From contig JAJYJC010000002.1 in assembly GCA_021796415.1 (NCBI GenBank), positions 7,983-71,982 on the forward strand: a DNA stretch of 64,000 nt, in the 5' to 3' direction. This DNA is from a bacterium. GTDB taxonomy: Bacteria > Patescibacteriota > CPR2 > UBA1875 > JAJYID01. Of the stretch, positions 1-64,000 are shown in pieces. Position numbers and translations under genes: made by a program. Each line of letters opens with the position of its first letter. Position 1 is the stretch's first letter. The notes beneath the pieces were generated by a model. It saw only the letters and a program-made list of their open reading frames with translations. It had not been told where the DNA came from and made no database searches.

Positions 1-637
1 CCGTCATTTGTCTTTTGCACTCCGGAACCAAAGGATCAACCCAATTTTCCAAATCCTTGTCGTAGTAATCGATCTTCCAGAAGACTTTCTCATCTTCCCA
101 CTTCAAACTCCCGGAGTCATGCTCTCCGAATGGATCATTGTCTTCATTGAAGTCATTGAACATCTTGATCCTGCCCAACAACCCTTCCAGGTTTCGAAGA
201 GTCCGAGCTCCTTGAGACAAGACAGTCCCTAAGCCCGACTCACGGAAACAATCATTTTTTGCCGCTATGCTCGCAGCCTGAAGATCCAATGTGTCTAACA
301 TCTGTTCCTCCTTTCCATTTAATTTAACTCTCCGGCGGTCGACCTCCGCCTTTGAAAGAGGAAAAAGAACAGCATGCCGGACAAGTCAAGGTGGAGCCCC
401 TTTATGGAACGACCTTGACTTGTTTGGTCTGTTCTTACACTTAAAAGAAAGGAGGAGGTCGTTGCACCCCGCCTCAACCCAGTTCGATTTAGTTATTTAG
501 ACGATAAAAGGAGACAGTATAAAAAAGTCTCTATGCCTCAAAAAAAGACAAAGAAAAGAGACGCCATTTCTGACGTCTCGTACCATAGAATGAAGCAATG
601 CTTCAAACCGTAGGTATTGGGTGCAAGGAACCGAGGA

Positions 638-1009
638 TCACACCGACTCTTGGATCACCAGCTCTCGTATGACATGGCCAACGAGCTTGATTGCTTCCTG
701 CTTGTTGCCGGTGAGTCGGAAATCCAATGATTCTCCGAGGTGTCCGAAACACAAGATGAGAGGCTCCTCGGGAATGATCTGGACAGTAAACCAGTTGCCA
801 TCTGTCCTTTCCAGCCGAACCTCGGTCACAATGTGTTCCGGTTCCTGCAGTCCCGCCTGCATCGCTTCCACTTGCCCGGGGTCGACCTTGAACTCCTGAT
901 TGAACAGGTTGTTCTGTGGGCACTCAAGCTGTATATAAGGCGATCCATCAGGATAAATCCCCATGAACAGATGTAAGGGGGCATTGATCATATCTGTTTT
1001 CAGTTCCAC
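638..1009 (-). CDS. hypothetical protein (123 aa), GTG start after strong SD aaggaggtg
   Basis: ORF with canonical RBS on the minus strand. No recognisable motifs. Confidence 0.45.
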   Translation of the reverse strand: MELKTDMINAPLHLFMGIYPDGSPYIQLECPQNNLFNQEFKVDPGQVEAMQAGLQEPEHIVTEVRLERTDGNWFTVQIIPEEPLILCFGHLGESLDFRLTGNKQEAIKLVGHVIRELVIQESV

Positions 1010-1048
1010 TGATTACACCTCCTTCACTTCTCAATAGTCGTGCGTTTG

Positions 1049-1441
1049 TTAAACGCCGTTTTGCACGGAACAGGCAAGAGGGGGGTTGCTGTGCAAACAC
1101 CAGCTAGCCACCTGAGCCACCATTGCATCGTCTTCCCCTGTGATTTTCAGGTTGCCCTCGCTTGTTATCTCGAGGTATGTGTGATTATGCCACATCTTGA
1201 GAGCACTTGTACCACTCCCGCTGTTAAAGGAGACGTGATGGCGCTCTATTTGATGTTCAACCCAAAGCTGGTTCTTTATTCCCTCCTTGGTCTCGATCGA
1301 GAAACCCATAGCTTGGAGGATCCTGAACATCAGGGCATAATCTTCCCATTTCCTGAAAGCCATCTCCAGGACAACCCCGTTGCCGTTTGCCCCAATTTCG
1401 AAATCGAAAAAGCCTTGTAGTACATTATCGATCTTCATCAT
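1049..1441 (-). CDS. hypothetical protein (130 aa)
   Basis: ORF in a co-directional block of small genes. No recognisable motifs. Confidence 0.45.
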   Translation of the reverse strand: MMKIDNVLQGFFDFEIGANGNGVVLEMAFRKWEDYALMFRILQAMGFSIETKEGIKNQLWVEHQIERHHVSFNSGSGTSALKMWHNHTYLEITSEGNLKITGEDDAMVAQVASWCLHSNPPLACSVQNGV

Positions 1442-1715
1442 TGGATAACACCTCCTTCGACTGTTGGCGATGTTTTATCGCTTCTTCGTATCTTTTCTGG
1501 AAGCCTGGCTGTTCCACGATGTGACCGGCTACCAACTGTAATGCCGCAAACATGAATGCCACTACGGCCAATATAGCCATTACGAGGCGCTCTGTGCTGT
1601 CGTTCCAGTTGGTGAAAACGTCGGCAACCAACAAAACACCGATAATGACAGTAAGCCATCCGGTCACCTTAAGAGGCGCGCCCTCTCCCGACAAATATGC
1701 GAAGTCTCTGTTCAT
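1425..1715 (-). CDS. small membrane protein (96 aa, 2 predicted TM helices)
   Basis: Hydrophobic stretches (LTVIIGVLLVADVF, AILAVVAFMFAALQLVAG). SD gaggaggtg about 7 nt upstream of the ATG. Confidence 0.5.
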   Translation of the reverse strand: MNRDFAYLSGEGAPLKVTGWLTVIIGVLLVADVFTNWNDSTERLVMAILAVVAFMFAALQLVAGHIVEQPGFQKRYEEAIKHRQQSKEVLSNDEDR

Positions 1716-1718
1716 CTG

Positions 1719-2027
1719 TCACACCTCCTCGAGGATTTTTCGTACATCGGCAGGGATAACTTCTTTACCGACATTCCTTTCGACATTGCATACGATCGTG
1801 TACACCTGTTCCCTGATTGCAGGCTGCATTGTATTTGCGAGCAGATCGATGTGCCCAGCGCGCTGCTGAACGTCAATGTCGCATACTTTCTGAGGCGACT
1901 TGGCGTCTATCTCGCAAATATCCCTGACTGTTTCCAGACCAACGGATATTTGAAGACCGGTGGGGTTGAAGAGAACCTTGTGCATCTCTTCAATCACTTC
2001 TTGGAATGGATTATTCGGATCACACAT
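1719..2027 (-). CDS. hypothetical protein (~102 aa)
   Basis: Internal ATG (MCDPNN...) preceded by gaggagg. The upstream part of the tracked ORF is the RBS itself. Confidence 0.45.
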   Translation of the reverse strand: MCDPNNPFQEVIEEMHKVLFNPTGLQISVGLETVRDICEIDAKSPQKVCDIDVQQRAGHIDLLANTMQPAIREQVYTIVCNVERNVGKEVIPADVRKILEEV

Positions 2028-2047
2028 TGTCAAACCTCCTCGCATTG

Positions 2048-2494
2048 CTATTGTGGTTGAGGATTTGTAATCTGTGGGCCTCTGAGAGCCTCACTAAACT
2101 GTTCGTCTGTTATGTAGCCTCTCTTGATCACGTGCTTCAGCCACAGATTGAGGAAGTTGTTAAGCTGGTACTTAGCCACCTCGTCAACTTCACCCGTCAC
2201 TGGATAGACATCTGTGTGTCTCTGATCTCCCTCCCCAGAATAGGTGAGCGCTTCCGCCAACTCCATAGTGGGATAAGCCCTGATCCGCATTTCCGGATCC
2301 GGTAGCCAGAGACGACCCTCCCGTGAATAGTGCCCCAATTTCATGGTAATGGATCCCTCCCCGTCTGATAGACGATAAAGATAGAGATCCATATAATTTG
2401 GGGCCCTGAGGGTCAAATTGCTTGCCAAGTTGTAGATGTTTCCGAAGATTCGGTTGAGCTTCTTGTAAATTCTTCGGTTGATTCTGGATGCCAT
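2048..2494 (-). CDS. hypothetical protein (~148 aa), start MASRINRR
   Basis: ATG preceded by aggaggtggaac. The upstream part of the tracked ORF overlaps the neighbouring gene. Confidence 0.45.
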   Translation of the reverse strand: MASRINRRIYKKLNRIFGNIYNLASNLTLRAPNYMDLYLYRLSDGEGSITMKLGHYSREGRLWLPDPEMRIRAYPTMELAEALTYSGEGDQRHTDVYPVTGEVDEVAKYQLNNFLNLWLKHVIKRGYITDEQFSEALRGPQITNPQPQ

Positions 2495-2504
2495 GTTCCA
2501 CCTC

Positions 2505-2861
2505 CTAAACTTCATCGGGTGGCACTGGCCAATTTTCGTAGCCACTGCCGACCATGACCAATGTGATCTGCGGGAAAGCGTCGAATCTCTTCCAGAGAGA
2601 TTCGAACGCATCCTCTAGTTTTCCTTCAAGGTAGACGAGATCTGTATACATTTCAACCCAAGTTCCTGATACCCCTTCGTACCATTCGAAGTTCTCATCC
2701 AGATAAATATCTCCTGGACAATCCTTTTCCGACCAAGCGATAACAGACTCGAGAAACTTTATCTGTTCCTCGCGAGTTAACATCTTGGAGAGTTTCGCCC
2801 TGATGTTGAGTCCATCCGGGTCGAATCTCTCGTCAAGCTTTATCTCGAATGAGTGCGGCAT
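2505..2861 (-). CDS. hypothetical acidic protein (118 aa)
   Basis: ATG preceded by aaaggagcagac. Confidence 0.45.
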   Translation of the reverse strand: MPHSFEIKLDERFDPDGLNIRAKLSKMLTREEQIKFLESVIAWSEKDCPGDIYLDENFEWYEGVSGTWVEMYTDLVYLEGKLEDAFESLWKRFDAFPQITLVMVGSGYENWPVPPDEV

Positions 2862-3024
2862 GTCTGCTCCTTTGATATTTTTTCCAGAGTAAAATTTGAT
2901 CAGAGACCTTAAGGCCTATAACCAAATAAAACCCTGGAAGTTTTCAAGGTTCAAGATTTCTAATCATAACATAAAACTTGTCCTATGTAAAGCCCGAAAA
3001 GCCGAATTTTCTATTGGAATTCCT

Positions 3025-3543
3025 TTATATCTCCAGAACAGCTGTTTCTTTGATATCAATACTGCCTTTAAAAAGAATATGAGGTATTTTATAAAAAAGC
3101 AGAGGTCTTTCGTTGGTTAAATACTTTTCTCTGTAATACTTTTTTGTTTCATATCTGAGCTCAGAATATTTGTCTAGTTCATTTGGATTAAATCTGATAA
3201 TTTCTTTAGGGTTTAATCCCGGACCATCCGTGAAGTATAAATAAAGTACCGTTTTATCCGGATTAAGCAGTTTGGGATCAATCTCGAGAAACTTACCATG
3301 AAATTCATGATTGATTTCCTTGAAAACCCTTTGAATTTCTTTCGGATGGACTGGTGAGAAATGGAGAACATCATTCCATTTGCAATTTAAGATTGGTATT
3401 ACTTCATCAAGTAAATGCTCTCTGCCTTGATATTTCGTGACTTTCTTTTCATAAATTTTGGGATAAATCTCTTTTAGTTCATTTAAGGGATAGAGAATAT
3501 CTCCCTCCATATCTTTTGGCAGTTGATGATATAGATAATTCAT
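3025..3543 (-). CDS. hypothetical protein (172 aa) in an AT-rich (~33% GC) islet
   Basis: ORF only. Its composition differs from the flanking DNA. Confidence 0.4.
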   Translation of the reverse strand: MNYLYHQLPKDMEGDILYPLNELKEIYPKIYEKKVTKYQGREHLLDEVIPILNCKWNDVLHFSPVHPKEIQRVFKEINHEFHGKFLEIDPKLLNPDKTVLYLYFTDGPGLNPKEIIRFNPNELDKYSELRYETKKYYREKYLTNERPLLFYKIPHILFKGSIDIKETAVLEI

Positions 3544-3552
3544 AGCAACTTC

Positions 3553-4470
3553 CTAGTGTAGACTATCTATCTTTTTAATATTTTCTTCCAAGTAGCTTTC
3601 ATTCAATTTATTTGTAACAAAATTATATATCGGCCAGGAAGTGAAGACTAAGGCCGATTTAAGAACCCTGACCTCTGATTGTGATAATCTTCGAACAGTT
3701 TGATAGGCACTGAGATAAGTCTGCATCTCGTTTGCTGTAAAGACAGCCTTATTTACAAGGCAGAAATGCTTAATCGCCATCGACAAATCGATTGCAAAGA
3801 TGTTTCTATCAGAGAAGTCAAAATCAATGATTTTCAACTCTTTACTTTTCGTATTATATAGAATGTTTACTTTGCCAATATCATTATGACAGATACCATT
3901 CGGCAATTTGTCAAAATTCTCCCTTATATACGACAATTCAGTCACACCTCTATTAAGCAGATTTTTAAGAAATTGAGTTTGTGATTTCTTTTCTATTTTT
4001 CTAAAGTTCATTTCGTAATCAATAAATGTCAGCTTATGTCTCTTTAGGCGATTGAACTTTATTTCACTGGCAACATTGTGTAGTTTAGCTTGCGTTTTTG
4101 CCACTTCTCTGAGAACAATGATATCCCATGTTTGCTTCTCATGATGTTCAAAGTAGGGAATAACATAGGTAAACCGTTTGTCGGTAATCTTTGTAATATA
4201 TTCACCTTGCTTGTTTTTCGTAAAAGGAATGACAGGGAGATTCCTTTCATAACAAATTTTGAGGTACTTTGCTGTTGAATTTAGTGAGTAAAAACTTCGA
4301 GAATAATAGGCGCTCAAAGCATAAGGATAAGGACTCTTGAAAATATATTGTCTGTTCTGGGCTTTAATTATCGCTAGAAAGTGATGATCGGTAGTTTCCC
4401 ATTTTTTAATAACCTGCCAAGTATCAAAATATTGCGACAAAGTTCTGTTAACTAGTTTATCGTTAATCAT
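3553..4470 (-). CDS. protein-kinase-fold phosphotransferase (APH/choline-kinase-like)
   Basis: Catalytic-loop motif CHNDIGKVNILYN (HxDxxxxN) and IIDFDFS (DFG-equivalent). Start at MINDKL preceded by ggagag, with ATGA overlap to the upstream gene. Confidence 0.55.
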   Translation of the reverse strand: MINDKLVNRTLSQYFDTWQVIKKWETTDHHFLAIIKAQNRQYIFKSPYPYALSAYYSRSFYSLNSTAKYLKICYERNLPVIPFTKNKQGEYITKITDKRFTYVIPYFEHHEKQTWDIIVLREVAKTQAKLHNVASEIKFNRLKRHKLTFIDYEMNFRKIEKKSQTQFLKNLLNRGVTELSYIRENFDKLPNGICHNDIGKVNILYNTKSKELKIIDFDFSDRNIFAIDLSMAIKHFCLVNKAVFTANEMQTYLSAYQTVRRLSQSEVRVLKSALVFTSWPIYNFVTNKLNESYLEENIKKIDSLH

Positions 4471-4856
4471 CTTTTTCTCTCCAGTTCTTTTATAGCTTCT
4501 TTGATCGAGGCAACTATTATACCTGCTTTCTGCACGAAATCTAAAGACCAATCCTGCCTTTGTTTATCCCAAATAATAATTAAATTTTTACAGGTTTCGC
4601 CAGGATGCTCTGTATTCAAGGCTAAAAAATATCCCACTTCTATCCAGGTTCCTTCACAAGGGGTAGTCCCTGGATTTGCTATAAGAATATCAGCTTCTGT
4701 AATTGCTTTTAGATCATCGGGGAAGAATGTATCGGGAGAAGCTTGATCTGAGTCAAATTCCCAGTCATGAAATTCAAAACCAGAAACTTTTTTAATTCTT
4801 TCTTTCCAATCGCCTGCATATTCACTTGAAAGTCCTGCTAAATAAACTTTTTTCAT
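4467..4856 (-). CDS. nucleoside 2-deoxyribosyltransferase-like protein
   Basis: N-terminal MKKVYLAG...W and ILIANPG...EVGYFLAL resemble the NDT/Rcl fold. TATAAT lies immediately upstream of the ATG, so the mRNA may be leaderless. Confidence 0.45.
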   Translation of the reverse strand: MKKVYLAGLSSEYAGDWKERIKKVSGFEFHDWEFDSDQASPDTFFPDDLKAITEADILIANPGTTPCEGTWIEVGYFLALNTEHPGETCKNLIIIWDKQRQDWSLDFVQKAGIIVASIKEAIKELERKR

Positions 4857-4925
4857 AGGGAAATTATAACACAAAAATGATAGATCATCGTATAAATAAT
4901 GCTTAATTTGCGGTATAATCTAGTT

Positions 4926-5456
4926 ATGGATAAAAAAATAGACATCATTTCAATAGCTGATGATGTGGCATCTTTGTCAGTAAGATCGATTTTGGAATTC
5001 TGGGGCATTAAGGTTAATATTCATTATGTTGCCAAATCACAGGACCTGGTCGATATTTTTAAGAAAGACAGTTTATCTCAAAATCTTCTTTTAATGTGTC
5101 ATGGAGTGGAAGAAGGAATTCATCTGCCTGAACTCGATCCCGCAGTAGTCAAAACTCAACCTTATGATAAGATATTAACTTCTGATAATCTTGGTGAATT
5201 TCTAAAACTAAACGGTCAAATAGCGGTAAGTACCGGGTGTAAAACCGGCACCAAAGCCTTTGCTGATACTTTTCTGAGTAAAGGAGCGAAAGAGTATATA
5301 GCGCCTGGCAGTTATCCCGAGGGAACAGCTAGTTTGTTCTTCACAGTTAATTTCTACTACTTTCTGCTAGTAAAGAAATTGCCGATCAAAGAAGCATATA
5401 CCAAGTCAAAGCTTATTGATAATGAGACAGAGATGTTTGAACTTTTTAGGAGATAA
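4926..5456 (+). CDS. hypothetical protein (~176 aa)
   Basis: ORF. TATAAT lies 7 nt upstream of the ATG, so the mRNA may be leaderless. Contains MCHG and STGCKTG (a possible His/Cys pair), but no confident family assignment. Confidence 0.4.
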   Translation: MDKKIDIISIADDVASLSVRSILEFWGIKVNIHYVAKSQDLVDIFKKDSLSQNLLLMCHGVEEGIHLPELDPAVVKTQPYDKILTSDNLGEFLKLNGQIAVSTGCKTGTKAFADTFLSKGAKEYIAPGSYPEGTASLFFTVNFYYFLLVKKLPIKEAYTKSKLIDNETEMFELFRR

Positions 5457-5671
5457 AAATAGCAGCAATAGGCACAAGCTCAAGGGTATTGTTTCAGTAT
5501 TCTAGAAAAAGCTTATTTCATTAATTTCCCAAACCAGTTTTAATCTGTGGCTTCATTGAAATCAAGCTCCGAATTTGTTATACTTATGTTCACTATAGAG
5601 TAGCGCAACTTGTACAATGCTGTACCAAAAGGGTATGGCTAAAATATTTTCCGACACAAGGAGGTGACAAC

Positions 5672-7669
5672 ATGAGTCCTGTGGCTACTGAGGAAAAGGA
5701 TTTAATAGCTGCTTTACACGGCGAAAAGCACCAAACGGCAAGAAATGAACTGGTTGAGAAATATCAACCGTTAGTTCGTTATATTGCCAATAAACATGCT
5801 GTAAATGCTGAATACCTTGATGAGCTTATTCAAATCGGATCCATAGGGCTCATAAAGGCAATTGATCGATTCGATCCGTCAAAAGGTGTAAAAATCTCTA
5901 CCTATGCTACCTACAGAATTAAAGGTGAGATCAAGGATTACTTTCGTAATTCTGAACATCGGCTCTTGAGACCTTCCAGACAACTACATGAACTAGCTGT
6001 CAAGCTAGAAAATGCAAGGCAGACTCTCACGAGCACTCACCACAAACCTACGATCACTGAACTGGCTGAGTTTGTCGGTGTCTCTACGAAAAAGGCAGAA
6101 ACTGCTCTTAGCTTGCAAGTAAGTGCGCTTTCTCTTGATGATATAGGTCAAGATGAAAGTAGTGGTCAGACACTAACGGATATTCTCGGCAAAGAAGATG
6201 GAGCATTCTCGCAGCTAGAGTACTCCATGACACTTGACTTTCTGAACTGCTCTGCGCTGAGCCAACGGGAGTTAAGGGTCTTGCATCTGAGGTTCTACGA
6301 AGACCAGTCCCCGACAGAAATAGCAAAGTTGTTAGGCTGCTCTCAGTCTAACATCACCCTGATTATTAAGAAGGCCTTCATCAAACTTCTTGGCAGCACA
6401 AATAGGTCACTTAACTCTGTTTTGCCAGCTTTTAGCTTGGCGAGCTCCGATTTGAGTTTGACTGAAAGTGAAAAAGCTCTAGCACAAGAGGCAGTAAACG
6501 CCTTGGATTATCTAGGCAACGAATCCAAGACTGATGTATTAGTGCAAGAGCTTCATGCCAGAAGAATATCACTGGAAGCCCTGTTATTTGCCCTGAGAGC
6601 TAAATATGTCAAGTTCATAAGCAATGGGGGTAATGGGACTTGGCGAGTTTTACAACCAACACTAACGCCCTCGAGCTTTCATAAGATGTTTGCGGATGAT
6701 CTGGCTTTTATGGACAGGTTACTGCTGACTCTCTTAAAGCATGGTAACGGAGGGATGGAAAGGAGAATTCTCAGAGAAACCCTTAGAAACCAGCCTGGAT
6801 CTCTACGGCTACCCGAGTATGTTGTATTTGCACAATTGCTCGGAGATACTGCTAGGCGTGGTTTTGTCGAAGTGCAGGGAAGTGCAAACTCTGATCTTGT
6901 AATTCCGCTAATCACTTTAAGTGATATCTTCGAGAAGTACAGGAAAAGAGCACTCAATCAGGAAAGGCAAGCACAGCAAAAACGGTTACTAAAACCAAGC
7001 ATCAATGATCCGCGGTTTGAACAGTTACTTGCTCAGCCACTTTCCAGTATAGCAAGGTTCATGACGGTGTTACTGCAGTTCGGCTCGAATGGAACAACTC
7101 GTCGGAACCTTCGCAAGATTCTCTCTCAGAAAAGCAACGGATCGAGCTTCGATATGAGAGATTTCACACGAACAGTGTATAAGGCTCAAGATAAGGATAA
7201 CTGTTTCGAGAAATCTCTGATTGAAGTTATACCGGCAAAGAATCAAGCAGAGGAGGTATTTCGGCCCCTAATCAGATTGGATGACCTTATTGAGAAGCTG
7301 CCTAAAACTAAGGCAAACCACAACCAGCACAAAGCAACCTGCGATAATAACCCTCTTTTCGATGAGCTGGCTCAAATGCCACTCAGCCGGCCTGAAAAGG
7401 TGTTGGTGGTCTTATGGCAATTCGGACCTGAGGGGACTGATCGCAAGACCTTGAGGGAGACAATAAAAAACGAGGTCTCTAATCTACAAGTTAGCAGCCA
7501 CCATTTCTCCTATGCTCTTTATATGGCTGTCCACAATAACAATCGGTGGGGACAACTTGTTGAGATAAGAGACGCCTTAACGCCAGATGAACAAGTCATC
7601 TATCCCCTCGTAACCCTCGAGAATTTGTGTGTAAAATATCAACTCCCAAAAGGAGGTGTCGGCGAATAA
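5672..7669 (+). CDS. sigma-70 family sigma factor (SigB/F-like regions 2, 3 and 4) with a ~410-aa C-terminal extension
   Basis: Region 2 (YLDELIQIGSIGLIKAIDRFDPSKG...TYATYRIKGEI). Region 4 HTH (LSQRELRVLHLRFYEDQSPTEIAKLLGCSQSNIT). SD aaggaggtg upstream. The C-terminal part has about four copies of a ~55-aa repeat (LLQFGSNGTTRRNLRKIL / VLWQFGPEGTDRKTLRETI / LLKHGNGGMERRILRETL). Confidence 0.75.
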   Translation: MSPVATEEKDLIAALHGEKHQTARNELVEKYQPLVRYIANKHAVNAEYLDELIQIGSIGLIKAIDRFDPSKGVKISTYATYRIKGEIKDYFRNSEHRLLRPSRQLHELAVKLENARQTLTSTHHKPTITELAEFVGVSTKKAETALSLQVSALSLDDIGQDESSGQTLTDILGKEDGAFSQLEYSMTLDFLNCSALSQRELRVLHLRFYEDQSPTEIAKLLGCSQSNITLIIKKAFIKLLGSTNRSLNSVLPAFSLASSDLSLTESEKALAQEAVNALDYLGNESKTDVLVQELHARRISLEALLFALRAKYVKFISNGGNGTWRVLQPTLTPSSFHKMFADDLAFMDRLLLTLLKHGNGGMERRILRETLRNQPGSLRLPEYVVFAQLLGDTARRGFVEVQGSANSDLVIPLITLSDIFEKYRKRALNQERQAQQKRLLKPSINDPRFEQLLAQPLSSIARFMTVLLQFGSNGTTRRNLRKILSQKSNGSSFDMRDFTRTVYKAQDKDNCFEKSLIEVIPAKNQAEEVFRPLIRLDDLIEKLPKTKANHNQHKATCDNNPLFDELAQMPLSRPEKVLVVLWQFGPEGTDRKTLRETIKNEVSNLQVSSHHFSYALYMAVHNNNRWGQLVEIRDALTPDEQVIYPLVTLENLCVKYQLPKGGVGE

Positions 7670-7734
7670 ACGGCCAGTAGTATTTCTAGCTGGCCGTTTT
7701 ACTTGCGCTTGAAGAAAACATGGTACTAAAGATA

Positions 7735-8421
7735 CTAGCTCTCCAAGCTTTCCCAAGGGGGAATTTTACATTCATCATCCTTCGATTCTGATCGTACATC
7801 TTTGATATTTGCCACTCTTTTTGGAAATGCTATGCCCGAGGACTCTTTGTATTTATTTCGATATTCAAAAGCTTCCTGCCCCACATTAATCTGAATTTTT
7901 TGAAGATCAGGATTGAAGATAACAACTTCAGCAATGGTGTCCGGACTTGATTGGAACTCCCTTAATGACCATACGGGGAAATAAATATCTTGCTCTCTCA
8001 AGTATTTGTTAATAGCTTGATAATCAACCCCATCCTCTGTAAGTAAGTGCACTAAGAGGATATAAGTGGCAGGGAAATTTTGTTGTAGTTTTGTTCTTAT
8101 CAACTGGTCTAATAATAATTCTGGCGAAGATCTGTAAGTAGTTAATTCTACTTGAGTTATATCCATAGTTCCCGAATTAGGCTGCATGAGTAGAATATCA
8201 GGTGGTTCATCAAGTGGTAAACGAATATATGTAGGTAAATTACGAAAATTACTCAATACAAATGCTATCACTGCAGCTATTCTTGCTTCTCGAGCTTTTT
8301 GATATCTGGGATTTTTTTCTAGCTTATCTTGACCTATCGAAACAGCAAGTTCATCCAAATGCATAAAAACATTTGTAGGTGAATGCCATCTTTTATTAAA
8401 CTGCGAATTTTTCATATACAA
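7735..8421 (-). CDS. hypothetical protein (228 aa), AT-rich islet
   Basis: ORF only. Confidence 0.4.
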   Translation of the reverse strand: MYMKNSQFNKRWHSPTNVFMHLDELAVSIGQDKLEKNPRYQKAREARIAAVIAFVLSNFRNLPTYIRLPLDEPPDILLMQPNSGTMDITQVELTTYRSSPELLLDQLIRTKLQQNFPATYILLVHLLTEDGVDYQAINKYLREQDIYFPVWSLREFQSSPDTIAEVVIFNPDLQKIQINVGQEAFEYRNKYKESSGIAFPKRVANIKDVRSESKDDECKIPPWESLES

Positions 8422-8423
8422 AA

Positions 8424-9365
8424 TTATGTTACGTTTTTATCAATTATATCTACAAGAGAGTTAAAACCCTGCATGCTATCACGAAAATAATCCATCAGTT
8501 TATCTGCCATTTGATCTCCATGACTGTTATTGTGATTCTTCTCATCTGTGGCTCTCACTAAAGATATATTCATAAGCTGTAGTCTAATATTTTCACGATT
8601 GACGGGTAACTGTTTCTCAAATTCTTTAGCGTATTTCTCTTGCCAGTCAGGATGTGACCAATTTAATGCCCATGGATAAGTCAAAAGGGCTTCTAAGGGT
8701 TGTTGAATACCGTCCCAATCAATCAATACTAATCTCCCTGTGCTCAGCCTTATAACATTCCTGGGATTAAAATCACAATTACTCATTATCACTTTTTGCC
8801 GTCCCTCACATTCTCGCCATAAGTTATCTGCCTCTTTTCTAATATTCGTTTCCTCTGATGATTTAATTAAGTTCATCTCCAAAGCTCCAGTAAATCTTTC
8901 CCAAAATCTGACTTCTTCGGCTTTTGCTTGATAAAGAAAAACATCATCTTTTTGTAAAAGATCTTCTACATTAACTTTTATCAGGTCTTTAACAATTTTA
9001 ACCATATCTTCCGCAAGCAGCATATCAGATGTATTAAAGTCGAATCTATTACCTCCATAATATGGCAAAAGTATATAGCTACCATTTGCTTCATTAGTGG
9101 AGTAAACGTGGTCTGCTTTTGGCAAGTTTAAAACAGTAAACTCCTCTTTAACTTGAGGTAAAATATCTCTATAACACCTAGGTTCAAAGGAACCAAAAGG
9201 AACATATTTTAAAAGATGGGTAATTTCTGAGTCATTTGCACAATTAAATTTAAATATCCGGTTACTTACATTGTCAGTAATTTCTTCAACAAATTCCAAA
9301 CCAAAATCTTTTTCAATTTGATTTGCAATTTGGACGAAATCTTTTGGTTTTTTGATGGTTTCCAT
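8424..9365 (-). CDS. kinase-fold phosphotransferase-like protein
   Basis: CDFNPRNVIRL and LIDWDGI resemble APH/CotS catalytic and DFG-like motifs. Confidence 0.45.
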   Translation of the reverse strand: METIKKPKDFVQIANQIEKDFGLEFVEEITDNVSNRIFKFNCANDSEITHLLKYVPFGSFEPRCYRDILPQVKEEFTVLNLPKADHVYSTNEANGSYILLPYYGGNRFDFNTSDMLLAEDMVKIVKDLIKVNVEDLLQKDDVFLYQAKAEEVRFWERFTGALEMNLIKSSEETNIRKEADNLWRECEGRQKVIMSNCDFNPRNVIRLSTGRLVLIDWDGIQQPLEALLTYPWALNWSHPDWQEKYAKEFEKQLPVNRENIRLQLMNISLVRATDEKNHNNSHGDQMADKLMDYFRDSMQGFNSLVDIIDKNVT

Positions 9366-9450
9366 GCTCTTGATTATATTGTTATGTATACAAACTGTAA
9401 AATCTTACAAAAACTAGCCTTTTAAAAGCTCTTATTATGCCTTTATCTGC

Positions 9451-9479
9451 TTGACATGTGTATATTAGTGAGGTATTAT
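9451..9479 (+). promoter_or_regulatory. sigma-70-like promoter (TTGACA, 17-nt spacer, TATTAT)
   Basis: Near-consensus -35 and -10 hexamers with optimal spacing, read directly from the sequence. Confidence 0.5.
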
Positions 9480-9486
9480 TAGTTCG

Positions 9487-9613
9487 AGGTATGCAATAAT
9501 AGCTTTCGAAGCGCTGAGATGTTCCCTCGGAGCATCCGAGACTAAAGTCTCAGAACACCACTTCGGGAGACGCTGCCTCCCAAAAAACTTAAGCCGTTGG
9601 CTTGGGTTTTTTA
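9487..9613 (+). ncRNA. candidate small RNA (~125 nt) between a consensus promoter and an intrinsic terminator
   Basis: No ORF. Internal hairpins ctgaga...tctcag and gggag...ctccc. Terminal hairpin aagccgttggctt followed by a T6 run. Confidence 0.3.
9588..9613. terminator. bidirectional intrinsic terminator
   Basis: Hairpin ttaagcc-gtt-ggcttgg flanked by A6 upstream and T6 downstream. Confidence 0.5.
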
Positions 9614-9614
9614 T

Positions 9615-10262
9615 TTAGCTAAATAGTTCCTTACCATCGCCAATTATATTATTTTTAAGGATCTTGAAATATATTTTCCCATGCTTCTTGTCCTCTAGAT
9701 AATGTGCTATACAACCCGTTATCCAGTCAGCTATTTGAATATTTGCACTGGTAGTAGAATCAACCATCTCTATTTGAATAAGAGTATTTTTCGACATCTT
9801 AGGTAAGAGCTGAGCCTGTAACAATGAATTGAACTGACTTCTTTTGATGCCTTTTAAATGTCTCTGGTCGCAAAATGCTCTAAACTCCTTGTCCGCTATT
9901 GGCAAATACATTTCCAGTGTATCTCCTATAATCTGCGTATAGAGTTCCCCGGCCTTGATTTTGCCTTTATGAATAAACTCTTCGGGAATATTTTTCCTTT
10001 TAAGATAAGAATACCTAATTCTTACATCCAAGTCAGCGATGTATTGGACGGTTTTGATCCTCAGTTCATCTTGAATATTTACGTCAGAAAACTTAACCTC
10101 AGGTTGATTTCTCATCTTGCGAGGAAACTTTTCTTTGTGCCATGACCTAAACCTTTTCTCCGTGCGCCTTGGGTCACCAACGGTAAACGAACCAACTACA
10201 AAATATTCACCATCTTTTGATTTGTTAAATTGTCCGCTCTCATCAATATAAATATATGGCAC
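9615..10262 (-). CDS. DUF3800-like protein
   Basis: N-terminus MPYIYIDESGQF matches the DUF3800 hallmark (IYIDESG). Confidence 0.5.
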   Translation of the reverse strand: MPYIYIDESGQFNKSKDGEYFVVGSFTVGDPRRTEKRFRSWHKEKFPRKMRNQPEVKFSDVNIQDELRIKTVQYIADLDVRIRYSYLKRKNIPEEFIHKGKIKAGELYTQIIGDTLEMYLPIADKEFRAFCDQRHLKGIKRSQFNSLLQAQLLPKMSKNTLIQIEMVDSTTSANIQIADWITGCIAHYLEDKKHGKIYFKILKNNIIGDGKELFS

Positions 10263-10387
10263 TTATCCTCCTTGTGTAGATTTATTGACTGAATAAATCT
10301 CTCTTAGAGCTTATATTTTACTCCTTTTGAGCTTCAAAATAAAGGTAAAAAGTGCTTAGCAACTTGGTTTTTGCATTCCAATTTAAA

Positions 10388-10480
10388 TCAAAATCAGCTA
10401 TAATAAGTACTCAAATTAGCCGGATGAGTTTGGGGGTAACCCTAAGCTTTCAAAGCTTGCAACCTTGAAAAGGAGAAGAG
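10388..10480 (+). promoter_or_regulatory. conserved promoter/leader module (copy 1): caaaatcagcTATAATaagtactcaaattagc ... tttgaaaaggaga
   Basis: The 33-nt block is nearly identical to the one at 14381-14414. TATAAT is at 10399-10404. Confidence 0.5.
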
Positions 10481-10481
10481 A

Positions 10482-10730
10482 ATGAAGGCTCGTGTGCGCT
10501 TTAATGCAAATAACTTAAAAAGGCCGCTAAGTCCTTTCGATTGGAAATGCCTTTTGTGGGGCACAACACTGTCGTTGACAAGCGTAGTTGTTATGTTCTT
10601 TGCAGCATTCTTTCAATTGCAGACAACTCATCCGACAATGGTCCAATGGATTACTCCGATGCCGGTTTTGATCGGTATAGGGTTAATGATTTTTGTCTCA
10701 TCAAAGACGCATTGGAAAGGGAGTGAGTGA
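10482..10730 (+). CDS. small membrane protein paralog 1 (82 aa)
   Basis: SD aaaaggagaag. Two hydrophobic helices. Confidence 0.55.
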   Translation: MKARVRFNANNLKRPLSPFDWKCLLWGTTLSLTSVVVMFFAAFFQLQTTHPTMVQWITPMPVLIGIGLMIFVSSKTHWKGSE

Positions 10731-10984
10731 AGATGGAAAGCAGTATTGCAGTTGTTGCAGGCCGCTTGCAAAAGAAGAGGCGAAAGATTGACCCGCTTTG
10801 GTATTTGGCGGTGGCTGTCTTCTGCAACTTCATCATCATTGGGTGTCTCGCTTATGGAATACCCATGGCTGATACAGCGATCGGGAAAGCTATCATCACC
10901 GCAAGCGTAACGCCTTGCCTTATCGCAGCGGTCTGTGTATGGCTTGGTGTAGGAGGATTAATCTCAGAAAAACGACGGAGGTGA
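10727..10984 (+). CDS. small membrane protein paralog 2 (85 aa)
   Basis: Repeated start context gggagtgagtgaagatgg. Two TM helices. Confidence 0.55.
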   Translation: MKMESSIAVVAGRLQKKRRKIDPLWYLAVAVFCNFIIIGCLAYGIPMADTAIGKAIITASVTPCLIAAVCVWLGVGGLISEKRRR

Positions 10985-10991
10985 ATGAAAG

Positions 10992-11261
10992 ATGGTGTCA
11001 AAGGAAGAGCTCAAAAAGATCAAAAAGAGCTGGCGCAAAGCCTCTTATGGCGGTTTTCTTGTTGCTATGGTCGCAGGGGCAATTCAATATTTCTCTGTGT
11101 TGCATCTCGTCCTGGCGGATGAGAGAACTCTCGGGGGTTTCATAATACTGATTCTCCTCGTGGTATCCGTTGCCTTTATACCTTTCAGTCTGCTTTATGG
11201 CATTGTATGTGCCCTTGTCTCAATATATCCCGAGAAGGCTTTCGGGGAAAACGGGAGGTAA
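10992..11261 (+). CDS. small membrane protein paralog 3 (89 aa)
   Basis: Start context ggaggtgaatgaaagatgg. Two TM helices. Confidence 0.55.
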   Translation: MVSKEELKKIKKSWRKASYGGFLVAMVAGAIQYFSVLHLVLADERTLGGFIILILLVVSVAFIPFSLLYGIVCALVSIYPEKAFGENGR

Positions 11262-11268
11262 ATGAAAG

Positions 11269-11514
11269 ATGGTAACAAGGGGTGAATCTTTTAAGGCTCG
11301 TTATGGCATGAAGTTCAGCACTGTATATTGGTTAATAGTCGTTTTTTGTCAGACGCTCGTTCTGGTAATCGCGGTAGCCTTGATGTCATTTGATGTCAGT
11401 CGGGTGAACTTGACTGCATTGACGGGTATCATTCTGGTGCTGGTTGTGCTATCGGTTTGCTTTGCTATCGGCGCGCTTTATGCCGCCAAGGATGAGCGAA
11501 AACCAATCGAATAA
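11269..11514 (+). CDS. small membrane protein paralog 4 (81 aa)
   Basis: Start context gggaggtaaatgaaagatgg. Two TM helices. Confidence 0.55.
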   Translation: MVTRGESFKARYGMKFSTVYWLIVVFCQTLVLVIAVALMSFDVSRVNLTALTGIILVLVVLSVCFAIGALYAAKDERKPIE

Positions 11515-11525
11515 GAAAGGGGTGA

Positions 11526-11714
11526 ATGACGATGGGACCAGTCAAGGTTCTTACAGGAGACCGTTTGCTTTTTCTTGCGGCTGCCTTTGCGGCATTTGCC
11601 GTATTTGCAGTTGTTGCCGATAAGGTCTACAGTTCTCTTATGTGGGGGATCTTTTCAGTGATAGGTCTGATCGGTGAGGCTTTTTGCGTACTTGTGCTTT
11701 ACAGGCGAAGATAG
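11526..11714 (+). CDS. small membrane protein paralog 5 (62 aa)
   Basis: Start context aaggggtgaatgacgatgg. Two TM helices. Confidence 0.5.
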   Translation: MTMGPVKVLTGDRLLFLAAAFAAFAVFAVVADKVYSSLMWGIFSVIGLIGEAFCVLVLYRRR

Positions 11715-11891
11715 CCTCAAACGTTCAGTATGGGAGAGGATGTGGATTTTATATCCGCATGCAGTACCTCTCCTTTTTTCTTTGATATCATAAGTCTGCT
11801 ATCTCGCAATTTCCATTGTACACTTAAAAAACTGGAAGTTGGTAATGTGAGCACGACTTCTGTATAATATATTTATAAATTAGGTTCTTTT

Positions 11892-12557
11892 ATGACAAAT
11901 GAAGTGACAAAAAATGAAACAAAAACAGACCCAAAGGGCCAATTGAGGGAATTGACCAATGAGGAAATCACTGCGATTGGAGAAGAGAGAGAAAGTTTCT
12001 ACAAATTATATAGTGACACTGTTCGAGAATATGGCGATTCAGCAATAAATCTATTGTTAAGATTAATTGACTTTGGTTATAAAATTGCTCAAATCTCCGG
12101 AGTAATTGCTGGATTTGGTTTCGTAGCAATCAGCCAAGTAAAAAATGTGTGGCTATTCCTTTCAGGGGAATCTCTGTTAATTTTTGTTATTATTTACGGC
12201 ATATTCAAAGTAAAAAACATATATGAGAATAATTTAGATAATGTCAATAAATCAATGACTAAAGCAACTGCTGCATTTGAAAATAAAAGTAAAATACACA
12301 TCGAGATGTATCAGGAGCTGGCAGACAACTACACCTCAGACGGTAAAACCTCTTTGCATGGCGCTTACTTTGGAACAAAAATAATTGAAGCCAATGATAA
12401 GCTTTTAAAAACCTTTGATACGAAAGAAATTGACCCCAAAAAAGATAACTTCCTCACGAATATGTTAATCATCCTACCAGTAGGCGCTACCCTGCTTATT
12501 CTTTCGTTCTTTATTAGCTGGAGCATGGTTATTAATTTAGTACATCTTTTCTTATAA
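11892..12557 (+). CDS. hypothetical membrane protein (221 aa)
   Basis: ORF with internal and C-terminal hydrophobic segments. Confidence 0.4.
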   Translation: MTNEVTKNETKTDPKGQLRELTNEEITAIGEERESFYKLYSDTVREYGDSAINLLLRLIDFGYKIAQISGVIAGFGFVAISQVKNVWLFLSGESLLIFVIIYGIFKVKNIYENNLDNVNKSMTKATAAFENKSKIHIEMYQELADNYTSDGKTSLHGAYFGTKIIEANDKLLKTFDTKEIDPKKDNFLTNMLIILPVGATLLILSFFISWSMVINLVHLFL

Positions 12558-12642
12558 AACTTTAAAAGATAATGAGGCAAACTATATCGCACCGCCCCAC
12601 TATCAATATCTAAAGACGCCAAAATTTGTTATAATTTCCCTT

Positions 12643-13095
12643 ATGAATACTTTAATAGTCCTTACCGCAAAATATCTATACCTAATCATTGTCTTGATTG
12701 CCATAATTGTTTTCTTGAAAGCAGATAAGCAGGATAAGGTTAGACTCATTAAACTGGCAGTTATAGCGGGTCCCTTAGCTTTAATCATGGTTTTTATATC
12801 CAGTCATCTTTTCTACGACACTAGACCTTTTGTAGTTCAAAACATCCAACCCTTGATTCCTCATTCCCCAGACAATGGTTTTCCATCAGATCATACTTTG
12901 ATTTCAATGCTGGTTGCTCTTAGTATCTATCGAGTTAAGAAGAATGCTGGTGTCTTGCTTGCTATTCTTGCACTAATAGTTGGCACTTCAAGAGTACTGG
13001 CACATATTCATTATCCGGTTGATATCTTAGGGAGTATTGTCATTGCAATGATTGCTGTGGGACTAGCTTCACTTCTTTTTAAAAAACGTAATTAA
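12643..13095 (+). CDS. PAP2-family phosphatase (undecaprenyl-/lipid-phosphate phosphatase-like)
   Basis: PAP2 motifs PSDHT (PSGH-like) and SRVLAHIHYPVD (SRxxxxxHxxxD). Confidence 0.65.
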   Translation: MNTLIVLTAKYLYLIIVLIAIIVFLKADKQDKVRLIKLAVIAGPLALIMVFISSHLFYDTRPFVVQNIQPLIPHSPDNGFPSDHTLISMLVALSIYRVKKNAGVLLAILALIVGTSRVLAHIHYPVDILGSIVIAMIAVGLASLLFKKRN

Positions 13096-13327
13096 AGATG
13101 TGTTCAAGTTCTGTCTCTGCCACCAAGGTTGATATCTTAGCTTAATATAGGTATAAAATTTATGTCGTAAAATAGACCCATTTTTATATTTGAACTTTTG
13201 TGCTTAAAGGTCCCTTTTCGAGGCTTTATTTGTTTTTTAAACTGATTGACTATAATTAGTTTAGTGTTAAATTGTTTATACGGCACTGACTGTTACCCAA
13301 GCAATAATTTGAAGGAGGTGCAGAAAC

Positions 13328-13708
13328 TTGAAACTCCAGGGTTCGGAAAATATTACCTATTTGGAAATTGTCAAGCTACTTGTGGGTCAGCATAAAGAAG
13401 TGATTTGTCAGATCACAGCCCCGCATATTATCCAAAGGATAATGGACCATCTTGAATATGAGGCTGAGGCTGCTCCTCTCCTCTTTGACCCCATCTCGCA
13501 TCGATATTTTCTCCGCTGGTTTGATGCCTACGACGAAAGCTCGGGTGCGGAAGTCCTCAGGGGTTTTATTAACTTTGGCGAGGGCTATCATTACATCCTC
13601 GATGAGGCCTTTTTCAATGTTCTTGAAGAAGCGCTGGAAGGTATTGAACCGGAAGAAATTAATCGACCTGTGGGACATTTTGTTTTCGACGATGGGTCAG
13701 AAATCTGA
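13328..13708 (+). CDS. hypothetical acidic protein (126 aa), TTG start after aaggaggtg
   Basis: ORF with RBS. Confidence 0.4.
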   Translation: MKLQGSENITYLEIVKLLVGQHKEVICQITAPHIIQRIMDHLEYEAEAAPLLFDPISHRYFLRWFDAYDESSGAEVLRGFINFGEGYHYILDEAFFNVLEEALEGIEPEEINRPVGHFVFDDGSEI

Positions 13709-13718
13709 AAGGACAGAA

Positions 13719-13919
13719 ATGAAATTATCCGAGGAACAGATTAAGCGGATTACTGCCAAGCCGCAAGGCACCTTCAGAAAGTCGAACATGGCAAAGGATG
13801 TCATCGACAGAATCCCTGCCGGGGCGATGGAGGAGATTCTCCTGAAGGAAGGTCGAGCCTGGGGCGAACTACGGAATAAACTCGTTTCTAATCCCTGCGG
13901 AGGGGAGGTCTACTCATGA
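13719..13919 (+). CDS. small hypothetical protein (~66 aa)
   Basis: ATG preceded by aaaggacagaa. Downstream part of tracked ORF 13452-13919. Confidence 0.35.
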   Translation: MKLSEEQIKRITAKPQGTFRKSNMAKDVIDRIPAGAMEEILLKEGRAWGELRNKLVSNPCGGEVYS

Positions 13920-14077
13920 CAAAACGGGAGAAAAGGACGATCGCTCGCCGGTGGAATCAAATGTATGCGAAGTTCCGGGATGGGCTCACTAAACAAGAAG
14001 AGGATGAATACAGGAGAGCTCTCTACGCGGAACGCAACCGCTCAACCCCGCCCATGACCCTCGGAGGACCTGGCTGA
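13916..14077 (+). CDS. small hypothetical protein (~53 aa) ending GGPG
   Basis: ATGA overlap with the upstream gene. RBS ggaggt. Confidence 0.3.
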   Translation: MTKREKRTIARRWNQMYAKFRDGLTKQEEDEYRRALYAERNRSTPPMTLGGPG

Positions 14078-14120
14078 ATTTGTTGGCCTCACTGAGTATC
14101 AGTGAAAGGAGGACTCGCAA

Positions 14121-14279
14121 TGAGCATGCAAACAGAAGGCAATGGAAAGCCGGTCTCTGTTCCTTCCGAACTGTTTGATCCGTCACCGGAACTCATCAGA
14201 CAACTCGATGAGTTGGCGGCCTGGAGGTTAAGGTCTGCAATTATGATGGCTGATCAAGTCTTCGGTCCCCCCGGATGAC
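14121..14279 (+). CDS. small hypothetical protein (~52 aa) ending GPPG
   Basis: RBS gaaaggagg. Below the ORF-track length cutoff. Confidence 0.3.
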
Positions 14280-14312
14280 CCTGTCAAAATCACTGATGTT
14301 GTCAGTGAATCA

Positions 14313-14347
14313 AAAGCCCCTGTACTACAGGGGCTTTTCTCTGTCTA
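14313..14347 (+). terminator. intrinsic terminator
   Basis: Hairpin aaagcccctgta-ctac-aggggcttt followed by a T-rich tract. Confidence 0.5.
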
Positions 14348-14380
14348 ACCGAAATCTTCTTTACGCCTCGTAAAAACGGG

Positions 14381-14483
14381 CAAAATCAGCTATAATAAGG
14401 TACTCAAATTAGCTAGATAAGGTTGGAGGATAGGACTCTAACCTTTTTGAAAAGCTCGAACTTTGAAAAGGAGATGTATTCTC
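14381..14483 (+). promoter_or_regulatory. conserved promoter/leader module (copy 2)
   Basis: caaaatcagcTATAATaaggtactcaaattagc plus tttgaaaaggaga, matching copy 1 at 10388. Confidence 0.5.
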
Positions 14484-14759
14484 ATGATCACTATTACTGA
14501 TAAGGATGGTGAGGTTTGCGCGAAGTTGGACGACCTGGGAGCGGTCTTGGTCTGGATGCAAAACAAAACCATAGCCCTCATTAACGAAGGGGCGAAAAGT
14601 TTTGAATTTGAGGCGCGAGATGCAAATAATCAGCCTCAGATTTCCGTTACTGGTTATCCCACTTTGGGAGAAAATGATACCCTCATGTTTCCTTCTGTGA
14701 GGTGGGATTTTCATTGGCTTGAAAACGCTCAAAGCGAATTCAGCAATGGAGGTGAGTAA
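14484..14759 (+). CDS. hypothetical protein (~91 aa)
   Basis: ATG preceded by aaaaggaga. Confidence 0.4.
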   Translation: MITITDKDGEVCAKLDDLGAVLVWMQNKTIALINEGAKSFEFEARDANNQPQISVTGYPTLGENDTLMFPSVRWDFHWLENAQSEFSNGGE

Positions 14760-14761
14760 AG

Positions 14762-15034
14762 ATGAATGCTGGACAGAAGACCGGAAAAAGGTATGCAAGG
14801 TTCAACACCTGGGTCCTTCCCGAGGAGTTAACTGTTTTACGCGATATCTCAGGGTTGGAACTTGTTGGTAGTCATCCAGATAACGACAACCCCGCTCGAA
14901 CCATTGCCTACTGCAGTATAGAATCTGGGAAGTTTGATGCTGCTCTCTCAAGGCTCAACCAACACTTTTGGGGAGTAAAGGAGGTATCAGAGAAGGAAGC
15001 GGGAAGTTACCGTAACAGTTTACTGAAACTCTAA
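14762..15034 (+). CDS. hypothetical protein (90 aa)
   Basis: ORF tightly coupled to the upstream gene. Two tandem terminator hairpins follow at 15064-15135. Confidence 0.4.
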   Translation: MNAGQKTGKRYARFNTWVLPEELTVLRDISGLELVGSHPDNDNPARTIAYCSIESGKFDAALSRLNQHFWGVKEVSEKEAGSYRNSLLKL

Positions 15035-15396
15035 TGTCATATATTCCGCTTGTAATTGGAGAAAGGCGGGGACAAGAAAAATGTCTTGTCCCCGCCACAG
15101 GGGACTTTTTGAAAAAAAGAGTCCTTTTTTCTTTGGGTAAAAAGTGCTCAGCAAAGATCGTTTCTGCGATACATCTCCGATTATTGTGTATACGATAGAT
15201 ATTCCTTGCGATTTTGTTTAGTTCGGCTTGATGAAGAGGCTGCCAAGAAATAATCTTGAGATTCGGTCCCATCTGCTCAAAGCTGGCAGGTAGTCCCGCA
15301 TTACCGGTTGCAGTAAACGTTAAAATATAGTATAATCTTTTTAGTGTATAGAGGGTCCACAAGAGTGTGGACTTATTTATTGAACATTGAAAAGAG

Positions 15397-16923
15397 GTGA
15401 GACTAATGGGTAGAAGGGGTAGGCAAAGGATATGGACTGAGGAAGTTGTCATCAACACGCTTAAATCTCTGAAAAAGAATGGCGAACCGGTTAACACGCA
15501 GTACCTGATTAACAACCACCGATCATTGCGTTCGGCTATGGTGAAGAGATTCGGTTCCTGGGAAAAAGCTGTTGTTGCAGCCGGGCTAGATCCCAAAAAG
15601 GAACGAGCTAAAAACCAACCTACTAAGAGCAATAATGCCCGGAAAGAAGCAGTGGTCAAGACTACGCCTCAGTCTAAACGGAAATCTTCCAGGAAATGGC
15701 GTGGTACTTACAAGCAATGGAGTAAGGATAAGATCATTGCCCAGTTGCATGAAATCAAGCTCAACGGAGAAGCCATCAGTTATAATTCATTGAGACAAAA
15801 TGGCTACAGTGGCCTTGCGGCTGCAGCTTGCCGTTACTTCGGTTCATGGGAAAAAGCAATCATAGCGTCTGGTTTTGATCCCGACCAAGAAAGCTTGGTT
15901 AAGAGATCTGGAAAGCCTTCTGAAAGTTGGGATAAAGACAAGGTCATTTCTAGATTCAAAGAGATCAAAGCCAAAGGCGGCAGTATCAACTATAAGGCCA
16001 TACAAGAAAATCATTATGGTCTTTGGAGTGCGGCTTGTTACTACTTTGGTTCCTGGGAAAAGGCGGTCACTGTTGCTGGCTTTAACCCCGATGAGGAGAA
16101 GCTGTTTCAGAAATTTGCGCTGAAGAGGAAGATAGGAAGACATCCCTTGGCCCCTTCAGAGGAATATGAGCGATCCTTAGTAAAGCAAGGCAAGCTCAAT
16201 GTTCTCTTTCCAGCCATGAGACAGCTTAGAGAACAATTAGGACGAGCTGCGACAGACGTCGAAATTGCACATTTCCTCAAAAAGTCGGTGGAGGAGATTG
16301 CTAATTGGCAATCAAGCAGAGAGAGGCTAATCCTCTCTTACCTGCCACTAGCAGAGAGCTATGCAAGGCATTTTTATGAGCATCAAGTCAAGGTAAGGCA
16401 TCTGACTTCTGACAATAAGTACAACAGAGAAGAATTCAGGGCTTTTGGCAGTCTATGGCTAGTTGAAGTTATGGAGGAATTCGATTGGGGCGACGAATTC
16501 GGTGGTTTTTCTGGCTATTTCAAGGTAGCATTTGAAAGGAGGATATATTACCGATATCTGATCAAGGAGATCGAAAATCCTATCATATCATTTGACTATG
16601 AAATAGAGTCTGGGCGAGATGGTAGCAGAATGATCCTCGCGGATATAATTGCTGACCCTCGGTCTCTACCAGAACCAGAATACGACCCAAAACAGTTATC
16701 CTTCATAAAAAGCGCCCTTAATCAACTGCCGGGAAGTCTCAAGCATGCACTTATGTGGGATCTTGGCATGGAATTTCATGACAAGACGCCCGCGGAGTTT
16801 GCAACTTTTCTGGGGGTTGCCATTGGAGACATAGACGAGCTCATCAAAACTGCTATTAGGAAGTTCTCAAGTATAGTTTTTCAACCCGGACTTCCTGACG
16901 GCGATCAGGCTTTAGCCTCATGA
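15397..16923 (+). CDS. sigma-70-like protein with three N-terminal ~55-aa repeats
   Basis: C-terminal HTH LKHALMWDLGMEFHDKTPAEFATFLGVAIGDIDELIKTAIRKF (region 4-like). Central segment LILSYLPLAESYARHF...FSGYFKVAFERRIYYRYL (region 2-like). The N-terminal repeats share W..EKVI...KEIK..G..I.Y..L..N...L..A...YFGSWEKA...AGF[DN]P. Confidence 0.5.
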   Translation: MRLMGRRGRQRIWTEEVVINTLKSLKKNGEPVNTQYLINNHRSLRSAMVKRFGSWEKAVVAAGLDPKKERAKNQPTKSNNARKEAVVKTTPQSKRKSSRKWRGTYKQWSKDKIIAQLHEIKLNGEAISYNSLRQNGYSGLAAAACRYFGSWEKAIIASGFDPDQESLVKRSGKPSESWDKDKVISRFKEIKAKGGSINYKAIQENHYGLWSAACYYFGSWEKAVTVAGFNPDEEKLFQKFALKRKIGRHPLAPSEEYERSLVKQGKLNVLFPAMRQLREQLGRAATDVEIAHFLKKSVEEIANWQSSRERLILSYLPLAESYARHFYEHQVKVRHLTSDNKYNREEFRAFGSLWLVEVMEEFDWGDEFGGFSGYFKVAFERRIYYRYLIKEIENPIISFDYEIESGRDGSRMILADIIADPRSLPEPEYDPKQLSFIKSALNQLPGSLKHALMWDLGMEFHDKTPAEFATFLGVAIGDIDELIKTAIRKFSSIVFQPGLPDGDQALAS

Positions 16924-17017
16924 ACTTTGAAACTTTCCCTATTGACTAGTGAAAGGAGTCGTATCGAACGAGTTAAATAGGAAGAAACGAATATATCTGT
17001 CAAAATCCGTTTTGACG

Positions 17018-17050
17018 GGGCTGACACTCAGCGACTCATTGGCCCCCAAC
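17018..17050 (+). terminator. intrinsic terminator-like hairpin
   Basis: 11-bp perfect stem ggcccccaacc...ggttgggggcc, then atttaaatt. Confidence 0.4.
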
Positions 17051-17224
17051 CTTAAAAAGGTTGGGGGCCATTTAAATTCCGTAAACCATTGGGGTTCAGA
17101 ACGGTACCATATGAAACAAGACAAAAAAACAAGACAAAAAAAGTTCTTGACTTGATAAACCTCTTATGTTAAAGTCTTGCCATTAAAATCAAATAGGAGG
17201 GGCAGGAGGGAAGAAAGGATCCCT

Positions 17225-17551
17225 ATGCGACGTTTTCATTCTCTCCTGACAGTTCTATCATTAACGCTTCTATCGGCTACACCGGCCTTTGCGGCCCCTG
17301 CCGATCTCTCTAAGGTACAAAGTTTTGCCCAGAGCATTATACAAGTGCTCGTAACACTGGCCGGCCTGCTTGCAGCCGGTTTTTTTGTTATGGGCGGTAT
17401 CGGCTACATCACAAGCTCAGGTAACCCAGAACATCTCGACAAGTCTAAAAGAACTATTATCTTTTCAGCTCTAGGACTGGCGGTTTCGATCGGCGCCTTT
17501 GTTATCTCAAATATAATAGCCGAACTCGCGACAACGGCATTCGGCAGATAG
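17225..17551 (+). CDS. T4SS pilin-like protein (signal peptide plus two TM helices; VirB2/TrbC-like topology)
   Basis: Signal peptide ending AFAAP. Motif GFFVMGGIGYITSSGNPEHLDKSKRTI is repeated in the N-terminus of the next gene. RBS aggaggg. Confidence 0.5.
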   Translation: MRRFHSLLTVLSLTLLSATPAFAAPADLSKVQSFAQSIIQVLVTLAGLLAAGFFVMGGIGYITSSGNPEHLDKSKRTIIFSALGLAVSIGAFVISNIIAELATTAFGR

Positions 17552-17560
17552 GAAAAAACG

Positions 17561-18835
17561 ATGAAGAAATTAATCCCTGCCATATTTACCGCGGCGATTA
17601 CTTCACTCATTCCAACCATAACTTTTGCCGCTTCCAACGCTGATGTTGAGGGTTTTGCCCGCGACACTTTGACAACTCTTACTGTCTTAGCATCCATTGC
17701 CGTTGTCTTTTTCCTGATCGGCGGAGGGTATCTATATATAACCTCCACGGGGAAACCAGAGGCGCTTGATAAGGCCAAAAGAACTATCAGAAAAGCTCTG
17801 ATCGGGCTCGTAATCGTTATCGGTGCCAGTGTCATTTCCTCGATCCTAAACGGAGCGCTCACTCCGTCAAGTTCCGGCGGTATCGGGACGGCTCTAAACT
17901 TAGCTCCCATTCAGCCGGCTGCCCAAAACGGATCGCTGGCCCAAATACTTCTTGACGCTATTTCCGGTTTCCTGCAAAACATTGTTCAGTCGGCGACAAA
18001 GCCGATTATAGACGGCATTACCTGGTTTCTTACAAACACTCCGGCCTTATCAACCAACTCAGTTGTTTTTAAGTTTTGGCTCTTAATGGTCGGCATTACC
18101 GATTCACTTTTCGCCGTTGTTATCGCGCTCCTCGGCCTCCATGTCATGAGCGCCTCGACCTTCGGCTTTGAAGAGCTCAGCGTCAAACAGCTCATGCCGA
18201 GAATCGGTCTTGCTTTCCTTGTCGCCAACACCTCAATATTTTTGATTGACTGGATCATCCTCCTTTGCCAAACCTTAATCCATGCAGTTCTTAACGCCAC
18301 CGGAGGTCTGGGCCAAGCTTGGATCCTAAACGCCTTTGACCCGGCCGCCCTTGTCAGCGGTTCAACGGCTCTCATTACTCTGATATTTATGATTATCTTT
18401 GTGGTCCTAGCCATAGTTCTGCTTCTTTTCTATATCAGCCGTTTAATGATCCTTGCCTTCGGCGCCGTTATCTCACCGCTGGTCTGCCTGCTCTGGCTTC
18501 TGCCTAAGGCGTCCAACTTCGCCGAAAACGCAGTCAGAATGTATTTTGTGACGCTCTTTTCCATTTTTATCCATGTCGTTATCATTCAACTGGCCTCGGC
18601 TTTTCTTACCATACCCGGCCAGCAGGGGACAAATCCGATCATCTCCGTTCTAATCGGTATCGCTCTTCTTTCTATACTACTTAAAAGCACGGCAACCACG
18701 ACTCAACTCGCCCTATCCGCACAGACAGCGGGAACGTTCAAGAAATACGGCGGCCAGCTACTAAATGTAATGAGCTCGTCTGCCAGCGGGACATCATCGT
18801 CCAGAGCGGCGGCTCAGAAAGCGAGTACAAAATGA
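17561..18835 (+). CDS. VirB6/TrbL-like polytopic membrane protein with an N-terminal pilin-like domain
   Basis: N-terminal ~100 aa paralogous to the 17225 gene (VFFLIGGGYLYITSTGKPEALDKAKRTI). At least six further TM helices follow. Confidence 0.5.
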   Translation: MKKLIPAIFTAAITSLIPTITFAASNADVEGFARDTLTTLTVLASIAVVFFLIGGGYLYITSTGKPEALDKAKRTIRKALIGLVIVIGASVISSILNGALTPSSSGGIGTALNLAPIQPAAQNGSLAQILLDAISGFLQNIVQSATKPIIDGITWFLTNTPALSTNSVVFKFWLLMVGITDSLFAVVIALLGLHVMSASTFGFEELSVKQLMPRIGLAFLVANTSIFLIDWIILLCQTLIHAVLNATGGLGQAWILNAFDPAALVSGSTALITLIFMIIFVVLAIVLLLFYISRLMILAFGAVISPLVCLLWLLPKASNFAENAVRMYFVTLFSIFIHVVIIQLASAFLTIPGQQGTNPIISVLIGIALLSILLKSTATTTQLALSAQTAGTFKKYGGQLLNVMSSSASGTSSSRAAAQKASTK

Positions 18836-19341
18836 AAACAAGCGTAGTGCCAGCTCAAATCACAACGATCGAGGACAAAATTGCCGGCAATATGACCTTC
18901 CCTCAGATCCTGCTCCTCGTCATTTCCCTGGTTCTCGGCACCATAATCTATGTTATCGTTCCCCCAAGCTCCCGCTTGAGCGTTATAAAAATCATTGCTA
19001 TCGTCGTTCAGTTTCTCATCCTCGGCCTCCTGGCTCTCCGCGTCAAAGGGCAGACTATGGCCGACCGGCTCATGATACTGCTTCGGTACGCCCTAAGACC
19101 CCGCCTTTATCTTTTTACCAAGAACGATCTCGCAACAAGAGACGTCGCCGTCCTCGAGAAAGCAAAAAAGACGGCAAAGGTAAATAATGATTTGACCAAG
19201 AAAAAGCAGGCAGTCCCGGAAAAACCCAAACTCGACCAGTCCATGCTGGACCGGTTCTTAACAGATCCGTCATTAAATATTCGTTTAGAGCTTACCAAGA
19301 AAGGAGGAATTGATGTTTCCCTTAAAACAGATAAAAGCTAA
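18832..19341 (+). CDS. VirB3/PrgI-like small membrane protein
   Basis: Single hydrophobic hairpin near the N-terminus. Position immediately upstream of VirB4. Confidence 0.4.
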   Translation: MKTSVVPAQITTIEDKIAGNMTFPQILLLVISLVLGTIIYVIVPPSSRLSVIKIIAIVVQFLILGLLALRVKGQTMADRLMILLRYALRPRLYLFTKNDLATRDVAVLEKAKKTAKVNNDLTKKKQAVPEKPKLDQSMLDRFLTDPSLNIRLELTKKGGIDVSLKTDKS

Positions 19342-19930
19342 AGGTTCGGCGAGATCCCAAATCGGCATCAGGGAAGTCAGGGATGATATTCTCATCTTGC
19401 CCGGCAACCGCTACCGCGCGGTTCTTGCCGCCTCTTCGGTCAACTTTGAGCTCCAAAGCGAAGCCGAACAAGACGCCCTCATCGACAACTTTCAGGCATT
19501 TCTAAACTCTCTGACCACTCCGATCCAAATTCTGATCCGCGTAAGAGCCCTGGATATCGAGCAGTATTTGGAGAATCTGACTTCGGAAAGGGCCAAGGAG
19601 GAGCAAAAGATTTATAGAGACCAGCTAAAACATTATTCAAACTTTATCCGCAAGCTCGTTTCGGGCAATAAGATACTCTCGCGCCGCTTCTACATTGTCA
19701 TCCCTTATGAGAACAAGGCGGCAAGCGACTTCAACATTGCCAAAGAACAGCTCACGCTGGAACAGGAAATTATCATTAAAGGACTGGAAAAACTGGGAAT
19801 GAAAGTAAGCCCGCTTAAAAGCCTGGAAATCCTTGACCTCTTCTACAGTTTCTATAACCCGGCGCTTGCCAAATCCCAACCGCTGTCTGAAGTAATAATA
19901 GGAAAAACAAATGAACTTAACATCATTTAA
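19310..19930 (+). CDS. VirB4-family ATPase, N-terminal domain (split ORF)
   Basis: Resembles the N-terminal region of Gram-positive VirB4/TraE-type ATPases (REVRDDILILPGNRYRAVLAASSVNFELQSEAEQ). Overlaps the next ORF by 20 nt in another frame. Confidence 0.5.
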   Translation: MMFPLKQIKAKGSARSQIGIREVRDDILILPGNRYRAVLAASSVNFELQSEAEQDALIDNFQAFLNSLTTPIQILIRVRALDIEQYLENLTSERAKEEQKIYRDQLKHYSNFIRKLVSGNKILSRRFYIVIPYENKAASDFNIAKEQLTLEQEIIIKGLEKLGMKVSPLKSLEILDLFYSFYNPALAKSQPLSEVIIGKTNELNII

Positions 19931-21695
19931 GCCAAAAAGGCTTCATCGCCCGAGCAGTAAAGAACGCGCGCGCCAGGAACAGGCTTTTGCCTTCCATGTC
20001 GGAGAACAGGATCAGCTCGACCTCATCACTTACGCAGGGCTGGAAGAGAGCGCAAACCACATTGAAATAGACGGCCAGTTTATGAAGACAATCTTTGTTT
20101 CCGGTTATCCCTACACTTCTTCAAGCGGATGGCTGAACCACCTTATTAACTTCAACCATAACGTCGATATCTCATATCACATTGAGCCGGTTGACGCCAC
20201 TATGGCTCTGCCTAAACTAAACCGCAAAATCACCGAGCTTACATCTACCAAAAGAGCGATGGAGCGAGACGGACGGATTATCGGGGCCGAGCTGCTCGAC
20301 CCTCTGGAATCGGCCATGGAGCTAAGAGACAGGATTCAAAGAGGACAGGAAAATCTCTTTCAAGTCTCTTTGTATATAACACTTTTTGCCGATTCTCTCG
20401 TAGAACTCGATAAGGTAACAAAGCTCTTGGAGACTGTTCTCGCCGCAAGGCTTTTCTATACTAAGCACGCGTCTTACAGGCAAATAGAGGGCCTCCAGTC
20501 GGTGCTGCCAAGGGGCGACAACCAGTTGGCCCAAAAAAGAAACTTAGACAGCTCGTCGGCCGCCATGACATTTCCCTTTATATCATCCGAGTATGTCCAT
20601 GATTCGGGGGTTCTATACGGCATAAACAGATCGAATAATTCTCTCGTGATTGTCGACCGCTTTAAACTCCCGAACGCGAACAGCATCCTTTTTGCCCAGT
20701 CAGGAGCCGGTAAGAGCTACACTGCCAAAGTAGAGATCTTAAGGCACCTGATGCAAGGGACAAAAGTAATTGTGATAGATCCCGAACGGGAATACCGCCA
20801 GCTGGCCGACTCGGTCAAGGGAACGTATATAAAGCTCTCTGTCCATTCAAAAGAAAAGATTAATCCCTTTGATCTCTCGGTTAATACATATAATGAAGCC
20901 GACGGCTTTGCAGACCACGTCCAGTCGCTGACCGAGATAATTTCTCTGATGGCCGAGGGGCTTTCAGCGGAAGAAAAGTCAGTCGTAGACCAGGCAATCA
21001 TCAAAACTTACAGGGAAGCCGGCTTTTCACGGAGAAAAACTAAAAAGAAGAACGACAAACCTTATCCAAAACTGCGTGACTTTGCCCGAATGCTTACAAC
21101 TCTAAAGCAAGACGGACTAAGGAGAAGGCTGGAAAAATATACCGACGGGTCACTATCTGAGGTGTTTAACTCCCAGACAAATATAGAGCTCGAGAATAGG
21201 CTGGTAGTCTTTGACACCAAAGACCTGCCGGAATCTCTCCGCCAGATCATGCACTTAATTATCGCCCAGTTCGTCCAAAATCAGGTCAAAAACAAAACCT
21301 GCAAGAGAACCCTTGTCATTGATGAGGCCTGGCTGATGCTTGAACATGAAGAGAGCGCCAGATTTATTGCCGGACTTGTCAGGCGGGCGAGAAAGTATTA
21401 TCTCGGAGTCAGTATTATTTCTCAGCAGGCCAATGACTTTCTCTCAAATAACTACGGACGGGCCATTGCTTCGCAAAGCGCCCTTAGAATCCTAATGAGG
21501 CAAGACACGACTACTATTAAAAATGTCGGTATCGAGTTTGGACTGAGCGAATATGAGCAGAAGTTTCTTTTGACCTGCGAGCGCGGCGAGGCTCTCATTA
21601 TCGCCGATCAGCACCATGTGGCGGTTAAGGTTACGGCTTCGGAAGAAGAGCATCCTTTAATTACTACCGATCCGGCCGAACTAAGAAAGGCTTGA
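19911..21695 (+). CDS. VirB4-family conjugative/T4SS ATPase, ATPase domain
   Basis: Walker A FAQSGAGKSYT. Walker B RTLVIDEAWLML. ISQQAND motif. Confidence 0.75.
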   Translation: MNLTSFKPKRLHRPSSKERARQEQAFAFHVGEQDQLDLITYAGLEESANHIEIDGQFMKTIFVSGYPYTSSSGWLNHLINFNHNVDISYHIEPVDATMALPKLNRKITELTSTKRAMERDGRIIGAELLDPLESAMELRDRIQRGQENLFQVSLYITLFADSLVELDKVTKLLETVLAARLFYTKHASYRQIEGLQSVLPRGDNQLAQKRNLDSSSAAMTFPFISSEYVHDSGVLYGINRSNNSLVIVDRFKLPNANSILFAQSGAGKSYTAKVEILRHLMQGTKVIVIDPEREYRQLADSVKGTYIKLSVHSKEKINPFDLSVNTYNEADGFADHVQSLTEIISLMAEGLSAEEKSVVDQAIIKTYREAGFSRRKTKKKNDKPYPKLRDFARMLTTLKQDGLRRRLEKYTDGSLSEVFNSQTNIELENRLVVFDTKDLPESLRQIMHLIIAQFVQNQVKNKTCKRTLVIDEAWLMLEHEESARFIAGLVRRARKYYLGVSIISQQANDFLSNNYGRAIASQSALRILMRQDTTTIKNVGIEFGLSEYEQKFLLTCERGEALIIADQHHVAVKVTASEEEHPLITTDPAELRKA

Positions 21696-21699
21696 AAAA

Positions 21700-22323
21700 A
21701 TGAACCCGGCCGCTATTAAGATAATCGCAAGCGCCTACTCAATGAAAAAGGAAATTAGGCTCGCGTTCATAACTCTCGTGGCTGTTTGCTTGATTCCGGT
21801 GGTTGCCGTTTTAATGATTACCCAAGTCGGGATTGACGCGGTTTCCGGAGCTCTTGCCAGCCAGAACCCTCAGACTCTTCAAGTTGATATTCACGATCCG
21901 AAGACCGGAGCGGTCATTGATCATATTGCAGGGCCGGCTATCTGGCCGGTTTCGGGCCCAGTGAGTCTGGAGTTTGGCCAGCCTTCTCCGTTTCAGCGGT
22001 TTCATACGGGAATTGATATAGCCGACCCGAACCACAGCGTCGGCACGCCGGTTGAAGCTTTTATGAAAGGCAAGGTTATTTATGCCGACAGCGATCCTTG
22101 GGGTTTCGGCCGTCATGTCATTATTGATCACGGCCACTTTGTCACCTCGCTATACGGCCACTTGAATACTATAAACGTTATTAAGGGGCAAGAAGTTGAC
22201 ATGGGAACAGTCATCGGTACCAGGGGCAATACCGGCTGGTCAACCGGTCCGCATCTCCATTTTCAGATCGAAGTTATGCATATCCCCGTGAACCCAAGGA
22301 TATTTTTGAGTGGGAATCCATAA
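21700..22323 (+). CDS. M23-family metallopeptidase (LytM-like) with an N-terminal TM anchor
   Basis: HTGIDIA...GHFVTSLYGHL...GPHLHFQIEV (HxxxD and HxH motifs of M23). Confidence 0.75.
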   Translation: MNPAAIKIIASAYSMKKEIRLAFITLVAVCLIPVVAVLMITQVGIDAVSGALASQNPQTLQVDIHDPKTGAVIDHIAGPAIWPVSGPVSLEFGQPSPFQRFHTGIDIADPNHSVGTPVEAFMKGKVIYADSDPWGFGRHVIIDHGHFVTSLYGHLNTINVIKGQEVDMGTVIGTRGNTGWSTGPHLHFQIEVMHIPVNPRIFLSGNP

Positions 22324-22384
22324 GTGTTAGAGCGATTTTTACGAAGTTTCTTAGGATTGTAATTTATACCCTTTTTAGATAAGC

Positions 22385-24496
22385 TTGAATCAAATGGAAA
22401 CAAGAGAAAGTCAACAATTTAACAATCAAACAGCTTTTCCAGAAAATCAGCACACTTACAACGATCTGAATTCTGGTGATATTGAAAACCAAGAAATTCA
22501 TTTTTCTGAGGAGCAAAAGACGGCAATCGAACAAAAAAGAAGAGTTCTTTCTTCTCTTGCCTACTTTATTGGTAAGGATTTTCAGATCCCTGTAGAGCTG
22601 AATGAACCGGGTATGGGTTGGCACTGGGATTTTAAGAAAAATGAAATCAAAGTCGATCCTAAAGATCTTATTGAAAAACCCATGGACTACTTAAGATTCG
22701 TTATTTCTCACGAGGGAGGACATCGCCGTATCTCTCGGACAGAATCGATTCCTCTCGAGACTTGGAAGCAGCCCGGTTTTTCTTTCATGATGAATGCGAT
22801 TGAAGATCCCAGAGATAACAACTTTGTGGCTGAAAACTACCCAAGATTTAGAAGTCAAATGGATGTGGCGTATAAAGACAGTATGGAACTTAAGCAAGAA
22901 TCTGCGCAGAAAGCAAGTGATGAGCTCGGTTATCAGCCTCGTTTTATGCAAGCTGGCTTTGAGTATATTAAGCAGTGGCACAAAGAACAAAAAGGTGAAA
23001 AATTTTCTGTAAGCGAAGATTTACCAAAAGAAGTTCGAGAGGTTGTTGAAAAGACTTTGAATGCGGCAAGCGACTCATGGTGGCGCTATCCGTCAAGAGA
23101 AGAAGCTGACTCAAGTGAAGAGACAATCAAAAAATATGCTGAGGCCTCTTATCGAATAAACCTAGAAAGAATTTGGCCTGAGTTTCAAAAACTTGTTGAG
23201 AAGGATATGGAAGATCAAAATATGCAAGAACTCCTAGGCCAGATGCAAACAAGTGAGGAAGAGGGTGGCTCGGGGTTACCTCAAGAACTCGAAGATAATC
23301 TATCGCCAGAAGAACAAAAGGTATTAGAAGAAGCAATCGAACAAGCCATGCAGAGTGGTGCTGAGGTACAGGAACAAACAGAAGCTGGCACACGAGGCAA
23401 ACCAATTGATTTAAGCTCTTTACCCGACGAGTTGAAACAAAAAATCCAAGATTATATTAATTCTTTGCCGGAAGATCAAAAGCGAGAACTTGCAGAAAAA
23501 GCAAGGGCGGCATTGTCTGATTTTGAAAAAGAACTAGATGAGGAATTGGGAGGGAAACTCTCAGATAGCCCGGAGAAAAAAGCCGAACGAGGCGAAGAAT
23601 CTGAGATACCGTTAGAAAGTAAGGCAACTACGACCGAACCAATTACCCCGGAAGAGTCCGATGAAGTGAGAAAATACAGAGAATTTATAGAACAAGAGCT
23701 ATCAAAAGACGCTAATGCCTATGAAAGACATCGCCGAGAGGTTTTACCCATTATTGACCAGCTTGAACAAGATTTAAGAGAAATTTTTGTTATGAGAAGA
23801 TCTGGCCAATGGGAAAGCGGATTTAGGTCAGGAAAAAGAATTGATATCAAAAGAAGAATACAAGAAAAAGCCAAGGGCGTATCTGCAATGGAGAGTAAGG
23901 CGTGGGAAAAGAGAGAATTGCCCCAAGAAAAGGATTATGCTGTCAGTCTGCTTGCTGATTTATCAGGATCAATGCGAGGAGAAAAGATAAAGGAAACTTT
24001 TAAGGCAGTCATTGTGTTATCTGAAGTGCTAAACAGATTATCAATCCAAACAGAGATTCTGGGCTTTAACAACAGGATTTATGATTATCAAAACTTTGGT
24101 GAGGACATATCAAACCAAAAACGAGAAAACATGGGCGGTATGCTTCAAGAAGTTGCGGGTAGCGGACACAGGTGGAACGATGACGGTTGGGCTGTTGAGC
24201 AGGCATCGGAGCGACTGGCAAAACAAAGAGCGAAAGAAAAGTTTCTTATTGTCCTTTCAGATGGCTTGCCGGAGGAATCTTCTGCCCATCCAAGAGCAAA
24301 GTATGAGCTTGGATCTGTGGTGCAAAAAATTATTGGCTCAACGGATCAAAAGTTAATTGGATTGGGCATCGGTCCAGATACAAATCATGTTGAAAATTAC
24401 TACCCAAATAGTATTTCCAATGTAAATGTAAAGGAAATGGCTGGAAAGCTGGCCGACCTCATCCGTGAAGCTATTGCTAATTTTGATAAATTTTAA
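22385..24496 (+). CDS. VWA-domain protein with an N-terminal HExxH metallopeptidase-like motif
   Basis: ISHEGGHRRI (HExxH). Acidic coiled-coil linker. C-terminal VWA domain with MIDAS DLSGSM and LIVLSDGLPEE. The architecture resembles DUF2201-type partners of MoxR-like ATPases. Confidence 0.65.
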   Translation: MNQMETRESQQFNNQTAFPENQHTYNDLNSGDIENQEIHFSEEQKTAIEQKRRVLSSLAYFIGKDFQIPVELNEPGMGWHWDFKKNEIKVDPKDLIEKPMDYLRFVISHEGGHRRISRTESIPLETWKQPGFSFMMNAIEDPRDNNFVAENYPRFRSQMDVAYKDSMELKQESAQKASDELGYQPRFMQAGFEYIKQWHKEQKGEKFSVSEDLPKEVREVVEKTLNAASDSWWRYPSREEADSSEETIKKYAEASYRINLERIWPEFQKLVEKDMEDQNMQELLGQMQTSEEEGGSGLPQELEDNLSPEEQKVLEEAIEQAMQSGAEVQEQTEAGTRGKPIDLSSLPDELKQKIQDYINSLPEDQKRELAEKARAALSDFEKELDEELGGKLSDSPEKKAERGEESEIPLESKATTTEPITPEESDEVRKYREFIEQELSKDANAYERHRREVLPIIDQLEQDLREIFVMRRSGQWESGFRSGKRIDIKRRIQEKAKGVSAMESKAWEKRELPQEKDYAVSLLADLSGSMRGEKIKETFKAVIVLSEVLNRLSIQTEILGFNNRIYDYQNFGEDISNQKRENMGGMLQEVAGSGHRWNDDGWAVEQASERLAKQRAKEKFLIVLSDGLPEESSAHPRAKYELGSVVQKIIGSTDQKLIGLGIGPDTNHVENYYPNSISNVNVKEMAGKLADLIREAIANFDKF

Positions 24497-24508
24497 TAAA
24501 ATTACGTT

Positions 24509-24934
24509 ATGATAAAGGAAAAATTTTCAACCTTTTTAGAATATTCTTTGTCTCAAAAAGAAGTTTCTCTAATCGTGGCCAAACATGAAAATGAGCTTTC
24601 TCATTTTGAGAGGTGGCTTGAAGACAAGGGGTTTAGAAGAGCTGCTCATGCTTTTGACTTGCTTGACAACCTTGAAGATCATAAGAAACTTTACGTGATT
24701 TTAAAAACAGAGAATGGCAAAGATTCCTATGATTTTGCGGCTCAGTTTCCAACGGGTCAGATTGAGCTTTTTGATAAAAAAACCATGAAAAAGATGCTAA
24801 AAAATATTGATTATAAAAACCGATCAATAGTCTTTTTAACCACAAAGCATCATCTCTTCGACCTTGAAAAGGAGGATTTTAATTTTCTCTCATCAGTTGG
24901 TATGGCTTTCAGAAATGGAGATGCCCATGTCTAG
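24509..24934 (+). CDS. hypothetical protein (141 aa)
   Basis: ORF between the VWA and ATPase genes. Confidence 0.4.
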   Translation: MIKEKFSTFLEYSLSQKEVSLIVAKHENELSHFERWLEDKGFRRAAHAFDLLDNLEDHKKLYVILKTENGKDSYDFAAQFPTGQIELFDKKTMKKMLKNIDYKNRSIVFLTTKHHLFDLEKEDFNFLSSVGMAFRNGDAHV

Positions 24935-27002
24935 TCCGGAATTTAGTTTACTTACCGATCCTGAGCAGGAAAAGCCTGTAGAGGATAAGCATCAGGAAGA
25001 AAAAAGCGAGACTCTCGCTCCGATTGCGGAGGATGAAACCTCGGTTTCATATCTAGGGGTAAGATTAGAAAAAGGGCATGTGCCAAGCCCCTTTATACCA
25101 GAGAGAGATAAATATACTGACTATATAAATGATCGATTTACCCTGGAGCTACAGCAGAAGATTGCCATCGGCTTTCAGTCGGGCGACCCTACTCTTATCG
25201 AAGGCGGGACTAGTATCGGTAAGACTACAGCAGCCAGAAAGATGTGTGCGGAACTTGGCTGGGAAGTTCATTATGCTAACTTGAATAAGGCCACGGATGT
25301 TGAAGATTTAATGGGCCGATATATTCCAAATCCTCATCGAACCAAACCTGATGATCCCGAGTTCGTTTTTGCCGATGGAAGAGTTACGGCCGGCCTAAGA
25401 CAGGAAGAAGGAAAAATAAAAGTTATCATCCTTGATGAATATAATGCGGCAGCGCCAAACATTGTAATCCGCCTGCATGAGGTACTAGATGCCCTTGAGC
25501 GTGATGGAGATGTTGTGCTATCGGAAGATGCCTCAGAAACCGTTCCTGTATCGAAAGATAAGACGAAATTAATTGCCCTCACTAATCCGCCCGGAAAAGG
25601 TTACTTTGGTCGTGAACCGCTAGATCCGGCTCAGTTAAGAAGATGGGTCTACCAGAAAGAAGCGAGCAATTTACCCGAAAATACTTTCTCTTTTTCAACC
25701 AAAAGTCTCTTTGGCTTGGTCTCGGAAAATGGCGATGTTATTCCCGAAGAAGTTTACCTAGAATCTCATGAAGACACTCTTTCTTCTCAGCAAATTGCTG
25801 AAATTCCCGGTATTAGCGAAGTGGAGGCAAAGTATGAAGAGTTTCATAGGGCAGCGAAAGAGCTTTTGAAAAATAGAACCATTGCTGCCGATCAACCGCA
25901 ACAGTTTACTTTTGATGATAGAATGGAGCCAAGACGGGTACGAGACTTTGTAATGAGGTTTTACAGCGGAGATATCAATGAAACTTTTCAGCAAGCTCTA
26001 AGATATTATTATTCGAATAAACTAGAGTCAGACGAAGACAGGCAGAAGATTGAAGAGCTAATCTCTCATGTAGGATACACTCCTCAGCCCGACTCAAGAA
26101 GGTTGGGTCTTGAGGATGAATCACGCCCAGAGGGAGTTGGCCTAAGAGATCAAGTCGAGATCGGCATAGAAGATATTTTGCAGGACCCGGCCATTCCGGA
26201 TTCAGTCAAAGAGGTTCTAAGAGTTGAGGGGGTAAAGTTTTCTGAGGCAAAGGAAATAATGAACCAAGATTTTATCGGTCCAGACGAGATTAAAAAAGCT
26301 TTTGGTTTAGAGGTGGATAGAGTACCAGATATTCCCTTTTCAAGAAGCGAACTGGAAAGAGCTAAGGAACTCGATCAAATGCTTATATATAGAACGGGTA
26401 CTGCTGCCCGAGGCGAGCCGATGACTATGGAAAAGATAAATGGCCTTCTTTCCGGCAAGACTAAAGATGGCGGAAAGATATTTTTTGATACTGATTGGTA
26501 TAAAGATGAGGCATTTTTTAAGTCTGAAGCAATCAAGGAAGGATGGTCTCTTGTGTCTAAGGAAGTTATATCTGAGTCGACCAGCAAGAACTATCTGGAG
26601 CAAACCGAGACAATGGTAGATTATCTTAGGAGTAAAGTTTTTGCAGGAGGCGATGTGCCAGAGGAATATCAGGAAGCAATTGGCCAATTTGAAAGCCAAA
26701 AAGATGAAATTTCAAAATTGATAGAAAGTAACTGGAAGAAAGCGGCTGAAAAACTAGAGGGTCTTTCCATTACTCACATGACCAGACAAAGACCGGTTGA
26801 AGCTATCTATGACTTAGTTGCTGTTTATGAGAATACTGATGACCATCTACTTTCTAACAGATATACTTGGACTTCCGCGCGTGACTCTGGCGGCAAGCTG
26901 GTCCGTGTGGGCTACTTCGATGCCAGGGGCGTGCGTGTCCACGGGGGCAGTCCCGACGATCGGTATGACAATCTGGGCGTTTCTTTCTCCCGCAGTCAGT
27001 GA
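24930..27002 (+). CDS. AAA_5/MoxR-like ATPase fused to a C-terminal DGR variable (target) domain
   Basis: Walker A GGTSIGKTTAARKM. Walker B VIILDEYN. Sensor 1 LIALTNPPG. Arginine motif LDPAQLRRW. The last 113 bp before the stop is VR1. The start is uncertain (24864-24930). Confidence 0.7.
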   Translation, partial: SSPEFSLLTDPEQEKPVEDKHQEEKSETLAPIAEDETSVSYLGVRLEKGHVPSPFIPERDKYTDYINDRFTLELQQKIAIGFQSGDPTLIEGGTSIGKTTAARKMCAELGWEVHYANLNKATDVEDLMGRYIPNPHRTKPDDPEFVFADGRVTAGLRQEEGKIKVIILDEYNAAAPNIVIRLHEVLDALERDGDVVLSEDASETVPVSKDKTKLIALTNPPGKGYFGREPLDPAQLRRWVYQKEASNLPENTFSFSTKSLFGLVSENGDVIPEEVYLESHEDTLSSQQIAEIPGISEVEAKYEEFHRAAKELLKNRTIAADQPQQFTFDDRMEPRRVRDFVMRFYSGDINETFQQALRYYYSNKLESDEDRQKIEELISHVGYTPQPDSRRLGLEDESRPEGVGLRDQVEIGIEDILQDPAIPDSVKEVLRVEGVKFSEAKEIMNQDFIGPDEIKKAFGLEVDRVPDIPFSRSELERAKELDQMLIYRTGTAARGEPMTMEKINGLLSGKTKDGGKIFFDTDWYKDEAFFKSEAIKEGWSLVSKEVISESTSKNYLEQTETMVDYLRSKVFAGGDVPEEYQEAIGQFESQKDEISKLIESNWKKAAEKLEGLSITHMTRQRPVEAIYDLVAVYENTDDHLLSNRYTWTSARDSGGKLVRVGYFDARGVRVHGGSPDDRYDNLGVSFSRSQ
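26878..26990 (+). repeat. DGR variable repeat VR1 (113 bp)
   Basis: Matches the TR at 29518-29630 with 13 substitutions, all at TR adenine positions. Confidence 0.85.
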
Positions 27003-27085
27003 TACTTTGAAAATTGATTTTTGAAACTTTGATACGCCGAAGGCGTCGGACACAAAATTTTAACAGAAGGTAATAAGGATAAAAA

Positions 27086-28066
27086 ATGAGCGAAATCGGA
27101 TCACCACAACCTGAAATACCGGAGGAAGCGGTAGAAAAAGAAGCTGAGGGTATTAGAATTGCCACAGAAATATCTGAGCTTAGGGCAAGTGCCCGTAATG
27201 AAGCTGATTATGAGAATATTTTGCAAAAAACTCGAGAGCTAAAGGAGCTTTTTGGGATAGTTGTAGAAGGTAAGCTTTCTGGCGAAGTTGCGGAACAGAT
27301 GAGTATGGCCAAAGAAATCATGGAGGAGGATTTTTTCGGTCCGGATGAGATTAAAAAAGCCCTTGGCATTGAAGTGACTGAAATGCCGGACATCCCATTC
27401 AAAAAAGAGGAACTAGAAAGAGCAAAGGAGCTAGAACAGATATTGATTTTGCGGACAGACAAAGCTTCCGATGGCAGTCCTCTAACAATGGAAAAGGTTC
27501 GCGACATGATGGGTAACGAAGACAAAGATGGCGGAAAAATCTTTTGGGAGAGCGCTGACTGGTATAAAGATGAAGCTTTTTATACCAAAGAGACTGCTAA
27601 AGTTGGTTGGGCGTTGGTCTCTAAAGAGGAAATTCCTGATGCAACCAATAAAAATTATTTAGAACAAACAGAAAGTCTTGTTACTTACCTCAAAAACCAA
27701 GTTTTTGCCGGAAAACCGATGCCAAAAGAATATCAGGATGCCGTAGGCGAATTTGAATCACAGAAGTCAACAATAGAGAGTTTGGTCGAAGATGACTGGA
27801 AAGCTGCAGCAGAGAAGTTATCCAAGCTTTCCATTACCAAGCTCACCCGCCAATCACCGGTTGAGGCCATTTATGATATAGTAGTGCATTATCAGAACAC
27901 GGATGAGAGATTGCTAGAAGAAATGTATACTTGGACTTCCGCGCGTGACTCTGGCGGCAGGCTGGTCCATGTGGGCGGCTTCGGTGCCGAGGGCGTGAAT
28001 GTCAACGGGAGCAGTCCCGACTCTCGGTATGACTTTCTGGGCGTTTCTTTCTCCCGCAGTCAGTGA
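27086..28066 (+). CDS. DGR target protein paralog (326 aa)
   Basis: About 65% identical to the C-terminal 270 aa of the 24930-27002 product. VR2 sits at its 3' end. Confidence 0.7.
   Translation: MSEIGSPQPEIPEEAVEKEAEGIRIATEISELRASARNEADYENILQKTRELKELFGIVVEGKLSGEVAEQMSMAKEIMEEDFFGPDEIKKALGIEVTEMPDIPFKKEELERAKELEQILILRTDKASDGSPLTMEKVRDMMGNEDKDGGKIFWESADWYKDEAFYTKETAKVGWALVSKEEIPDATNKNYLEQTESLVTYLKNQVFAGKPMPKEYQDAVGEFESQKSTIESLVEDDWKAAAEKLSKLSITKLTRQSPVEAIYDIVVHYQNTDERLLEEMYTWTSARDSGGRLVHVGGFGAEGVNVNGSSPDSRYDFLGVSFSRSQ
27942..28054 (+). repeat. DGR variable repeat VR2 (113 bp)
   Basis: Matches the TR with 14 substitutions, all at TR adenine positions. Confidence 0.85.
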
Positions 28067-28123
28067 TACTTTGAAAATTGATATTTGAAACTTTGATACG
28101 CCGAAGGCGTCGGACACAAATTT

Positions 28124-29194
28124 TTAACTATCGATGATTTTATCGATTTCTTTTTTAATCTCTGCTCCTCTGCAGTGACTTAAAATCCCTAAATATGATT
28201 GAACCATTTGCTTGAAAGATTGCTGGTCTTCTTCACTCCCGGAAAGCAAATACTTTTTTGCTCTAATCTTCCTCAGCATTCTTTTCTTGGTCTTTGTTCT
28301 AAGGATTATATGGTATGGAAAAACAACATAACCCAAAAAGTCAATTCCTTGGCTAAACTTTCTGAGAACAATTTTGTCCGAATGAAGTTGTAGGCGAAGT
28401 TCTTTTTTTAAGAAATGAGCTAATGTTGGTATCAGTTTTTCTAGATGTTTGACATCTGTGCTCAAGATCACAAAGTCGTCTGCATAACGGATGTAATATT
28501 TCTCCTTGAGATTTCTTTTGACAAATTGATCAAGGGCATTCAAATAGACATTAGAGAAAAGCTGGCTGGTGAGATTTCCCAAAGGTATACCTCGCCTTGG
28601 TTCATTCTTTAGCTGATTTGTATTGAAACTCTCTATAATCTCTTCTAGTAAAGCTATCAGGTCTTTTTCTTGAATCACCTTTTCAATTAGGTTTAAAAGT
28701 ATGTCGTGATCAACTGAATCAAAAAATTTCCTTATATCGCACTTCAAAACCCAGACAGTTCTTGTATTATTTTTAGATAGTTTCCACGCAAAATATCGAA
28801 GGCGGTGAACTGCCTTATGCGTCCCTTTTTCTTTTCGGCTGGAGTACGAGTCAAAAATAAATTTCTTTTCAAAAACAGCTTCAATGACGCGGAAAATAGC
28901 GTGATGTAAAACCCGATCAAGAACCAGAGCCTTATTGATGGTTCTAAGTTTTGGGTCAGTGACATAAAATGTTGTATAATCAGAATGTCGATAACAATTA
29001 TTTTTCAGCTCATTGTGAAGTTTGTAAATTTGATTTTCAGGATTTAGGGCAAATGCCTGAACATCTAGCTTGCTTTCTTTACCCTTTTTAAATTCTCTCC
29101 AGGCGGAGAAGAGATTTTCCAATGATATTATTTGATCAAACAAACTATGACAACCACTCCTGACAACAGATTTTCCGATATTTCGATTATTCAT
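28124..29194 (-). CDS. DGR-type reverse transcriptase
   Basis: RT motifs: DGR-characteristic GIPLGNLTSQLFSNVYLNALDQFV (LGNxxSQ in place of the group II intron QGxxxSP), YIRYADDFVIL (YADD), GIDFLGY. The start codon may be the downstream TTG (about 29140). Confidence 0.8.
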   Translation of the reverse strand: MNNRNIGKSVVRSGCHSLFDQIISLENLFSAWREFKKGKESKLDVQAFALNPENQIYKLHNELKNNCYRHSDYTTFYVTDPKLRTINKALVLDRVLHHAIFRVIEAVFEKKFIFDSYSSRKEKGTHKAVHRLRYFAWKLSKNNTRTVWVLKCDIRKFFDSVDHDILLNLIEKVIQEKDLIALLEEIIESFNTNQLKNEPRRGIPLGNLTSQLFSNVYLNALDQFVKRNLKEKYYIRYADDFVILSTDVKHLEKLIPTLAHFLKKELRLQLHSDKIVLRKFSQGIDFLGYVVFPYHIILRTKTKKRMLRKIRAKKYLLSGSEEDQQSFKQMVQSYLGILSHCRGAEIKKEIDKIIDS

Positions 29195-29512
29195 AAAACC
29201 TACAAGTTTTATCTTGCTTTATATTCCACAAATCAGTTTTTACCAAAGAGAGATCGATATACTCTTGGGGTGAAAGCCGAAAATATTAGTTTGGAGATTC
29301 TTGAAACGTTATATTTAGCCAATTCTAAAGCTGGCAATATCCGCCTAGAACTGCTAGAAAAAGCCGATGTGAAGTTAAAAGTTCTCCAAGCAGTCATACG
29401 CCTTTGCCACGATACAAAAGCGCTTGATCAAAACAAATATCTTGCTTTGCAGTCTGCATTGCAAGAAATAGGGAAAATGCTTGGAGGTTGGATAAAAACT
29501 ACAAAAAGTTAG
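29132..29512 (+). CDS. Avd-like four-helix-bundle accessory protein
   Basis: Similar to the Avd / 23S-rRNA-intervening-sequence four-helix-bundle family (…LPKRDRYTLGVKAENISLEILETL…, C-terminal EIGKMLGGWIK). Lies between the RT and TR on the opposite strand. The start may be the internal Met at 29147. Confidence 0.55.
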   Translation: MIKQTMTTTPDNRFSDISIIHKTYKFYLALYSTNQFLPKRDRYTLGVKAENISLEILETLYLANSKAGNIRLELLEKADVKLKVLQAVIRLCHDTKALDQNKYLALQSALQEIGKMLGGWIKTTKS

Positions 29513-29517
29513 ACTTC

Positions 29518-29630
29518 GGAGAAAGAAACGCCCAGATTGTCATTCCGATTGTCGGGACTGTTCCTGTTGACATTCACGCCCTTGGCATCGAAGTTGCCCA
29601 CATTGACCAGCTTGCCGTCAGAGTCACGCG
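29518..29630 (-). repeat. DGR template repeat (TR, 113 bp, sense on the minus strand)
   Basis: The reverse complement aligns base for base with VR1 and VR2. Every mismatch is at a TR adenine (17 of 27 adenines vary across the two VRs). Variable codons are mostly AAY. Confidence 0.85.
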
Positions 29631-30073
29631 TTTCTTTACACTTTTCCATCTAAGCAAGGGTAATGTGATGAGGATTCTCAAAAAATTGTTTCAAAACATT
29701 ACCTGTTTGAAAATGCGGTGACCAATCACGCCAGAAAAGTGTAAGCAGTCTATACTATCTTTGCGAGATATATCCGTAAACATATCTTCATTGCTTAAAC
29801 ATTTTATCACAATTTGGCTTTTATAAACAGAAAGCTACCAAAAGATAACTTTTTTGTATACTTGTCTTCTGATTTCATAAGGGTAAAATGGGCATATGAA
29901 AAAGGCAGAATTTTTAAAAGAATTTGATAAATATTCCGAGAAGTTTCTTGATGCTATACCAAGACAAGCACTAGGGTATAGCCAATGGCTGATGATGGCC
30001 GATGATTTCAGAATGTTCGTGGAGACCGGTAAACTGCCAAATCAGCTTAATGAAGAAAATACCAAATAATACT

Positions 30074-30445
30074 CTACTTATGGCCTTCAGTTAATATTTT
30101 TAGCTCATTTGTAATTTTAATCAACTCAAGTGTGATATGGGTGATGAGACCTTTCTCTGTCTCGATATAAGCCATTTCGAGGGAGATTTTCTTACCATCT
30201 TTCTTAAAATATTTTTGGACCATTTTTGCATGTTTCTTATCAATTTTTCCGCCTTCTTCAATGTCCTGATAAATTTCTTCCCATATTTTCAGGGCTTTAC
30301 TCAGGGTAATAAATCTCGAGGCGTCTTCATATGTGAACGCACGGTGAAATCTCTCTGAAAGCTTCTCTATGGCGACTTCAACCTCAAGCTTCGTAGGCTC
30401 CGGGAGATCAGAGTAGTCCATTGATAGTAAATGATCATTATTCAT
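30074..30445 (-). CDS. hypothetical protein (123 aa)
   Basis: ORF immediately downstream of the PLD-family gene. Confidence 0.4.
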   Translation of the reverse strand: MNNDHLLSMDYSDLPEPTKLEVEVAIEKLSERFHRAFTYEDASRFITLSKALKIWEEIYQDIEEGGKIDKKHAKMVQKYFKKDGKKISLEMAYIETEKGLITHITLELIKITNELKILTEGHK

Positions 30446-30451
30446 GATTAA

Positions 30452-31045
30452 TTATCCTAAAATAATGCTTATTATATTAAATACAGCTACGATACTTTTA
30501 ACCAATATTACCATAACTTGGCGCATAACCGCGAATAATCCGGAAAACATGCCCTTTAAAATAAACTCTAATATAGACGCTCTAGTGCCGGCCATTAGTT
30601 TTAAATTGCCGTCTAAATCCAGGTGCGATATAATCTGAGCAGTCAACGCCTCATCTTCTGTTCTTGTCATTAACTCTCTGCTTGATCTTTGGGAGAGAAT
30701 ATTCATACTTCCTGTCCAAAGAATCTTTTTGTCAATCACGGCTACTTTTTCATGTATAGAACCTTCGAGAAAAACCACTTTCGCCCCTAAATTCTCATAG
30801 ATTTGGGCAGCGGCTCTAGCTTCTTCTTGAACATATTCTTCATGTTCTCCAATAGGTCGGGTAAATATAAAAAGTTTAATGTTTTTAATCCTCAGTCTAA
30901 CAAAGGTCTTCCTGAAGAAATCAGCCCGATGCTTCGTAATAAAAGGACTATAAATAATAACCTCTTTCTCGGCTTTCAGTATATCTTTTGTAAAAGCCGG
31001 GTAAAAAGTGCGTTCGTTATAGATTGTTGTTGTTTGGTTTATCAA
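30452..31045 (-). CDS. PLD-family (HKD) nuclease-like protein with a C-terminal hydrophobic tail
   Basis: Single HKD motif HEKVAVIDKKILWTGSMN (HxKxxxxDxxxxxxGSxN), as in Nuc-type endonucleases. Confidence 0.6.
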   Translation of the reverse strand: MINQTTTIYNERTFYPAFTKDILKAEKEVIIYSPFITKHRADFFRKTFVRLRIKNIKLFIFTRPIGEHEEYVQEEARAAAQIYENLGAKVVFLEGSIHEKVAVIDKKILWTGSMNILSQRSSRELMTRTEDEALTAQIISHLDLDGNLKLMAGTRASILEFILKGMFSGLFAVMRQVMVILVKSIVAVFNIISIILG

Positions 31046-31108
31046 TTTTTCTCCTTTGGTTTGTTTTTATATAGAAATTATCACTATAGTTTGTTAAAAT
31101 ACGTTTAT

Positions 31109-31315
31109 ATGAAGAATAAAGAAGCCGTAAAAATCGGGAAAGAGCTTAGGAAGGCTCGCGAGGCGACCGGTCTAACTCAAGCCGAAGTGGCCGGAAAAGC
31201 GGGAATTACCACGAATTATTACGCTATGGTCGAGCGCGGGGAAAAGAATATTACTTACAAGAAGATGCAGCGTATTTTAAAGGTGCTCAACGTAAAATCA
31301 CTGGACAACGGCTAA
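31109..31315 (+). CDS. XRE-family HTH transcriptional regulator (69 aa)
   Basis: LRKAREATGLTQAEVAGKAGITTNYYAMVERGEKNITYKKMQRILKVL is a typical Cro/C1 HTH. The upstream part of the tracked ORF lacks coding character. Confidence 0.6.
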   Translation: MKNKEAVKIGKELRKAREATGLTQAEVAGKAGITTNYYAMVERGEKNITYKKMQRILKVLNVKSLDNG

Positions 31316-31521
31316 ATCCCGTCCAGTTTCATTATCTTGTTCTTCGTAAATAACCTTTAGGAAAGGCTCCCACTCAAGAGCAATCTCAATGAGGTGTTCC
31401 AAGTTCTGTGAGTACGCTCCACCAGCAAGAATCCATCTAAGCGGATGGGTTTTTGTTTTTATGGATATTGTCAGTGTTAAGCGTGTGGATTAAGATATAG
31501 AAAATAAAAAGGAGAATTGTT

Positions 31522-31986
31522 ATGGCATACAAAGTTGATTTTAACAATGTATCTACGGCTGGGCTTGAGTCTTCGCCGGTTGCCGAGGCGCTTGCGGGCT
31601 TGAGGGCAAACGAAGCACGTTATTTCAAGAATAAGTATAATTATGATTTTACCGTTGTGCCGGCTAGTGAAAGCCAGGACGTGATAGATTACGTAAACCG
31701 TATTTTGAAAGAGGAGCGCAATATTGAGTTTGCAACCAAACCCCTGGAGACGTCGCAAACTCAGGTAGAAAATATCAAGTGGACTCATGTATTTTACGAA
31801 GATGGTCTTGGGGTAAATGTCTTGTACACTATTAACGACCCGAAGAAGCGGGCGGTCGGCTTCAAACTTTCTGAAGGCATGGAAGTGCCAAAGGAGCTGG
31901 AGGGAAAGTTCAAATTTGCTAGGCAGAGATCCAAACTGGCCGGAACCATCCGCGGCTCGTTCTTTGTCATTAAGGGAGAATATTAA
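31522..31986 (+). CDS. hypothetical protein (154 aa)
   Basis: ORF with plausible composition and an RBS-like aaaaggagaa. Preferred over the overlapping minus-strand ORF. Confidence 0.45.
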   Translation: MAYKVDFNNVSTAGLESSPVAEALAGLRANEARYFKNKYNYDFTVVPASESQDVIDYVNRILKEERNIEFATKPLETSQTQVENIKWTHVFYEDGLGVNVLYTINDPKKRAVGFKLSEGMEVPKELEGKFKFARQRSKLAGTIRGSFFVIKGEY

Positions 31987-32304
31987 ATAATGGAATCTCT
32001 TTCTTCCTGTCTTGCCGTCTTTGATATGAAGCGCCACGGCCGCGAGTAGGAAAATCGACAGAATTTGGAGAAATAATCTGCCAAACTCCGCAATAATTGT
32101 TTTGGGTGTGATATTTATTATTTTGACTGTCATTGGCGCGCTTCTTCCATTTGTGCCTGGATTTATATTCCTTATTATTGGTATAATGCTTCTTGGTGAA
32201 GAGTTCTGCCTAAGCCGATGGATTATGGAAAAATCGCCGCAGAAATTGAGAAAAAAATCGAAAAAATGCCTTTCGTAATATGTGATGGCAATGGAAAACA
32301 ATAA

Positions 32305-32877
32305 ATGATCACCCCTGAATTATTAGATTATATAAAGCAACAGTTCATAACGGGTGTTTCTGAGAGAAATGTCAGGAATACACTTTTCGAAAACTCTTGG
32401 ATGAAAGAGGATGTTGACGAAGCCATCAGTTATGTCAAAAAAATAACCGCCTCAAAAAGCAGTAAAAAGAAAAAATTATTAATACTTTCAGGAACTTTTT
32501 TTGTAATTTTCATCGCTTTCATTTTACTATGCATATTTTTTGCATTAAGCCAAACTAAGGTTACTGAAACGAAAAATGAAACAGGTTTTGCTGTTCAGAG
32601 GTCTGACGACGGACAAAGAATAGCCGATCTATTAAAAATTCAAAAAGAATTAGAAGACTATTATGCAAAAAATAATAAATATCCTGGTTCTCTGAACGAG
32701 TTAAGTGATGTTCCGAAAAATCCCTCCGGGGGGAATTATGCATATAATCCGATTGGGAATCCTTCAACCTCTTACACTTTAAATGCCCAGATAGAAGGCA
32801 CCGCAGATAGTCAGATTAGTATCAAGGGCGGATTTCTAACCCTGAAAAACCAACAGGGGAAAAATCAATGCTTGTAA
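32305..32877 (+). CDS. membrane-anchored protein with a type II secretion/type IV pseudopilin-like (GspG-like) globular domain
   Basis: RIADLLKIQKELEDYYAKNNKYPGSLNEL...PKNPSGGNYAYNP resembles the GspG/pilin C-domain. TM helix at residues ~60-85. No prepilin cleavage motif. Confidence 0.45.
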   Translation: MITPELLDYIKQQFITGVSERNVRNTLFENSWMKEDVDEAISYVKKITASKSSKKKKLLILSGTFFVIFIAFILLCIFFALSQTKVTETKNETGFAVQRSDDGQRIADLLKIQKELEDYYAKNNKYPGSLNELSDVPKNPSGGNYAYNPIGNPSTSYTLNAQIEGTADSQISIKGGFLTLKNQQGKNQCL

Positions 32878-33281
32878 CAACTCACACCGTCATAGCTGCG
32901 ACGGTTGCTATAAAAACCGGCAATCCTTACTTATACTTTCCGTTTGCTGCCGCCGATCATTTCGCCTTTGACACCATGCCTCACTTTGGCGGGGATTGGG
33001 TAAACAAAAATCTTAAACTGGTCACGGCTCTGGATGCCATCGTCGGCATCTCAATTTTTCTGGCCATTGCTTTTTTTACCCATTCAAAATTTTCTGTTTT
33101 AATTCTTTTTGCGGTTTGCCTACTTGCCGGCTGGCCGGATCTCATCTGGCTGACAAAGCGAAAACACTTTCCGAAGTTTAAAAAATGGCATGCCGGAATA
33201 CAAAAGTTTGAGACTTCTCCGGGGATTATTCTTGAGATTGCAGTAGTTTTGTTTTGTTTGTTGTTGATTTTTGTTTTCTAA
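32868..33281 (+). CDS. membrane protein (137 aa, ~4 TM helices)
   Basis: Hydrophobic ORF. Confidence 0.4.
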   Translation: MLVTTHTVIAATVAIKTGNPYLYFPFAAADHFAFDTMPHFGGDWVNKNLKLVTALDAIVGISIFLAIAFFTHSKFSVLILFAVCLLAGWPDLIWLTKRKHFPKFKKWHAGIQKFETSPGIILEIAVVLFCLLLIFVF

Positions 33282-33316
33282 ACCTTTATAATAATTGTCC
33301 AAAAAGAGGAGTGACT

Positions 33317-33742
33317 ATGCTTGAAGAATTTGATAAAGGCGTTTTTCTGGTTAATCTGCTTGGAATTATTTATGACCCAAAGAGTAGGAAAATTTTAATT
33401 GGGCGAAGAGAAAACGATCTTCACTTCAGGGGGCTTTCTTGGGTATTTCCGGGTGGAAGGCCGGGCTACGATAAAGATTTGGAACAACATTTAGAAAACG
33501 AAATAGAGGAAAAGACTGGGCTTGAAGTTAGAGTTAAAAATGTTGTTTTCGCAAAAACCTATCCGGAAAAGAGAGAATTTCTTTCTGTTTACTACTATTG
33601 CGAATATGGAGTGATTAGTGGCGAGGAGAAACCGGGAGGTGGGTTGGTCGAACTGAAATGGGTTAAGCCAAGCGAGGTTAAAAATTATTTCACAACTTCT
33701 TTGCACCCTAAACTTTTGAAATATCTTAAAAGTCTATATTAG
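33317..33742 (+). CDS. NUDIX hydrolase
   Basis: Nudix box GGRPGYDKDLEQHLENEIEEKTGLEV. Strong SD aagaggag upstream of ATG 33317. Confidence 0.65.
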   Translation: MLEEFDKGVFLVNLLGIIYDPKSRKILIGRRENDLHFRGLSWVFPGGRPGYDKDLEQHLENEIEEKTGLEVRVKNVVFAKTYPEKREFLSVYYYCEYGVISGEEKPGGGLVELKWVKPSEVKNYFTTSLHPKLLKYLKSLY

Positions 33743-34992
33743 GCAGCCTCTTCTTCGTCTTTCGCCTCCTTAACTCTTGTCAATCTGTCTGGCGCACTTT
33801 CAAGTTGCCAAACCTGCATAGAAAGTCTCTTCGCAAGAGAGTTGAAAAGTTTGGGATTATTAGATTCTTTTACCTTTTTAATAATATGATCCAAGTCTTT
33901 TTCTATTAATTCATCTCCAATGGCTTCCACCCAACCATCATCTCTCTTGTTTTTCGGTTTGGCTGCCTCGGTCTGAAAAATCTTATCCACGACTTGCTTA
34001 TCATTTTTCATTTGTTCAGCAAGTCTAAGAACATCAGGTTCCAGCTCAATTGCTTTTTTGAGGATGTCTTCATCAATCGGTCTATCTTTGGGCCAGTTAG
34101 CGATTATGGTATAGGCTTCATCGGGCCACTCGTCTAACATAGAAGAAACAAACTCGGGGTCCGATCTCAGTTCGGCACTTGCTTCCTTGAAGGGCGTTAG
34201 CGGCAATAAATGTGGATGAGCGGTTTTTCTGCAAGCTTCCTTTATGAAGTCTCTGTCCGATCTTAGTCCCTCGCTTGCTCTTTCGGTAATACCCCTGATA
34301 TAACCGCCAGCGCCACGAGCGCCTCTATAATATTCTTGAGTGTGTTCCATAAAGTTTAGTATAAATTGTTTGTCTCCTTTGAGATCATCTGATGCGAATT
34401 CAAACAAGTCCTTTGCTCTCATTCCTTGCATTCTATCAATAGCCTTGCCGAAGAATCCTTCATTGGATCGTAAGGGGTTTTCGTATATTTTTTCCTTATC
34501 TAATCCGCCCCTGGCATAGGTTTCCACAACATGTGGCGTTAAAAGCTCAGTCATTCTCCCCCTAGCCCCTGCTCCTATTGTTGGGTTTTTCTCCAGAGCG
34601 CTTAGGACAAAATTTTCGTTTGTGAGAGACACAGATGATGCAAACTCTAGCACTCTTTCCACTCCGTTAGGGCCGGGGTCTTCTAGGCGCTCCATATCTA
34701 TACCTAGGCTCATGTTATCAAGCTCTGCTTGTGCTTGCAGAAGTTCCTGAGGAGATGCCTCTTCTTCCCCGGTACGTGCGTATTGTTTGTGTAAAATGGC
34801 TGCTATCTCTGCTAATTTTTGGTAATTGCTAGCTTCTTTAGTTATAAAACCGCCTTCTGCATCTGCGTATTTTCCTTGTTGATCTTCTGGTAGATCGGCT
34901 ACAGTTTTATATTCTTCTGCGCTCGGATCAAATCCGCATTCCCTGTTTTCTGCTCCAAACATAATATTCCCCTCATTATTGTTATGCATCAA
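33739..34992 (-). CDS. repeat protein with DUF4116-like repeats
   Basis: Tandem LRSDRDFIKEA.../ELRSDPEFVSSM... repeats (L[RK]xDxxF...A pattern). Confidence 0.45.
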   Translation of the reverse strand: MMHNNNEGNIMFGAENRECGFDPSAEEYKTVADLPEDQQGKYADAEGGFITKEASNYQKLAEIAAILHKQYARTGEEEASPQELLQAQAELDNMSLGIDMERLEDPGPNGVERVLEFASSVSLTNENFVLSALEKNPTIGAGARGRMTELLTPHVVETYARGGLDKEKIYENPLRSNEGFFGKAIDRMQGMRAKDLFEFASDDLKGDKQFILNFMEHTQEYYRGARGAGGYIRGITERASEGLRSDRDFIKEACRKTAHPHLLPLTPFKEASAELRSDPEFVSSMLDEWPDEAYTIIANWPKDRPIDEDILKKAIELEPDVLRLAEQMKNDKQVVDKIFQTEAAKPKNKRDDGWVEAIGDELIEKDLDHIIKKVKESNNPKLFNSLAKRLSMQVWQLESAPDRLTRVKEAKDEEEAA

Positions 34993-36417
34993 TAATAAAA
35001 TTATATATAGTTCTAGTAAAGGATTTTTTATATAAAAAAGACAATAAAAAGCTTGATTTATTTTTTTAAGTTTGCTAAACTTTATAAAGCTAATAAAAAC
35101 AGGTCATTTATGACAAACGAAACGACAACTAAATACAGAGTGGACGGAAGCGGCTGTTAGCCAAAAAATTAAGTTGCTTTAAGGAAGTCCGCTAAAGGCG
35201 GATTTTTAAATTGTTTTGGCAAATTGGCGTGAAAAGATTTCAAATCGATTCAGCCGAAACAATTCGCGCCTCGCGCGAAAGTATACAGTATCCCGTATTC
35301 AGTATTGAGGTTTTATACCGAATGCACAATACTCGATACCCAATACTGTCAAGCGAGCATTGCGAGTTAAGATCGGACTTTGACAACTGAATACAGATAC
35401 ATGCTAATCCTTAAGGATTCAAGGTCGGATGTTAAATTTTTAATTTTGCATTTTGAATTTTGAATTACAGTATGTATCTTAGGGTAAACGAAATATTACA
35501 ATTTCAAATCCAGTTGATGATTACTGGTTAAGTTCGTGTCTCACTTTCGTTCGACAACGAACAGTATGCGGTATTCTGTATTCAGTATTGAGGAATTAAT
35601 CCCAATACACAATACTCGATACGCAATACTGATTATTCGCGAGCGGTAGCGAGATACGAATAAATCATCATTAAGTCAAGAAAGAGCATATGGTGGATGC
35701 CTTGGGATTTCAGGCCGATGAAGGACGTAGTAAGCTGCGATAAGCTTCGGGGAAGTGCTAAACAACTTTTGATCCGGAGATTTCCGAATGGAGCAATCCG
35801 GCTCGGGTTATGCCGAGTCACACTTAGCTGAATACATAGGCTATTTGAGGGCACGCGGAGAACTGAAACATCTTAGTACCCGCAGGAAAAGATATCAACC
35901 GATATTCCGTCAGTAGTGGCGAGCGAAAGCGGAAAAGCCAAAACTTTTTTAATGTTAAAGCTTATGGGCGTTGTTAAAAAAGTGTTGTGAGGTAGATACA
36001 CTCCTTTTTGGAGGTTAGATTTGGGACACTGGCTTGTGCTTTGCACAAGGAAATTCAAAGTACTAAATCCGAAATCCGAAACAAAACTTCAAATTCAAAA
36101 TACTAAACTAGAAACGTGTTTAGAACATTTGAATTTAGATATTAGATATTGTTTCGTGCTTCGAGATTAGAATTTAGGATTTTCTCGCGTAAAGCGCGAG
36201 TTTAGCTCCAAAACTAATACCAGGATCCATAAATCTTGGGTAAGGTAAGAAAACGAGAGTTTTAATGGAATATTCTGGAAAGAATAACCATAGAGGGTGA
36301 TAGTCCCGTACGTAAAAAAACTTTTGTCCTTATGTATTTATTCTCTAGTACTACGGAGCCCGTGAAACTCTGTAGGAATCTGGGTGGACCACCATCCAAG
36401 GCTAAATACCTGAAATC

Positions 36418-36462
<45 letters not shown>

Positions 36463-38288
36463 TGTTAGGGGAGTGAAATAGAATCTGAAACCGTATGCTT
36501 ACAGACGGTCGGAGCCGATACTTTGTATCGGGAATGTCTAATTTCCAATTAGCAATTTCCAGTCAATGAATAAATGTCTAATTTCCAATTTTGGAATTTA
36601 AAGCATTAGGATTTGATTGGACATTAGAAATTGGTCATTGGTAATTCTGATACAGAGTGTCGGTGACGGCGTGCCTTTTGTAGAATGAGCCAACGAGTTA
36701 CCCCGCACTTTTTGTCTAAGCCGTTCCGCGGTGGAGGCGAAGGGAAACCGAGTGTTAATAGCGCGATTTTAAAAGTGCTGGGTAGACCCGAAACCGGGTG
36801 ACCTATCCATGGGCAGGCTGAAGCGGCGTTAAACCGTCGTGGAGGGCCGAACCCACTTACGTTGCAATGTGAGGGGATGACCTGTGGATAGCGGAGAAAT
36901 TCCAATCGAACCCGGAAATAGCTGGTTCTCTCCGAAATAGCTTTAGGGCTAGCGTCATAAATTCGCTTTTGGAGGTAGAGCACTGACTGGGCTAGGGGGC
37001 ATATAGCTTACCAAACCCAAATAAACTCCGAATTCCGAAAGTTTTATTATGGCAGTCAGAACGTGGGGGCTAAGCTCCACGCTCGAAAGGGAAACAGCCC
37101 AGATCGCCATCTAAGGTCCCTAAGTCTATGCTAAGTGGAAAAGGATGTGAGATCGCATAAACAACCAGGAGGTTGGCTTAGAAGCAGCCATGCCTTTAAA
37201 GAGTGCGTAACAGCTCACTGGTCTAATGCGATTTTGCGCCGAAGATATAACGGGGCTAAGCATAGCACCGAAGATGCGAGTTCGCCGTAGGCGAACACAG
37301 AGTAACTAAAGAACCAAGGAACGGAAGAACAAAAAGACAAATTCATTTGTTTTAAGTTTTTCAGTTCTTATGTTCATCTGTTATTTTGTGCTCGTCTATG
37401 GCGAGCGGTAGGAGAGCGTTCCATACTGCAGTGAAGCTGAACTGGAAAGTTTGGTGGAGTGTATGGAAGTGAGAATGTTGGCATGAGTAACCAAAATCCC
37501 TGTGAAAAACAGGGACACCGTAAACCCAAGGTTTCCTGGGCAACGATAATCGTCCCAGGGTTAGTCGGTCCTAAGCCGAGGCCGAAAGGCGTAGGCGATG
37601 GACAACAGGTTGATATTCCTGTACTGCTTATTTTGTTCCCACAAGTGACGCAGGATGGTAGCCGGAGCATTTTATGGCTATAGGTGTCTAAGTGTCTAGG
37701 TGCTTCGCTTTTGTTTCGCAAGTGAAAAGTTAAAAATGCAAAGTGAAAAGTTGTCGTATTCTTCGGATGATTTATAATCGTCGCGAAGCGACTCATAAAC
37801 TTTCAACTTTTAAATTTGAACTTTAAATTATTTGCGACGCGTAAGCGGAGCATTGAAGCACGAATGAAATCTCCGTAAAACGAGAAATTCCGGTAAGCCA
37901 AACTGACTAGAAAAGCTTGTGATTAATAGAGATAAGCAACCGTACCGAAAACCAACACAGGTGGGTGGGTAGAGAATACCAAGGTGCTCGGGAGAACCCT
38001 CGTTAAGGAACTCGGCAAAACAGCGGGCGTAACTTCGGGATAAGCCCTGCCTGGGTGTGCCGCTTTGTTCCTGAGAACGAAATGCATAAAAACAAAAAGT
38101 TGAGAAAAGAAGTGAAGACAAGAAACTCGGGAGCATAGCGGCACATCTAGGCCGCAGCGAATGAGTCCAGGCGACTGTTTATCAAAAACACAGGTCTCTG
38201 CTAAATCGTAAGATGAAGTATAGGGGCTGACGCCTGCCCAGTGCTGGAAGGTTAAGTGGATGGGTGCAAGCTCTGAAATGAAGCCCCA

Positions 38289-38344
<56 letters not shown>

Positions 38345-39143
38345 GAAAATCGGAACTGCCCGAAACGCGCGGTGACGCGCGGCAAGCAAACTGGCTAATA
38401 ACGGTGAAACCCTACTATCATTAATGTTATAATGATGTACGAGGGCAATACCGTGGCAACTGGTCGTTAAGCGACAGTATACAGTATTCTGTATCCAGTA
38501 TTGGGGGTTTTAAATCCTCAATACACAATACCCTATACTCAATACTATCGCGAGATGCGATTGGAGCCGTAACGACTGAACCGAAAGGTGAGGCTCTGCG
38601 AAAAACAGGGCAATACGCCAGCTCTCGCTAAAAGAAAGGCGACTATGGATTAGAATATTGAACTTCATAATTCTAAAAAAGATCCTAAGGTTGTTGGCGA
38701 GATGAAGATATAGTCTGATCAATACGGTAACGTATTGCGAACATATGAAGTTCCGACCCGCACGAATGGCGGAACGGTCTGGACACTGTCTCAACGAGGG
38801 ACCCGGTGAAATTGCAATAGCGGTAAAGATGCCGTTTACCCGCGACAAGACGGAAAGACCCCGTGGAGCTTTACTACAGCTTGGCATTGGATTAGGGTCT
38901 TGCATGTGTAGGATAGGTGGGAGACTTTGAAGCCGGAACGCTAGTTTCGATGGAGTCGCTGGTGAAATACCACCCTTGTAAGGTTTTGATTCTAACCCGG
39001 ACCGAAAATTGGAAACAATTTTCTTCCAAGATTTAAAAGTTGTCAGAGAAGCTGCTACAATTAATTTTCCAAAATAGCTTTAGCAACTTTTAAACTACTG
39101 GAGCAGATTGCTTTCAGTTTCCGGTTCGGAGACAGTGTCTGGT

Positions 39144-39176
<33 letters not shown>

Positions 39177-39396
39177 GGTAACGGAGGCGTTCAAAGGTGG
39201 GCTAGGTCTGGATGGAAATCAGACTGATAGTGCAAACGCATAAGCCCGCTTGACTGCAAGGCCTACAAGCCGCGCAGAGACGAAAGTCGGAGTTAGTGAT
39301 CTTTTGAGTGCACGTGGGTGCCTCATTGCTTAACGGACAAAAGCTACCCCGGGGATAACAGGCTTATAGGATCCAAGAGTCCACATCGACGATCCT

Positions 39397-39433
<37 letters not shown>

Positions 39434-39467
39434 GTGAAGCAGCTCCCAAGGGTTTGGCTGTTCGCCA

Positions 39468-39523
<56 letters not shown>

Positions 39524-39570
39524 TGTCGTGGGCGTTGAAACTTGAGGAGATCTGTCCCTAGTAAGAAATT

Positions 39571-40333
39571 GCTACTTTACGGAGAAATCCGTAATGACAA
39601 ATCGGCTAATAACGGTGGAGCCTTCATAAATATATCTGGCAGCGGAGAAACAGCTGGCCTCGGTCAGCTAGCTGTGATATATTCTTGAGGACCAGTTAAG
39701 TTTTTAAGGTAATACCGTGGGAAGTCGTCTTGAAACTAATGTAGCTTATATCGCAGGTTTTTTGGATGGTGATGGGAGCCTGATGCTTCAGATTAAAAGG
39801 AGGAGCGACAACGGTCGCCCGAGATTTATGGCAACAATCTGTTTCTATCAGGATACTCGCCATGACAAATCCTTGCTTTGGATAAAAGATATTCTGGATA
39901 TCGGTTATATATCAAAAAGAAATGATGGTATGACCGAGCTTAGAATTAATGGGTTTAAGCAAATAGAGAGAATACTCAAAATTCTTTTACCCCATATCCG
40001 ATTCAAGGAAGTGCAGGCAAGTACACTCTTAAAAGCAGTAACATTGCTTCAGAAAGAGAAACTTGCTGCGAATGATTATAAAAAACTTGTTGATTATATG
40101 CTGACAATTCAAAATGAAAACTATCAGGCAAAGAAAAAAAGAACTAAAAATGAGTTGTTAAAGGTTTTAGGATTGACCCCGTAACGACTTATCTCATACG
40201 TGAGATAGACTTGCATAACACTGGAAAGCTTTAAAAAGCAGGTTTATGCGGGTAATACGCCGACCCCTCCTCCCGAGTTATCGGGAAAGGGTGAAGATAT
40301 AGTCTATGCTCCTAGAAATAGGGGAAGTACATG
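39571..40333 (+). mobile_element. intron-like insertion in 23S domain V/VI encoding a LAGLIDADG homing endonuclease (likely group I intron)
   Basis: The insertion interrupts the conserved sequence between CTAGTA and CGAGAGGACCGG, and an ORF is embedded in it. Confidence 0.6.
39717..40184 (+). CDS. LAGLIDADG homing endonuclease (single-motif, 155 aa)
   Basis: Motif YIAGFLDGDGS near the N-terminus. Located inside the 23S insertion. Confidence 0.8.
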   Translation: MGSRLETNVAYIAGFLDGDGSLMLQIKRRSDNGRPRFMATICFYQDTRHDKSLLWIKDILDIGYISKRNDGMTELRINGFKQIERILKILLPHIRFKEVQASTLLKAVTLLQKEKLAANDYKKLVDYMLTIQNENYQAKKKRTKNELLKVLGLTP

Positions 40334-40900
40334 ACGAGAGGACCGGGATGGACCGACCTATGGTGTGCCAGTTGTTCTGCCAAGAGCATCGCTGGGTAGC
40401 TATGTCGGGAATGGATAAGCGCTGAAAGCATATAAGCGCGAAGCCAACTTCAAGATTAGGTTTCATTATAGACCCCTTATAGACTATGAGGTTGATAGGC
40501 TCTAGGTGTAAGTGCAGTAATGCACTCAGCTGAGGAGTACTAATAGGTCAATGACTTAATGATTTTGTATTTCACTAGCGTTCAAACAAAATCAGTATAC
40601 TGTATTCAGTATCCAGTATTGTGGTTTCAAACCCTCAATACACAATACTCTATACTCAATACTGTTGTAACGAGCGGTAGCGAGATACAACTTGGCCAGT
40701 AATCAGTGATTGGATCCCAGCACATATCTTGTGCCCGCTTCGCGGATTGAAGTAGCACAAGATATGTGCTGGGTTGAATTGTAAATTTCGTTTTGTATTA
40801 GACAGACAGAATAATTATTTGAAAACTGTGTGTTGGTGGCTTTTGCGGAAGGGTTACACCCGTTCCCTTCTGCCTCACCCCGCACTTTTGAGTTTAAGAT

Positions 40901-41017
<117 letters not shown>

Positions 41018-41417
41018 TCTTACACTCAAAAATCTAAAAGTACGGGGCAGAACACGGAAGTTTCGGCCAGGGGCCGATCAGCCTATGGCTGAAAGCCAAA
41101 AGCCTCATCGCCGATGATACTTGGGAAACCTGCCCTGCCGAAGCTTTCTTGTCCTTCCGAAGTTTTAACGAAGGAGGAAGCGCAGGCGGGTCATGCCCTG
41201 GGAAAAGCTTGTCCTGTCATAGCTTTAGCGAAGACGGATAGGTCGCCGCCGGTACACCTGCTTGCCGGCAAGGCAGGTTGCCTAATACGCAAAAAGGCAC
41301 ATTAATTCGTTAGTGTGCCTTTTTGTATTGAAATAAAATAATAGAAAAGGTGAAGGCGCGGAGTAGGATAACTCCGCGCCATTGCAGGCACCTTGGTTGG
41401 CTAGCCGGTAGTGTCGG

Positions 41418-42443
41418 TTAAGATGGGATTTCGATGACCTCTGTCCTCGAGGTTAATCGCCGTGTCCTCTTTCCGCTGTTGATGTGGTTAACCAGCAGGG
41501 TGTAGAGGAGTTCTCGTGCTTTCCCTGTCGCTGAAGACAGGTTGACCACGCTGGGATCGGAGATCGGGAAGCTCTGGATCTTTCGGATCAGTTGAGCTTC
41601 GACGAAGAGCCGATTCTCCCTCCAGAAGTCAGTGTGGTTGGAGAATATGGTCGCGAGAACCAGCAGGAAGCCGGAGCGCAGATATATCGCCCCTTCCTTG
41701 TAGGCCACGCGCTGTATTCCCCAGCACTGATCGACAGTTTGGAAGAAAGTTTTCATGTTGTCGCGGAAAACATTCTTTCCGATTCGCACTACGATCTTGT
41801 CAACCCCGGGGGCCAGCTCCTTGATCCGGCTCGACTTTCCGGGGCCAATGTGGCTGTGGAGTGCGCCAGCGACTTTCAGCAGTGTTACTGCTGAGATGAG
41901 CTCGTGCCTCTTCTGGCGCTGCTCCCAGTTGATGCGATCATACATTGCAAAGGCCTTGTCGTCGCAAAGCCGATAGAGGAGGTTGATCGCATCGATCTCG
42001 TGGCGCATATTGCGGAGCAGGATGTTGGAGGAGAGCTTGGTCATATCGGCGTTTAAGATCTTGAACCGATTACGCTCCCACTCTTCATCCGTACTGAAGT
42101 GTACGGTTGCACCGATCCTCGGTACGCTTCCATCCTGCAACATCATGTTTGCTGCTGTGACGCGCTGGAGTCCATCGATGATGAAGACGGGATCCTTAAG
42201 ATAGAAGTTGCCACCCCTATCCAGGAATCTTTCACCTCTCATTCCTAGGTCGATATCGGGGACGGATCCAGTTTTGAACGCTTCCATCAGTCCATTGATT
42301 GTGGACAGAGGAAGTACCTCGCGCTGGTAATCAGCGACCTGCAGAAACCGCAAAGAATCTGGGTGGATCCTGCCACGCAGAATTACTTCCTTCTCTGGGG
42401 TTTCGTCAAGGGCCGCATGACTCATTTTGATGCTCTCGGTCAT
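41418..42443 (-). CDS. DGQHR/ParB-like nuclease domain protein (DndB/DUF262-like), GC-rich (~56%)
   Basis: Motif FIIDGLQRVTAA (DGQ[HQ]R-type). Composition unlike the surrounding DNA. Confidence 0.45.
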   Translation of the reverse strand: MTESIKMSHAALDETPEKEVILRGRIHPDSLRFLQVADYQREVLPLSTINGLMEAFKTGSVPDIDLGMRGERFLDRGGNFYLKDPVFIIDGLQRVTAANMMLQDGSVPRIGATVHFSTDEEWERNRFKILNADMTKLSSNILLRNMRHEIDAINLLYRLCDDKAFAMYDRINWEQRQKRHELISAVTLLKVAGALHSHIGPGKSSRIKELAPGVDKIVVRIGKNVFRDNMKTFFQTVDQCWGIQRVAYKEGAIYLRSGFLLVLATIFSNHTDFWRENRLFVEAQLIRKIQSFPISDPSVVNLSSATGKARELLYTLLVNHINSGKRTRRLTSRTEVIEIPS

Positions 42444-42716
42444 TTCGGAGCACTCTCCTTATCATGTGGCTGTTAGTATTTCCAAAGTGCCTGCAAGTGG
42501 GATTATACCACTTTTATAGATTTTTAGCAATATTTTTCTTATGCTTTATATTTTAATTCCAAGCGTTTTCTCAGCCTTGGCCGTTATTATTCTAAAAAAG
42601 CTACAAAATTCTTCGCTTAAATTCTTGATTTTAACCAATGTTTATACGCTTCACATACAATAATATTGGTCCAGATAAAGCGAGGGTTTTATAAAAAAGA
42701 AGGGAGATGATATATT

Positions 42717-42914
42717 ATGGCAGGCACAAAAAAGGGCGGCATTCAAGCCGCAAAAACCAACAAAGCCAGATACGGCAGAGACTTCTATGAGAAAATTGGC
42801 CGCATCGGAGGCAGGCGCGGAACTACCGGCGGGTTTGCAGCAAACCCGGAACTAGCGAAAGAAGCCGGCAGAAAAGGCGGCAAGGCAAGCGCAGCAAAAA
42901 GAAAGAAGCAATAA
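42717..42914 (+). CDS. KGG-repeat general stress protein (YciG-like)
   Basis: GG...RKGG repeats (GRIGGRRGTTGG, GRKGGKASAAKRKK). Confidence 0.55.
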   Translation: MAGTKKGGIQAAKTNKARYGRDFYEKIGRIGGRRGTTGGFAANPELAKEAGRKGGKASAAKRKKQ

Positions 42915-43115
42915 AAAAATATCCGGCAGACAAGAGGTATCTTGGGCCGGATATTTTATGGAGCAGGTAAATGGGTAAAACCATAAGGTACGGAGAAAGG
43001 AAAAAGATCGATAAACAAACAAAAAAATCTCGGAAATCCATTTCTCCCAGAACTTTTTACAATAAGTTAGACGGTAAAAATTTAAAGATACAAAAACTAT
43101 CCCAAAAACGCAGAA

Positions 43116-43679
43116 CTACCTATAAGTGAGAAAGCTGCCGATGGAAGAAACAAAGAACAAGAAGCAGGAGACAGCTGACTTCGACTTTGGCGATTTTACA
43201 AATTCCTGAGTTTTGCCGGAAGTGCTTTTTATTGCTGAAATGATTTTTTTCTTTACTTGTCTGTCCTTGCGGTCATTGACCTCCCAGTAGCAGTCGCAGA
43301 CAAAGCAGCCGAAAACATTGTCGCTTCGCTGAAGTGAGTACGCGCCGCAGGTCGGACAGCTCGCCCTCTTGGTTACCCAGTTGTCATAGCTTAGCAAACA
43401 TTCCTTTATGTGATCTTCGTCGATCTCGATACCATTTTCCTGGGCCAGACTTCTTGTCTCATCCCAGGCTTCCTGCTCCAAATCCAAAAGTTCTACATCG
43501 TATTTATATGTGAAGTGGCCCAGCTTCATATGAGCTATCTCATGCAGCAGTGCCAATCGCCCGTCCTTGTTTTTCAGCTCTTCCGGCACATATGTTATTG
43601 TTTGCGTTCTGGCATTAAACGAAAAAACCCTGCCTGGCTGGCAGTTGTGCTTATCCAAGAGTTTCTGAAGTTTTCTCAT
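43116..43679 (-). CDS. putative Zn-metallopeptidase (ImmA/IrrE-like HExxH) with a C-terminal zinc-ribbon
   Basis: LLHEIAHMKLGH (HExxH). CPTCG...CFVCDC cysteine pairs. Confidence 0.45.
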   Translation of the reverse strand: MRKLQKLLDKHNCQPGRVFSFNARTQTITYVPEELKNKDGRLALLHEIAHMKLGHFTYKYDVELLDLEQEAWDETRSLAQENGIEIDEDHIKECLLSYDNWVTKRASCPTCGAYSLQRSDNVFGCFVCDCYWEVNDRKDRQVKKKIISAIKSTSGKTQEFVKSPKSKSAVSCFLFFVSSIGSFLTYR

Positions 43680-43753
43680 GAATCTTATTTTATATCCCGA
43701 CTTATCCCCATATCAAGCATAAGGGAAAATAAAAATTATGATAAAATCTTATT

Positions 43754-44446
43754 ATGAATTATCGTTATACATATTTACTCATGGGGCTGCTTTTTCTTCT
43801 GATATGGCTGTGTCTATTTATTTGGAGAAGAGATACTAGAAAGGAGATGTTCGCAATGTCCTTAATCTTTGGGTTTATCGGTCCTTTTTCCGACGTTCTT
43901 TATACCAGAGACTGGTGGCACCCCTTGACAGTCACAAATACCAAAATTGGCCCAGAGGCTATAATTGTTGGGTTTGCTATTGGCGGTATAGCTTCTGTAA
44001 TATATGAAGATATTTTCAAGAAAAAAATAAGGACCCGAAGGGTTTCGCGATCCAGGAAAAGGCGAGATGACCTTAATTTTTCCATTGTCTTAATTATTTC
44101 TGGCGGTACATTGTTGGGAGCCTTTTTCTTCCTCGGGCTGGGCAGTCTTTTGTCAACAGTTCTCGCTTTTGGAATTCCCGCCGTAATCATTTGGATTCGA
44201 AGACATGATTTGATACTAGACTCACTAGCCTCCGGGATTTTTCTGCTGGCGGTTGCATGCTTCGTATATTCGGTACTTCAGATTTTAACTCCGGGGTGGA
44301 TCCAGGCTTTTTGGACTTTCAGGTATGTGCCTGATATAACGATATTAAGCCTGCCTATAAATGATGTTCTTTGGTACTTCTTGGCGGGACTCTTCATAGG
44401 TCCGCTTTATGAATATTGGAAAGAAGGGAAGCTGGTAAAGGCTTAA
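43754..44446 (+). CDS. polytopic membrane protein (230 aa)
   Basis: Six or more hydrophobic segments. Confidence 0.45.
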   Translation: MNYRYTYLLMGLLFLLIWLCLFIWRRDTRKEMFAMSLIFGFIGPFSDVLYTRDWWHPLTVTNTKIGPEAIIVGFAIGGIASVIYEDIFKKKIRTRRVSRSRKRRDDLNFSIVLIISGGTLLGAFFFLGLGSLLSTVLAFGIPAVIIWIRRHDLILDSLASGIFLLAVACFVYSVLQILTPGWIQAFWTFRYVPDITILSLPINDVLWYFLAGLFIGPLYEYWKEGKLVKA

Positions 44447-44448
44447 GT

Positions 44449-44865
44449 ATGAAGAATAAAGAAAAAACGGTAGTAATTGGGTTCGTGAGAAATAATCTTG
44501 GGGATTTGCTGGTTTGCCAAAGATATGAACCGGAACTTCCGGAAGTGCATCTGAAGTGGGATTTACCCGGCGGGACAAATGAAGACGGCGAATCTCTGGA
44601 AGAAACTTTATTGCGTGAAATTTCGGAAGAGACAGGCTTGAATGTGCTTATTTGCGGTCAAGTAGGTGACCCGGTTGAAAAGATTTGGAGCTATCCAGAC
44701 CATGATCAGCACACTTGCATATATTGTTTTGAATGTGAATTTATAGATGGAGAAATCGACTCCAGCGACCAAAAGATAAACGACATCAAGTGGGTTTCGG
44801 GGAAAAATCTAAATAGTTATAACTTCCTGGAAACAACAAATATTTTTATAAACAGACTAAGATAA
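44449..44865 (+). CDS. NUDIX hydrolase
   Basis: Nudix box GGTNEDGESLEETLLREISEETGLNV. Confidence 0.65.
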   Translation: MKNKEKTVVIGFVRNNLGDLLVCQRYEPELPEVHLKWDLPGGTNEDGESLEETLLREISEETGLNVLICGQVGDPVEKIWSYPDHDQHTCIYCFECEFIDGEIDSSDQKINDIKWVSGKNLNSYNFLETTNIFINRLR

Positions 44866-45029
44866 ATCCTTTTGCCTAAAGGATAATTTTGTTGTATAAT
44901 GGTTGGGCTGGAGGGAACGATCATGCTCGTTGCTGAGAGTTCCTTTTCATTTTCCCTCTGAGCTTATTTCCTTTTTGATCACCCACACTAGGGGTGTATT
45001 TCTGTTGTTTCTCAATCAAGGAGGCTGTT

Positions 45030-45407
45030 ATGAACAAGAAGTTGTTGTGGCTAGCTATAATCGCGTTGTCGGTGATGGTAATGGGTCCGTTCGTGACCCA
45101 TGCTCTCGCCGGCGGCGGCCCCGGACCTGGCGGTGCCGGACCGGATGGATGTTTCGCCTACCTCGTCAACTGGACGGATACGGGCTACGGCTCGACTGTT
45201 CAGCTGTATCCTGGTGATTCGATCCAGTTCGACGTCTGGGCAAACTGCCCGGTCACGATATCGAACACCTGGGATGACGAGAGCGCGGCGGTGACGCAGT
45301 ACGACATTGCCACCGGTGGTCAGCCTATCAATATGTCTGATCTGCCCGTTACGTTCACGGTACCGCCGGGCACAGCCTCGGGCGACTACTACATCAAAGC
45401 AAACTAG
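45030..45407 (+). CDS. secreted hypothetical protein, GC-rich (~60%)
   Basis: SD aaggagg. Signal peptide MNKKLLWLAIIALSVMVMGPFVTHALA. Confidence 0.5.
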   Translation: MNKKLLWLAIIALSVMVMGPFVTHALAGGGPGPGGAGPDGCFAYLVNWTDTGYGSTVQLYPGDSIQFDVWANCPVTISNTWDDESAAVTQYDIATGGQPINMSDLPVTFTVPPGTASGDYYIKAN

Positions 45408-45614
45408 GTCTAATGCTACTTTTTGTGTGGCTATTATGTGCACTTTTAACTGCTATAAAAGCATAAACGACACATTTTTTATCTTAAAAGTTAAAAATAT
45501 AACCTTTTATGGCTTTAGAAGGGAATTAAATACCGATTTCAGCCACCCAAAATCAAGCATTAAGCCGCAAACTACGATGTAGACCCGAGCCAGACGTACT
45601 CCTACATCCATGCG

Positions 45615-46007
45615 ATGATCGGAGATCTGCCGGCCTACCCCATATCTCTCTCCCTGTCAACCGGGGGAGCGGAGTGGGCCAGTTACGCCGATTATCAGGC
45701 CCGCAATCTATCCGTCTCCCTTCGAGTGACGAACACGGGAGAGAACGACGCCTACGGTATAAAGTTCGTTGCAGCAACGGCGACCAATGGCGTTCAGCCG
45801 GTGTCGTGCGCGCTGGCAGGAAGCAGCCTTGGCTGCTTCGGTAGTTACGTTGTGTCCTACTTGCCACCGGGGGCGGCCTCGGACATTTTGTGGGCGCAAT
45901 TCACTGTGCCATCGGGGGTAGCTTTCTTTAGGACGACAGTCTACGCCCAGGCGCAGGACTATCATAACAAGACGCACTACTTTCCGGGACCTCCGCCCGG
46001 CACGTAG
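45615..46007 (+). CDS. hypothetical protein, GC-rich
   Basis: ORF only. No RBS. A GC-rich terminator hairpin follows at 46034-46070. Confidence 0.3.
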   Translation: MIGDLPAYPISLSLSTGGAEWASYADYQARNLSVSLRVTNTGENDAYGIKFVAATATNGVQPVSCALAGSSLGCFGSYVVSYLPPGAASDILWAQFTVPSGVAFFRTTVYAQAQDYHNKTHYFPGPPPGT

Positions 46008-46119
46008 ACGGCCACAAAGGAAATAAGCGAATCGGGGCGGCCCAGACGGGCCGCCCCTTCACATTTATAAAATAAATTTAAAACCGGCACATATTTTAGC
46101 GGTAGCAAAATTATGCTTC

Positions 46120-46599
46120 TTAAGCTTCTCCTGCTTTCATCTTCGCAAGCAGTTCGATGAGACGTTCGTTGCCTTCACGTACGCCCTTCTCCATACCCGA
46201 CTCTATCATCCCGTCCCGGTCTTCTTTGGAGGCATATTTCGACAAACTCCAGACGCGCGTCTTGTCACCCATTTCTTCAAAGTTTACTGTCTGGGTTGAT
46301 ACGTGTCCCGGCATGCCCTCCCACTCAAAAGTCCAGGTCATTTTCTCCGGTTTTTTAATCTCTAGAAACTCGCCGTGAAATCCGTACTCATTGTCTCCGG
46401 AATCCTTCTGCACAAATCTCCATGCGCCGCCCTGCGTAAAGCCCAGCTTATCGATGTCGGTGGTGTAGCCCTTCGGTCCCCACCACTCAGGGATTAGCTT
46501 TGGGTCGGTGTAAGCCCGCCACACCAGCTCTCTTGGCGCATCAAAAACCGAGTCTATCATAATCTCCGTGTCAGAAGGGGTTGTAATTTTGGTTTCCAT
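46120..46599 (-). CDS. SRPBCC-superfamily protein (Activator of Hsp90 ATPase homolog 1-like)
   Basis: Fold-typical sequence ELVWRAYTDPKLIPEWWGPKG...TWTFEWEG. Confidence 0.55.
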   Translation of the reverse strand: METKITTPSDTEIMIDSVFDAPRELVWRAYTDPKLIPEWWGPKGYTTDIDKLGFTQGGAWRFVQKDSGDNEYGFHGEFLEIKKPEKMTWTFEWEGMPGHVSTQTVNFEEMGDKTRVWSLSKYASKEDRDGMIESGMEKGVREGNERLIELLAKMKAGEA

Positions 46600-46702
46600 A
46601 AGCCCCCTTTCTTAATTAACTATTTTAAGCATTGTATAAAAGCCGTCGAGGCATTACATTGTTACTTAATGAAAAAATATAACGACACAGAAAGTTATCT
46701 GG

Positions 46703-47032
46703 ATGAAGACGGCGGAAAATCGGGAACTGCTTGAGAAAATCAGAGAAATAATTCGCGAAGCGGCGCCAGAGGCGGAGGAGAAATTTTCCTACGGCATGCC
46801 GGGTTATTATTTTATGGGAAGTCCGCTAGTTTTCTATGCCGCTTTCAAAGATCACTGTAGTTTCTTTGGCGCAAGCGGAACGGTGCTCGAGAGTTTCAAG
46901 GACGAGCTAAAAGATTTCAAAACCGCAAAAGGCACGATTCATTTCACAAAAGACCACAAAATCCCCAAGGATTTAATCGAAAGAATAGTCCAAGCGAAAA
47001 TGCAAGAAGTGGAGAAGAAAAAGGTAAAATAA
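46703..47032 (+). CDS. DUF1801 (YdhG-like) domain protein
   Basis: KFSYGMPGYYFMGSPLVFYAAFKDHCSFF pattern. Confidence 0.45.
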   Translation: MKTAENRELLEKIREIIREAAPEAEEKFSYGMPGYYFMGSPLVFYAAFKDHCSFFGASGTVLESFKDELKDFKTAKGTIHFTKDHKIPKDLIERIVQAKMQEVEKKKVK

Positions 47033-47147
47033 AAAGCTTGGCCACAGAAAAAAGCCTTTAAATTGGAACTCTTTTGGACTATAATTAAGTTTCAATAAAA
47101 ACAAAAAAGACCTGTGTCCTGGTCGACTATTTGAAGTTAGGAAACGA

Positions 47148-47879
47148 ATGATAAAATTTGATCCAACTAAGAAAGCAATATTTGAACCAACTGATCTTAA
47201 CTTACCGACCACAAAAGCCATTATGGTTTTTGATGATGAGATATGGGAAGATTTTATTGTTAAAGACAAAAAAATTGTCATTTTTCCAGTCAAGAATACT
47301 CGCGGACGGGTTTTTGATGCTTTTCGTATGTATAAATATAACGGCGAAGATATTTTACTAGTATACCCAGATACGGGAGCGTCAGCCTCGGCTATTGAAA
47401 TGGAGCTTTTGATCGCCAGTGGCGTTAACAAAATTGTTGCGTTTGGAACGTGTGGCGCATTAGACAAAAATATTGCAAAAAATACCATCATTATACCAAC
47501 AGCTGCCGTTAGGGAAGAAGGCACAAGTTATCATTACTTGCCGCCAAGCGATGAGGTTTCTCAAAGCGAGAAATCTCTCAAAACCATGAATCGTATTCTT
47601 GATAGGGAAGGTTTTAAGATATTAAATGGCAAAATATGGACAACGGATGCTGTCTATCGGGAGACACTGGGCAAATTCCAAACAATGAAACAGAATGGTT
47701 GTGTGGCTGTTGACATGGAATTATCCGCGCTTCTAGCTGTTGCTGAGTTTCGTGGTACTAGCTTTGCTGAATTTTTGATCACCGATGACAATATCGATGG
47801 GAAACCTGAGCGCGAAAATGTCCGAGACTGCGCAAAAATATTTGACGCTGCATTACAAGTTGTGACAGCCCTATATTAA
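47148..47879 (+). CDS. nucleoside phosphorylase (PNP/UDP family 1)
   Basis: GTCGAL, VAVDMELSAL and AEF..TSFAE motifs of phosphorylase family 1. Confidence 0.6.
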   Translation: MIKFDPTKKAIFEPTDLNLPTTKAIMVFDDEIWEDFIVKDKKIVIFPVKNTRGRVFDAFRMYKYNGEDILLVYPDTGASASAIEMELLIASGVNKIVAFGTCGALDKNIAKNTIIIPTAAVREEGTSYHYLPPSDEVSQSEKSLKTMNRILDREGFKILNGKIWTTDAVYRETLGKFQTMKQNGCVAVDMELSALLAVAEFRGTSFAEFLITDDNIDGKPERENVRDCAKIFDAALQVVTALY

Positions 47880-48015
47880 TTAGTACCAGAGTATAATGTT
47901 CGAGTATTCGACATAAAACGGTTTAATTTATACCTTCTTCCTCATCAAACTCACCTCCGGGTAGATTTCTAGTGTTCTTAACTTACGGAAAATCTCAACG
48001 ATTACAACTCTAATC

Positions 48016-48041
48016 GTTACACTAATACATATTAGTGTAAC
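48016..48041. repeat. perfect 26-bp palindrome GTTACACTAATACATATTAGTGTAAC (copy A)
   Basis: Identical to copy B at 48475-48500. The two flank the TrpR-like gene. Confidence 0.8.
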
Positions 48042-48092
48042 GATGATCGCGGTGCTTTGGTTCTCTTGTAAATATACCTAGAGATAGGGTTG

Positions 48093-48443
48093 CTAACCAA
48101 TTACCCGCACGCCTTTGTATCTTATCGTTCTTCCTTTGGCTGGCGTCTTCGATCTTTTTGGTTTGGGTAGGCCGGAACTTTTTTGAAACCCAAAACCGCA
48201 CTTAGTGGCCAACCGATTTAAGGTTGTCGGACTCATACCCGTTTTCAAGCGAATGTCGGCGTATGACTTGCCTTCATCTATCATAATAAGTGCTTGATAT
48301 CGTCTCCCGATATCATTAATTTCCCTGGGCGTCAAAACACGGTCGAAAATTTTCCTCACCTCGTTTATGTTTTGACAATCCACAAGCAAGGCCATGACAT
48401 CCAGCACTTCTTTGTCGTGCCAAACCAATCGTTTGCTACTCAT
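48093..48443 (-). CDS. TrpR-like HTH protein (YerC/YecD family)
   Basis: DRVLTPREINDIGRRYQALIMIDEGKSYADIRLKTGMSPTTLNRLATK matches the TrpR-related YerC pattern. Confidence 0.55.
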   Translation of the reverse strand: MSSKRLVWHDKEVLDVMALLVDCQNINEVRKIFDRVLTPREINDIGRRYQALIMIDEGKSYADIRLKTGMSPTTLNRLATKCGFGFQKSSGLPKPKRSKTPAKGRTIRYKGVRVIG

Positions 48444-48474
48444 TTTCCCTCCACAATTAAAATAACTATCTACT

Positions 48475-48500
48475 GTTACACTAATACATATTAGTGTAAC
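48475..48500. promoter_or_regulatory. 26-bp palindrome (copy B), likely operator in the promoter region of the TrpR-like gene
   Basis: Lies 32 bp upstream of the start codon at 48443. Confidence 0.5.
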
Positions 48501-48648
48501 GAAACAAGTATACAGATTTTTCCCGAGCCCTTTAGATTATTAGATGGTGGGAATGGTTTTAATTGTCGACCTTTTTCCTCATCAAACTCATTTCAAAATG
48601 TGGGGTTTTTTGTGATATTATTAATTCATTAATGAACGGGGAATTAGC

Positions 48649-49167
48649 ATGGATGTTAATGAAGCGATAAGTAGAAGAAAAAGCATTAGGAAATGGCAGG
48701 ACAAGGAAGTAGCAGGTGAGATAATTACTGAGCTTTTGGATGCCGCACGCAGGGCGCCGTCGGCGAAGAATGTCCAGTCGCACAGATATTTCGTTGTGAA
48801 GGGGAAAACTAAAGACAAACTAGTTGCGGCAGGAGCTTTCAAGCAGCCATTTTTGAAAGATGCGCCGGCTATCATAGTTTGCATAGCCGATCCGACGCAG
48901 TATCCGCAAAGCGTGGATGTCGATGAAACTCCCGAGCACTACGCCTATATAGACCTGTCGATCGCCGCTTCATTTCTGGTGTTGCGGGCGACCGAGCTTG
49001 GCCTCGGCACAGTATTTGTCGCATGGATATATCGGGATAAGATAAGGGAAGCGCTGGATATTCCCGAAAACTACATTATTCCGTTTGTCTTGCCAATCGG
49101 TTATCCGGATGAGGACCCGCCGGCAAAACCAAGAAAAAGTCTAGAGGAGATAGTTATTCAATCATGA
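48649..49167 (+). CDS. nitroreductase-family protein
   Basis: RRKSIRKW... and SAKNVQSHRYFVV motifs typical of NAD(P)H nitroreductases. Confidence 0.65.
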   Translation: MDVNEAISRRKSIRKWQDKEVAGEIITELLDAARRAPSAKNVQSHRYFVVKGKTKDKLVAAGAFKQPFLKDAPAIIVCIADPTQYPQSVDVDETPEHYAYIDLSIAASFLVLRATELGLGTVFVAWIYRDKIREALDIPENYIIPFVLPIGYPDEDPPAKPRKSLEEIVIQS

Positions 49168-49769
49168 ATAAAGATAAAAAAATTGCTATCGATATCGCCC
49201 TGATTCCTCCTAGTGATGTCATCGAACTGTTCATTAGGATAAATCAAGAGGCCGGGGAAAAAGTCTGGGGGCCGCTTGGCAAAGACGATTATATCCCACA
49301 TATATCTTTGGCGATGGGGTGTATCAAGGAAGATGATTTGACCGCGGTCAAAGAAATTGTCGAGAAGGTGGCGGCAAGTTTTAGTCCCATTGACATTGTG
49401 CTCGACAAGCTTTATTTTGCCCAAAAGCCGGGTGACGATAGGAATTATGCTATTGGCGCAAAGAGATCTTCGCTGCTTCAAGAACTCCACGAAAATATAA
49501 TGAACAAACTCCGAGATTATCTGACATATGACTGCACAAAAGAAATGATATTTAGAGAATCGGGCCAGGAAGTGACGGAGCCAAACTACATCAATAAGTT
49601 CCTCCTGGAGCATAGCTTCGAAAACTACGAAGCTCACATTACTACGCGGGCGAAAGTTGGGGTGGGAGAAAAAGATTTGCCGATTGAGTTTATTGCCAGC
49701 CGAATTGCTATCTGTCACATTGGTACCATGACTACCTGCCGGAGAGTGTTATGGGAGAAAAATTTATGA
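49164..49769 (+). CDS. 2H phosphoesterase (LigT/2'-5' RNA ligase-like)
   Basis: Two HxT/Sx motifs (PHISLA and AHITTRA). Confidence 0.55.
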   Translation: MNKDKKIAIDIALIPPSDVIELFIRINQEAGEKVWGPLGKDDYIPHISLAMGCIKEDDLTAVKEIVEKVAASFSPIDIVLDKLYFAQKPGDDRNYAIGAKRSSLLQELHENIMNKLRDYLTYDCTKEMIFRESGQEVTEPNYINKFLLEHSFENYEAHITTRAKVGVGEKDLPIEFIASRIAICHIGTMTTCRRVLWEKNL

Positions 49770-50158
49770 ACGAGCTAACCCTACATCATTGCTCGAAAAG
49801 AATAGCTCCCGGGAGCTTGGATTTCGTAATGGATTTGTTCGGGCAGCTGGGATGCAAAGAGTCGTATCGGGAAGACGGCGCGGCTTGGGCGATGGTCGAG
49901 CAAGACGACAGGTTTATCATCCAGCTGATAGAAACAGACCAAAAGCCGGAAGCAACAGAGAAGAAAAGCAACTCTCATATAGCCTTCCTTTCAGACGACC
50001 CAAAAGCTGACATTGATGAAATTGGTGAGTGGGTTGAAGACAGGGGGTTTGCATTTATCGATGGCCAATGGTCTGGGAGAGAGCGATACTTTGATTGCCC
50101 TGAGGTATTTGTCGACTTTGTAGTTGAGATAATGGACAGAAGCGTCATTGAAAATTGA
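49766..50158 (+). CDS. glyoxalase/VOC-family-like protein
   Basis: ATGA overlap with the upstream gene. Weak VOC-like pattern (SHIAFLSDDP). Confidence 0.35.
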   Translation: MNELTLHHCSKRIAPGSLDFVMDLFGQLGCKESYREDGAAWAMVEQDDRFIIQLIETDQKPEATEKKSNSHIAFLSDDPKADIDEIGEWVEDRGFAFIDGQWSGRERYFDCPEVFVDFVVEIMDRSVIEN

Positions 50159-50208
50159 TGTAAACTCGACCTTAATCTTTTCTTGAGTTAAAAAATCTGC
50201 TAAAGTTA

Positions 50209-50841
50209 TTGAGCCAATTAATGGAGAGGAGCATGGATAGCAGGGAGAAGAAAATAGCCGACTTTCTTTTTGAAATCGGGACGATGCGAAAGTTGCCGAG
50301 AATGCATCAGCAAATGATACTGACGCAGGATTTATCCGACAATATTGCAACCCATTCTTATCGTGTGGCGATAATTGCTTGGTTCTTGGCTAAAATGGAA
50401 AAGGCGGATCCATACAAGGCTGTTGTGATGGCGCTCTTTCATGATACTAAAGAGATAAGAAGCGGCGACCATAACTATGTCCATAAAAAATATGTAAAAA
50501 TATACGAGGATGAGATAGCGGAAGAGCAGCTTGGCAATCTGCCATTTGATGATATATTCGAACTGAATAAGGAATACGAGGTCAGGGGGAGCAAGGAAGC
50601 CGTCGTGGCGAAGGACGCTGACATGCTTGATCAAATCCTATTGCTAAAAGAATATGTCCATCAAGGAAATGAGGAAGCAAATATCTGGCTTGGCGGAAAA
50701 GGCAGGAAGGGTGCGGTAGGCAAGGAGAATATCCAATACAAAAGGTTGAAAACCGATTCGGCGAAAAAGCTTGGGAAAGAGATTCTGGACGGCAACGTTT
50801 CCGAGTGGTGGGAAAATCTCTGGACCGCAAAAAACAGATGA
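50209..50841 (+). CDS. HD-domain phosphohydrolase (YfbR-like)
   Basis: HSYRVA...LFHDTKEIRSGD (H...HD...D). Confidence 0.65.
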   Translation: MSQLMERSMDSREKKIADFLFEIGTMRKLPRMHQQMILTQDLSDNIATHSYRVAIIAWFLAKMEKADPYKAVVMALFHDTKEIRSGDHNYVHKKYVKIYEDEIAEEQLGNLPFDDIFELNKEYEVRGSKEAVVAKDADMLDQILLLKEYVHQGNEEANIWLGGKGRKGAVGKENIQYKRLKTDSAKKLGKEILDGNVSEWWENLWTAKNR

Positions 50842-51053
50842 TAGTTTATTGTAAAAAAGCATAAAGATAATTGGGGTATTTTGTTTTTTAATTTGGTTAA
50901 ATGAATTTGTGGTGACACAAGCTTAGCATGGTTAACGTGTCATTCTCGCGGAGGCGGGAATCTATATTAATAAAGAGCCGGGTTCCCGCCTCCGCGGGAA
51001 TGACAAAGAGAGCGGATGACAGAGAAAGAATAACAAAGGAAGGAGTTTATGTG

Positions 51054-51557
51054 ATGGCTGAGGAATCACAAACAGAAAGAGATATGAAGTTTGCGCTTGC
51101 GGGGGAGTCCCAAGCCAGGCGAAAATACAAGGCGTTTGGCGAAAAGGCCAAGGAGGAAGGCTACACTCAAGTCGCCAAGCTTTTTAAAGCGGCGGAAATG
51201 GGCGAAACTATCCACTCGGGATATTTTTTAAACAAACTCGGTCAGGTCAAGAAAACCAAGGAAAACTTGCAGGCGGCAGTCGATGGAGAAACATACGAGG
51301 CGAATAAGGTTTATCCGGCTATGATGGATGACGCGGAGGCAGAGGGCAGAGAAGATGTGAAGACTTATGTGGGATTTGTCCGTGATGTCGAGGCATTGCA
51401 TGCCAGGCTTTTCAAAGAAGCGCTGGATAATCTGGGCAAGAACAAGGAAGTTGACTACTATATCTGCGGAGGCTGCGGGGCGGTGACCGAGGGCAAGCCG
51501 GACAAATGTCCTGTTTGCGGCGCGCCGGGCGCGAAGTTTGTGAAGGTGGAGATTTAG
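51054..51557 (+). CDS. rubrerythrin
   Basis: Ferritin-like E...ExxH pairs plus a C-terminal rubredoxin-like CGGCG...CPVCG. SD aaggaaggag. Confidence 0.75.
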   Translation: MAEESQTERDMKFALAGESQARRKYKAFGEKAKEEGYTQVAKLFKAAEMGETIHSGYFLNKLGQVKKTKENLQAAVDGETYEANKVYPAMMDDAEAEGREDVKTYVGFVRDVEALHARLFKEALDNLGKNKEVDYYICGGCGAVTEGKPDKCPVCGAPGAKFVKVEI

Positions 51558-51783
51558 TTTTTAAGGTGCCGGAACTTTAATCTGCTATAAAGATCTTATG
51601 GCCGCACCGATGTCATTCCGGACTATTCCTTTAAAGTGTAGTCAGTTGACCTGCCTGCCGGCGAGGCAGGTCCGGAATCCAGGTATTTTTATAGATTCTA
51701 AAGTTAAATTTAGAATGACAAGAGAGAGATCCTTCGACTTCGCTCAGGATGACGCGGGGCGGCAAAAAAACACTTGACAAGGT

Positions 51784-51812
51784 AGCGTAAGTGTGATACT
51801 ATGTTGCATCAC
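51784..51812 (+). promoter_or_regulatory. consensus sigma-70 promoter (TTGACA, 17-nt spacer, TACTAT)
   Basis: Read directly from the sequence. About 270 nt of non-coding leader precede the next ORF. Confidence 0.5.
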
Positions 51813-52081
51813 GGTAGAAAAAGACAGTTTTGGTTGAGATTAGACACACATTGAAAACTTGATTGTAACCGGAGCAACTGGGGATGCGCCACATATCCTT
51901 TGGAAGGGACGCGTACCGCGTCGAAGCGGGATGTATCATTAACTTGATCCCAAAGCTTTTCTGGAGGAAGATGACCTTCTTTGGTTGCTCTTTTAGTAAA
52001 TATAAACAGTTTATTTATTGTTGGAGCTGCTAGAATTGATCTACAATTCTGACGATTCTAACAATTAAAGCAGGATTTAAG

Positions 52082-52657
52082 ATGAATGAAATAAATTGGA
52101 AAATGCTCGTGGTGCCGGTAGTGATTCTTTTTGTGTTTATCGGCGGCATCATCGGTATAGTAAATTGGCAAAAATCTCAGCAGTCAAATAGCGCCATCTC
52201 GGTCAATATTCCCGAGGGGGCTGTTCAGACTACTGAAAAGCAAACTATCGTGAGCGGCAATGTTCCGGCCGGCAGTAAAGTTACCGTAAATGGCCAAGAA
52301 GCAAAGGTTGGTGATGACGGTGCATATAGCGCAACCGTTAACCTCAAGGAAGGCGAAAACAAGATTGAAATCAAATCCGTAAAGGATGGCAAAACAAGCA
52401 CCGTAACAAGGACTATTAAACTTGTTGCGGCATCTGCCGGAACGAGCGCACCTCCCACAACCACACCGCCTACAACCGTTGCGCCTCAGAGCGGTGCCGT
52501 TTCAACCCCCGCTGCGCCAGCTCCGCAAGCTTCTAACTTAAGCACATCAGGACCAGAGGACATGATCCTGCCGGTTGCCGGATTTGCGGGAATAGTTATC
52601 GTGGCAGGCTATTACCTAAAAAGCAAAAAGAAACTCGGCAAGTCACTTCGAAAATAA
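52082..52657 (+). CDS. surface protein with an N-terminal signal anchor and a C-terminal sortase-like sorting signal
   Basis: Thr/Pro-rich linker, then LPVAG, a hydrophobic stretch and a KSKKKLGKSLRK tail. Confidence 0.45.
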   Translation: MNEINWKMLVVPVVILFVFIGGIIGIVNWQKSQQSNSAISVNIPEGAVQTTEKQTIVSGNVPAGSKVTVNGQEAKVGDDGAYSATVNLKEGENKIEIKSVKDGKTSTVTRTIKLVAASAGTSAPPTTTPPTTVAPQSGAVSTPAAPAPQASNLSTSGPEDMILPVAGFAGIVIVAGYYLKSKKKLGKSLRK

Positions 52658-52689
52658 ACTTTAAATTAATTTCATAGAAATAACGGCTC

Positions 52690-52763
52690 ACGGGCCGTTA
52701 TTTCTATTTTGCTCACTACTCTAATACAGTTTAGAGTAGTGGTTTTTTGTCTTGTTATTCAAA
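52690..52763 (+). terminator. tandem intrinsic terminators
   Basis: aaataacggc-tcacgg-gccgttattt, then cactactctaa-tacagtt-tagagtagtg plus a T6 run. Confidence 0.55.
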
Positions 52764-52860
52764 ATTAAATAATCGCAATAAAGAGTTGCAAAAAAAAACG
52801 ATTATTTATAATTATGTTTATAGGAGAGTAATATCTTATAAGCATAAAAAAGGAGTAATT

Positions 52861-53409
52861 ATGGCAGAGCAAGAACGCCCGCATTGCGATGAGTATATTG
52901 AGGAAATTGAAAATTCAAGAAGAGATGTATCGAAAGGAGATAATGAAGAGCATGATAGAGCTCGGGCAATGGCCGAAGCAGAGGATCCTTATCAGGAAGG
53001 AATGATAATCGCCAAAAAACTAGGAGTGAATTACAGTGAAATGATAGGTGGTATAGGGAGTGGCAATTTAAAAAAGCAAGCAGATAAAGCGGCAGAGTTG
53101 GCGGCGGAAAAATATGATCGTGAAAGCAATGAAACTACGAAAGAGCAAGATGCTTACCAGCGGCTGGCGGATCAGATGATACTCCATGCATTGAAGAATG
53201 GAGTATGCGGTGTAAAGGAAACTACAAAAATCAATGTCGGCGGGGATCAAAGAATGATAAATTTTTCAAAACTTGAAGAGATATTAAATGACAGGCTATA
53301 TGAACAGACTGATGAGGAAGTAGAGCAAAAAGTGCCAGGTTTCGGCCTCATTAAAGAAGGAGACTATCTAGGGGTGGAGTACGATAAACCCATAGAAAAA
53401 TCAGAGTAA
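52861..53409 (+). CDS. hypothetical acidic protein (~183 aa)
   Basis: ATG preceded by aaaaggagtaatt. Confidence 0.45.
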   Translation: MAEQERPHCDEYIEEIENSRRDVSKGDNEEHDRARAMAEAEDPYQEGMIIAKKLGVNYSEMIGGIGSGNLKKQADKAAELAAEKYDRESNETTKEQDAYQRLADQMILHALKNGVCGVKETTKINVGGDQRMINFSKLEEILNDRLYEQTDEEVEQKVPGFGLIKEGDYLGVEYDKPIEKSE

Positions 53410-53556
53410 TGTTCTTTAAGAAAATAGCTCTTCCGAGTCGTTATTTTGCGTAATCCGTTACTATTATAATACAGTTTAGGGTAGTGGTTTTGTTACACTA
53501 ACATAGTATTAGTATAATGGCAGATGAAAAATTTTGATAAATTCTAAAAGGCTTCT

Positions 53557-53757
53557 TTATTTAGATTCTTTTCTCTTCGAAAATATGAAGATATAGATGA
53601 TCTCAAGGATTGCCAAGGTGTTAACGATTAACAAGATTACAAACCAAGCCTGATCGTTGTTACGAGCTGATTTCCATAGCGCGACGCCTTTCCAGGGAAT
53701 CGTCCATATGGCTAGCAGTGCAATAATCCACAAGTTGTGCTGTACAAACTCTCTCAT
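53557..53757 (-). CDS. small membrane protein (66 aa)
   Basis: Two hydrophobic helices. Confidence 0.4.
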   Translation of the reverse strand: MREFVQHNLWIIALLAIWTIPWKGVALWKSARNNDQAWFVILLIVNTLAILEIIYIFIFSKRKESK

Positions 53758-54210
53758 TTTTTTCTCCTTTTTTATAGTCCTTATTATAGCATAACTATCG
53801 ATTTAGCCATTATTTTATTTAGTAACCCTTCACACCTGTCATCCCGAGTCCGTTCGACAAGCTCAGGGTAAACCTCGCGATAGCAGAGCCGAGAGATCTT
53901 TAACTCAGAATGACCAATAACCAATAAAACCTCGAATTTGAAAATTGATAAATTGGAACATTCATTGAAAATTGAAAATTGTGAATTAAAAATTAAGTCA
54001 AGGGATTCTCCGCTCGTCCCCGGCATAGCCGGGTCGGTCGAAATGGCAGAAATATTTTTAAGGTAATCATGTTTACCCTTTACACAAAGGTGATTTTTTG
54101 GTATCATTTATTGGTGATTGGGTTAATAGGTAAATTGGTGGATGGTAAAATTCACAACTAACTAACTAACCAACTAACCTATTTACCGATTTATCAACTA
54201 ACCAATACTT

Positions 54211-55428
54211 ATGGCAAAAGCAAAAGAAATGACAATGGAGGACCTTCTATCCTCATACGGAGACATTAGCGTTCCTCAAGACGGGGATGTAATAGAAGGC
54301 AAGATTATAAATATCACCAAAAACGGCGTGTGGCTTGACCTTGGCACATACGGCACCGGACTTGTTGTCGGGCCGGAAGTTTATGACTTGGAAGGCGAGG
54401 CTAAGGTTGGCGATACCATGAATGCGTCGGTTATCGCACAAGAGACGGACGAAGGTTATGTCCTCCTGTCTCTTCGAAAGGCAACCCGCGAAAAGGTCTG
54501 GGAGAAGCTGACGCGCATGATGAATGAAGGCGAGGTATTTAAAGTAAAGCCATTTGACGCAAACAAGGGCGGATTGCTCATCGAATATGAAACGGTCAGA
54601 GGATTTCTGCCTGTTTCCCAGCTTTCAACGGAACACTATCCGCGAGTGGCTGATAAAGATGAGATTTTGATACGGCTCAACGACCTTATCGGCAAGGCGC
54701 TCGATGTGGTCGTGCTCGATACGGATAAAGGCGAGGGCAAACTGATATTCTCGGAGAAGGCGGCGAACAAGGATAAAACCGAGGAGCTCTTGTCTAAGTT
54801 TAAAATCAATGACAAGGTAAAGGGCAAGGTCACCGGCGTAGTAGATTTTGGCATATTCTTGAATGTCCAAGGAGTTGAGGGATTGGTTCATATCTCTGAA
54901 ATTTCATGGGACAGAGTGGAAAATCCATCGGATTTTGTCAAAATCGGCGATGAGATAGAGGTTCAAATCATAGGGATTGAAGATGAAAAGATTTCTCTTT
55001 CCATGAAGAGATTGCAAGATGACCCGTGGCTTAAAAAGGTCAAAGATTTGAAAGTTGGAGAAAAAGTTAAGGGCGAAGTTTCAAGAATTACGCCATTTGG
55101 CGCCTTTGTAAAGCTTCCGCAGGGTATAGAAGCATTGGTGCACATATCTGAGCTTTCTGAAAAGCACATTGCCTCCCCTGATGAAGTTGTCCAAGAAGGA
55201 AAAGGCTATGATTTCAAGATAATTTCGCTTGATAACGAAAATCACAAGTTGGCGCTAAGTTTGAAGAATGTGAAGGCAGCGTCCAAAAAGGAAACCGAAA
55301 AAGCACCGAAAGACGCAAAGAAAGACGCCGCAAAAGCGCCGAAAACCACGCCGAACGCGGCTAAGGCAGCGTCAAACGCTGCTGGGGCAAAAAAAGCAGC
55401 ATCTAGCGATGCCAAGGCTGAAAAATAG
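54211..55428 (+). CDS. rpsA: 30S ribosomal protein S1
   Basis: Four S1 domains (e.g. VKGKVTGVVDFGIFLNVQGVEGLVHISEIS, VKGEVSRITPFGAFVKLPQGIEALVHISELS). Confidence 0.85.
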   Translation: MAKAKEMTMEDLLSSYGDISVPQDGDVIEGKIINITKNGVWLDLGTYGTGLVVGPEVYDLEGEAKVGDTMNASVIAQETDEGYVLLSLRKATREKVWEKLTRMMNEGEVFKVKPFDANKGGLLIEYETVRGFLPVSQLSTEHYPRVADKDEILIRLNDLIGKALDVVVLDTDKGEGKLIFSEKAANKDKTEELLSKFKINDKVKGKVTGVVDFGIFLNVQGVEGLVHISEISWDRVENPSDFVKIGDEIEVQIIGIEDEKISLSMKRLQDDPWLKKVKDLKVGEKVKGEVSRITPFGAFVKLPQGIEALVHISELSEKHIASPDEVVQEGKGYDFKIISLDNENHKLALSLKNVKAASKKETEKAPKDAKKDAAKAPKTTPNAAKAASNAAGAKKAASSDAKAEK

Positions 55429-55469
55429 TAAGATGATGTAGACTTCTTGTTAAAAAATTTTGATTTTCA

Positions 55470-55500
55470 AGAAATCTCCGTCTAAGCGTGAGATTTTTTG
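55470..55500 (+). terminator. intrinsic terminator after rpsA
   Basis: aaatctc-cgtctaagcgt-gagattt followed by a T-run. Confidence 0.5.
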
Positions 55501-55623
55501 ATACCCCTCATTCGTCATTCTGGCTTGACCAGAATCCGTATATAGGGGATTAAGATTCTGGACCCTCCCAAGGCGGACAAGCAAGCCAGAATGACACAAA
55601 AAGTAAATTAATTTCAACGAACA

Positions 55624-57396
55624 ATGACAGAAAAAACAGAGAAAAAACAAATACCAGAGGTAGTCACAGTAGGTGGATTTGCTGATGCGCTGGGCGTTCC
55701 TGTGGCGAAAGTCGTTGCCGAACTTATGAAAAATGGCGTGATGGCGACCATAAATGAGTACATTGATTTCGAAACCGCTGCTATTATCGCCGAGTATATG
55801 GGTTTTGAGGTTGAAAGGGCAACAGAAGAACAGAAAAACAGAAAAACAGAAAAACAAACAAAATCGCCTGAGGACTCGGCTAATCTTGTTTCGCGACCGC
55901 CCATCGTGGCTGTTTTAGGCCACGTCGATCATGGTAAGACATCGCTTCTTGATGCCATTCGCGAAACAAATGTTGTGGGCGGCGAGTCGGGCGGCATAAC
56001 CCAGCATATTGGCGCTTACCAGGTTGAGAAGGATGGCCGGAAAATTACATTTTTGGATACCCCGGGACACGCCGCGTTTGAAAAAATGAGAGAGCACGGC
56101 GCGCAGTTTACGGATATCTCTCTGATATTAATCGCGGCAGATGATGGCGTCAAACCTCAGACGGTGGAAGCCATAAATCACTCTAAAAAAGCAGAAACGC
56201 CGATGATTGTTGTGGTTACGAAAATTGACAAGCCAGACTCGGATATAAACAGGATAAAGCAACAAATGGCAGAGCTTGGCCTGACTCCGGAGGATTGGGG
56301 CGGCGACATCCCGGTGGCAGAAGTGTCGGCAAAAACACGGCAGGGGTTGGATGACCTTTTGGACTTGATCCTTGTGATGTCTGATATTAAAGAATTTAAA
56401 GCCGATCCCAAGATGCCCGCTTCCGGTATAGTTATCGAAACTCACATCGATTACGGAAAAGGTCCGGTTGCCACCATTTTAATAAAAAACGGCACACTTC
56501 ATGTCGGTGACTTTGTCGCTGTGGGAGAAACTTATGGCAAGATAAGGAGCATGGAGAGCTATAACAAAAAAAGAATTAAAGAGGCAGAGCCTTCAGCGCC
56601 GGTAAAAATATCCGGCTTAAGAGGCGTACCCAAGGTATCCGATCTGCTCCAAGTATTTAGTGACGAGAAGGAAGCAAGGGCCGAGGTAGAAAATATTAAG
56701 AAAAGAAAGACTATCAGCAGCCTTTCAAAAGTAAAGAAAATAGGAGTAGAGGAGCTATCTGCCTCGATGAGAGACAGCGAGAAAAAAGAACTTAGCATAG
56801 TTTTGAAGGCTGATGTTCGCGGATCTCTGGATGCAATTAAAGAGGCCTTCAACAAAATTTCAAATGACGAGGTATCTGTAAAGGTGGTCTCCGGCAAAGT
56901 CGGCGCCGTCAATGAAAGCGACATTGCAATGGCGAAGTCATCGGACAACATAATCATCGGATTTAACGTGTCTGTTTCCTCAAATATCGATCAGCTGGCA
57001 AAGAAGGAAAAGGTTAAAATCTATTCATACAAAGTGATATATGAACTTTTGGATGATGTAAAAGAGCTTCTTTCCGACCTGTTGCCGCCGGAAATGAAGG
57101 AACTGACACTCGGCAAGCTGAAAGTATTGGCAATTTTTAAATCGAAAAAAGGGCAAATGATCGTCGGAGGAGAGGTTAGGGAAGGCAAAATCGAAAAAAA
57201 CACTGAGGCGAAAGTGATTAGGGGCAAAGAAGAAATCGGCAGAGCGAACATCACTCTGGTAAAGAGAGAGAAAGAGGAAGTTCGCGAAGTCCAGGTTGGA
57301 AGCCAGTGTGGCATAAGCCTTGACAAAGAATTGCCGGTTGAGGAAGGGGACACAGTTGAATCCTTCAGAACCGAACGGGTGAAAAGGACCCTCTAA
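55624..57396 (+). CDS. infB: translation initiation factor IF-2
   Basis: G domain VAVLGHVDHGKTSLLDAIR...DTPGHAAF...NKID, and C-terminal domains. Confidence 0.9.
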   Translation: MTEKTEKKQIPEVVTVGGFADALGVPVAKVVAELMKNGVMATINEYIDFETAAIIAEYMGFEVERATEEQKNRKTEKQTKSPEDSANLVSRPPIVAVLGHVDHGKTSLLDAIRETNVVGGESGGITQHIGAYQVEKDGRKITFLDTPGHAAFEKMREHGAQFTDISLILIAADDGVKPQTVEAINHSKKAETPMIVVVTKIDKPDSDINRIKQQMAELGLTPEDWGGDIPVAEVSAKTRQGLDDLLDLILVMSDIKEFKADPKMPASGIVIETHIDYGKGPVATILIKNGTLHVGDFVAVGETYGKIRSMESYNKKRIKEAEPSAPVKISGLRGVPKVSDLLQVFSDEKEARAEVENIKKRKTISSLSKVKKIGVEELSASMRDSEKKELSIVLKADVRGSLDAIKEAFNKISNDEVSVKVVSGKVGAVNESDIAMAKSSDNIIIGFNVSVSSNIDQLAKKEKVKIYSYKVIYELLDDVKELLSDLLPPEMKELTLGKLKVLAIFKSKKGQMIVGGEVREGKIEKNTEAKVIRGKEEIGRANITLVKREKEEVREVQVGSQCGISLDKELPVEEGDTVESFRTERVKRTL

Positions 57397-57473
57397 ATTA
57401 CAAATTTCAAATTCAAAATAACAAATAAAATTCCAAATGTATTAATTACAATAATTTGATATTGGATGCTCAA

Positions 57474-57794
57474 ATGGCAGACAGAATAAGAAAAGTAAAT
57501 GAATTCCTACGGCATGAAATAGCAGAATGCTTAAAAGCGCAGGATTTTGACGGGCTCGTAACGGTGAAAGCGATCGAGACCGGCCGAGACATGAAATCGG
57601 CGTGTGTGTGGATAAGTGTTTTGGGCAATGAAGAAGAAGTTTTGGATGAAATCGAGAGCAATAAGAAACAGATACAAAGATTTATAAACACAAAGATGCA
57701 GACAAAAAATGTCCCCCGCCTTTCGTTTAAAATTGACCGTTCGGGAGAGCACGCCCAAAGAATCGAGGAACTCATAAGAAATGAAGAGAGTTAA
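57474..57794 (+). CDS. rbfA: ribosome-binding factor A
   Basis: MADRIRKVNEFLRHEIAECL N-terminus typical of RbfA. Located downstream of infB. Confidence 0.75.
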   Translation: MADRIRKVNEFLRHEIAECLKAQDFDGLVTVKAIETGRDMKSACVWISVLGNEEEVLDEIESNKKQIQRFINTKMQTKNVPRLSFKIDRSGEHAQRIEELIRNEES

Positions 57795-58758
57795 TTCCAG
57801 CGAAATTGCCGAGCAGCTGAAAAGAGCGCAAAAAGTCGCTATTTTCGGCCACGTCTCACCGGATACGGATTGTTATGGCAGCGCCATAGGGCTAAAAATG
57901 GGCCTTGAGAGCGAAGACAAAGAAGCTTACGTCTACCTGCCTGAGGAGATGCCCTACAATCTGGTATTCCTAAATAACTATGGTTCGTTTCAGGAAGAAA
58001 AAGCTGCAAAGGACGCGGATCTGGCAGTGGTCCTCGATTGTTCGAGTGTGAGCCGAGCGCATTCCGCCGACATGCTTAAATACTATAAAAATACCGGCGT
58101 AAGGGTAGTTTTGATAGATCATCATCTGCCGGGCGATTTATTAACTTTTGCCGATATGGGCTGGCAGGATGAGAAGATAAGTTCGGTGAGCGAGATGATT
58201 CTTGCGGTACTAAAGGAAATGCGGGTCAATATCCAGAAAGGCATTGCTACCTATCTGCTTGCCGGGATAGAGGGCGACACTTCCAGTTTTCAGAACCAAA
58301 ACACGACTCAATCTTCATTTGAGGCAGCCGCATATTTAATGTCAAAAGGGGCGAGATTTGGGTCGATTATCAGTAATACTATTAATTCAAAAAGAAACCT
58401 AAATCTCATCAAACTTTACGGACTGGCTCTTGAAAGGGTTATTTACAACAAGAAGTATAAGACGGCGACTACATACATAACGCTTGAGGATTTGAAAAAA
58501 TACGAGCTGGACGAGGACGGGTCATACAGCGAGATGATTAACTACTTGAATACAGTTAACGGTATCAAGATGATTGTTCTTATAACGGAAAAATCAGACA
58601 ATGAACTGAAGGTCAGCCTGCGGACAAGGGATGATGGTGTGAATGTGCAAGTCTTGGCTAAGGCTCTTGGCGGTGGCGGGCATGCGAAGGCCAGCGGTTT
58701 TTCCCTAAAGGGCCGGATTGCCAATGAGAATGGAAAAATAAAAATTTGTTGCCTTTAA
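57781..58758 (+). CDS. DHH-family phosphoesterase (NrnA-like oligoribonuclease/pAp phosphatase)
   Basis: DHH motifs VAIFGHVSPDTD, DHH and GGGGHAKASG (DHHA1). Confidence 0.75.
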   Translation: MKRVNSSEIAEQLKRAQKVAIFGHVSPDTDCYGSAIGLKMGLESEDKEAYVYLPEEMPYNLVFLNNYGSFQEEKAAKDADLAVVLDCSSVSRAHSADMLKYYKNTGVRVVLIDHHLPGDLLTFADMGWQDEKISSVSEMILAVLKEMRVNIQKGIATYLLAGIEGDTSSFQNQNTTQSSFEAAAYLMSKGARFGSIISNTINSKRNLNLIKLYGLALERVIYNKKYKTATTYITLEDLKKYELDEDGSYSEMINYLNTVNGIKMIVLITEKSDNELKVSLRTRDDGVNVQVLAKALGGGGHAKASGFSLKGRIANENGKIKICCL

Positions 58759-58801
58759 AATTATATTTATGCTAATATGTAAGTTGTACAAGAGGTAAGA
58801 A

Positions 58802-59185
58802 ATGGACGAAAGTAAAAAAACAAAAATTTTAATCATTGAAGACGATAGATTTATCGCCAAGATGTATCAGACAAAATTGAGCCTGGAAGGTTATGATGTT
58901 GATGTTGCTGAAAATGGCCAGATAGGGGTTGAGAAAATAAAAAGCTTCCAGCCCGACCTGGTTCTTTTAGATATTATTATGCCTGAAATGGACGGATTTG
59001 GCGTTTTGGAAGTCATACGGGATGATGCGGCCATAAACTCTACGCCTGTGATTATAATGAGCAACCTTGCCCAAGAAGACCACCTAAAGAGAGCAAAAGC
59101 TCTTGGCGCCAAAGACTATATAGTCAAGAGCCAATATACACCGCTGGATGTGGTAAAAAAGATACAGGAGGTCTTGGCGCGCTAG
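58802..59185 (+). CDS. stand-alone response-regulator receiver domain (CheY-like)
   Basis: ILIIEDD...DLVLLDIIMPEMDG...TPVIIMS...K. Confidence 0.75.
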   Translation: MDESKKTKILIIEDDRFIAKMYQTKLSLEGYDVDVAENGQIGVEKIKSFQPDLVLLDIIMPEMDGFGVLEVIRDDAAINSTPVIIMSNLAQEDHLKRAKALGAKDYIVKSQYTPLDVVKKIQEVLAR

Positions 59186-59246
59186 CTAGGCCATGTATTT
59201 GAACGCTTTCAGCGAATAGGACCCCTCAAAAATATATGCTGGATTT

Positions 59247-60191
59247 TCAAACCAATATGTTTCCGATAATTGAATTATTGCCGATAATGAAATCGCTTGT
59301 AACGAGCGGTTTTTTTCCTTCAAGCTGAACTTTTTTGAGGACAAGTACGCCGTTTCCGGTTTGCACACCGTATTCTTTATTTCCGAGGTCCACGAATGTG
59401 CCGGGTTTCTCGTCCGACTTCTCATTTGTGGCATTGGCCTCAATAACCTTCAACAATTTTTTATTCCAATAAGTATAAGTTCCCGGCCAGGGCGTGTATG
59501 CCCTGACTTTTCTTTCGATATTTTCAGCGGATTCGCTCCAGTCAATTGCACCATCTGTTTTTTGGATCATTTTTGTGAATGTGGCTTGCGAGTGATCCTG
59601 CCTTTGGGGAGTAATCGTGCCGGTGGTGTAGCTTTTGATAACATCGATTATTTTCTTTGCAGCTAGGCTTGAGAGTCCACTGCCAAGGCTCGCGGTAGTT
59701 TCTCTGCCGTCTAAATTGATTGCAAATTGCGAAACCACATCTCCCGCGTCCACTTCGGCTGCCATTTTTTGAATGGTGATACCGGCCTTTTTGTCGCCAG
59801 CAAGTATGGTGGCTTGGACGGGACATGACCCGCGATGTAGGGGGAGAAGAGAAAAGTGAACGTTTAGAAATCCGTATTTTGGCATGTCTAGAGTAACTTG
59901 TGTAATTATTATCCCAAGAGACGCGACAATAACGATATCGGGCTTGATTCTTGCGACTATTTCCTCCATTTCCAGCTTGTTTTTAGGTTCAAAGATGGGA
60001 ACATTATTTTTTTGAGCCATTTGCTTAATGGGTGAGATTGTGACTTTTCCGCCGCGTCCTTTTGGCTTGTCCCTCTTGGTGAGTAATGTTAAGTCGCTGT
60101 AGTTCTCGGTTAAGGCTTTAAAGATCGGCAAGGCGAAAGACCCGCCGCCGGCAAAGGCTACTTTAAGAGAATCTTGGGTTTTTGTCTTCAA
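59247..60191 (-). CDS. fmt: methionyl-tRNA formyltransferase
   Basis: HFSLLPLHRGSCPVQATILAGDKKAGITIQKMAAEVDAGDV plus a C-terminal domain. Downstream of def. Confidence 0.8.
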   Translation of the reverse strand: MKTKTQDSLKVAFAGGGSFALPIFKALTENYSDLTLLTKRDKPKGRGGKVTISPIKQMAQKNNVPIFEPKNKLEMEEIVARIKPDIVIVASLGIIITQVTLDMPKYGFLNVHFSLLPLHRGSCPVQATILAGDKKAGITIQKMAAEVDAGDVVSQFAINLDGRETTASLGSGLSSLAAKKIIDVIKSYTTGTITPQRQDHSQATFTKMIQKTDGAIDWSESAENIERKVRAYTPWPGTYTYWNKKLLKVIEANATNEKSDEKPGTFVDLGNKEYGVQTGNGVLVLKKVQLEGKKPLVTSDFIIGNNSIIGNILV

Positions 60192-60699
60192 TTTCTACCT
60201 TTCTGAGCTTATTTTTGTCAGTCAATCTATCTACAAAAAGTATTCCATCTAAGTGATCTACCTCATGCTGTATGATCCTTGCTAATAAACCCGAAGCATT
60301 TTTTTTCACTTCTTTTCCATTGATGTCCATGGCCTTAAATCTAACCTTTTTCGATCTCTCAACAGGACCATAATATCCGATATAACTCATACATCCTTCC
60401 TCGTCTATTTCCTTTTCCTTGGAAAATTTGGTTATAACCGGATTAATGTATGCGGCAAGGGGAATTGCCTTTTGGATTACCTTTCCTTCAGAATCTCTCT
60501 GCTCATTGACCCCGATCACTATCATTCTTACATTTTCGCCGATTTGGGGCGCCGCCAAAGCCAATCCAAGTTTATTCTCGGTCAATGTAAAAAGCATCCG
60601 TTCTGCCAGATTTAGGGTCTCTTCGTCCAAAACGGTTATTTCTTTGGATTCTTTTCTAAGAATCGGGTTTGGTATAGTCAAAATTTTATATGGTTTCAT
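60163..60699 (-). CDS. def: peptide deformylase
   Basis: GLAAPQIG, EGCMS and QHEVDHLDG motifs. Confidence 0.9.
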   Translation of the reverse strand: MKPYKILTIPNPILRKESKEITVLDEETLNLAERMLFTLTENKLGLALAAPQIGENVRMIVIGVNEQRDSEGKVIQKAIPLAAYINPVITKFSKEKEIDEEGCMSYIGYYGPVERSKKVRFKAMDINGKEVKKNASGLLARIIQHEVDHLDGILFVDRLTDKNKLRKVEIEDKNPRFS

Positions 60700-62663
60700 T
60701 AGGTTACGCCCATGGGGTTAATGTCTATTTTCCAGTCTTTTGGAATATATTGTACCACTTTTTCTACAATATCAGCAAGATTTTTGTCCGGCGATATTTT
60801 CAATAAAATCTGCCAACGATATAAATTGTTTATTTTTGGTAAGAAAGCAGGGGACGGACCGACCAAAATGATTCCTTTATTATCCTCTATAATTTTCTGG
60901 GTAATAATTTTGCTCAAAGACTTTGACTCGGACTCTGCGCGCGCATTATCTTTGTGCGCATAGGAAAGGTGTATCAAGCGAGAAAACGGCGGGTAGAAAA
61001 GCTCCTTTCTCCGTGGTATTTCATACTCGAAGAAGGCAGGATAATCGTGCCTGGAAGCCATTTTGAGCACCGGATTTTCGGGGTCGTAAGTTTGCAGAAT
61101 TATCTTGCCTCTGTTTGCGCCCCTGCCGGTCCTTCCCGACACTTGCGTTACCAAACTAAAGGCATGTTCGGAGGCGCGAAAATCAGGGAGATTTAGTATA
61201 TTGTCGGCGCTGATTATCCCGACCAGATCGACATCCGGGAGATCCCATCCTTTTGCTATCATTTGGGTGCCGACCAAAATGTCAAAATCTTTATTTTTAA
61301 ACTCCTCATAGATATTTTTGTGATCGCGCCTCACAGAATCGGCATCCATTCTCTTCACTCTTGCTTCCGGGAATAGCTCCTTTATTTCCTTTTCAATCTT
61401 TTGGGTTCCTTTGCCGAAGTATTTTATGGCGTGCGATGAACATTTTGGGCAGACTGTCGGGACGGTGGTTTTGTATTCGCAATGATGGCAAAACAAGCCA
61501 TTTTGCCCTCTTGTGTCATGATAGACCAAAGGAATATCGCAGTTTGGGCAGTTTACCACATACCCGCAATCGCGGCAGGAGACAAAGGTAGAAAAGCCTC
61601 GGCGGTTCATGAAAAGAACGGCCTGCCTTTTGTTCTCAAGCACCTTTTTTATCTCGGCTTGAAGCTTCCTCGAAAGAACAGACCTATTGCCGTAGTGAAA
61701 TTCTTCGGACATGTTGACGATTTCTGTCTCCGGCATTTTGTCCTGGACGTATCTCTCATCCAAGATATGGAGCTGGCATTTGTTGTTTTTTGCGCAAAAA
61801 AATGTTTCAACAGATGGTGTGGCGCTGCCCAAAATCAAAATGCTTTTCGTGAGCTTGGAAAATTCTTCGGCGACTTCACGGGTTAAATATCTTGGGTTTT
61901 TGTCCTGCTTGTAGCTTGTCTCATGTTCCTCGTCTATCACAATTAGCCCCAAATTATTAAACGGTAGAAAGAGAGCGCTTCTGGAACCGATAACTATGTT
62001 TTTCTGCCCTTCCAGTATGCTTTTCCAGACACCCGCCCTCTCCGTTTCTTTTAAATAGCTATGGTAAAGGGCAACTTGGCCCGGGAATCTCTCTTCAAAT
62101 CTGGTGACGGTTTGGGGTGTCAGGGCAACCTCGGGCACCAATATGACAGCTTGCTTTCCGGATGATGCAACTTCTTCCAAAACATCAAGATATACTTCGG
62201 TTTTGCCGGACCCGGTTACTCCGAAAATGAGATGCGGCTTATCCCGATTTTCCAGAATAGACTTAGCGATTTTTGCCTGATTTTTTGTGAGTTCAGGCCT
62301 TTTGCGTATCTGCCGATGGAGCTTCTGGGGGCTAGTCGCCCTTCTTTTTTTTAGCGCGCCTGTCGGCAGCAGGGTTTTTGCAATCTCGGAAACGGGTGAA
62401 GCGCAGCGGTCGCGCATCCACGGCACAATCTGCACCAAATGCCAAGGAAGCGGCGTATCCTCCAAAATGCCGGTAATCTCCCTAGTGTGAAACGGAGGTT
62501 TTTTCGTAAAATTCAAAACTATTCCTACGGCTTTTTTGCTTCTGAACGGCAAAGACACGATGTGGCCGACCCTAATCTGATTTTCAAGTGAATCAGACAC
62601 ATGATAAGTAAAAAAATCCTGCTTCCCGCCGCCGCTAGCAACCGCGCAAACAACATATTTCAT
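60699..62663 (-). CDS. priA: primosomal protein N' (PriA helicase)
   Basis: Walker A GVTGSGKTEVY. DEEH box. Zn-binding CRDCGYVVNCPNCD...CHHCEY...CPKC. Confidence 0.9.
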   Translation of the reverse strand: MKYVVCAVASGGGKQDFFTYHVSDSLENQIRVGHIVSLPFRSKKAVGIVLNFTKKPPFHTREITGILEDTPLPWHLVQIVPWMRDRCASPVSEIAKTLLPTGALKKRRATSPQKLHRQIRKRPELTKNQAKIAKSILENRDKPHLIFGVTGSGKTEVYLDVLEEVASSGKQAVILVPEVALTPQTVTRFEERFPGQVALYHSYLKETERAGVWKSILEGQKNIVIGSRSALFLPFNNLGLIVIDEEHETSYKQDKNPRYLTREVAEEFSKLTKSILILGSATPSVETFFCAKNNKCQLHILDERYVQDKMPETEIVNMSEEFHYGNRSVLSRKLQAEIKKVLENKRQAVLFMNRRGFSTFVSCRDCGYVVNCPNCDIPLVYHDTRGQNGLFCHHCEYKTTVPTVCPKCSSHAIKYFGKGTQKIEKEIKELFPEARVKRMDADSVRRDHKNIYEEFKNKDFDILVGTQMIAKGWDLPDVDLVGIISADNILNLPDFRASEHAFSLVTQVSGRTGRGANRGKIILQTYDPENPVLKMASRHDYPAFFEYEIPRRKELFYPPFSRLIHLSYAHKDNARAESESKSLSKIITQKIIEDNKGIILVGPSPAFLPKINNLYRWQILLKISPDKNLADIVEKVVQYIPKDWKIDINPMGVT

Positions 62664-62823
62664 ACGATTATTATAGGTTATTGCAAGATAAACATAAATA
62701 GCTTTAGCTTGTTTACATTTATGCTTAAAAGTGCTAAAATTGACCTAGATTGTGGGGAATAAGAGTAAGAGGCAAGCCTCTTATTTCCTTTTCTGCAAAG
62801 CACGTATCAATTGGGAGGATGGA

Positions 62824-63363
62824 ATGCCAGAAGAATGTTTGAAGTCCGGCCTTACTCATCACAAAGTTTTGGGTGAGGAGGTCGGAGCGTCATTCCGGGT
62901 GAACGTCAAGGTCGAAGGGGTACCATTGGCGAGCAAATCGCGGCTCATGGTCTGCTCAGGTTTTGGTCCGGGATATTACCTGTTCCACGGAGTAGGTATC
63001 TTCCTGGACAGAAGGGGCCTGTTCTTCGACTACCGAGAATACGGGCGGCATGAACTCTCGTGTCTGTGGCGCGAGGCAAGTGGCGATGGCGGTAAGACTC
63101 ATCATGGTCTCGAGCTGATCGAAGGCGGGTTCAAGAATGGTCGCCCTCGTTTCACCATGGACGACGGGATGGTGCGCGGGGCGCTCGAAGCGGAGAACAG
63201 GGACGACACAATCGTCCTGGTCTTCGACTTCATCGATGGTGCGCGGCGGCACGTTTTAATCGAAGGAACTGACAAGATTCTTCTCGGAAAGGCAATGGGC
63301 ATAGCAGATAAAGCCTACAATGCCTTCTCGTTTGAGGAAGCGGAAGCAAAGGAGCTCGCATGA
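62824..63363 (+). CDS. hypothetical protein (~179 aa), GC-rich (~58%)
   Basis: ATG preceded by gggagg. Composition unlike the flanking core genes. Confidence 0.45.
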   Translation: MPEECLKSGLTHHKVLGEEVGASFRVNVKVEGVPLASKSRLMVCSGFGPGYYLFHGVGIFLDRRGLFFDYREYGRHELSCLWREASGDGGKTHHGLELIEGGFKNGRPRFTMDDGMVRGALEAENRDDTIVLVFDFIDGARRHVLIEGTDKILLGKAMGIADKAYNAFSFEEAEAKELA

Positions 63364-63494
63364 GGAACTCATTAGTCTCTATTGCTGGCAAGGTTCTGTG
63401 GGGCATCTTTGCTGTCTTAATCCTCGTTGGGGCTGGTGCCGTGTTTTTTATTCTGCTTCATGCCCCTGCCGGCAGTCATCCGTACGGTCCATAG
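63360..63494 (+). CDS. small membrane protein (~44 aa), translationally coupled
   Basis: ATGA overlap with the upstream stop. Single TM helix. Confidence 0.25.
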   Translation: MRNSLVSIAGKVLWGIFAVLILVGAGAVFFILLHAPAGSHPYGP

Positions 63495-63796
63495 GACACC
63501 TCTTCACAGATTCCAAAGCTTCCCCGTTTGGCAAGGCGGGGAAGACGCCACCCGTGGCAGGGCGGGTTCCCTCGTTGAGGGAGCCCGCCCAAAAAAGTTT
63601 TCAAAGTTTCCCAATCGGCGCATTGGGAAAGAAACATTCAATCTCCCCTAGTCGCGCCAGGGCGGTCCCTTTCTTCGGGGCCGCCCAATTTCGTTAGAGG
63701 GCTACTCTATTACAATAAATTTATGATATAATGTACTTACGTTTTAAAAACTGCAGGAGAGGTTTAGAGTTTTTTTACGCGCAACTTAGGAGGTAA

Positions 63797-64000
63797 TGTG
63801 CCGGTATCTCTGATCGACATAGAAATGCCTTGTTCCACAGTTATTATGGTGAATTCCAGGGCTTTGGATCGGGAAAAAATCGACATTCTTGAACTGAACC
63901 TGAAAATCGCCGTTAAACGCCTGCCCGTTAGGGAATTTACGAGGCATGGCCAATGGATATGTATTGAGCTTTCTGAGCCAGACAGGAGCTTTTCTCTCAA
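63797..64000 (+). CDS. hypothetical protein, 5' part (runs off the window), GTG start after taggaggt
   Basis: Open frame to the window end with a strong SD. The competing minus-strand ORF 63764-64000 cannot be excluded. Confidence 0.3.

Follow-up and report, generated by a model that had tools for sequence, protein, structure and literature searches.

A periodic TTGR array and a small hairpin recur behind both VRs of a two-target diversity-generating retroelement of the Patescibacteria

The stretch of DNA analysed here (64,000 nucleotides, called the window below) is chromosomal DNA of an uncultured Patescibacteria (CPR) bacterium and carries a diversity-generating retroelement (DGR). This DGR is canonical for the CPR type, its layout is TR-(avd)-RT (TR, template repeat), and its two targets are old sister genes (Table 1). 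As judged from sequence, the 3′ flank of each variable repeat (VR) is a conserved, VR-specific element, in which a periodic array of TTGR cores is followed by a small hairpin. The array and the hairpin fit a homing signal on the target side. We consider it likely that the DGR diversifies two old paralogues, that the composite in the VR flank marks the recipient and promotes integration of the cDNA, and that some gene conversion takes place. TTGA repeats and a small hairpin recur after the targets throughout this clade of retroelements, and they may mark the site of rewriting.

Table 1. Features of the DGR locus, in window coordinates.
Feature	Position	Strand	Basis or property
Target gene 1, N-terminal AAA_5 (MoxR-like) ATPase fused to variable C-terminal module	24927..27002	+	ORF list, gene call
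Paralogous module copy 1, 250 aa	26250..26999	+	64% identity to copy 2
VR1	26878..26990	+	113 nt, 88% complementary to 29518-29630
3′ cis element copy 1: IMH-like CGCAGTC 26991-26997; stop codon 27000-27002; TTGA cores at 27007, 27014, 27021, 27029; hairpin ACGCC-GAA-GGCGT 27034-27046; AAAATTTT 27054-27061	26991..27064	+	Sequence, pattern search, register conserved in relatives
Target gene 2, stand-alone 326-aa paralogue	27086..28066	+	ORF list
Paralogous module copy 2	27311..28063	+	Protein and DNA comparison with copy 1
VR2	27942..28054	+	88% complementary to TR
3′ cis element copy 2: CGCAGTC 28055-28061; stop codon 28064-28066; TTGA cores at 28071, 28078, 28085, 28093; hairpin 28098-28110; A/T run 28117-28125	28055..28128	+	Sequence, repeat comparison, pattern search
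DGR reverse transcriptase (RT)	28124..29143	-	Pfam RVT_1, E = 2.9e-25; gene call
avd, bAvd-like four-helix bundle	29147..29512	+	Pfam PF22296 bAvd, E = 1e-18, above cut-off; strand opposite TR and RT
IMH*-like TR end, GAAGTC	29512..29517	-	VRs have CGCAGTC here
TR	29518..29630	-	27 adenines
Presumed DGR RNA 5′ domain upstream of TR (assignment inferred)	29631..29800	-	Blocks conserved across relatives

The RT contains the motifs YIRYADDF and GNLTSQLFSN, the latter of which we take to be the DGR-typical SQ motif. The same two motifs retrieved 585 RT relatives, and the order TR-(avd)-RT is common to nearly all relatives. With avd on the reverse strand between TR and RT, this order is known as architecture B3 (Wu et al., 2018; PMC5758913), and the window has exactly this arrangement. 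B3 DGRs of the CPR set with P-loop NTPase targets correspond to DGR clade 2 (Wu et al., 2018, PMC5758913; Roux et al., 2021, PMC8144416). Like these, the DGR of the window has an opposite-strand avd, a Patescibacteria host and, in one of its targets, a P-loop (AAA_5) domain upstream of the VR. Unlike most relatives, in which everything lies on one strand, its TR-(avd)-RT unit points the other way from the targets, and RT and targets converge. No Rfam family matched the conserved domain upstream of the TR. Possession of two targets is an already known condition: two VRs stand here with one TR close to one RT, and 13% of DGRs have two targets (PMC5758913; PMC8144416). Multi-target DGRs of Treponema denticola and Stenotrophomonas have up to 8 targets (PMC5758913; PMC4891356). 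As in those, several paralogous VRs are served by one TR and RT, and every VR has an IMH of its own. Unlike those, the paralogues of the window are an ancient syntenic pair, one of them ATPase-fused, and both belong to a conserved vWA/AAA_5 cassette.

The VRs lie at the 3′ end of the targets, and 9 nt separate them from the stop codons. Every mismatch with the TR falls on a TR adenine (13/13 in VR1, p = 5e-10; 14/14 in VR2, p = 7e-11). None of the 86 non-adenine positions of the TR differs in either VR, while the neighbouring coding DNA has diverged by 32%, and, read in the frame of the VR, all 27 TR adenines stand at the first or second codon position. VR1 and VR2 show 15 differences from each other, at TR-adenine sites. 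Since both VRs equal the TR at every non-adenine and differ at 15 adenine sites, they were written by the same template and diversified independently, which bears out the proposal of an earlier note on this DNA that one RT/TR serves two targets. The same pattern is indirect evidence for mutagenic homing that may be ongoing. The window has a single TR, and the 18-mer at the VR end occurs exactly three times in the 64 kb (0.07 expected), in the two VRs and the one TR.

At the 3′ boundary, the shared TTTCTTTCTCC is continued by CGCAGTCAG in the VRs and by GAAGTCTAAC in the TR. An imperfect repeat resembling IMH and IMH* (IMH, initiation of mutagenic homing) follows directly after the shared adenine-free block, as CGCAGTC in the VRs and (C)GAAGTC in the TR, and in nearly all of 37 VRs the position opposite the TR A is a fixed C. 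An IMH-like GC-rich boundary had been suggested here. The quoted VR and TR sequences are correct, but the boundary lacks the GC richness seen in BPP-1: the block CTGGGCGTTTCTTTCTCC is adenine-free and half T, in place of a 14-bp G/C-only start of an IMH. The string tacttggacttccgcg at 26862-26877, upstream of VR1, had also been put forward as part of the signal. It is present as written; however, it is coding sequence for YTWTS within a conserved YTWTS(A/R)R motif, and its synonymous sites vary in relatives.

Target gene 1 starts at 24927 in the NCBI gene call, with the longest ORF starting at 24864, and residues 111-260 of its product match Pfam AAA_5 (E = 6.4e-12). Its C-terminal module gave an AlphaFold2 model with pLDDT 94.9. 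The product of target gene 2 has an exact match in public collections and 241 homologues, all from Patescibacteria-type MAGs. An identity of about 65% had been claimed for the two protein segments, and the alignment of 26250-26999 with 27314-28063 agrees (160/250 residues, 64%; E = 4e-121; one 1-residue gap), with the start of the second copy moved from 27330 to about 27311. At the DNA level, the copies are in register at +1061 until about 26489 and at +1064 beyond, and coding identity ranges from about 55 to 75% per 30-nt bin. The VR-flanking DNA is near-identical, as had been stated: a block of 203 nt around the VRs (26862-27064 against 27926-28128) is 92% identical, and after the stop codons 60 of 62 nt are shared, against 68% in the coding DNA upstream. 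To call the products receptors goes further than the variable module permits, in which a signal peptide and a Pfam domain were looked for and not found, and whose match to the C-type lectin fold is weak.

Downstream of each VR, the flank string of the earlier note was found as written at 27000-27057, with its single t/a difference at 27019/28083, and the conserved cis element which it was thought to represent is upheld by relatives, where cores and hairpin are conserved and VR-specific. Together with the stop codon, the four TTGA cores form five TGR triplets at spacings of 8, 7, 7 and 8 nt. The four-core TTGR pattern has exactly two matches in the 64-kb window, where 0.05 are expected. Most of 37 VR flanks in the target family have TTGR cores at +4, +11, +18 and +26, counted from the stop codon; in TR flanks of the family the array was looked for and is absent. 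At least four in-phase triplets occur in 27/37 modules with a TR in the locus and in 2/18 without one (Fisher p = 2.5e-5; random-window background 0.1%), although the loci are phylogenetically related and share ancestry, so that these and the following counts of arrays and hairpins overstate independence. The array is degraded in 10 of the 37 DGR-linked flanks, and one intact array follows a non-target gene (L014:915-940).

The array extends beyond the target family. In a set of 51 metagenomic loci with 54 VRs, whose RTs are 46-60% identical, the targets have no BLASTP similarity to the window module except at 3 loci (5 VRs). Their VR flanks contain 4.4 TTG per 75 nt against a background of 1.6, and consecutive TTGs are 7-9 nt apart in 53% of cases, against 13% in background. 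At least three in-phase cores are present in 43% of these flanks, compared with 0.8-1.4% of controls, and the opposite strand, when checked, had no array. Thus, a YYTTGR array with a period of 7-9 nt also follows the VRs of unrelated target families with related RTs. A search for complementarity between flank and DGR RNA found none (7.7 nt for self pairs, 7.3 nt across loci), so any recognition would have to be by protein or by DNA structure. No description of a periodic array after VRs was found in the DGR literature covered, which included PMC5758913 and PMC8144416.

That the 3′ flank might fold into a hairpin or cruciform proved right in part: a hairpin does fold as DNA, weakly (-4.7 kcal/mol), with a stem of only 5 bp and a 3-nt GAA loop, and, taken over its full length, the window flank is no more stably folded than shuffled sequence (z about 0). 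The distance to the hairpin is 43 nt from the point where TR homology stops, 36 nt if counted from the IMH-like end, and 31 nt if counted from the stop codon. Relatives have stems of 5-10 bp, mostly with GAA or GTA loops, starting 29-39 nt 3′ of the stop codon. Such a hairpin is found in 12/22 flanks of the family (0.6 expected) and in 26/53 metagenomic flanks (4.1 expected). The sequence of the stem varies between genomes with pairing retained, and 7 of 7 stem pairs are changed on both sides. Of the stem cells, 88% are paired, against 35-53% with the partner slid, a percentage that is partly circular because the hairpin set was chosen for having a stem. Many VR flanks of relatives, among them those of L004, L007, L013 and L028, have the array without a hairpin.

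A GC hairpin with a T-rich run behind it resembles a terminator, and terminators were considered for the inverted repeats of DGRs by Wu et al. (PMC5758913). The element could be imagined to act on transcription or mRNA, as a terminator, a 3′-end stabiliser, or a promoter or operator of the next gene, with no relation to homing. For a promoter, TTGATA is similar to a -35 hexamer, 27029-27058 is among the sites listed by the promoter scan, and a TGnTATACT -10 box lies within about 30 nt downstream in L023, L025 and L029. However, the terminator scan calls neither site, and the T-run begins 11 nt past the stem, which is not the form of an intrinsic terminator. VR flanks of L004 and L007 that stand directly before another gene keep the array without the hairpin. 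Behind copy 2 comes the convergent RT gene, whose stop codon (28124-28126) lies inside the A/T run of that copy, so that no gene follows copy 2 on the same strand. The array is also specific to VR flanks and weaker after TRs, and its pattern is found nowhere else in the window. An effect on transcription alone is thus an unlikely account of the element, and a signal for homing is preferred.

The earlier note read the two modules as a tandem duplication of about 1 kb that took the homing signals along. The duplication is not recent, and the near-identity of the flanks is not its relic. Copy 1 is the C-terminal module of the AAA_5 fusion, and in a tree of the non-VR parts it clusters with copy 1 of L002 and L008, while copy 2 clusters with copy 2 of L002. 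Since the copies group by position and not by genome, the duplication predates these species. About 20 genomes have the pair of an AAA_5-fused and a stand-alone target, and the gene order vWA, 141-aa ORF, AAA_5::module, module is present in many genomes. Flanks of paralogues in one genome are 97-100% identical (window, L002, L025), whereas those of orthologues are 66-77% identical, which indicates, at the level of sequence comparison, concerted evolution on top of functional constraint.

From the same contrast it might be argued that recent gene conversion or duplication alone made the flanks identical, that the 3′ sequence has no function, and that the 203-nt tract arose by conversion starting from the homologous VRs. 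The tract even includes the 16 coding nt upstream of the VR (26862-26877), whose synonymous sites are unconserved elsewhere. Yet the register of the array and the place of the hairpin are constant between genomes in which coding changes have reached saturation (40-60% identity as protein), and L011, L012 and L029 retain cores and hairpin although their paralogous flanks are down to 65-76% identity. Enrichment of the array next to unrelated target families likewise contradicts conversion as the sole explanation. Conversion accounts for the extra identity of the flanks and not for their conservation, and without a function for the flank it is very unlikely to suffice; conversion added to a functional signal remains our preferred reading. 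An assembly artefact, in the form of an expanded or collapsed repeat, is next to impossible: the near-identical 203-nt block could in principle mislead an assembler, but about one third of coding bases differ between the copies (64% identity as protein, about 68% as DNA outside the VR), and the copies have different N-terminal contexts and their own orthologues, and appear in the same arrangement in independent assemblies of other samples (L002, ENA; L003, JGI; L008, NCBI).

In phage BPP-1, the target signal consists of (GC)14, a 21-bp IMH and a hairpin/cruciform (Guo et al., 2011; PMC3240598), and efficient homing requires the IMH and the GC inverted repeat downstream of the VR (PMC3240598; PMC12875486). 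This inverted repeat has a stem of 7-10 bp and a 4-nt GRNA loop and lies 4-34 bp from the VR end (PMC3240598). As in BPP-1, the signal of the window is directly 3′ of the VR and absent from the TR, the TR/VR match is imperfect at the 3′ boundary of mutagenesis, the GC stem varies in sequence with pairing preserved, and the loop starts with G and has purines on the sense strand. Unlike BPP-1, where the boundary block is pure GC, the block here is T/C-rich and adenine-free. The stem of 5 bp (5-10 bp in relatives), the GAA/GTA triloop and the distance of 43 nt after TR homology are outside the published dimensions, and the space between is occupied by four or five YTTGR units in strict phase, an array that the description of BPP-1 does not have. 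Periodic triplets are bound by ring-shaped oligomers, such as HutP (UAG triplets with 4-nt spacers) and TRAP (GAG/UAG repeats). As an analogy only, the TTG/TGR cores of the window are repeated 4-5 times with a fixed period of 7-8 nt, on one strand only. Avd is a pentamer in BPP-1. Its binding has been reported to be non-specific (PMC5758913).

The DGR would then work as follows. Transcription of the minus strand would give an RNA carrying the TR, which RT and Avd would copy into cDNA with misincorporation opposite adenines, on the model of the Bordetella phage BPP-1. The cDNA replaces VR1 or VR2, as the mismatch pattern shows, and the 3′ limit of replacement would fall within the adenine-free block CTGGGCGTTTCTTTCTCC(C)G. 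Beyond this limit, the VRs have a composite without counterpart in the TR, made of five TGR triplets, a short GC hairpin closed by C-GAA-G, and an A-run/T-run, which may mark the recipient and promote integration of the cDNA, and would be the counterpart in this clade of the IMH plus hairpin/cruciform of BPP-1. The TTGR repeats may be a docking site for the complex of Avd, RT and RNA, or a device that keeps the sense strand single-stranded. Occasional gene conversion between the VR regions would also contribute to the near-perfect identity of the flanks in this genome. The C-run of the window TR is one base shorter than in the window VRs and in the TRs of relatives, and this 1-nt deletion at the boundary could impair homing.

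The locus is a diversity-generating retroelement (DGR) in which one template repeat (TR) serves two variable repeats (VRs) by adenine-specific transfer. With the TR read in the RT sense, all 13 differences of VR1 (p = 5e-10) and all 14 of VR2 (p = 7e-11) fall on TR adenines, while none of the 86 non-adenine TR positions is changed in either VR. The TR adenines themselves all occupy codon positions 1 or 2 (27/27). In the 64-kb window the repeat end is present three times and no more, thus there is a single TR. Since 15 adenine sites distinguish VR1 from VR2, both were rewritten from this template and have diverged independently, which bears out the claim of the earlier note that one RT/TR has two independently diversified targets. 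The order TR, avd on the opposite strand, and RT is architecture B3 of Wu et al. [quoted passage not shown] Target homologues were found exclusively in Patescibacteria-type genomes, and the source contig likewise belongs to a Patescibacteria-type MAG. A two-target CPR DGR with an IMH (initiation of mutagenic homing) and a hairpin is already a known kind of system.

Features of the two-target DGR locus (window positions)
Feature	Position	Strand	Remarks
Target 1 gene	24864/24927-27002	+	Alternative ORF/gene starts
Target 2 gene	27086-28066	+	Adjacent to target 1
VR1	26878-26990	+	88% complementary to TR
VR2	27942-28054	+	88% complementary to TR
Hairpin ACGCC-GAA-GGCGT	Starts +31 from stop codon	Sense	5 bp, -4.7 kcal/mol
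Reverse transcriptase gene	28124-29143	-	Converges on both targets; Pfam RVT_1 match
bAvd-like gene, 121 aa	29147-29512	Opposite to TR and RT	Pfam
TR	29518-29630	-	113 nt, 88% complementary to both VRs

Over their C-terminal 250 residues, the two targets share 64% identity (E = 4e-121). When the window is compared with itself, the DNA register between the copies is +1061 and then +1064, and identity of the coding DNA stays at about 55-75% per 30-nt bin but reaches 92% across 203 nt (26862-27064 vs. 27926-28128). The paralogous segments with near-identical VR flanks were thus recovered, and both flank strings that had been quoted for them are present, with the sole t/a difference at the position claimed. 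As for the coordinates, the duplication stood, and the start of the second copy had to be moved from 27330 to near 27311.

Not all of the identical DNA is a signal. The 16 identical bases at 26862-26877 code for a conserved YTWTS(A/R) motif, and relatives differ in this string at synonymous sites, even between the two copies of L002 (L-numbers denote related loci from other genomes). The upstream 16-mer, once proposed as a homing signal, was therefore rejected as a cis element at the DNA level. At the other end, the TR/VR homology stops in an adenine-free block, CTGGGCGTTTCTTTCTCC. On its 3′ side the VRs continue with CGCAGTC-AG-TGA; the TR of the window has GAAGTC there, and those of relatives have CCCGAAGTC. 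In nearly all VRs a C is fixed opposite the TR adenine, so that this position sets the 3′ boundary of conversion, in the manner of an IMH/IMH* pair. The suggestion of an IMH-like boundary, with CGCAGTC in the VR against GAAGTC in the TR directly after the shared block, is upheld, with a block that is not GC-rich in the BPP-1 sense. The window TR (TCTCC-GAAGTC, 29512-29520, minus strand) lacks one C that is present in its own VRs (TCTCCCGCAGTC) and in the TR of every relative (TCTCCCGAAGTC); either a true indel at the homing boundary or an error of sequencing could account for the shorter form.

Downstream of this boundary, four TTGA cores are placed at +4, +11, +18 and +26 from the stop codon in the window flanks, and CGGACAC-AAAATTTT comes after the hairpin. 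The register of the cores is kept exactly across 37 VR flanks from about 20 genomes, the invariant alignment columns being the T, T and G of each unit. If the stop codon is included, there are five TGR triplets with spacings of 8, 7, 7 and 8 nt. In L002 and L030 the stop codon is TAG or TAA, not TGA, and an extra short TTGA/ATGA unit precedes the four standard ones. The 64-kb window holds the four-core pattern twice (0.05 expected). Among the 44 loci searched, the pattern lies after VRs, with L014:915 as the sole exception. Of 37 modules whose locus includes a TR, 27 have at least four in-phase triplets, vs. 2 of 18 modules without a TR and 0.1% of random windows. The flank carries a conserved composite element specific to VRs, as the earlier note had claimed for the 3′ side. 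The exceptional array in L014 (880-945, ttgatttgatatttggcatttgacattttgaat) lies after a four-helix-bundle (Avd-like) ORF instead of a VR, and is the only intact one away from a VR among the family loci. A reading of the repeats as stop codons in three frames was rejected because L026, L027, L031 and many metagenomic loci use TTGG; the TGAs of the window array are in frames 2, 0, 1 and 0. In viral contigs, TTGAN3TTGAN3TTGAN4TTGA gave 119 matches, none beside a VR-like end and most in simple heptamer satellites, so the bare pattern is not diagnostic outside the VR context. Literature searches found no earlier description of a phased YYTTGR array between an IMH and a hairpin, although their reach was limited and such absence is not proof of novelty.

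As for the suggested check for a hairpin in the conserved 3′ flank, a small one was found. Of 22 family flanks, 12 (0.6 expected) have a perfect, GC-containing stem of 5 bp or more behind the array, and it starts 29-39 nt after the stop codon. Stems vary across genomes (ACGCC, TACCGCC, TCCCGCC, CTGCCAACCC, TTTTTGC, GTCGGC and GCCGGC), and the loop is mostly GAA or GTA with a C-G closing pair. In a loop-anchored alignment of sequences pre-chosen for having a stem, changes on both sides were seen in 7/7 pairs, and 88% of cells pair vs. 35-53% with a slid partner. Several relatives have no hairpin altogether. Triloops of the d(C-GNA-G) type are unusually stable in DNA. Such stability would agree with the hairpin/cruciform in DNA that Guo et al. 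(PMC3240598) put forward; they described stems of 7-10 bp, GRNA loops and distances of 4-34 bp. Compared with that of BPP-1, the Bordetella phage DGR, in the same study, the window hairpin is smaller (5 bp) and farther away. For the flank as a whole, larger RNA or DNA structure scored z ~0 against shuffles, the small hairpin being the one feature that stands out. The idea that the VR flank pairs with the DGR RNA in the manner of a guide was rejected, since the longest match averages 7.7 nt within a locus vs. 7.3 nt across loci. With no such pairing detected, recognition would be by protein or by DNA structure of the sense strand.

Is the array a property of the target family or of the retroelement? 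Through an alignment of 15 RTs, 80 metagenomic loci were gathered whose RTs are 46-60% identical to that of the window; 51 of them yielded 54 TR/VR pairs in which 75% or more of the mismatches fall on adenines. BLASTP similarity of the targets to the window module was limited to 3 loci (5 VRs), the rest having quite different VR peptides; ten targets sampled against Pfam gave one AAA_5, one weak sub-threshold SHS2_FTSA and eight without a match. TTG density is 4.4 per 75 nt in the VR 3′ flanks vs. 1.6 in random windows of the same loci. Consecutive TTGs are 7-9 nt apart in 53% of cases against a background of 13%, with a harmonic at 14-17 nt, and the unit consensus is YYTTGR. At least three in-phase cores are present in 43% of the flanks (0.8% of random windows, 1.4% of shuffled flanks) and at least four in 23% (0.2% and 0.1%, respectively). 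No array was found on the opposite strand of these flanks, and TR flanks are weaker, 14% of them reaching three in-phase cores. The hairpin is present in 26 of 53 metagenomic flanks against 4.1 expected, and L178 and L210, both metagenomic, reproduce the whole composite, with the repeats followed by CCGCC-GNA-GGCGG-TCGAA(A)TT. In these sequences, the array goes with the retroelement and not with the target gene family.

In coding DNA, paralogues are 68% and orthologues 70% identical. Identity of the 62-nt flank within a genome is 97% in the window, 100% in L002, 98% in L025 and 90% in L016, vs. 66-77% between orthologues. The locus is thus a case of concerted evolution within a genome that affects the target flanks but not the genes. 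For the paralogous flanks of L011, L012 and L029, identity has fallen to 65-76%, with cores and hairpin kept. The simplest reading is that flank identity has two layers, purifying selection on cores, spacing and stem pairing, and presumed occasional gene conversion between VR regions. What would seed such conversion is the stretch of over 100 nt whose homology the DGR itself maintains. By itself, gene conversion leaves the conservation of the flanks across genomes and across target families unaccounted for. A transcriptional role of the element, as a terminator or an upstream promoter region, is a less probable alternative and fits poorly: a spacer separates the stem from the T-run, some internal flanks lack the hairpin, copy 2 has no downstream gene, and the element is specific to VRs. 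A terminator scan made no call on the hairpin.

The tandem duplication proved to be old, not recent. The gene order of vWA protein, 141-aa ORF, AAA_5::module, module and DGR is also found in L002/L003, L008 and many other genomes; the L002/L003 targets are 61% identical, and more distant relatives have three VR-bearing genes. When the non-VR parts were placed in a neighbour-joining tree, the first copy of the window clustered with copy 1 of L002 and L008, and the second with L002 copy 2. The same clustering by position is seen for L011/L012 and L023/L025/L029. Since orthologous copies cluster across genomes, the duplication is older than these lineages and the genes have been independent since. 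The explanation of the second copy as an assembly artefact is excluded.

The DGR model inferred from BPP-1 is that RT-Avd copies the TR RNA and the cDNA would then replace the VR, helped by target-side signals (PMC3240598; PMC12875486). In the present clade, array, hairpin and A/T run together are proposed as the recipient signal. A more specific reading is tentative and on balance rather doubtful: the phased YYTTGR array, with 4-5 units at a period of 7-9 nt on the sense strand alone, may be a sequence-specific signal, hitherto undescribed, that marks recipients in the Patescibacteria DGR clade. It would license cDNA integration and replace the (GC)14/IMH logic of BPP-1. It would be read on ssDNA by a pentameric Avd-RT-RNA complex, or would manipulate replication or priming beside the VR. 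If this is true, the 75-nt flank should suffice to make any TR-homologous gene a DGR target. In the window, GC skew has positive values over 24-28 kb and climbs along most of the sequence. If the skew reflects replication direction, which is only suggestive, the targets are co-directional and their sense strand would be the lagging-strand template, the orientation favouring homing in E. coli (PMC12875486). How DGR cDNA finds and replaces the VR is the unsolved step of mutagenic retrohoming according to that 2026 reconstitution study (PMC12875486), and knowledge of the target side rests largely on one phage system. In a large uncultured DGR clade, the VRs are followed by another kind of signal, simple and strongly phased, which is kept across target genes that are unrelated; this offers a compact hypothesis on recipient recognition that mutagenesis can test, and the 75-nt flank could serve as a portable tag to retarget DGRs of this clade.

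Several further observations concern the DGR and its surroundings. The stop codon of the RT gene (28124-28126) falls within the A/T run (28117-28126) of the second 3′ element; gene and element abut with no spacer. Upstream of the TR, a conserved non-coding domain (29631-29800, minus strand; also in L004, L007, L011-L016 and L022-L030) presumably forms the 5′ portion of the DGR RNA. Among its blocks are GGCTAATGAAG, TTTACGGA, AGACTGCTTACACTTTTC, CGCATATTTATACAGGC and GATGGAAAAGTGTAAAGAAACG, and within it CTTACACTTTTC can pair with GGAAAAGTGTAAAG. This domain matched no Rfam family, nor was any known RNA family found in 26800-30000, even at E <= 5. A GC hairpin with a T-run directly follows the TR in most relatives, and is absent from the window and L002.

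The cassette of a vWA (CobT_C-like) protein, the 141-aa ORF, the AAA_5 ATPase fused to a DGR-variable module and the stand-alone module (22385-28066) is shared with L002, L008, L011, L014-L016, L023, L025-L027, L029 and L031. It resembles a MoxR-vWA pair with hypervariable C-termini, and the membership of the diversified proteins in a vWA/AAA_5 (MoxR-like) cassette hints that they act in intracellular sensing and not as receptors at the surface. The cassette may be on a mobile island: a serine recombinase adjoins it in L002 (1-340), a VirB4/TraG-like ATPase and an M23 peptidase are upstream in the window (~21000-22323), and a PLD-family nuclease and an HTH protein downstream (30452-31315). In L009, five tandem paralogues of the target module (775-5385) occupy one 5.7-kb contig that has no TR; none of the five has a TTGR array, and one ends TR-like in ...TTTCTTTTTCCCGTCGAAGT. 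Elsewhere in the window, the 23S rRNA gene (35669-39549) spans 3881 nt vs. 2925 nt of the Rfam model, with about 950 nt of insertions that are possibly introns or intervening sequences. A 5S gene follows (40901-41017), and no 16S gene was found in the 64 kb. A DUF3800-V RNA (RF02964) match at 9485-9580 on the plus strand scored 71.5 bits, well above the gathering score.
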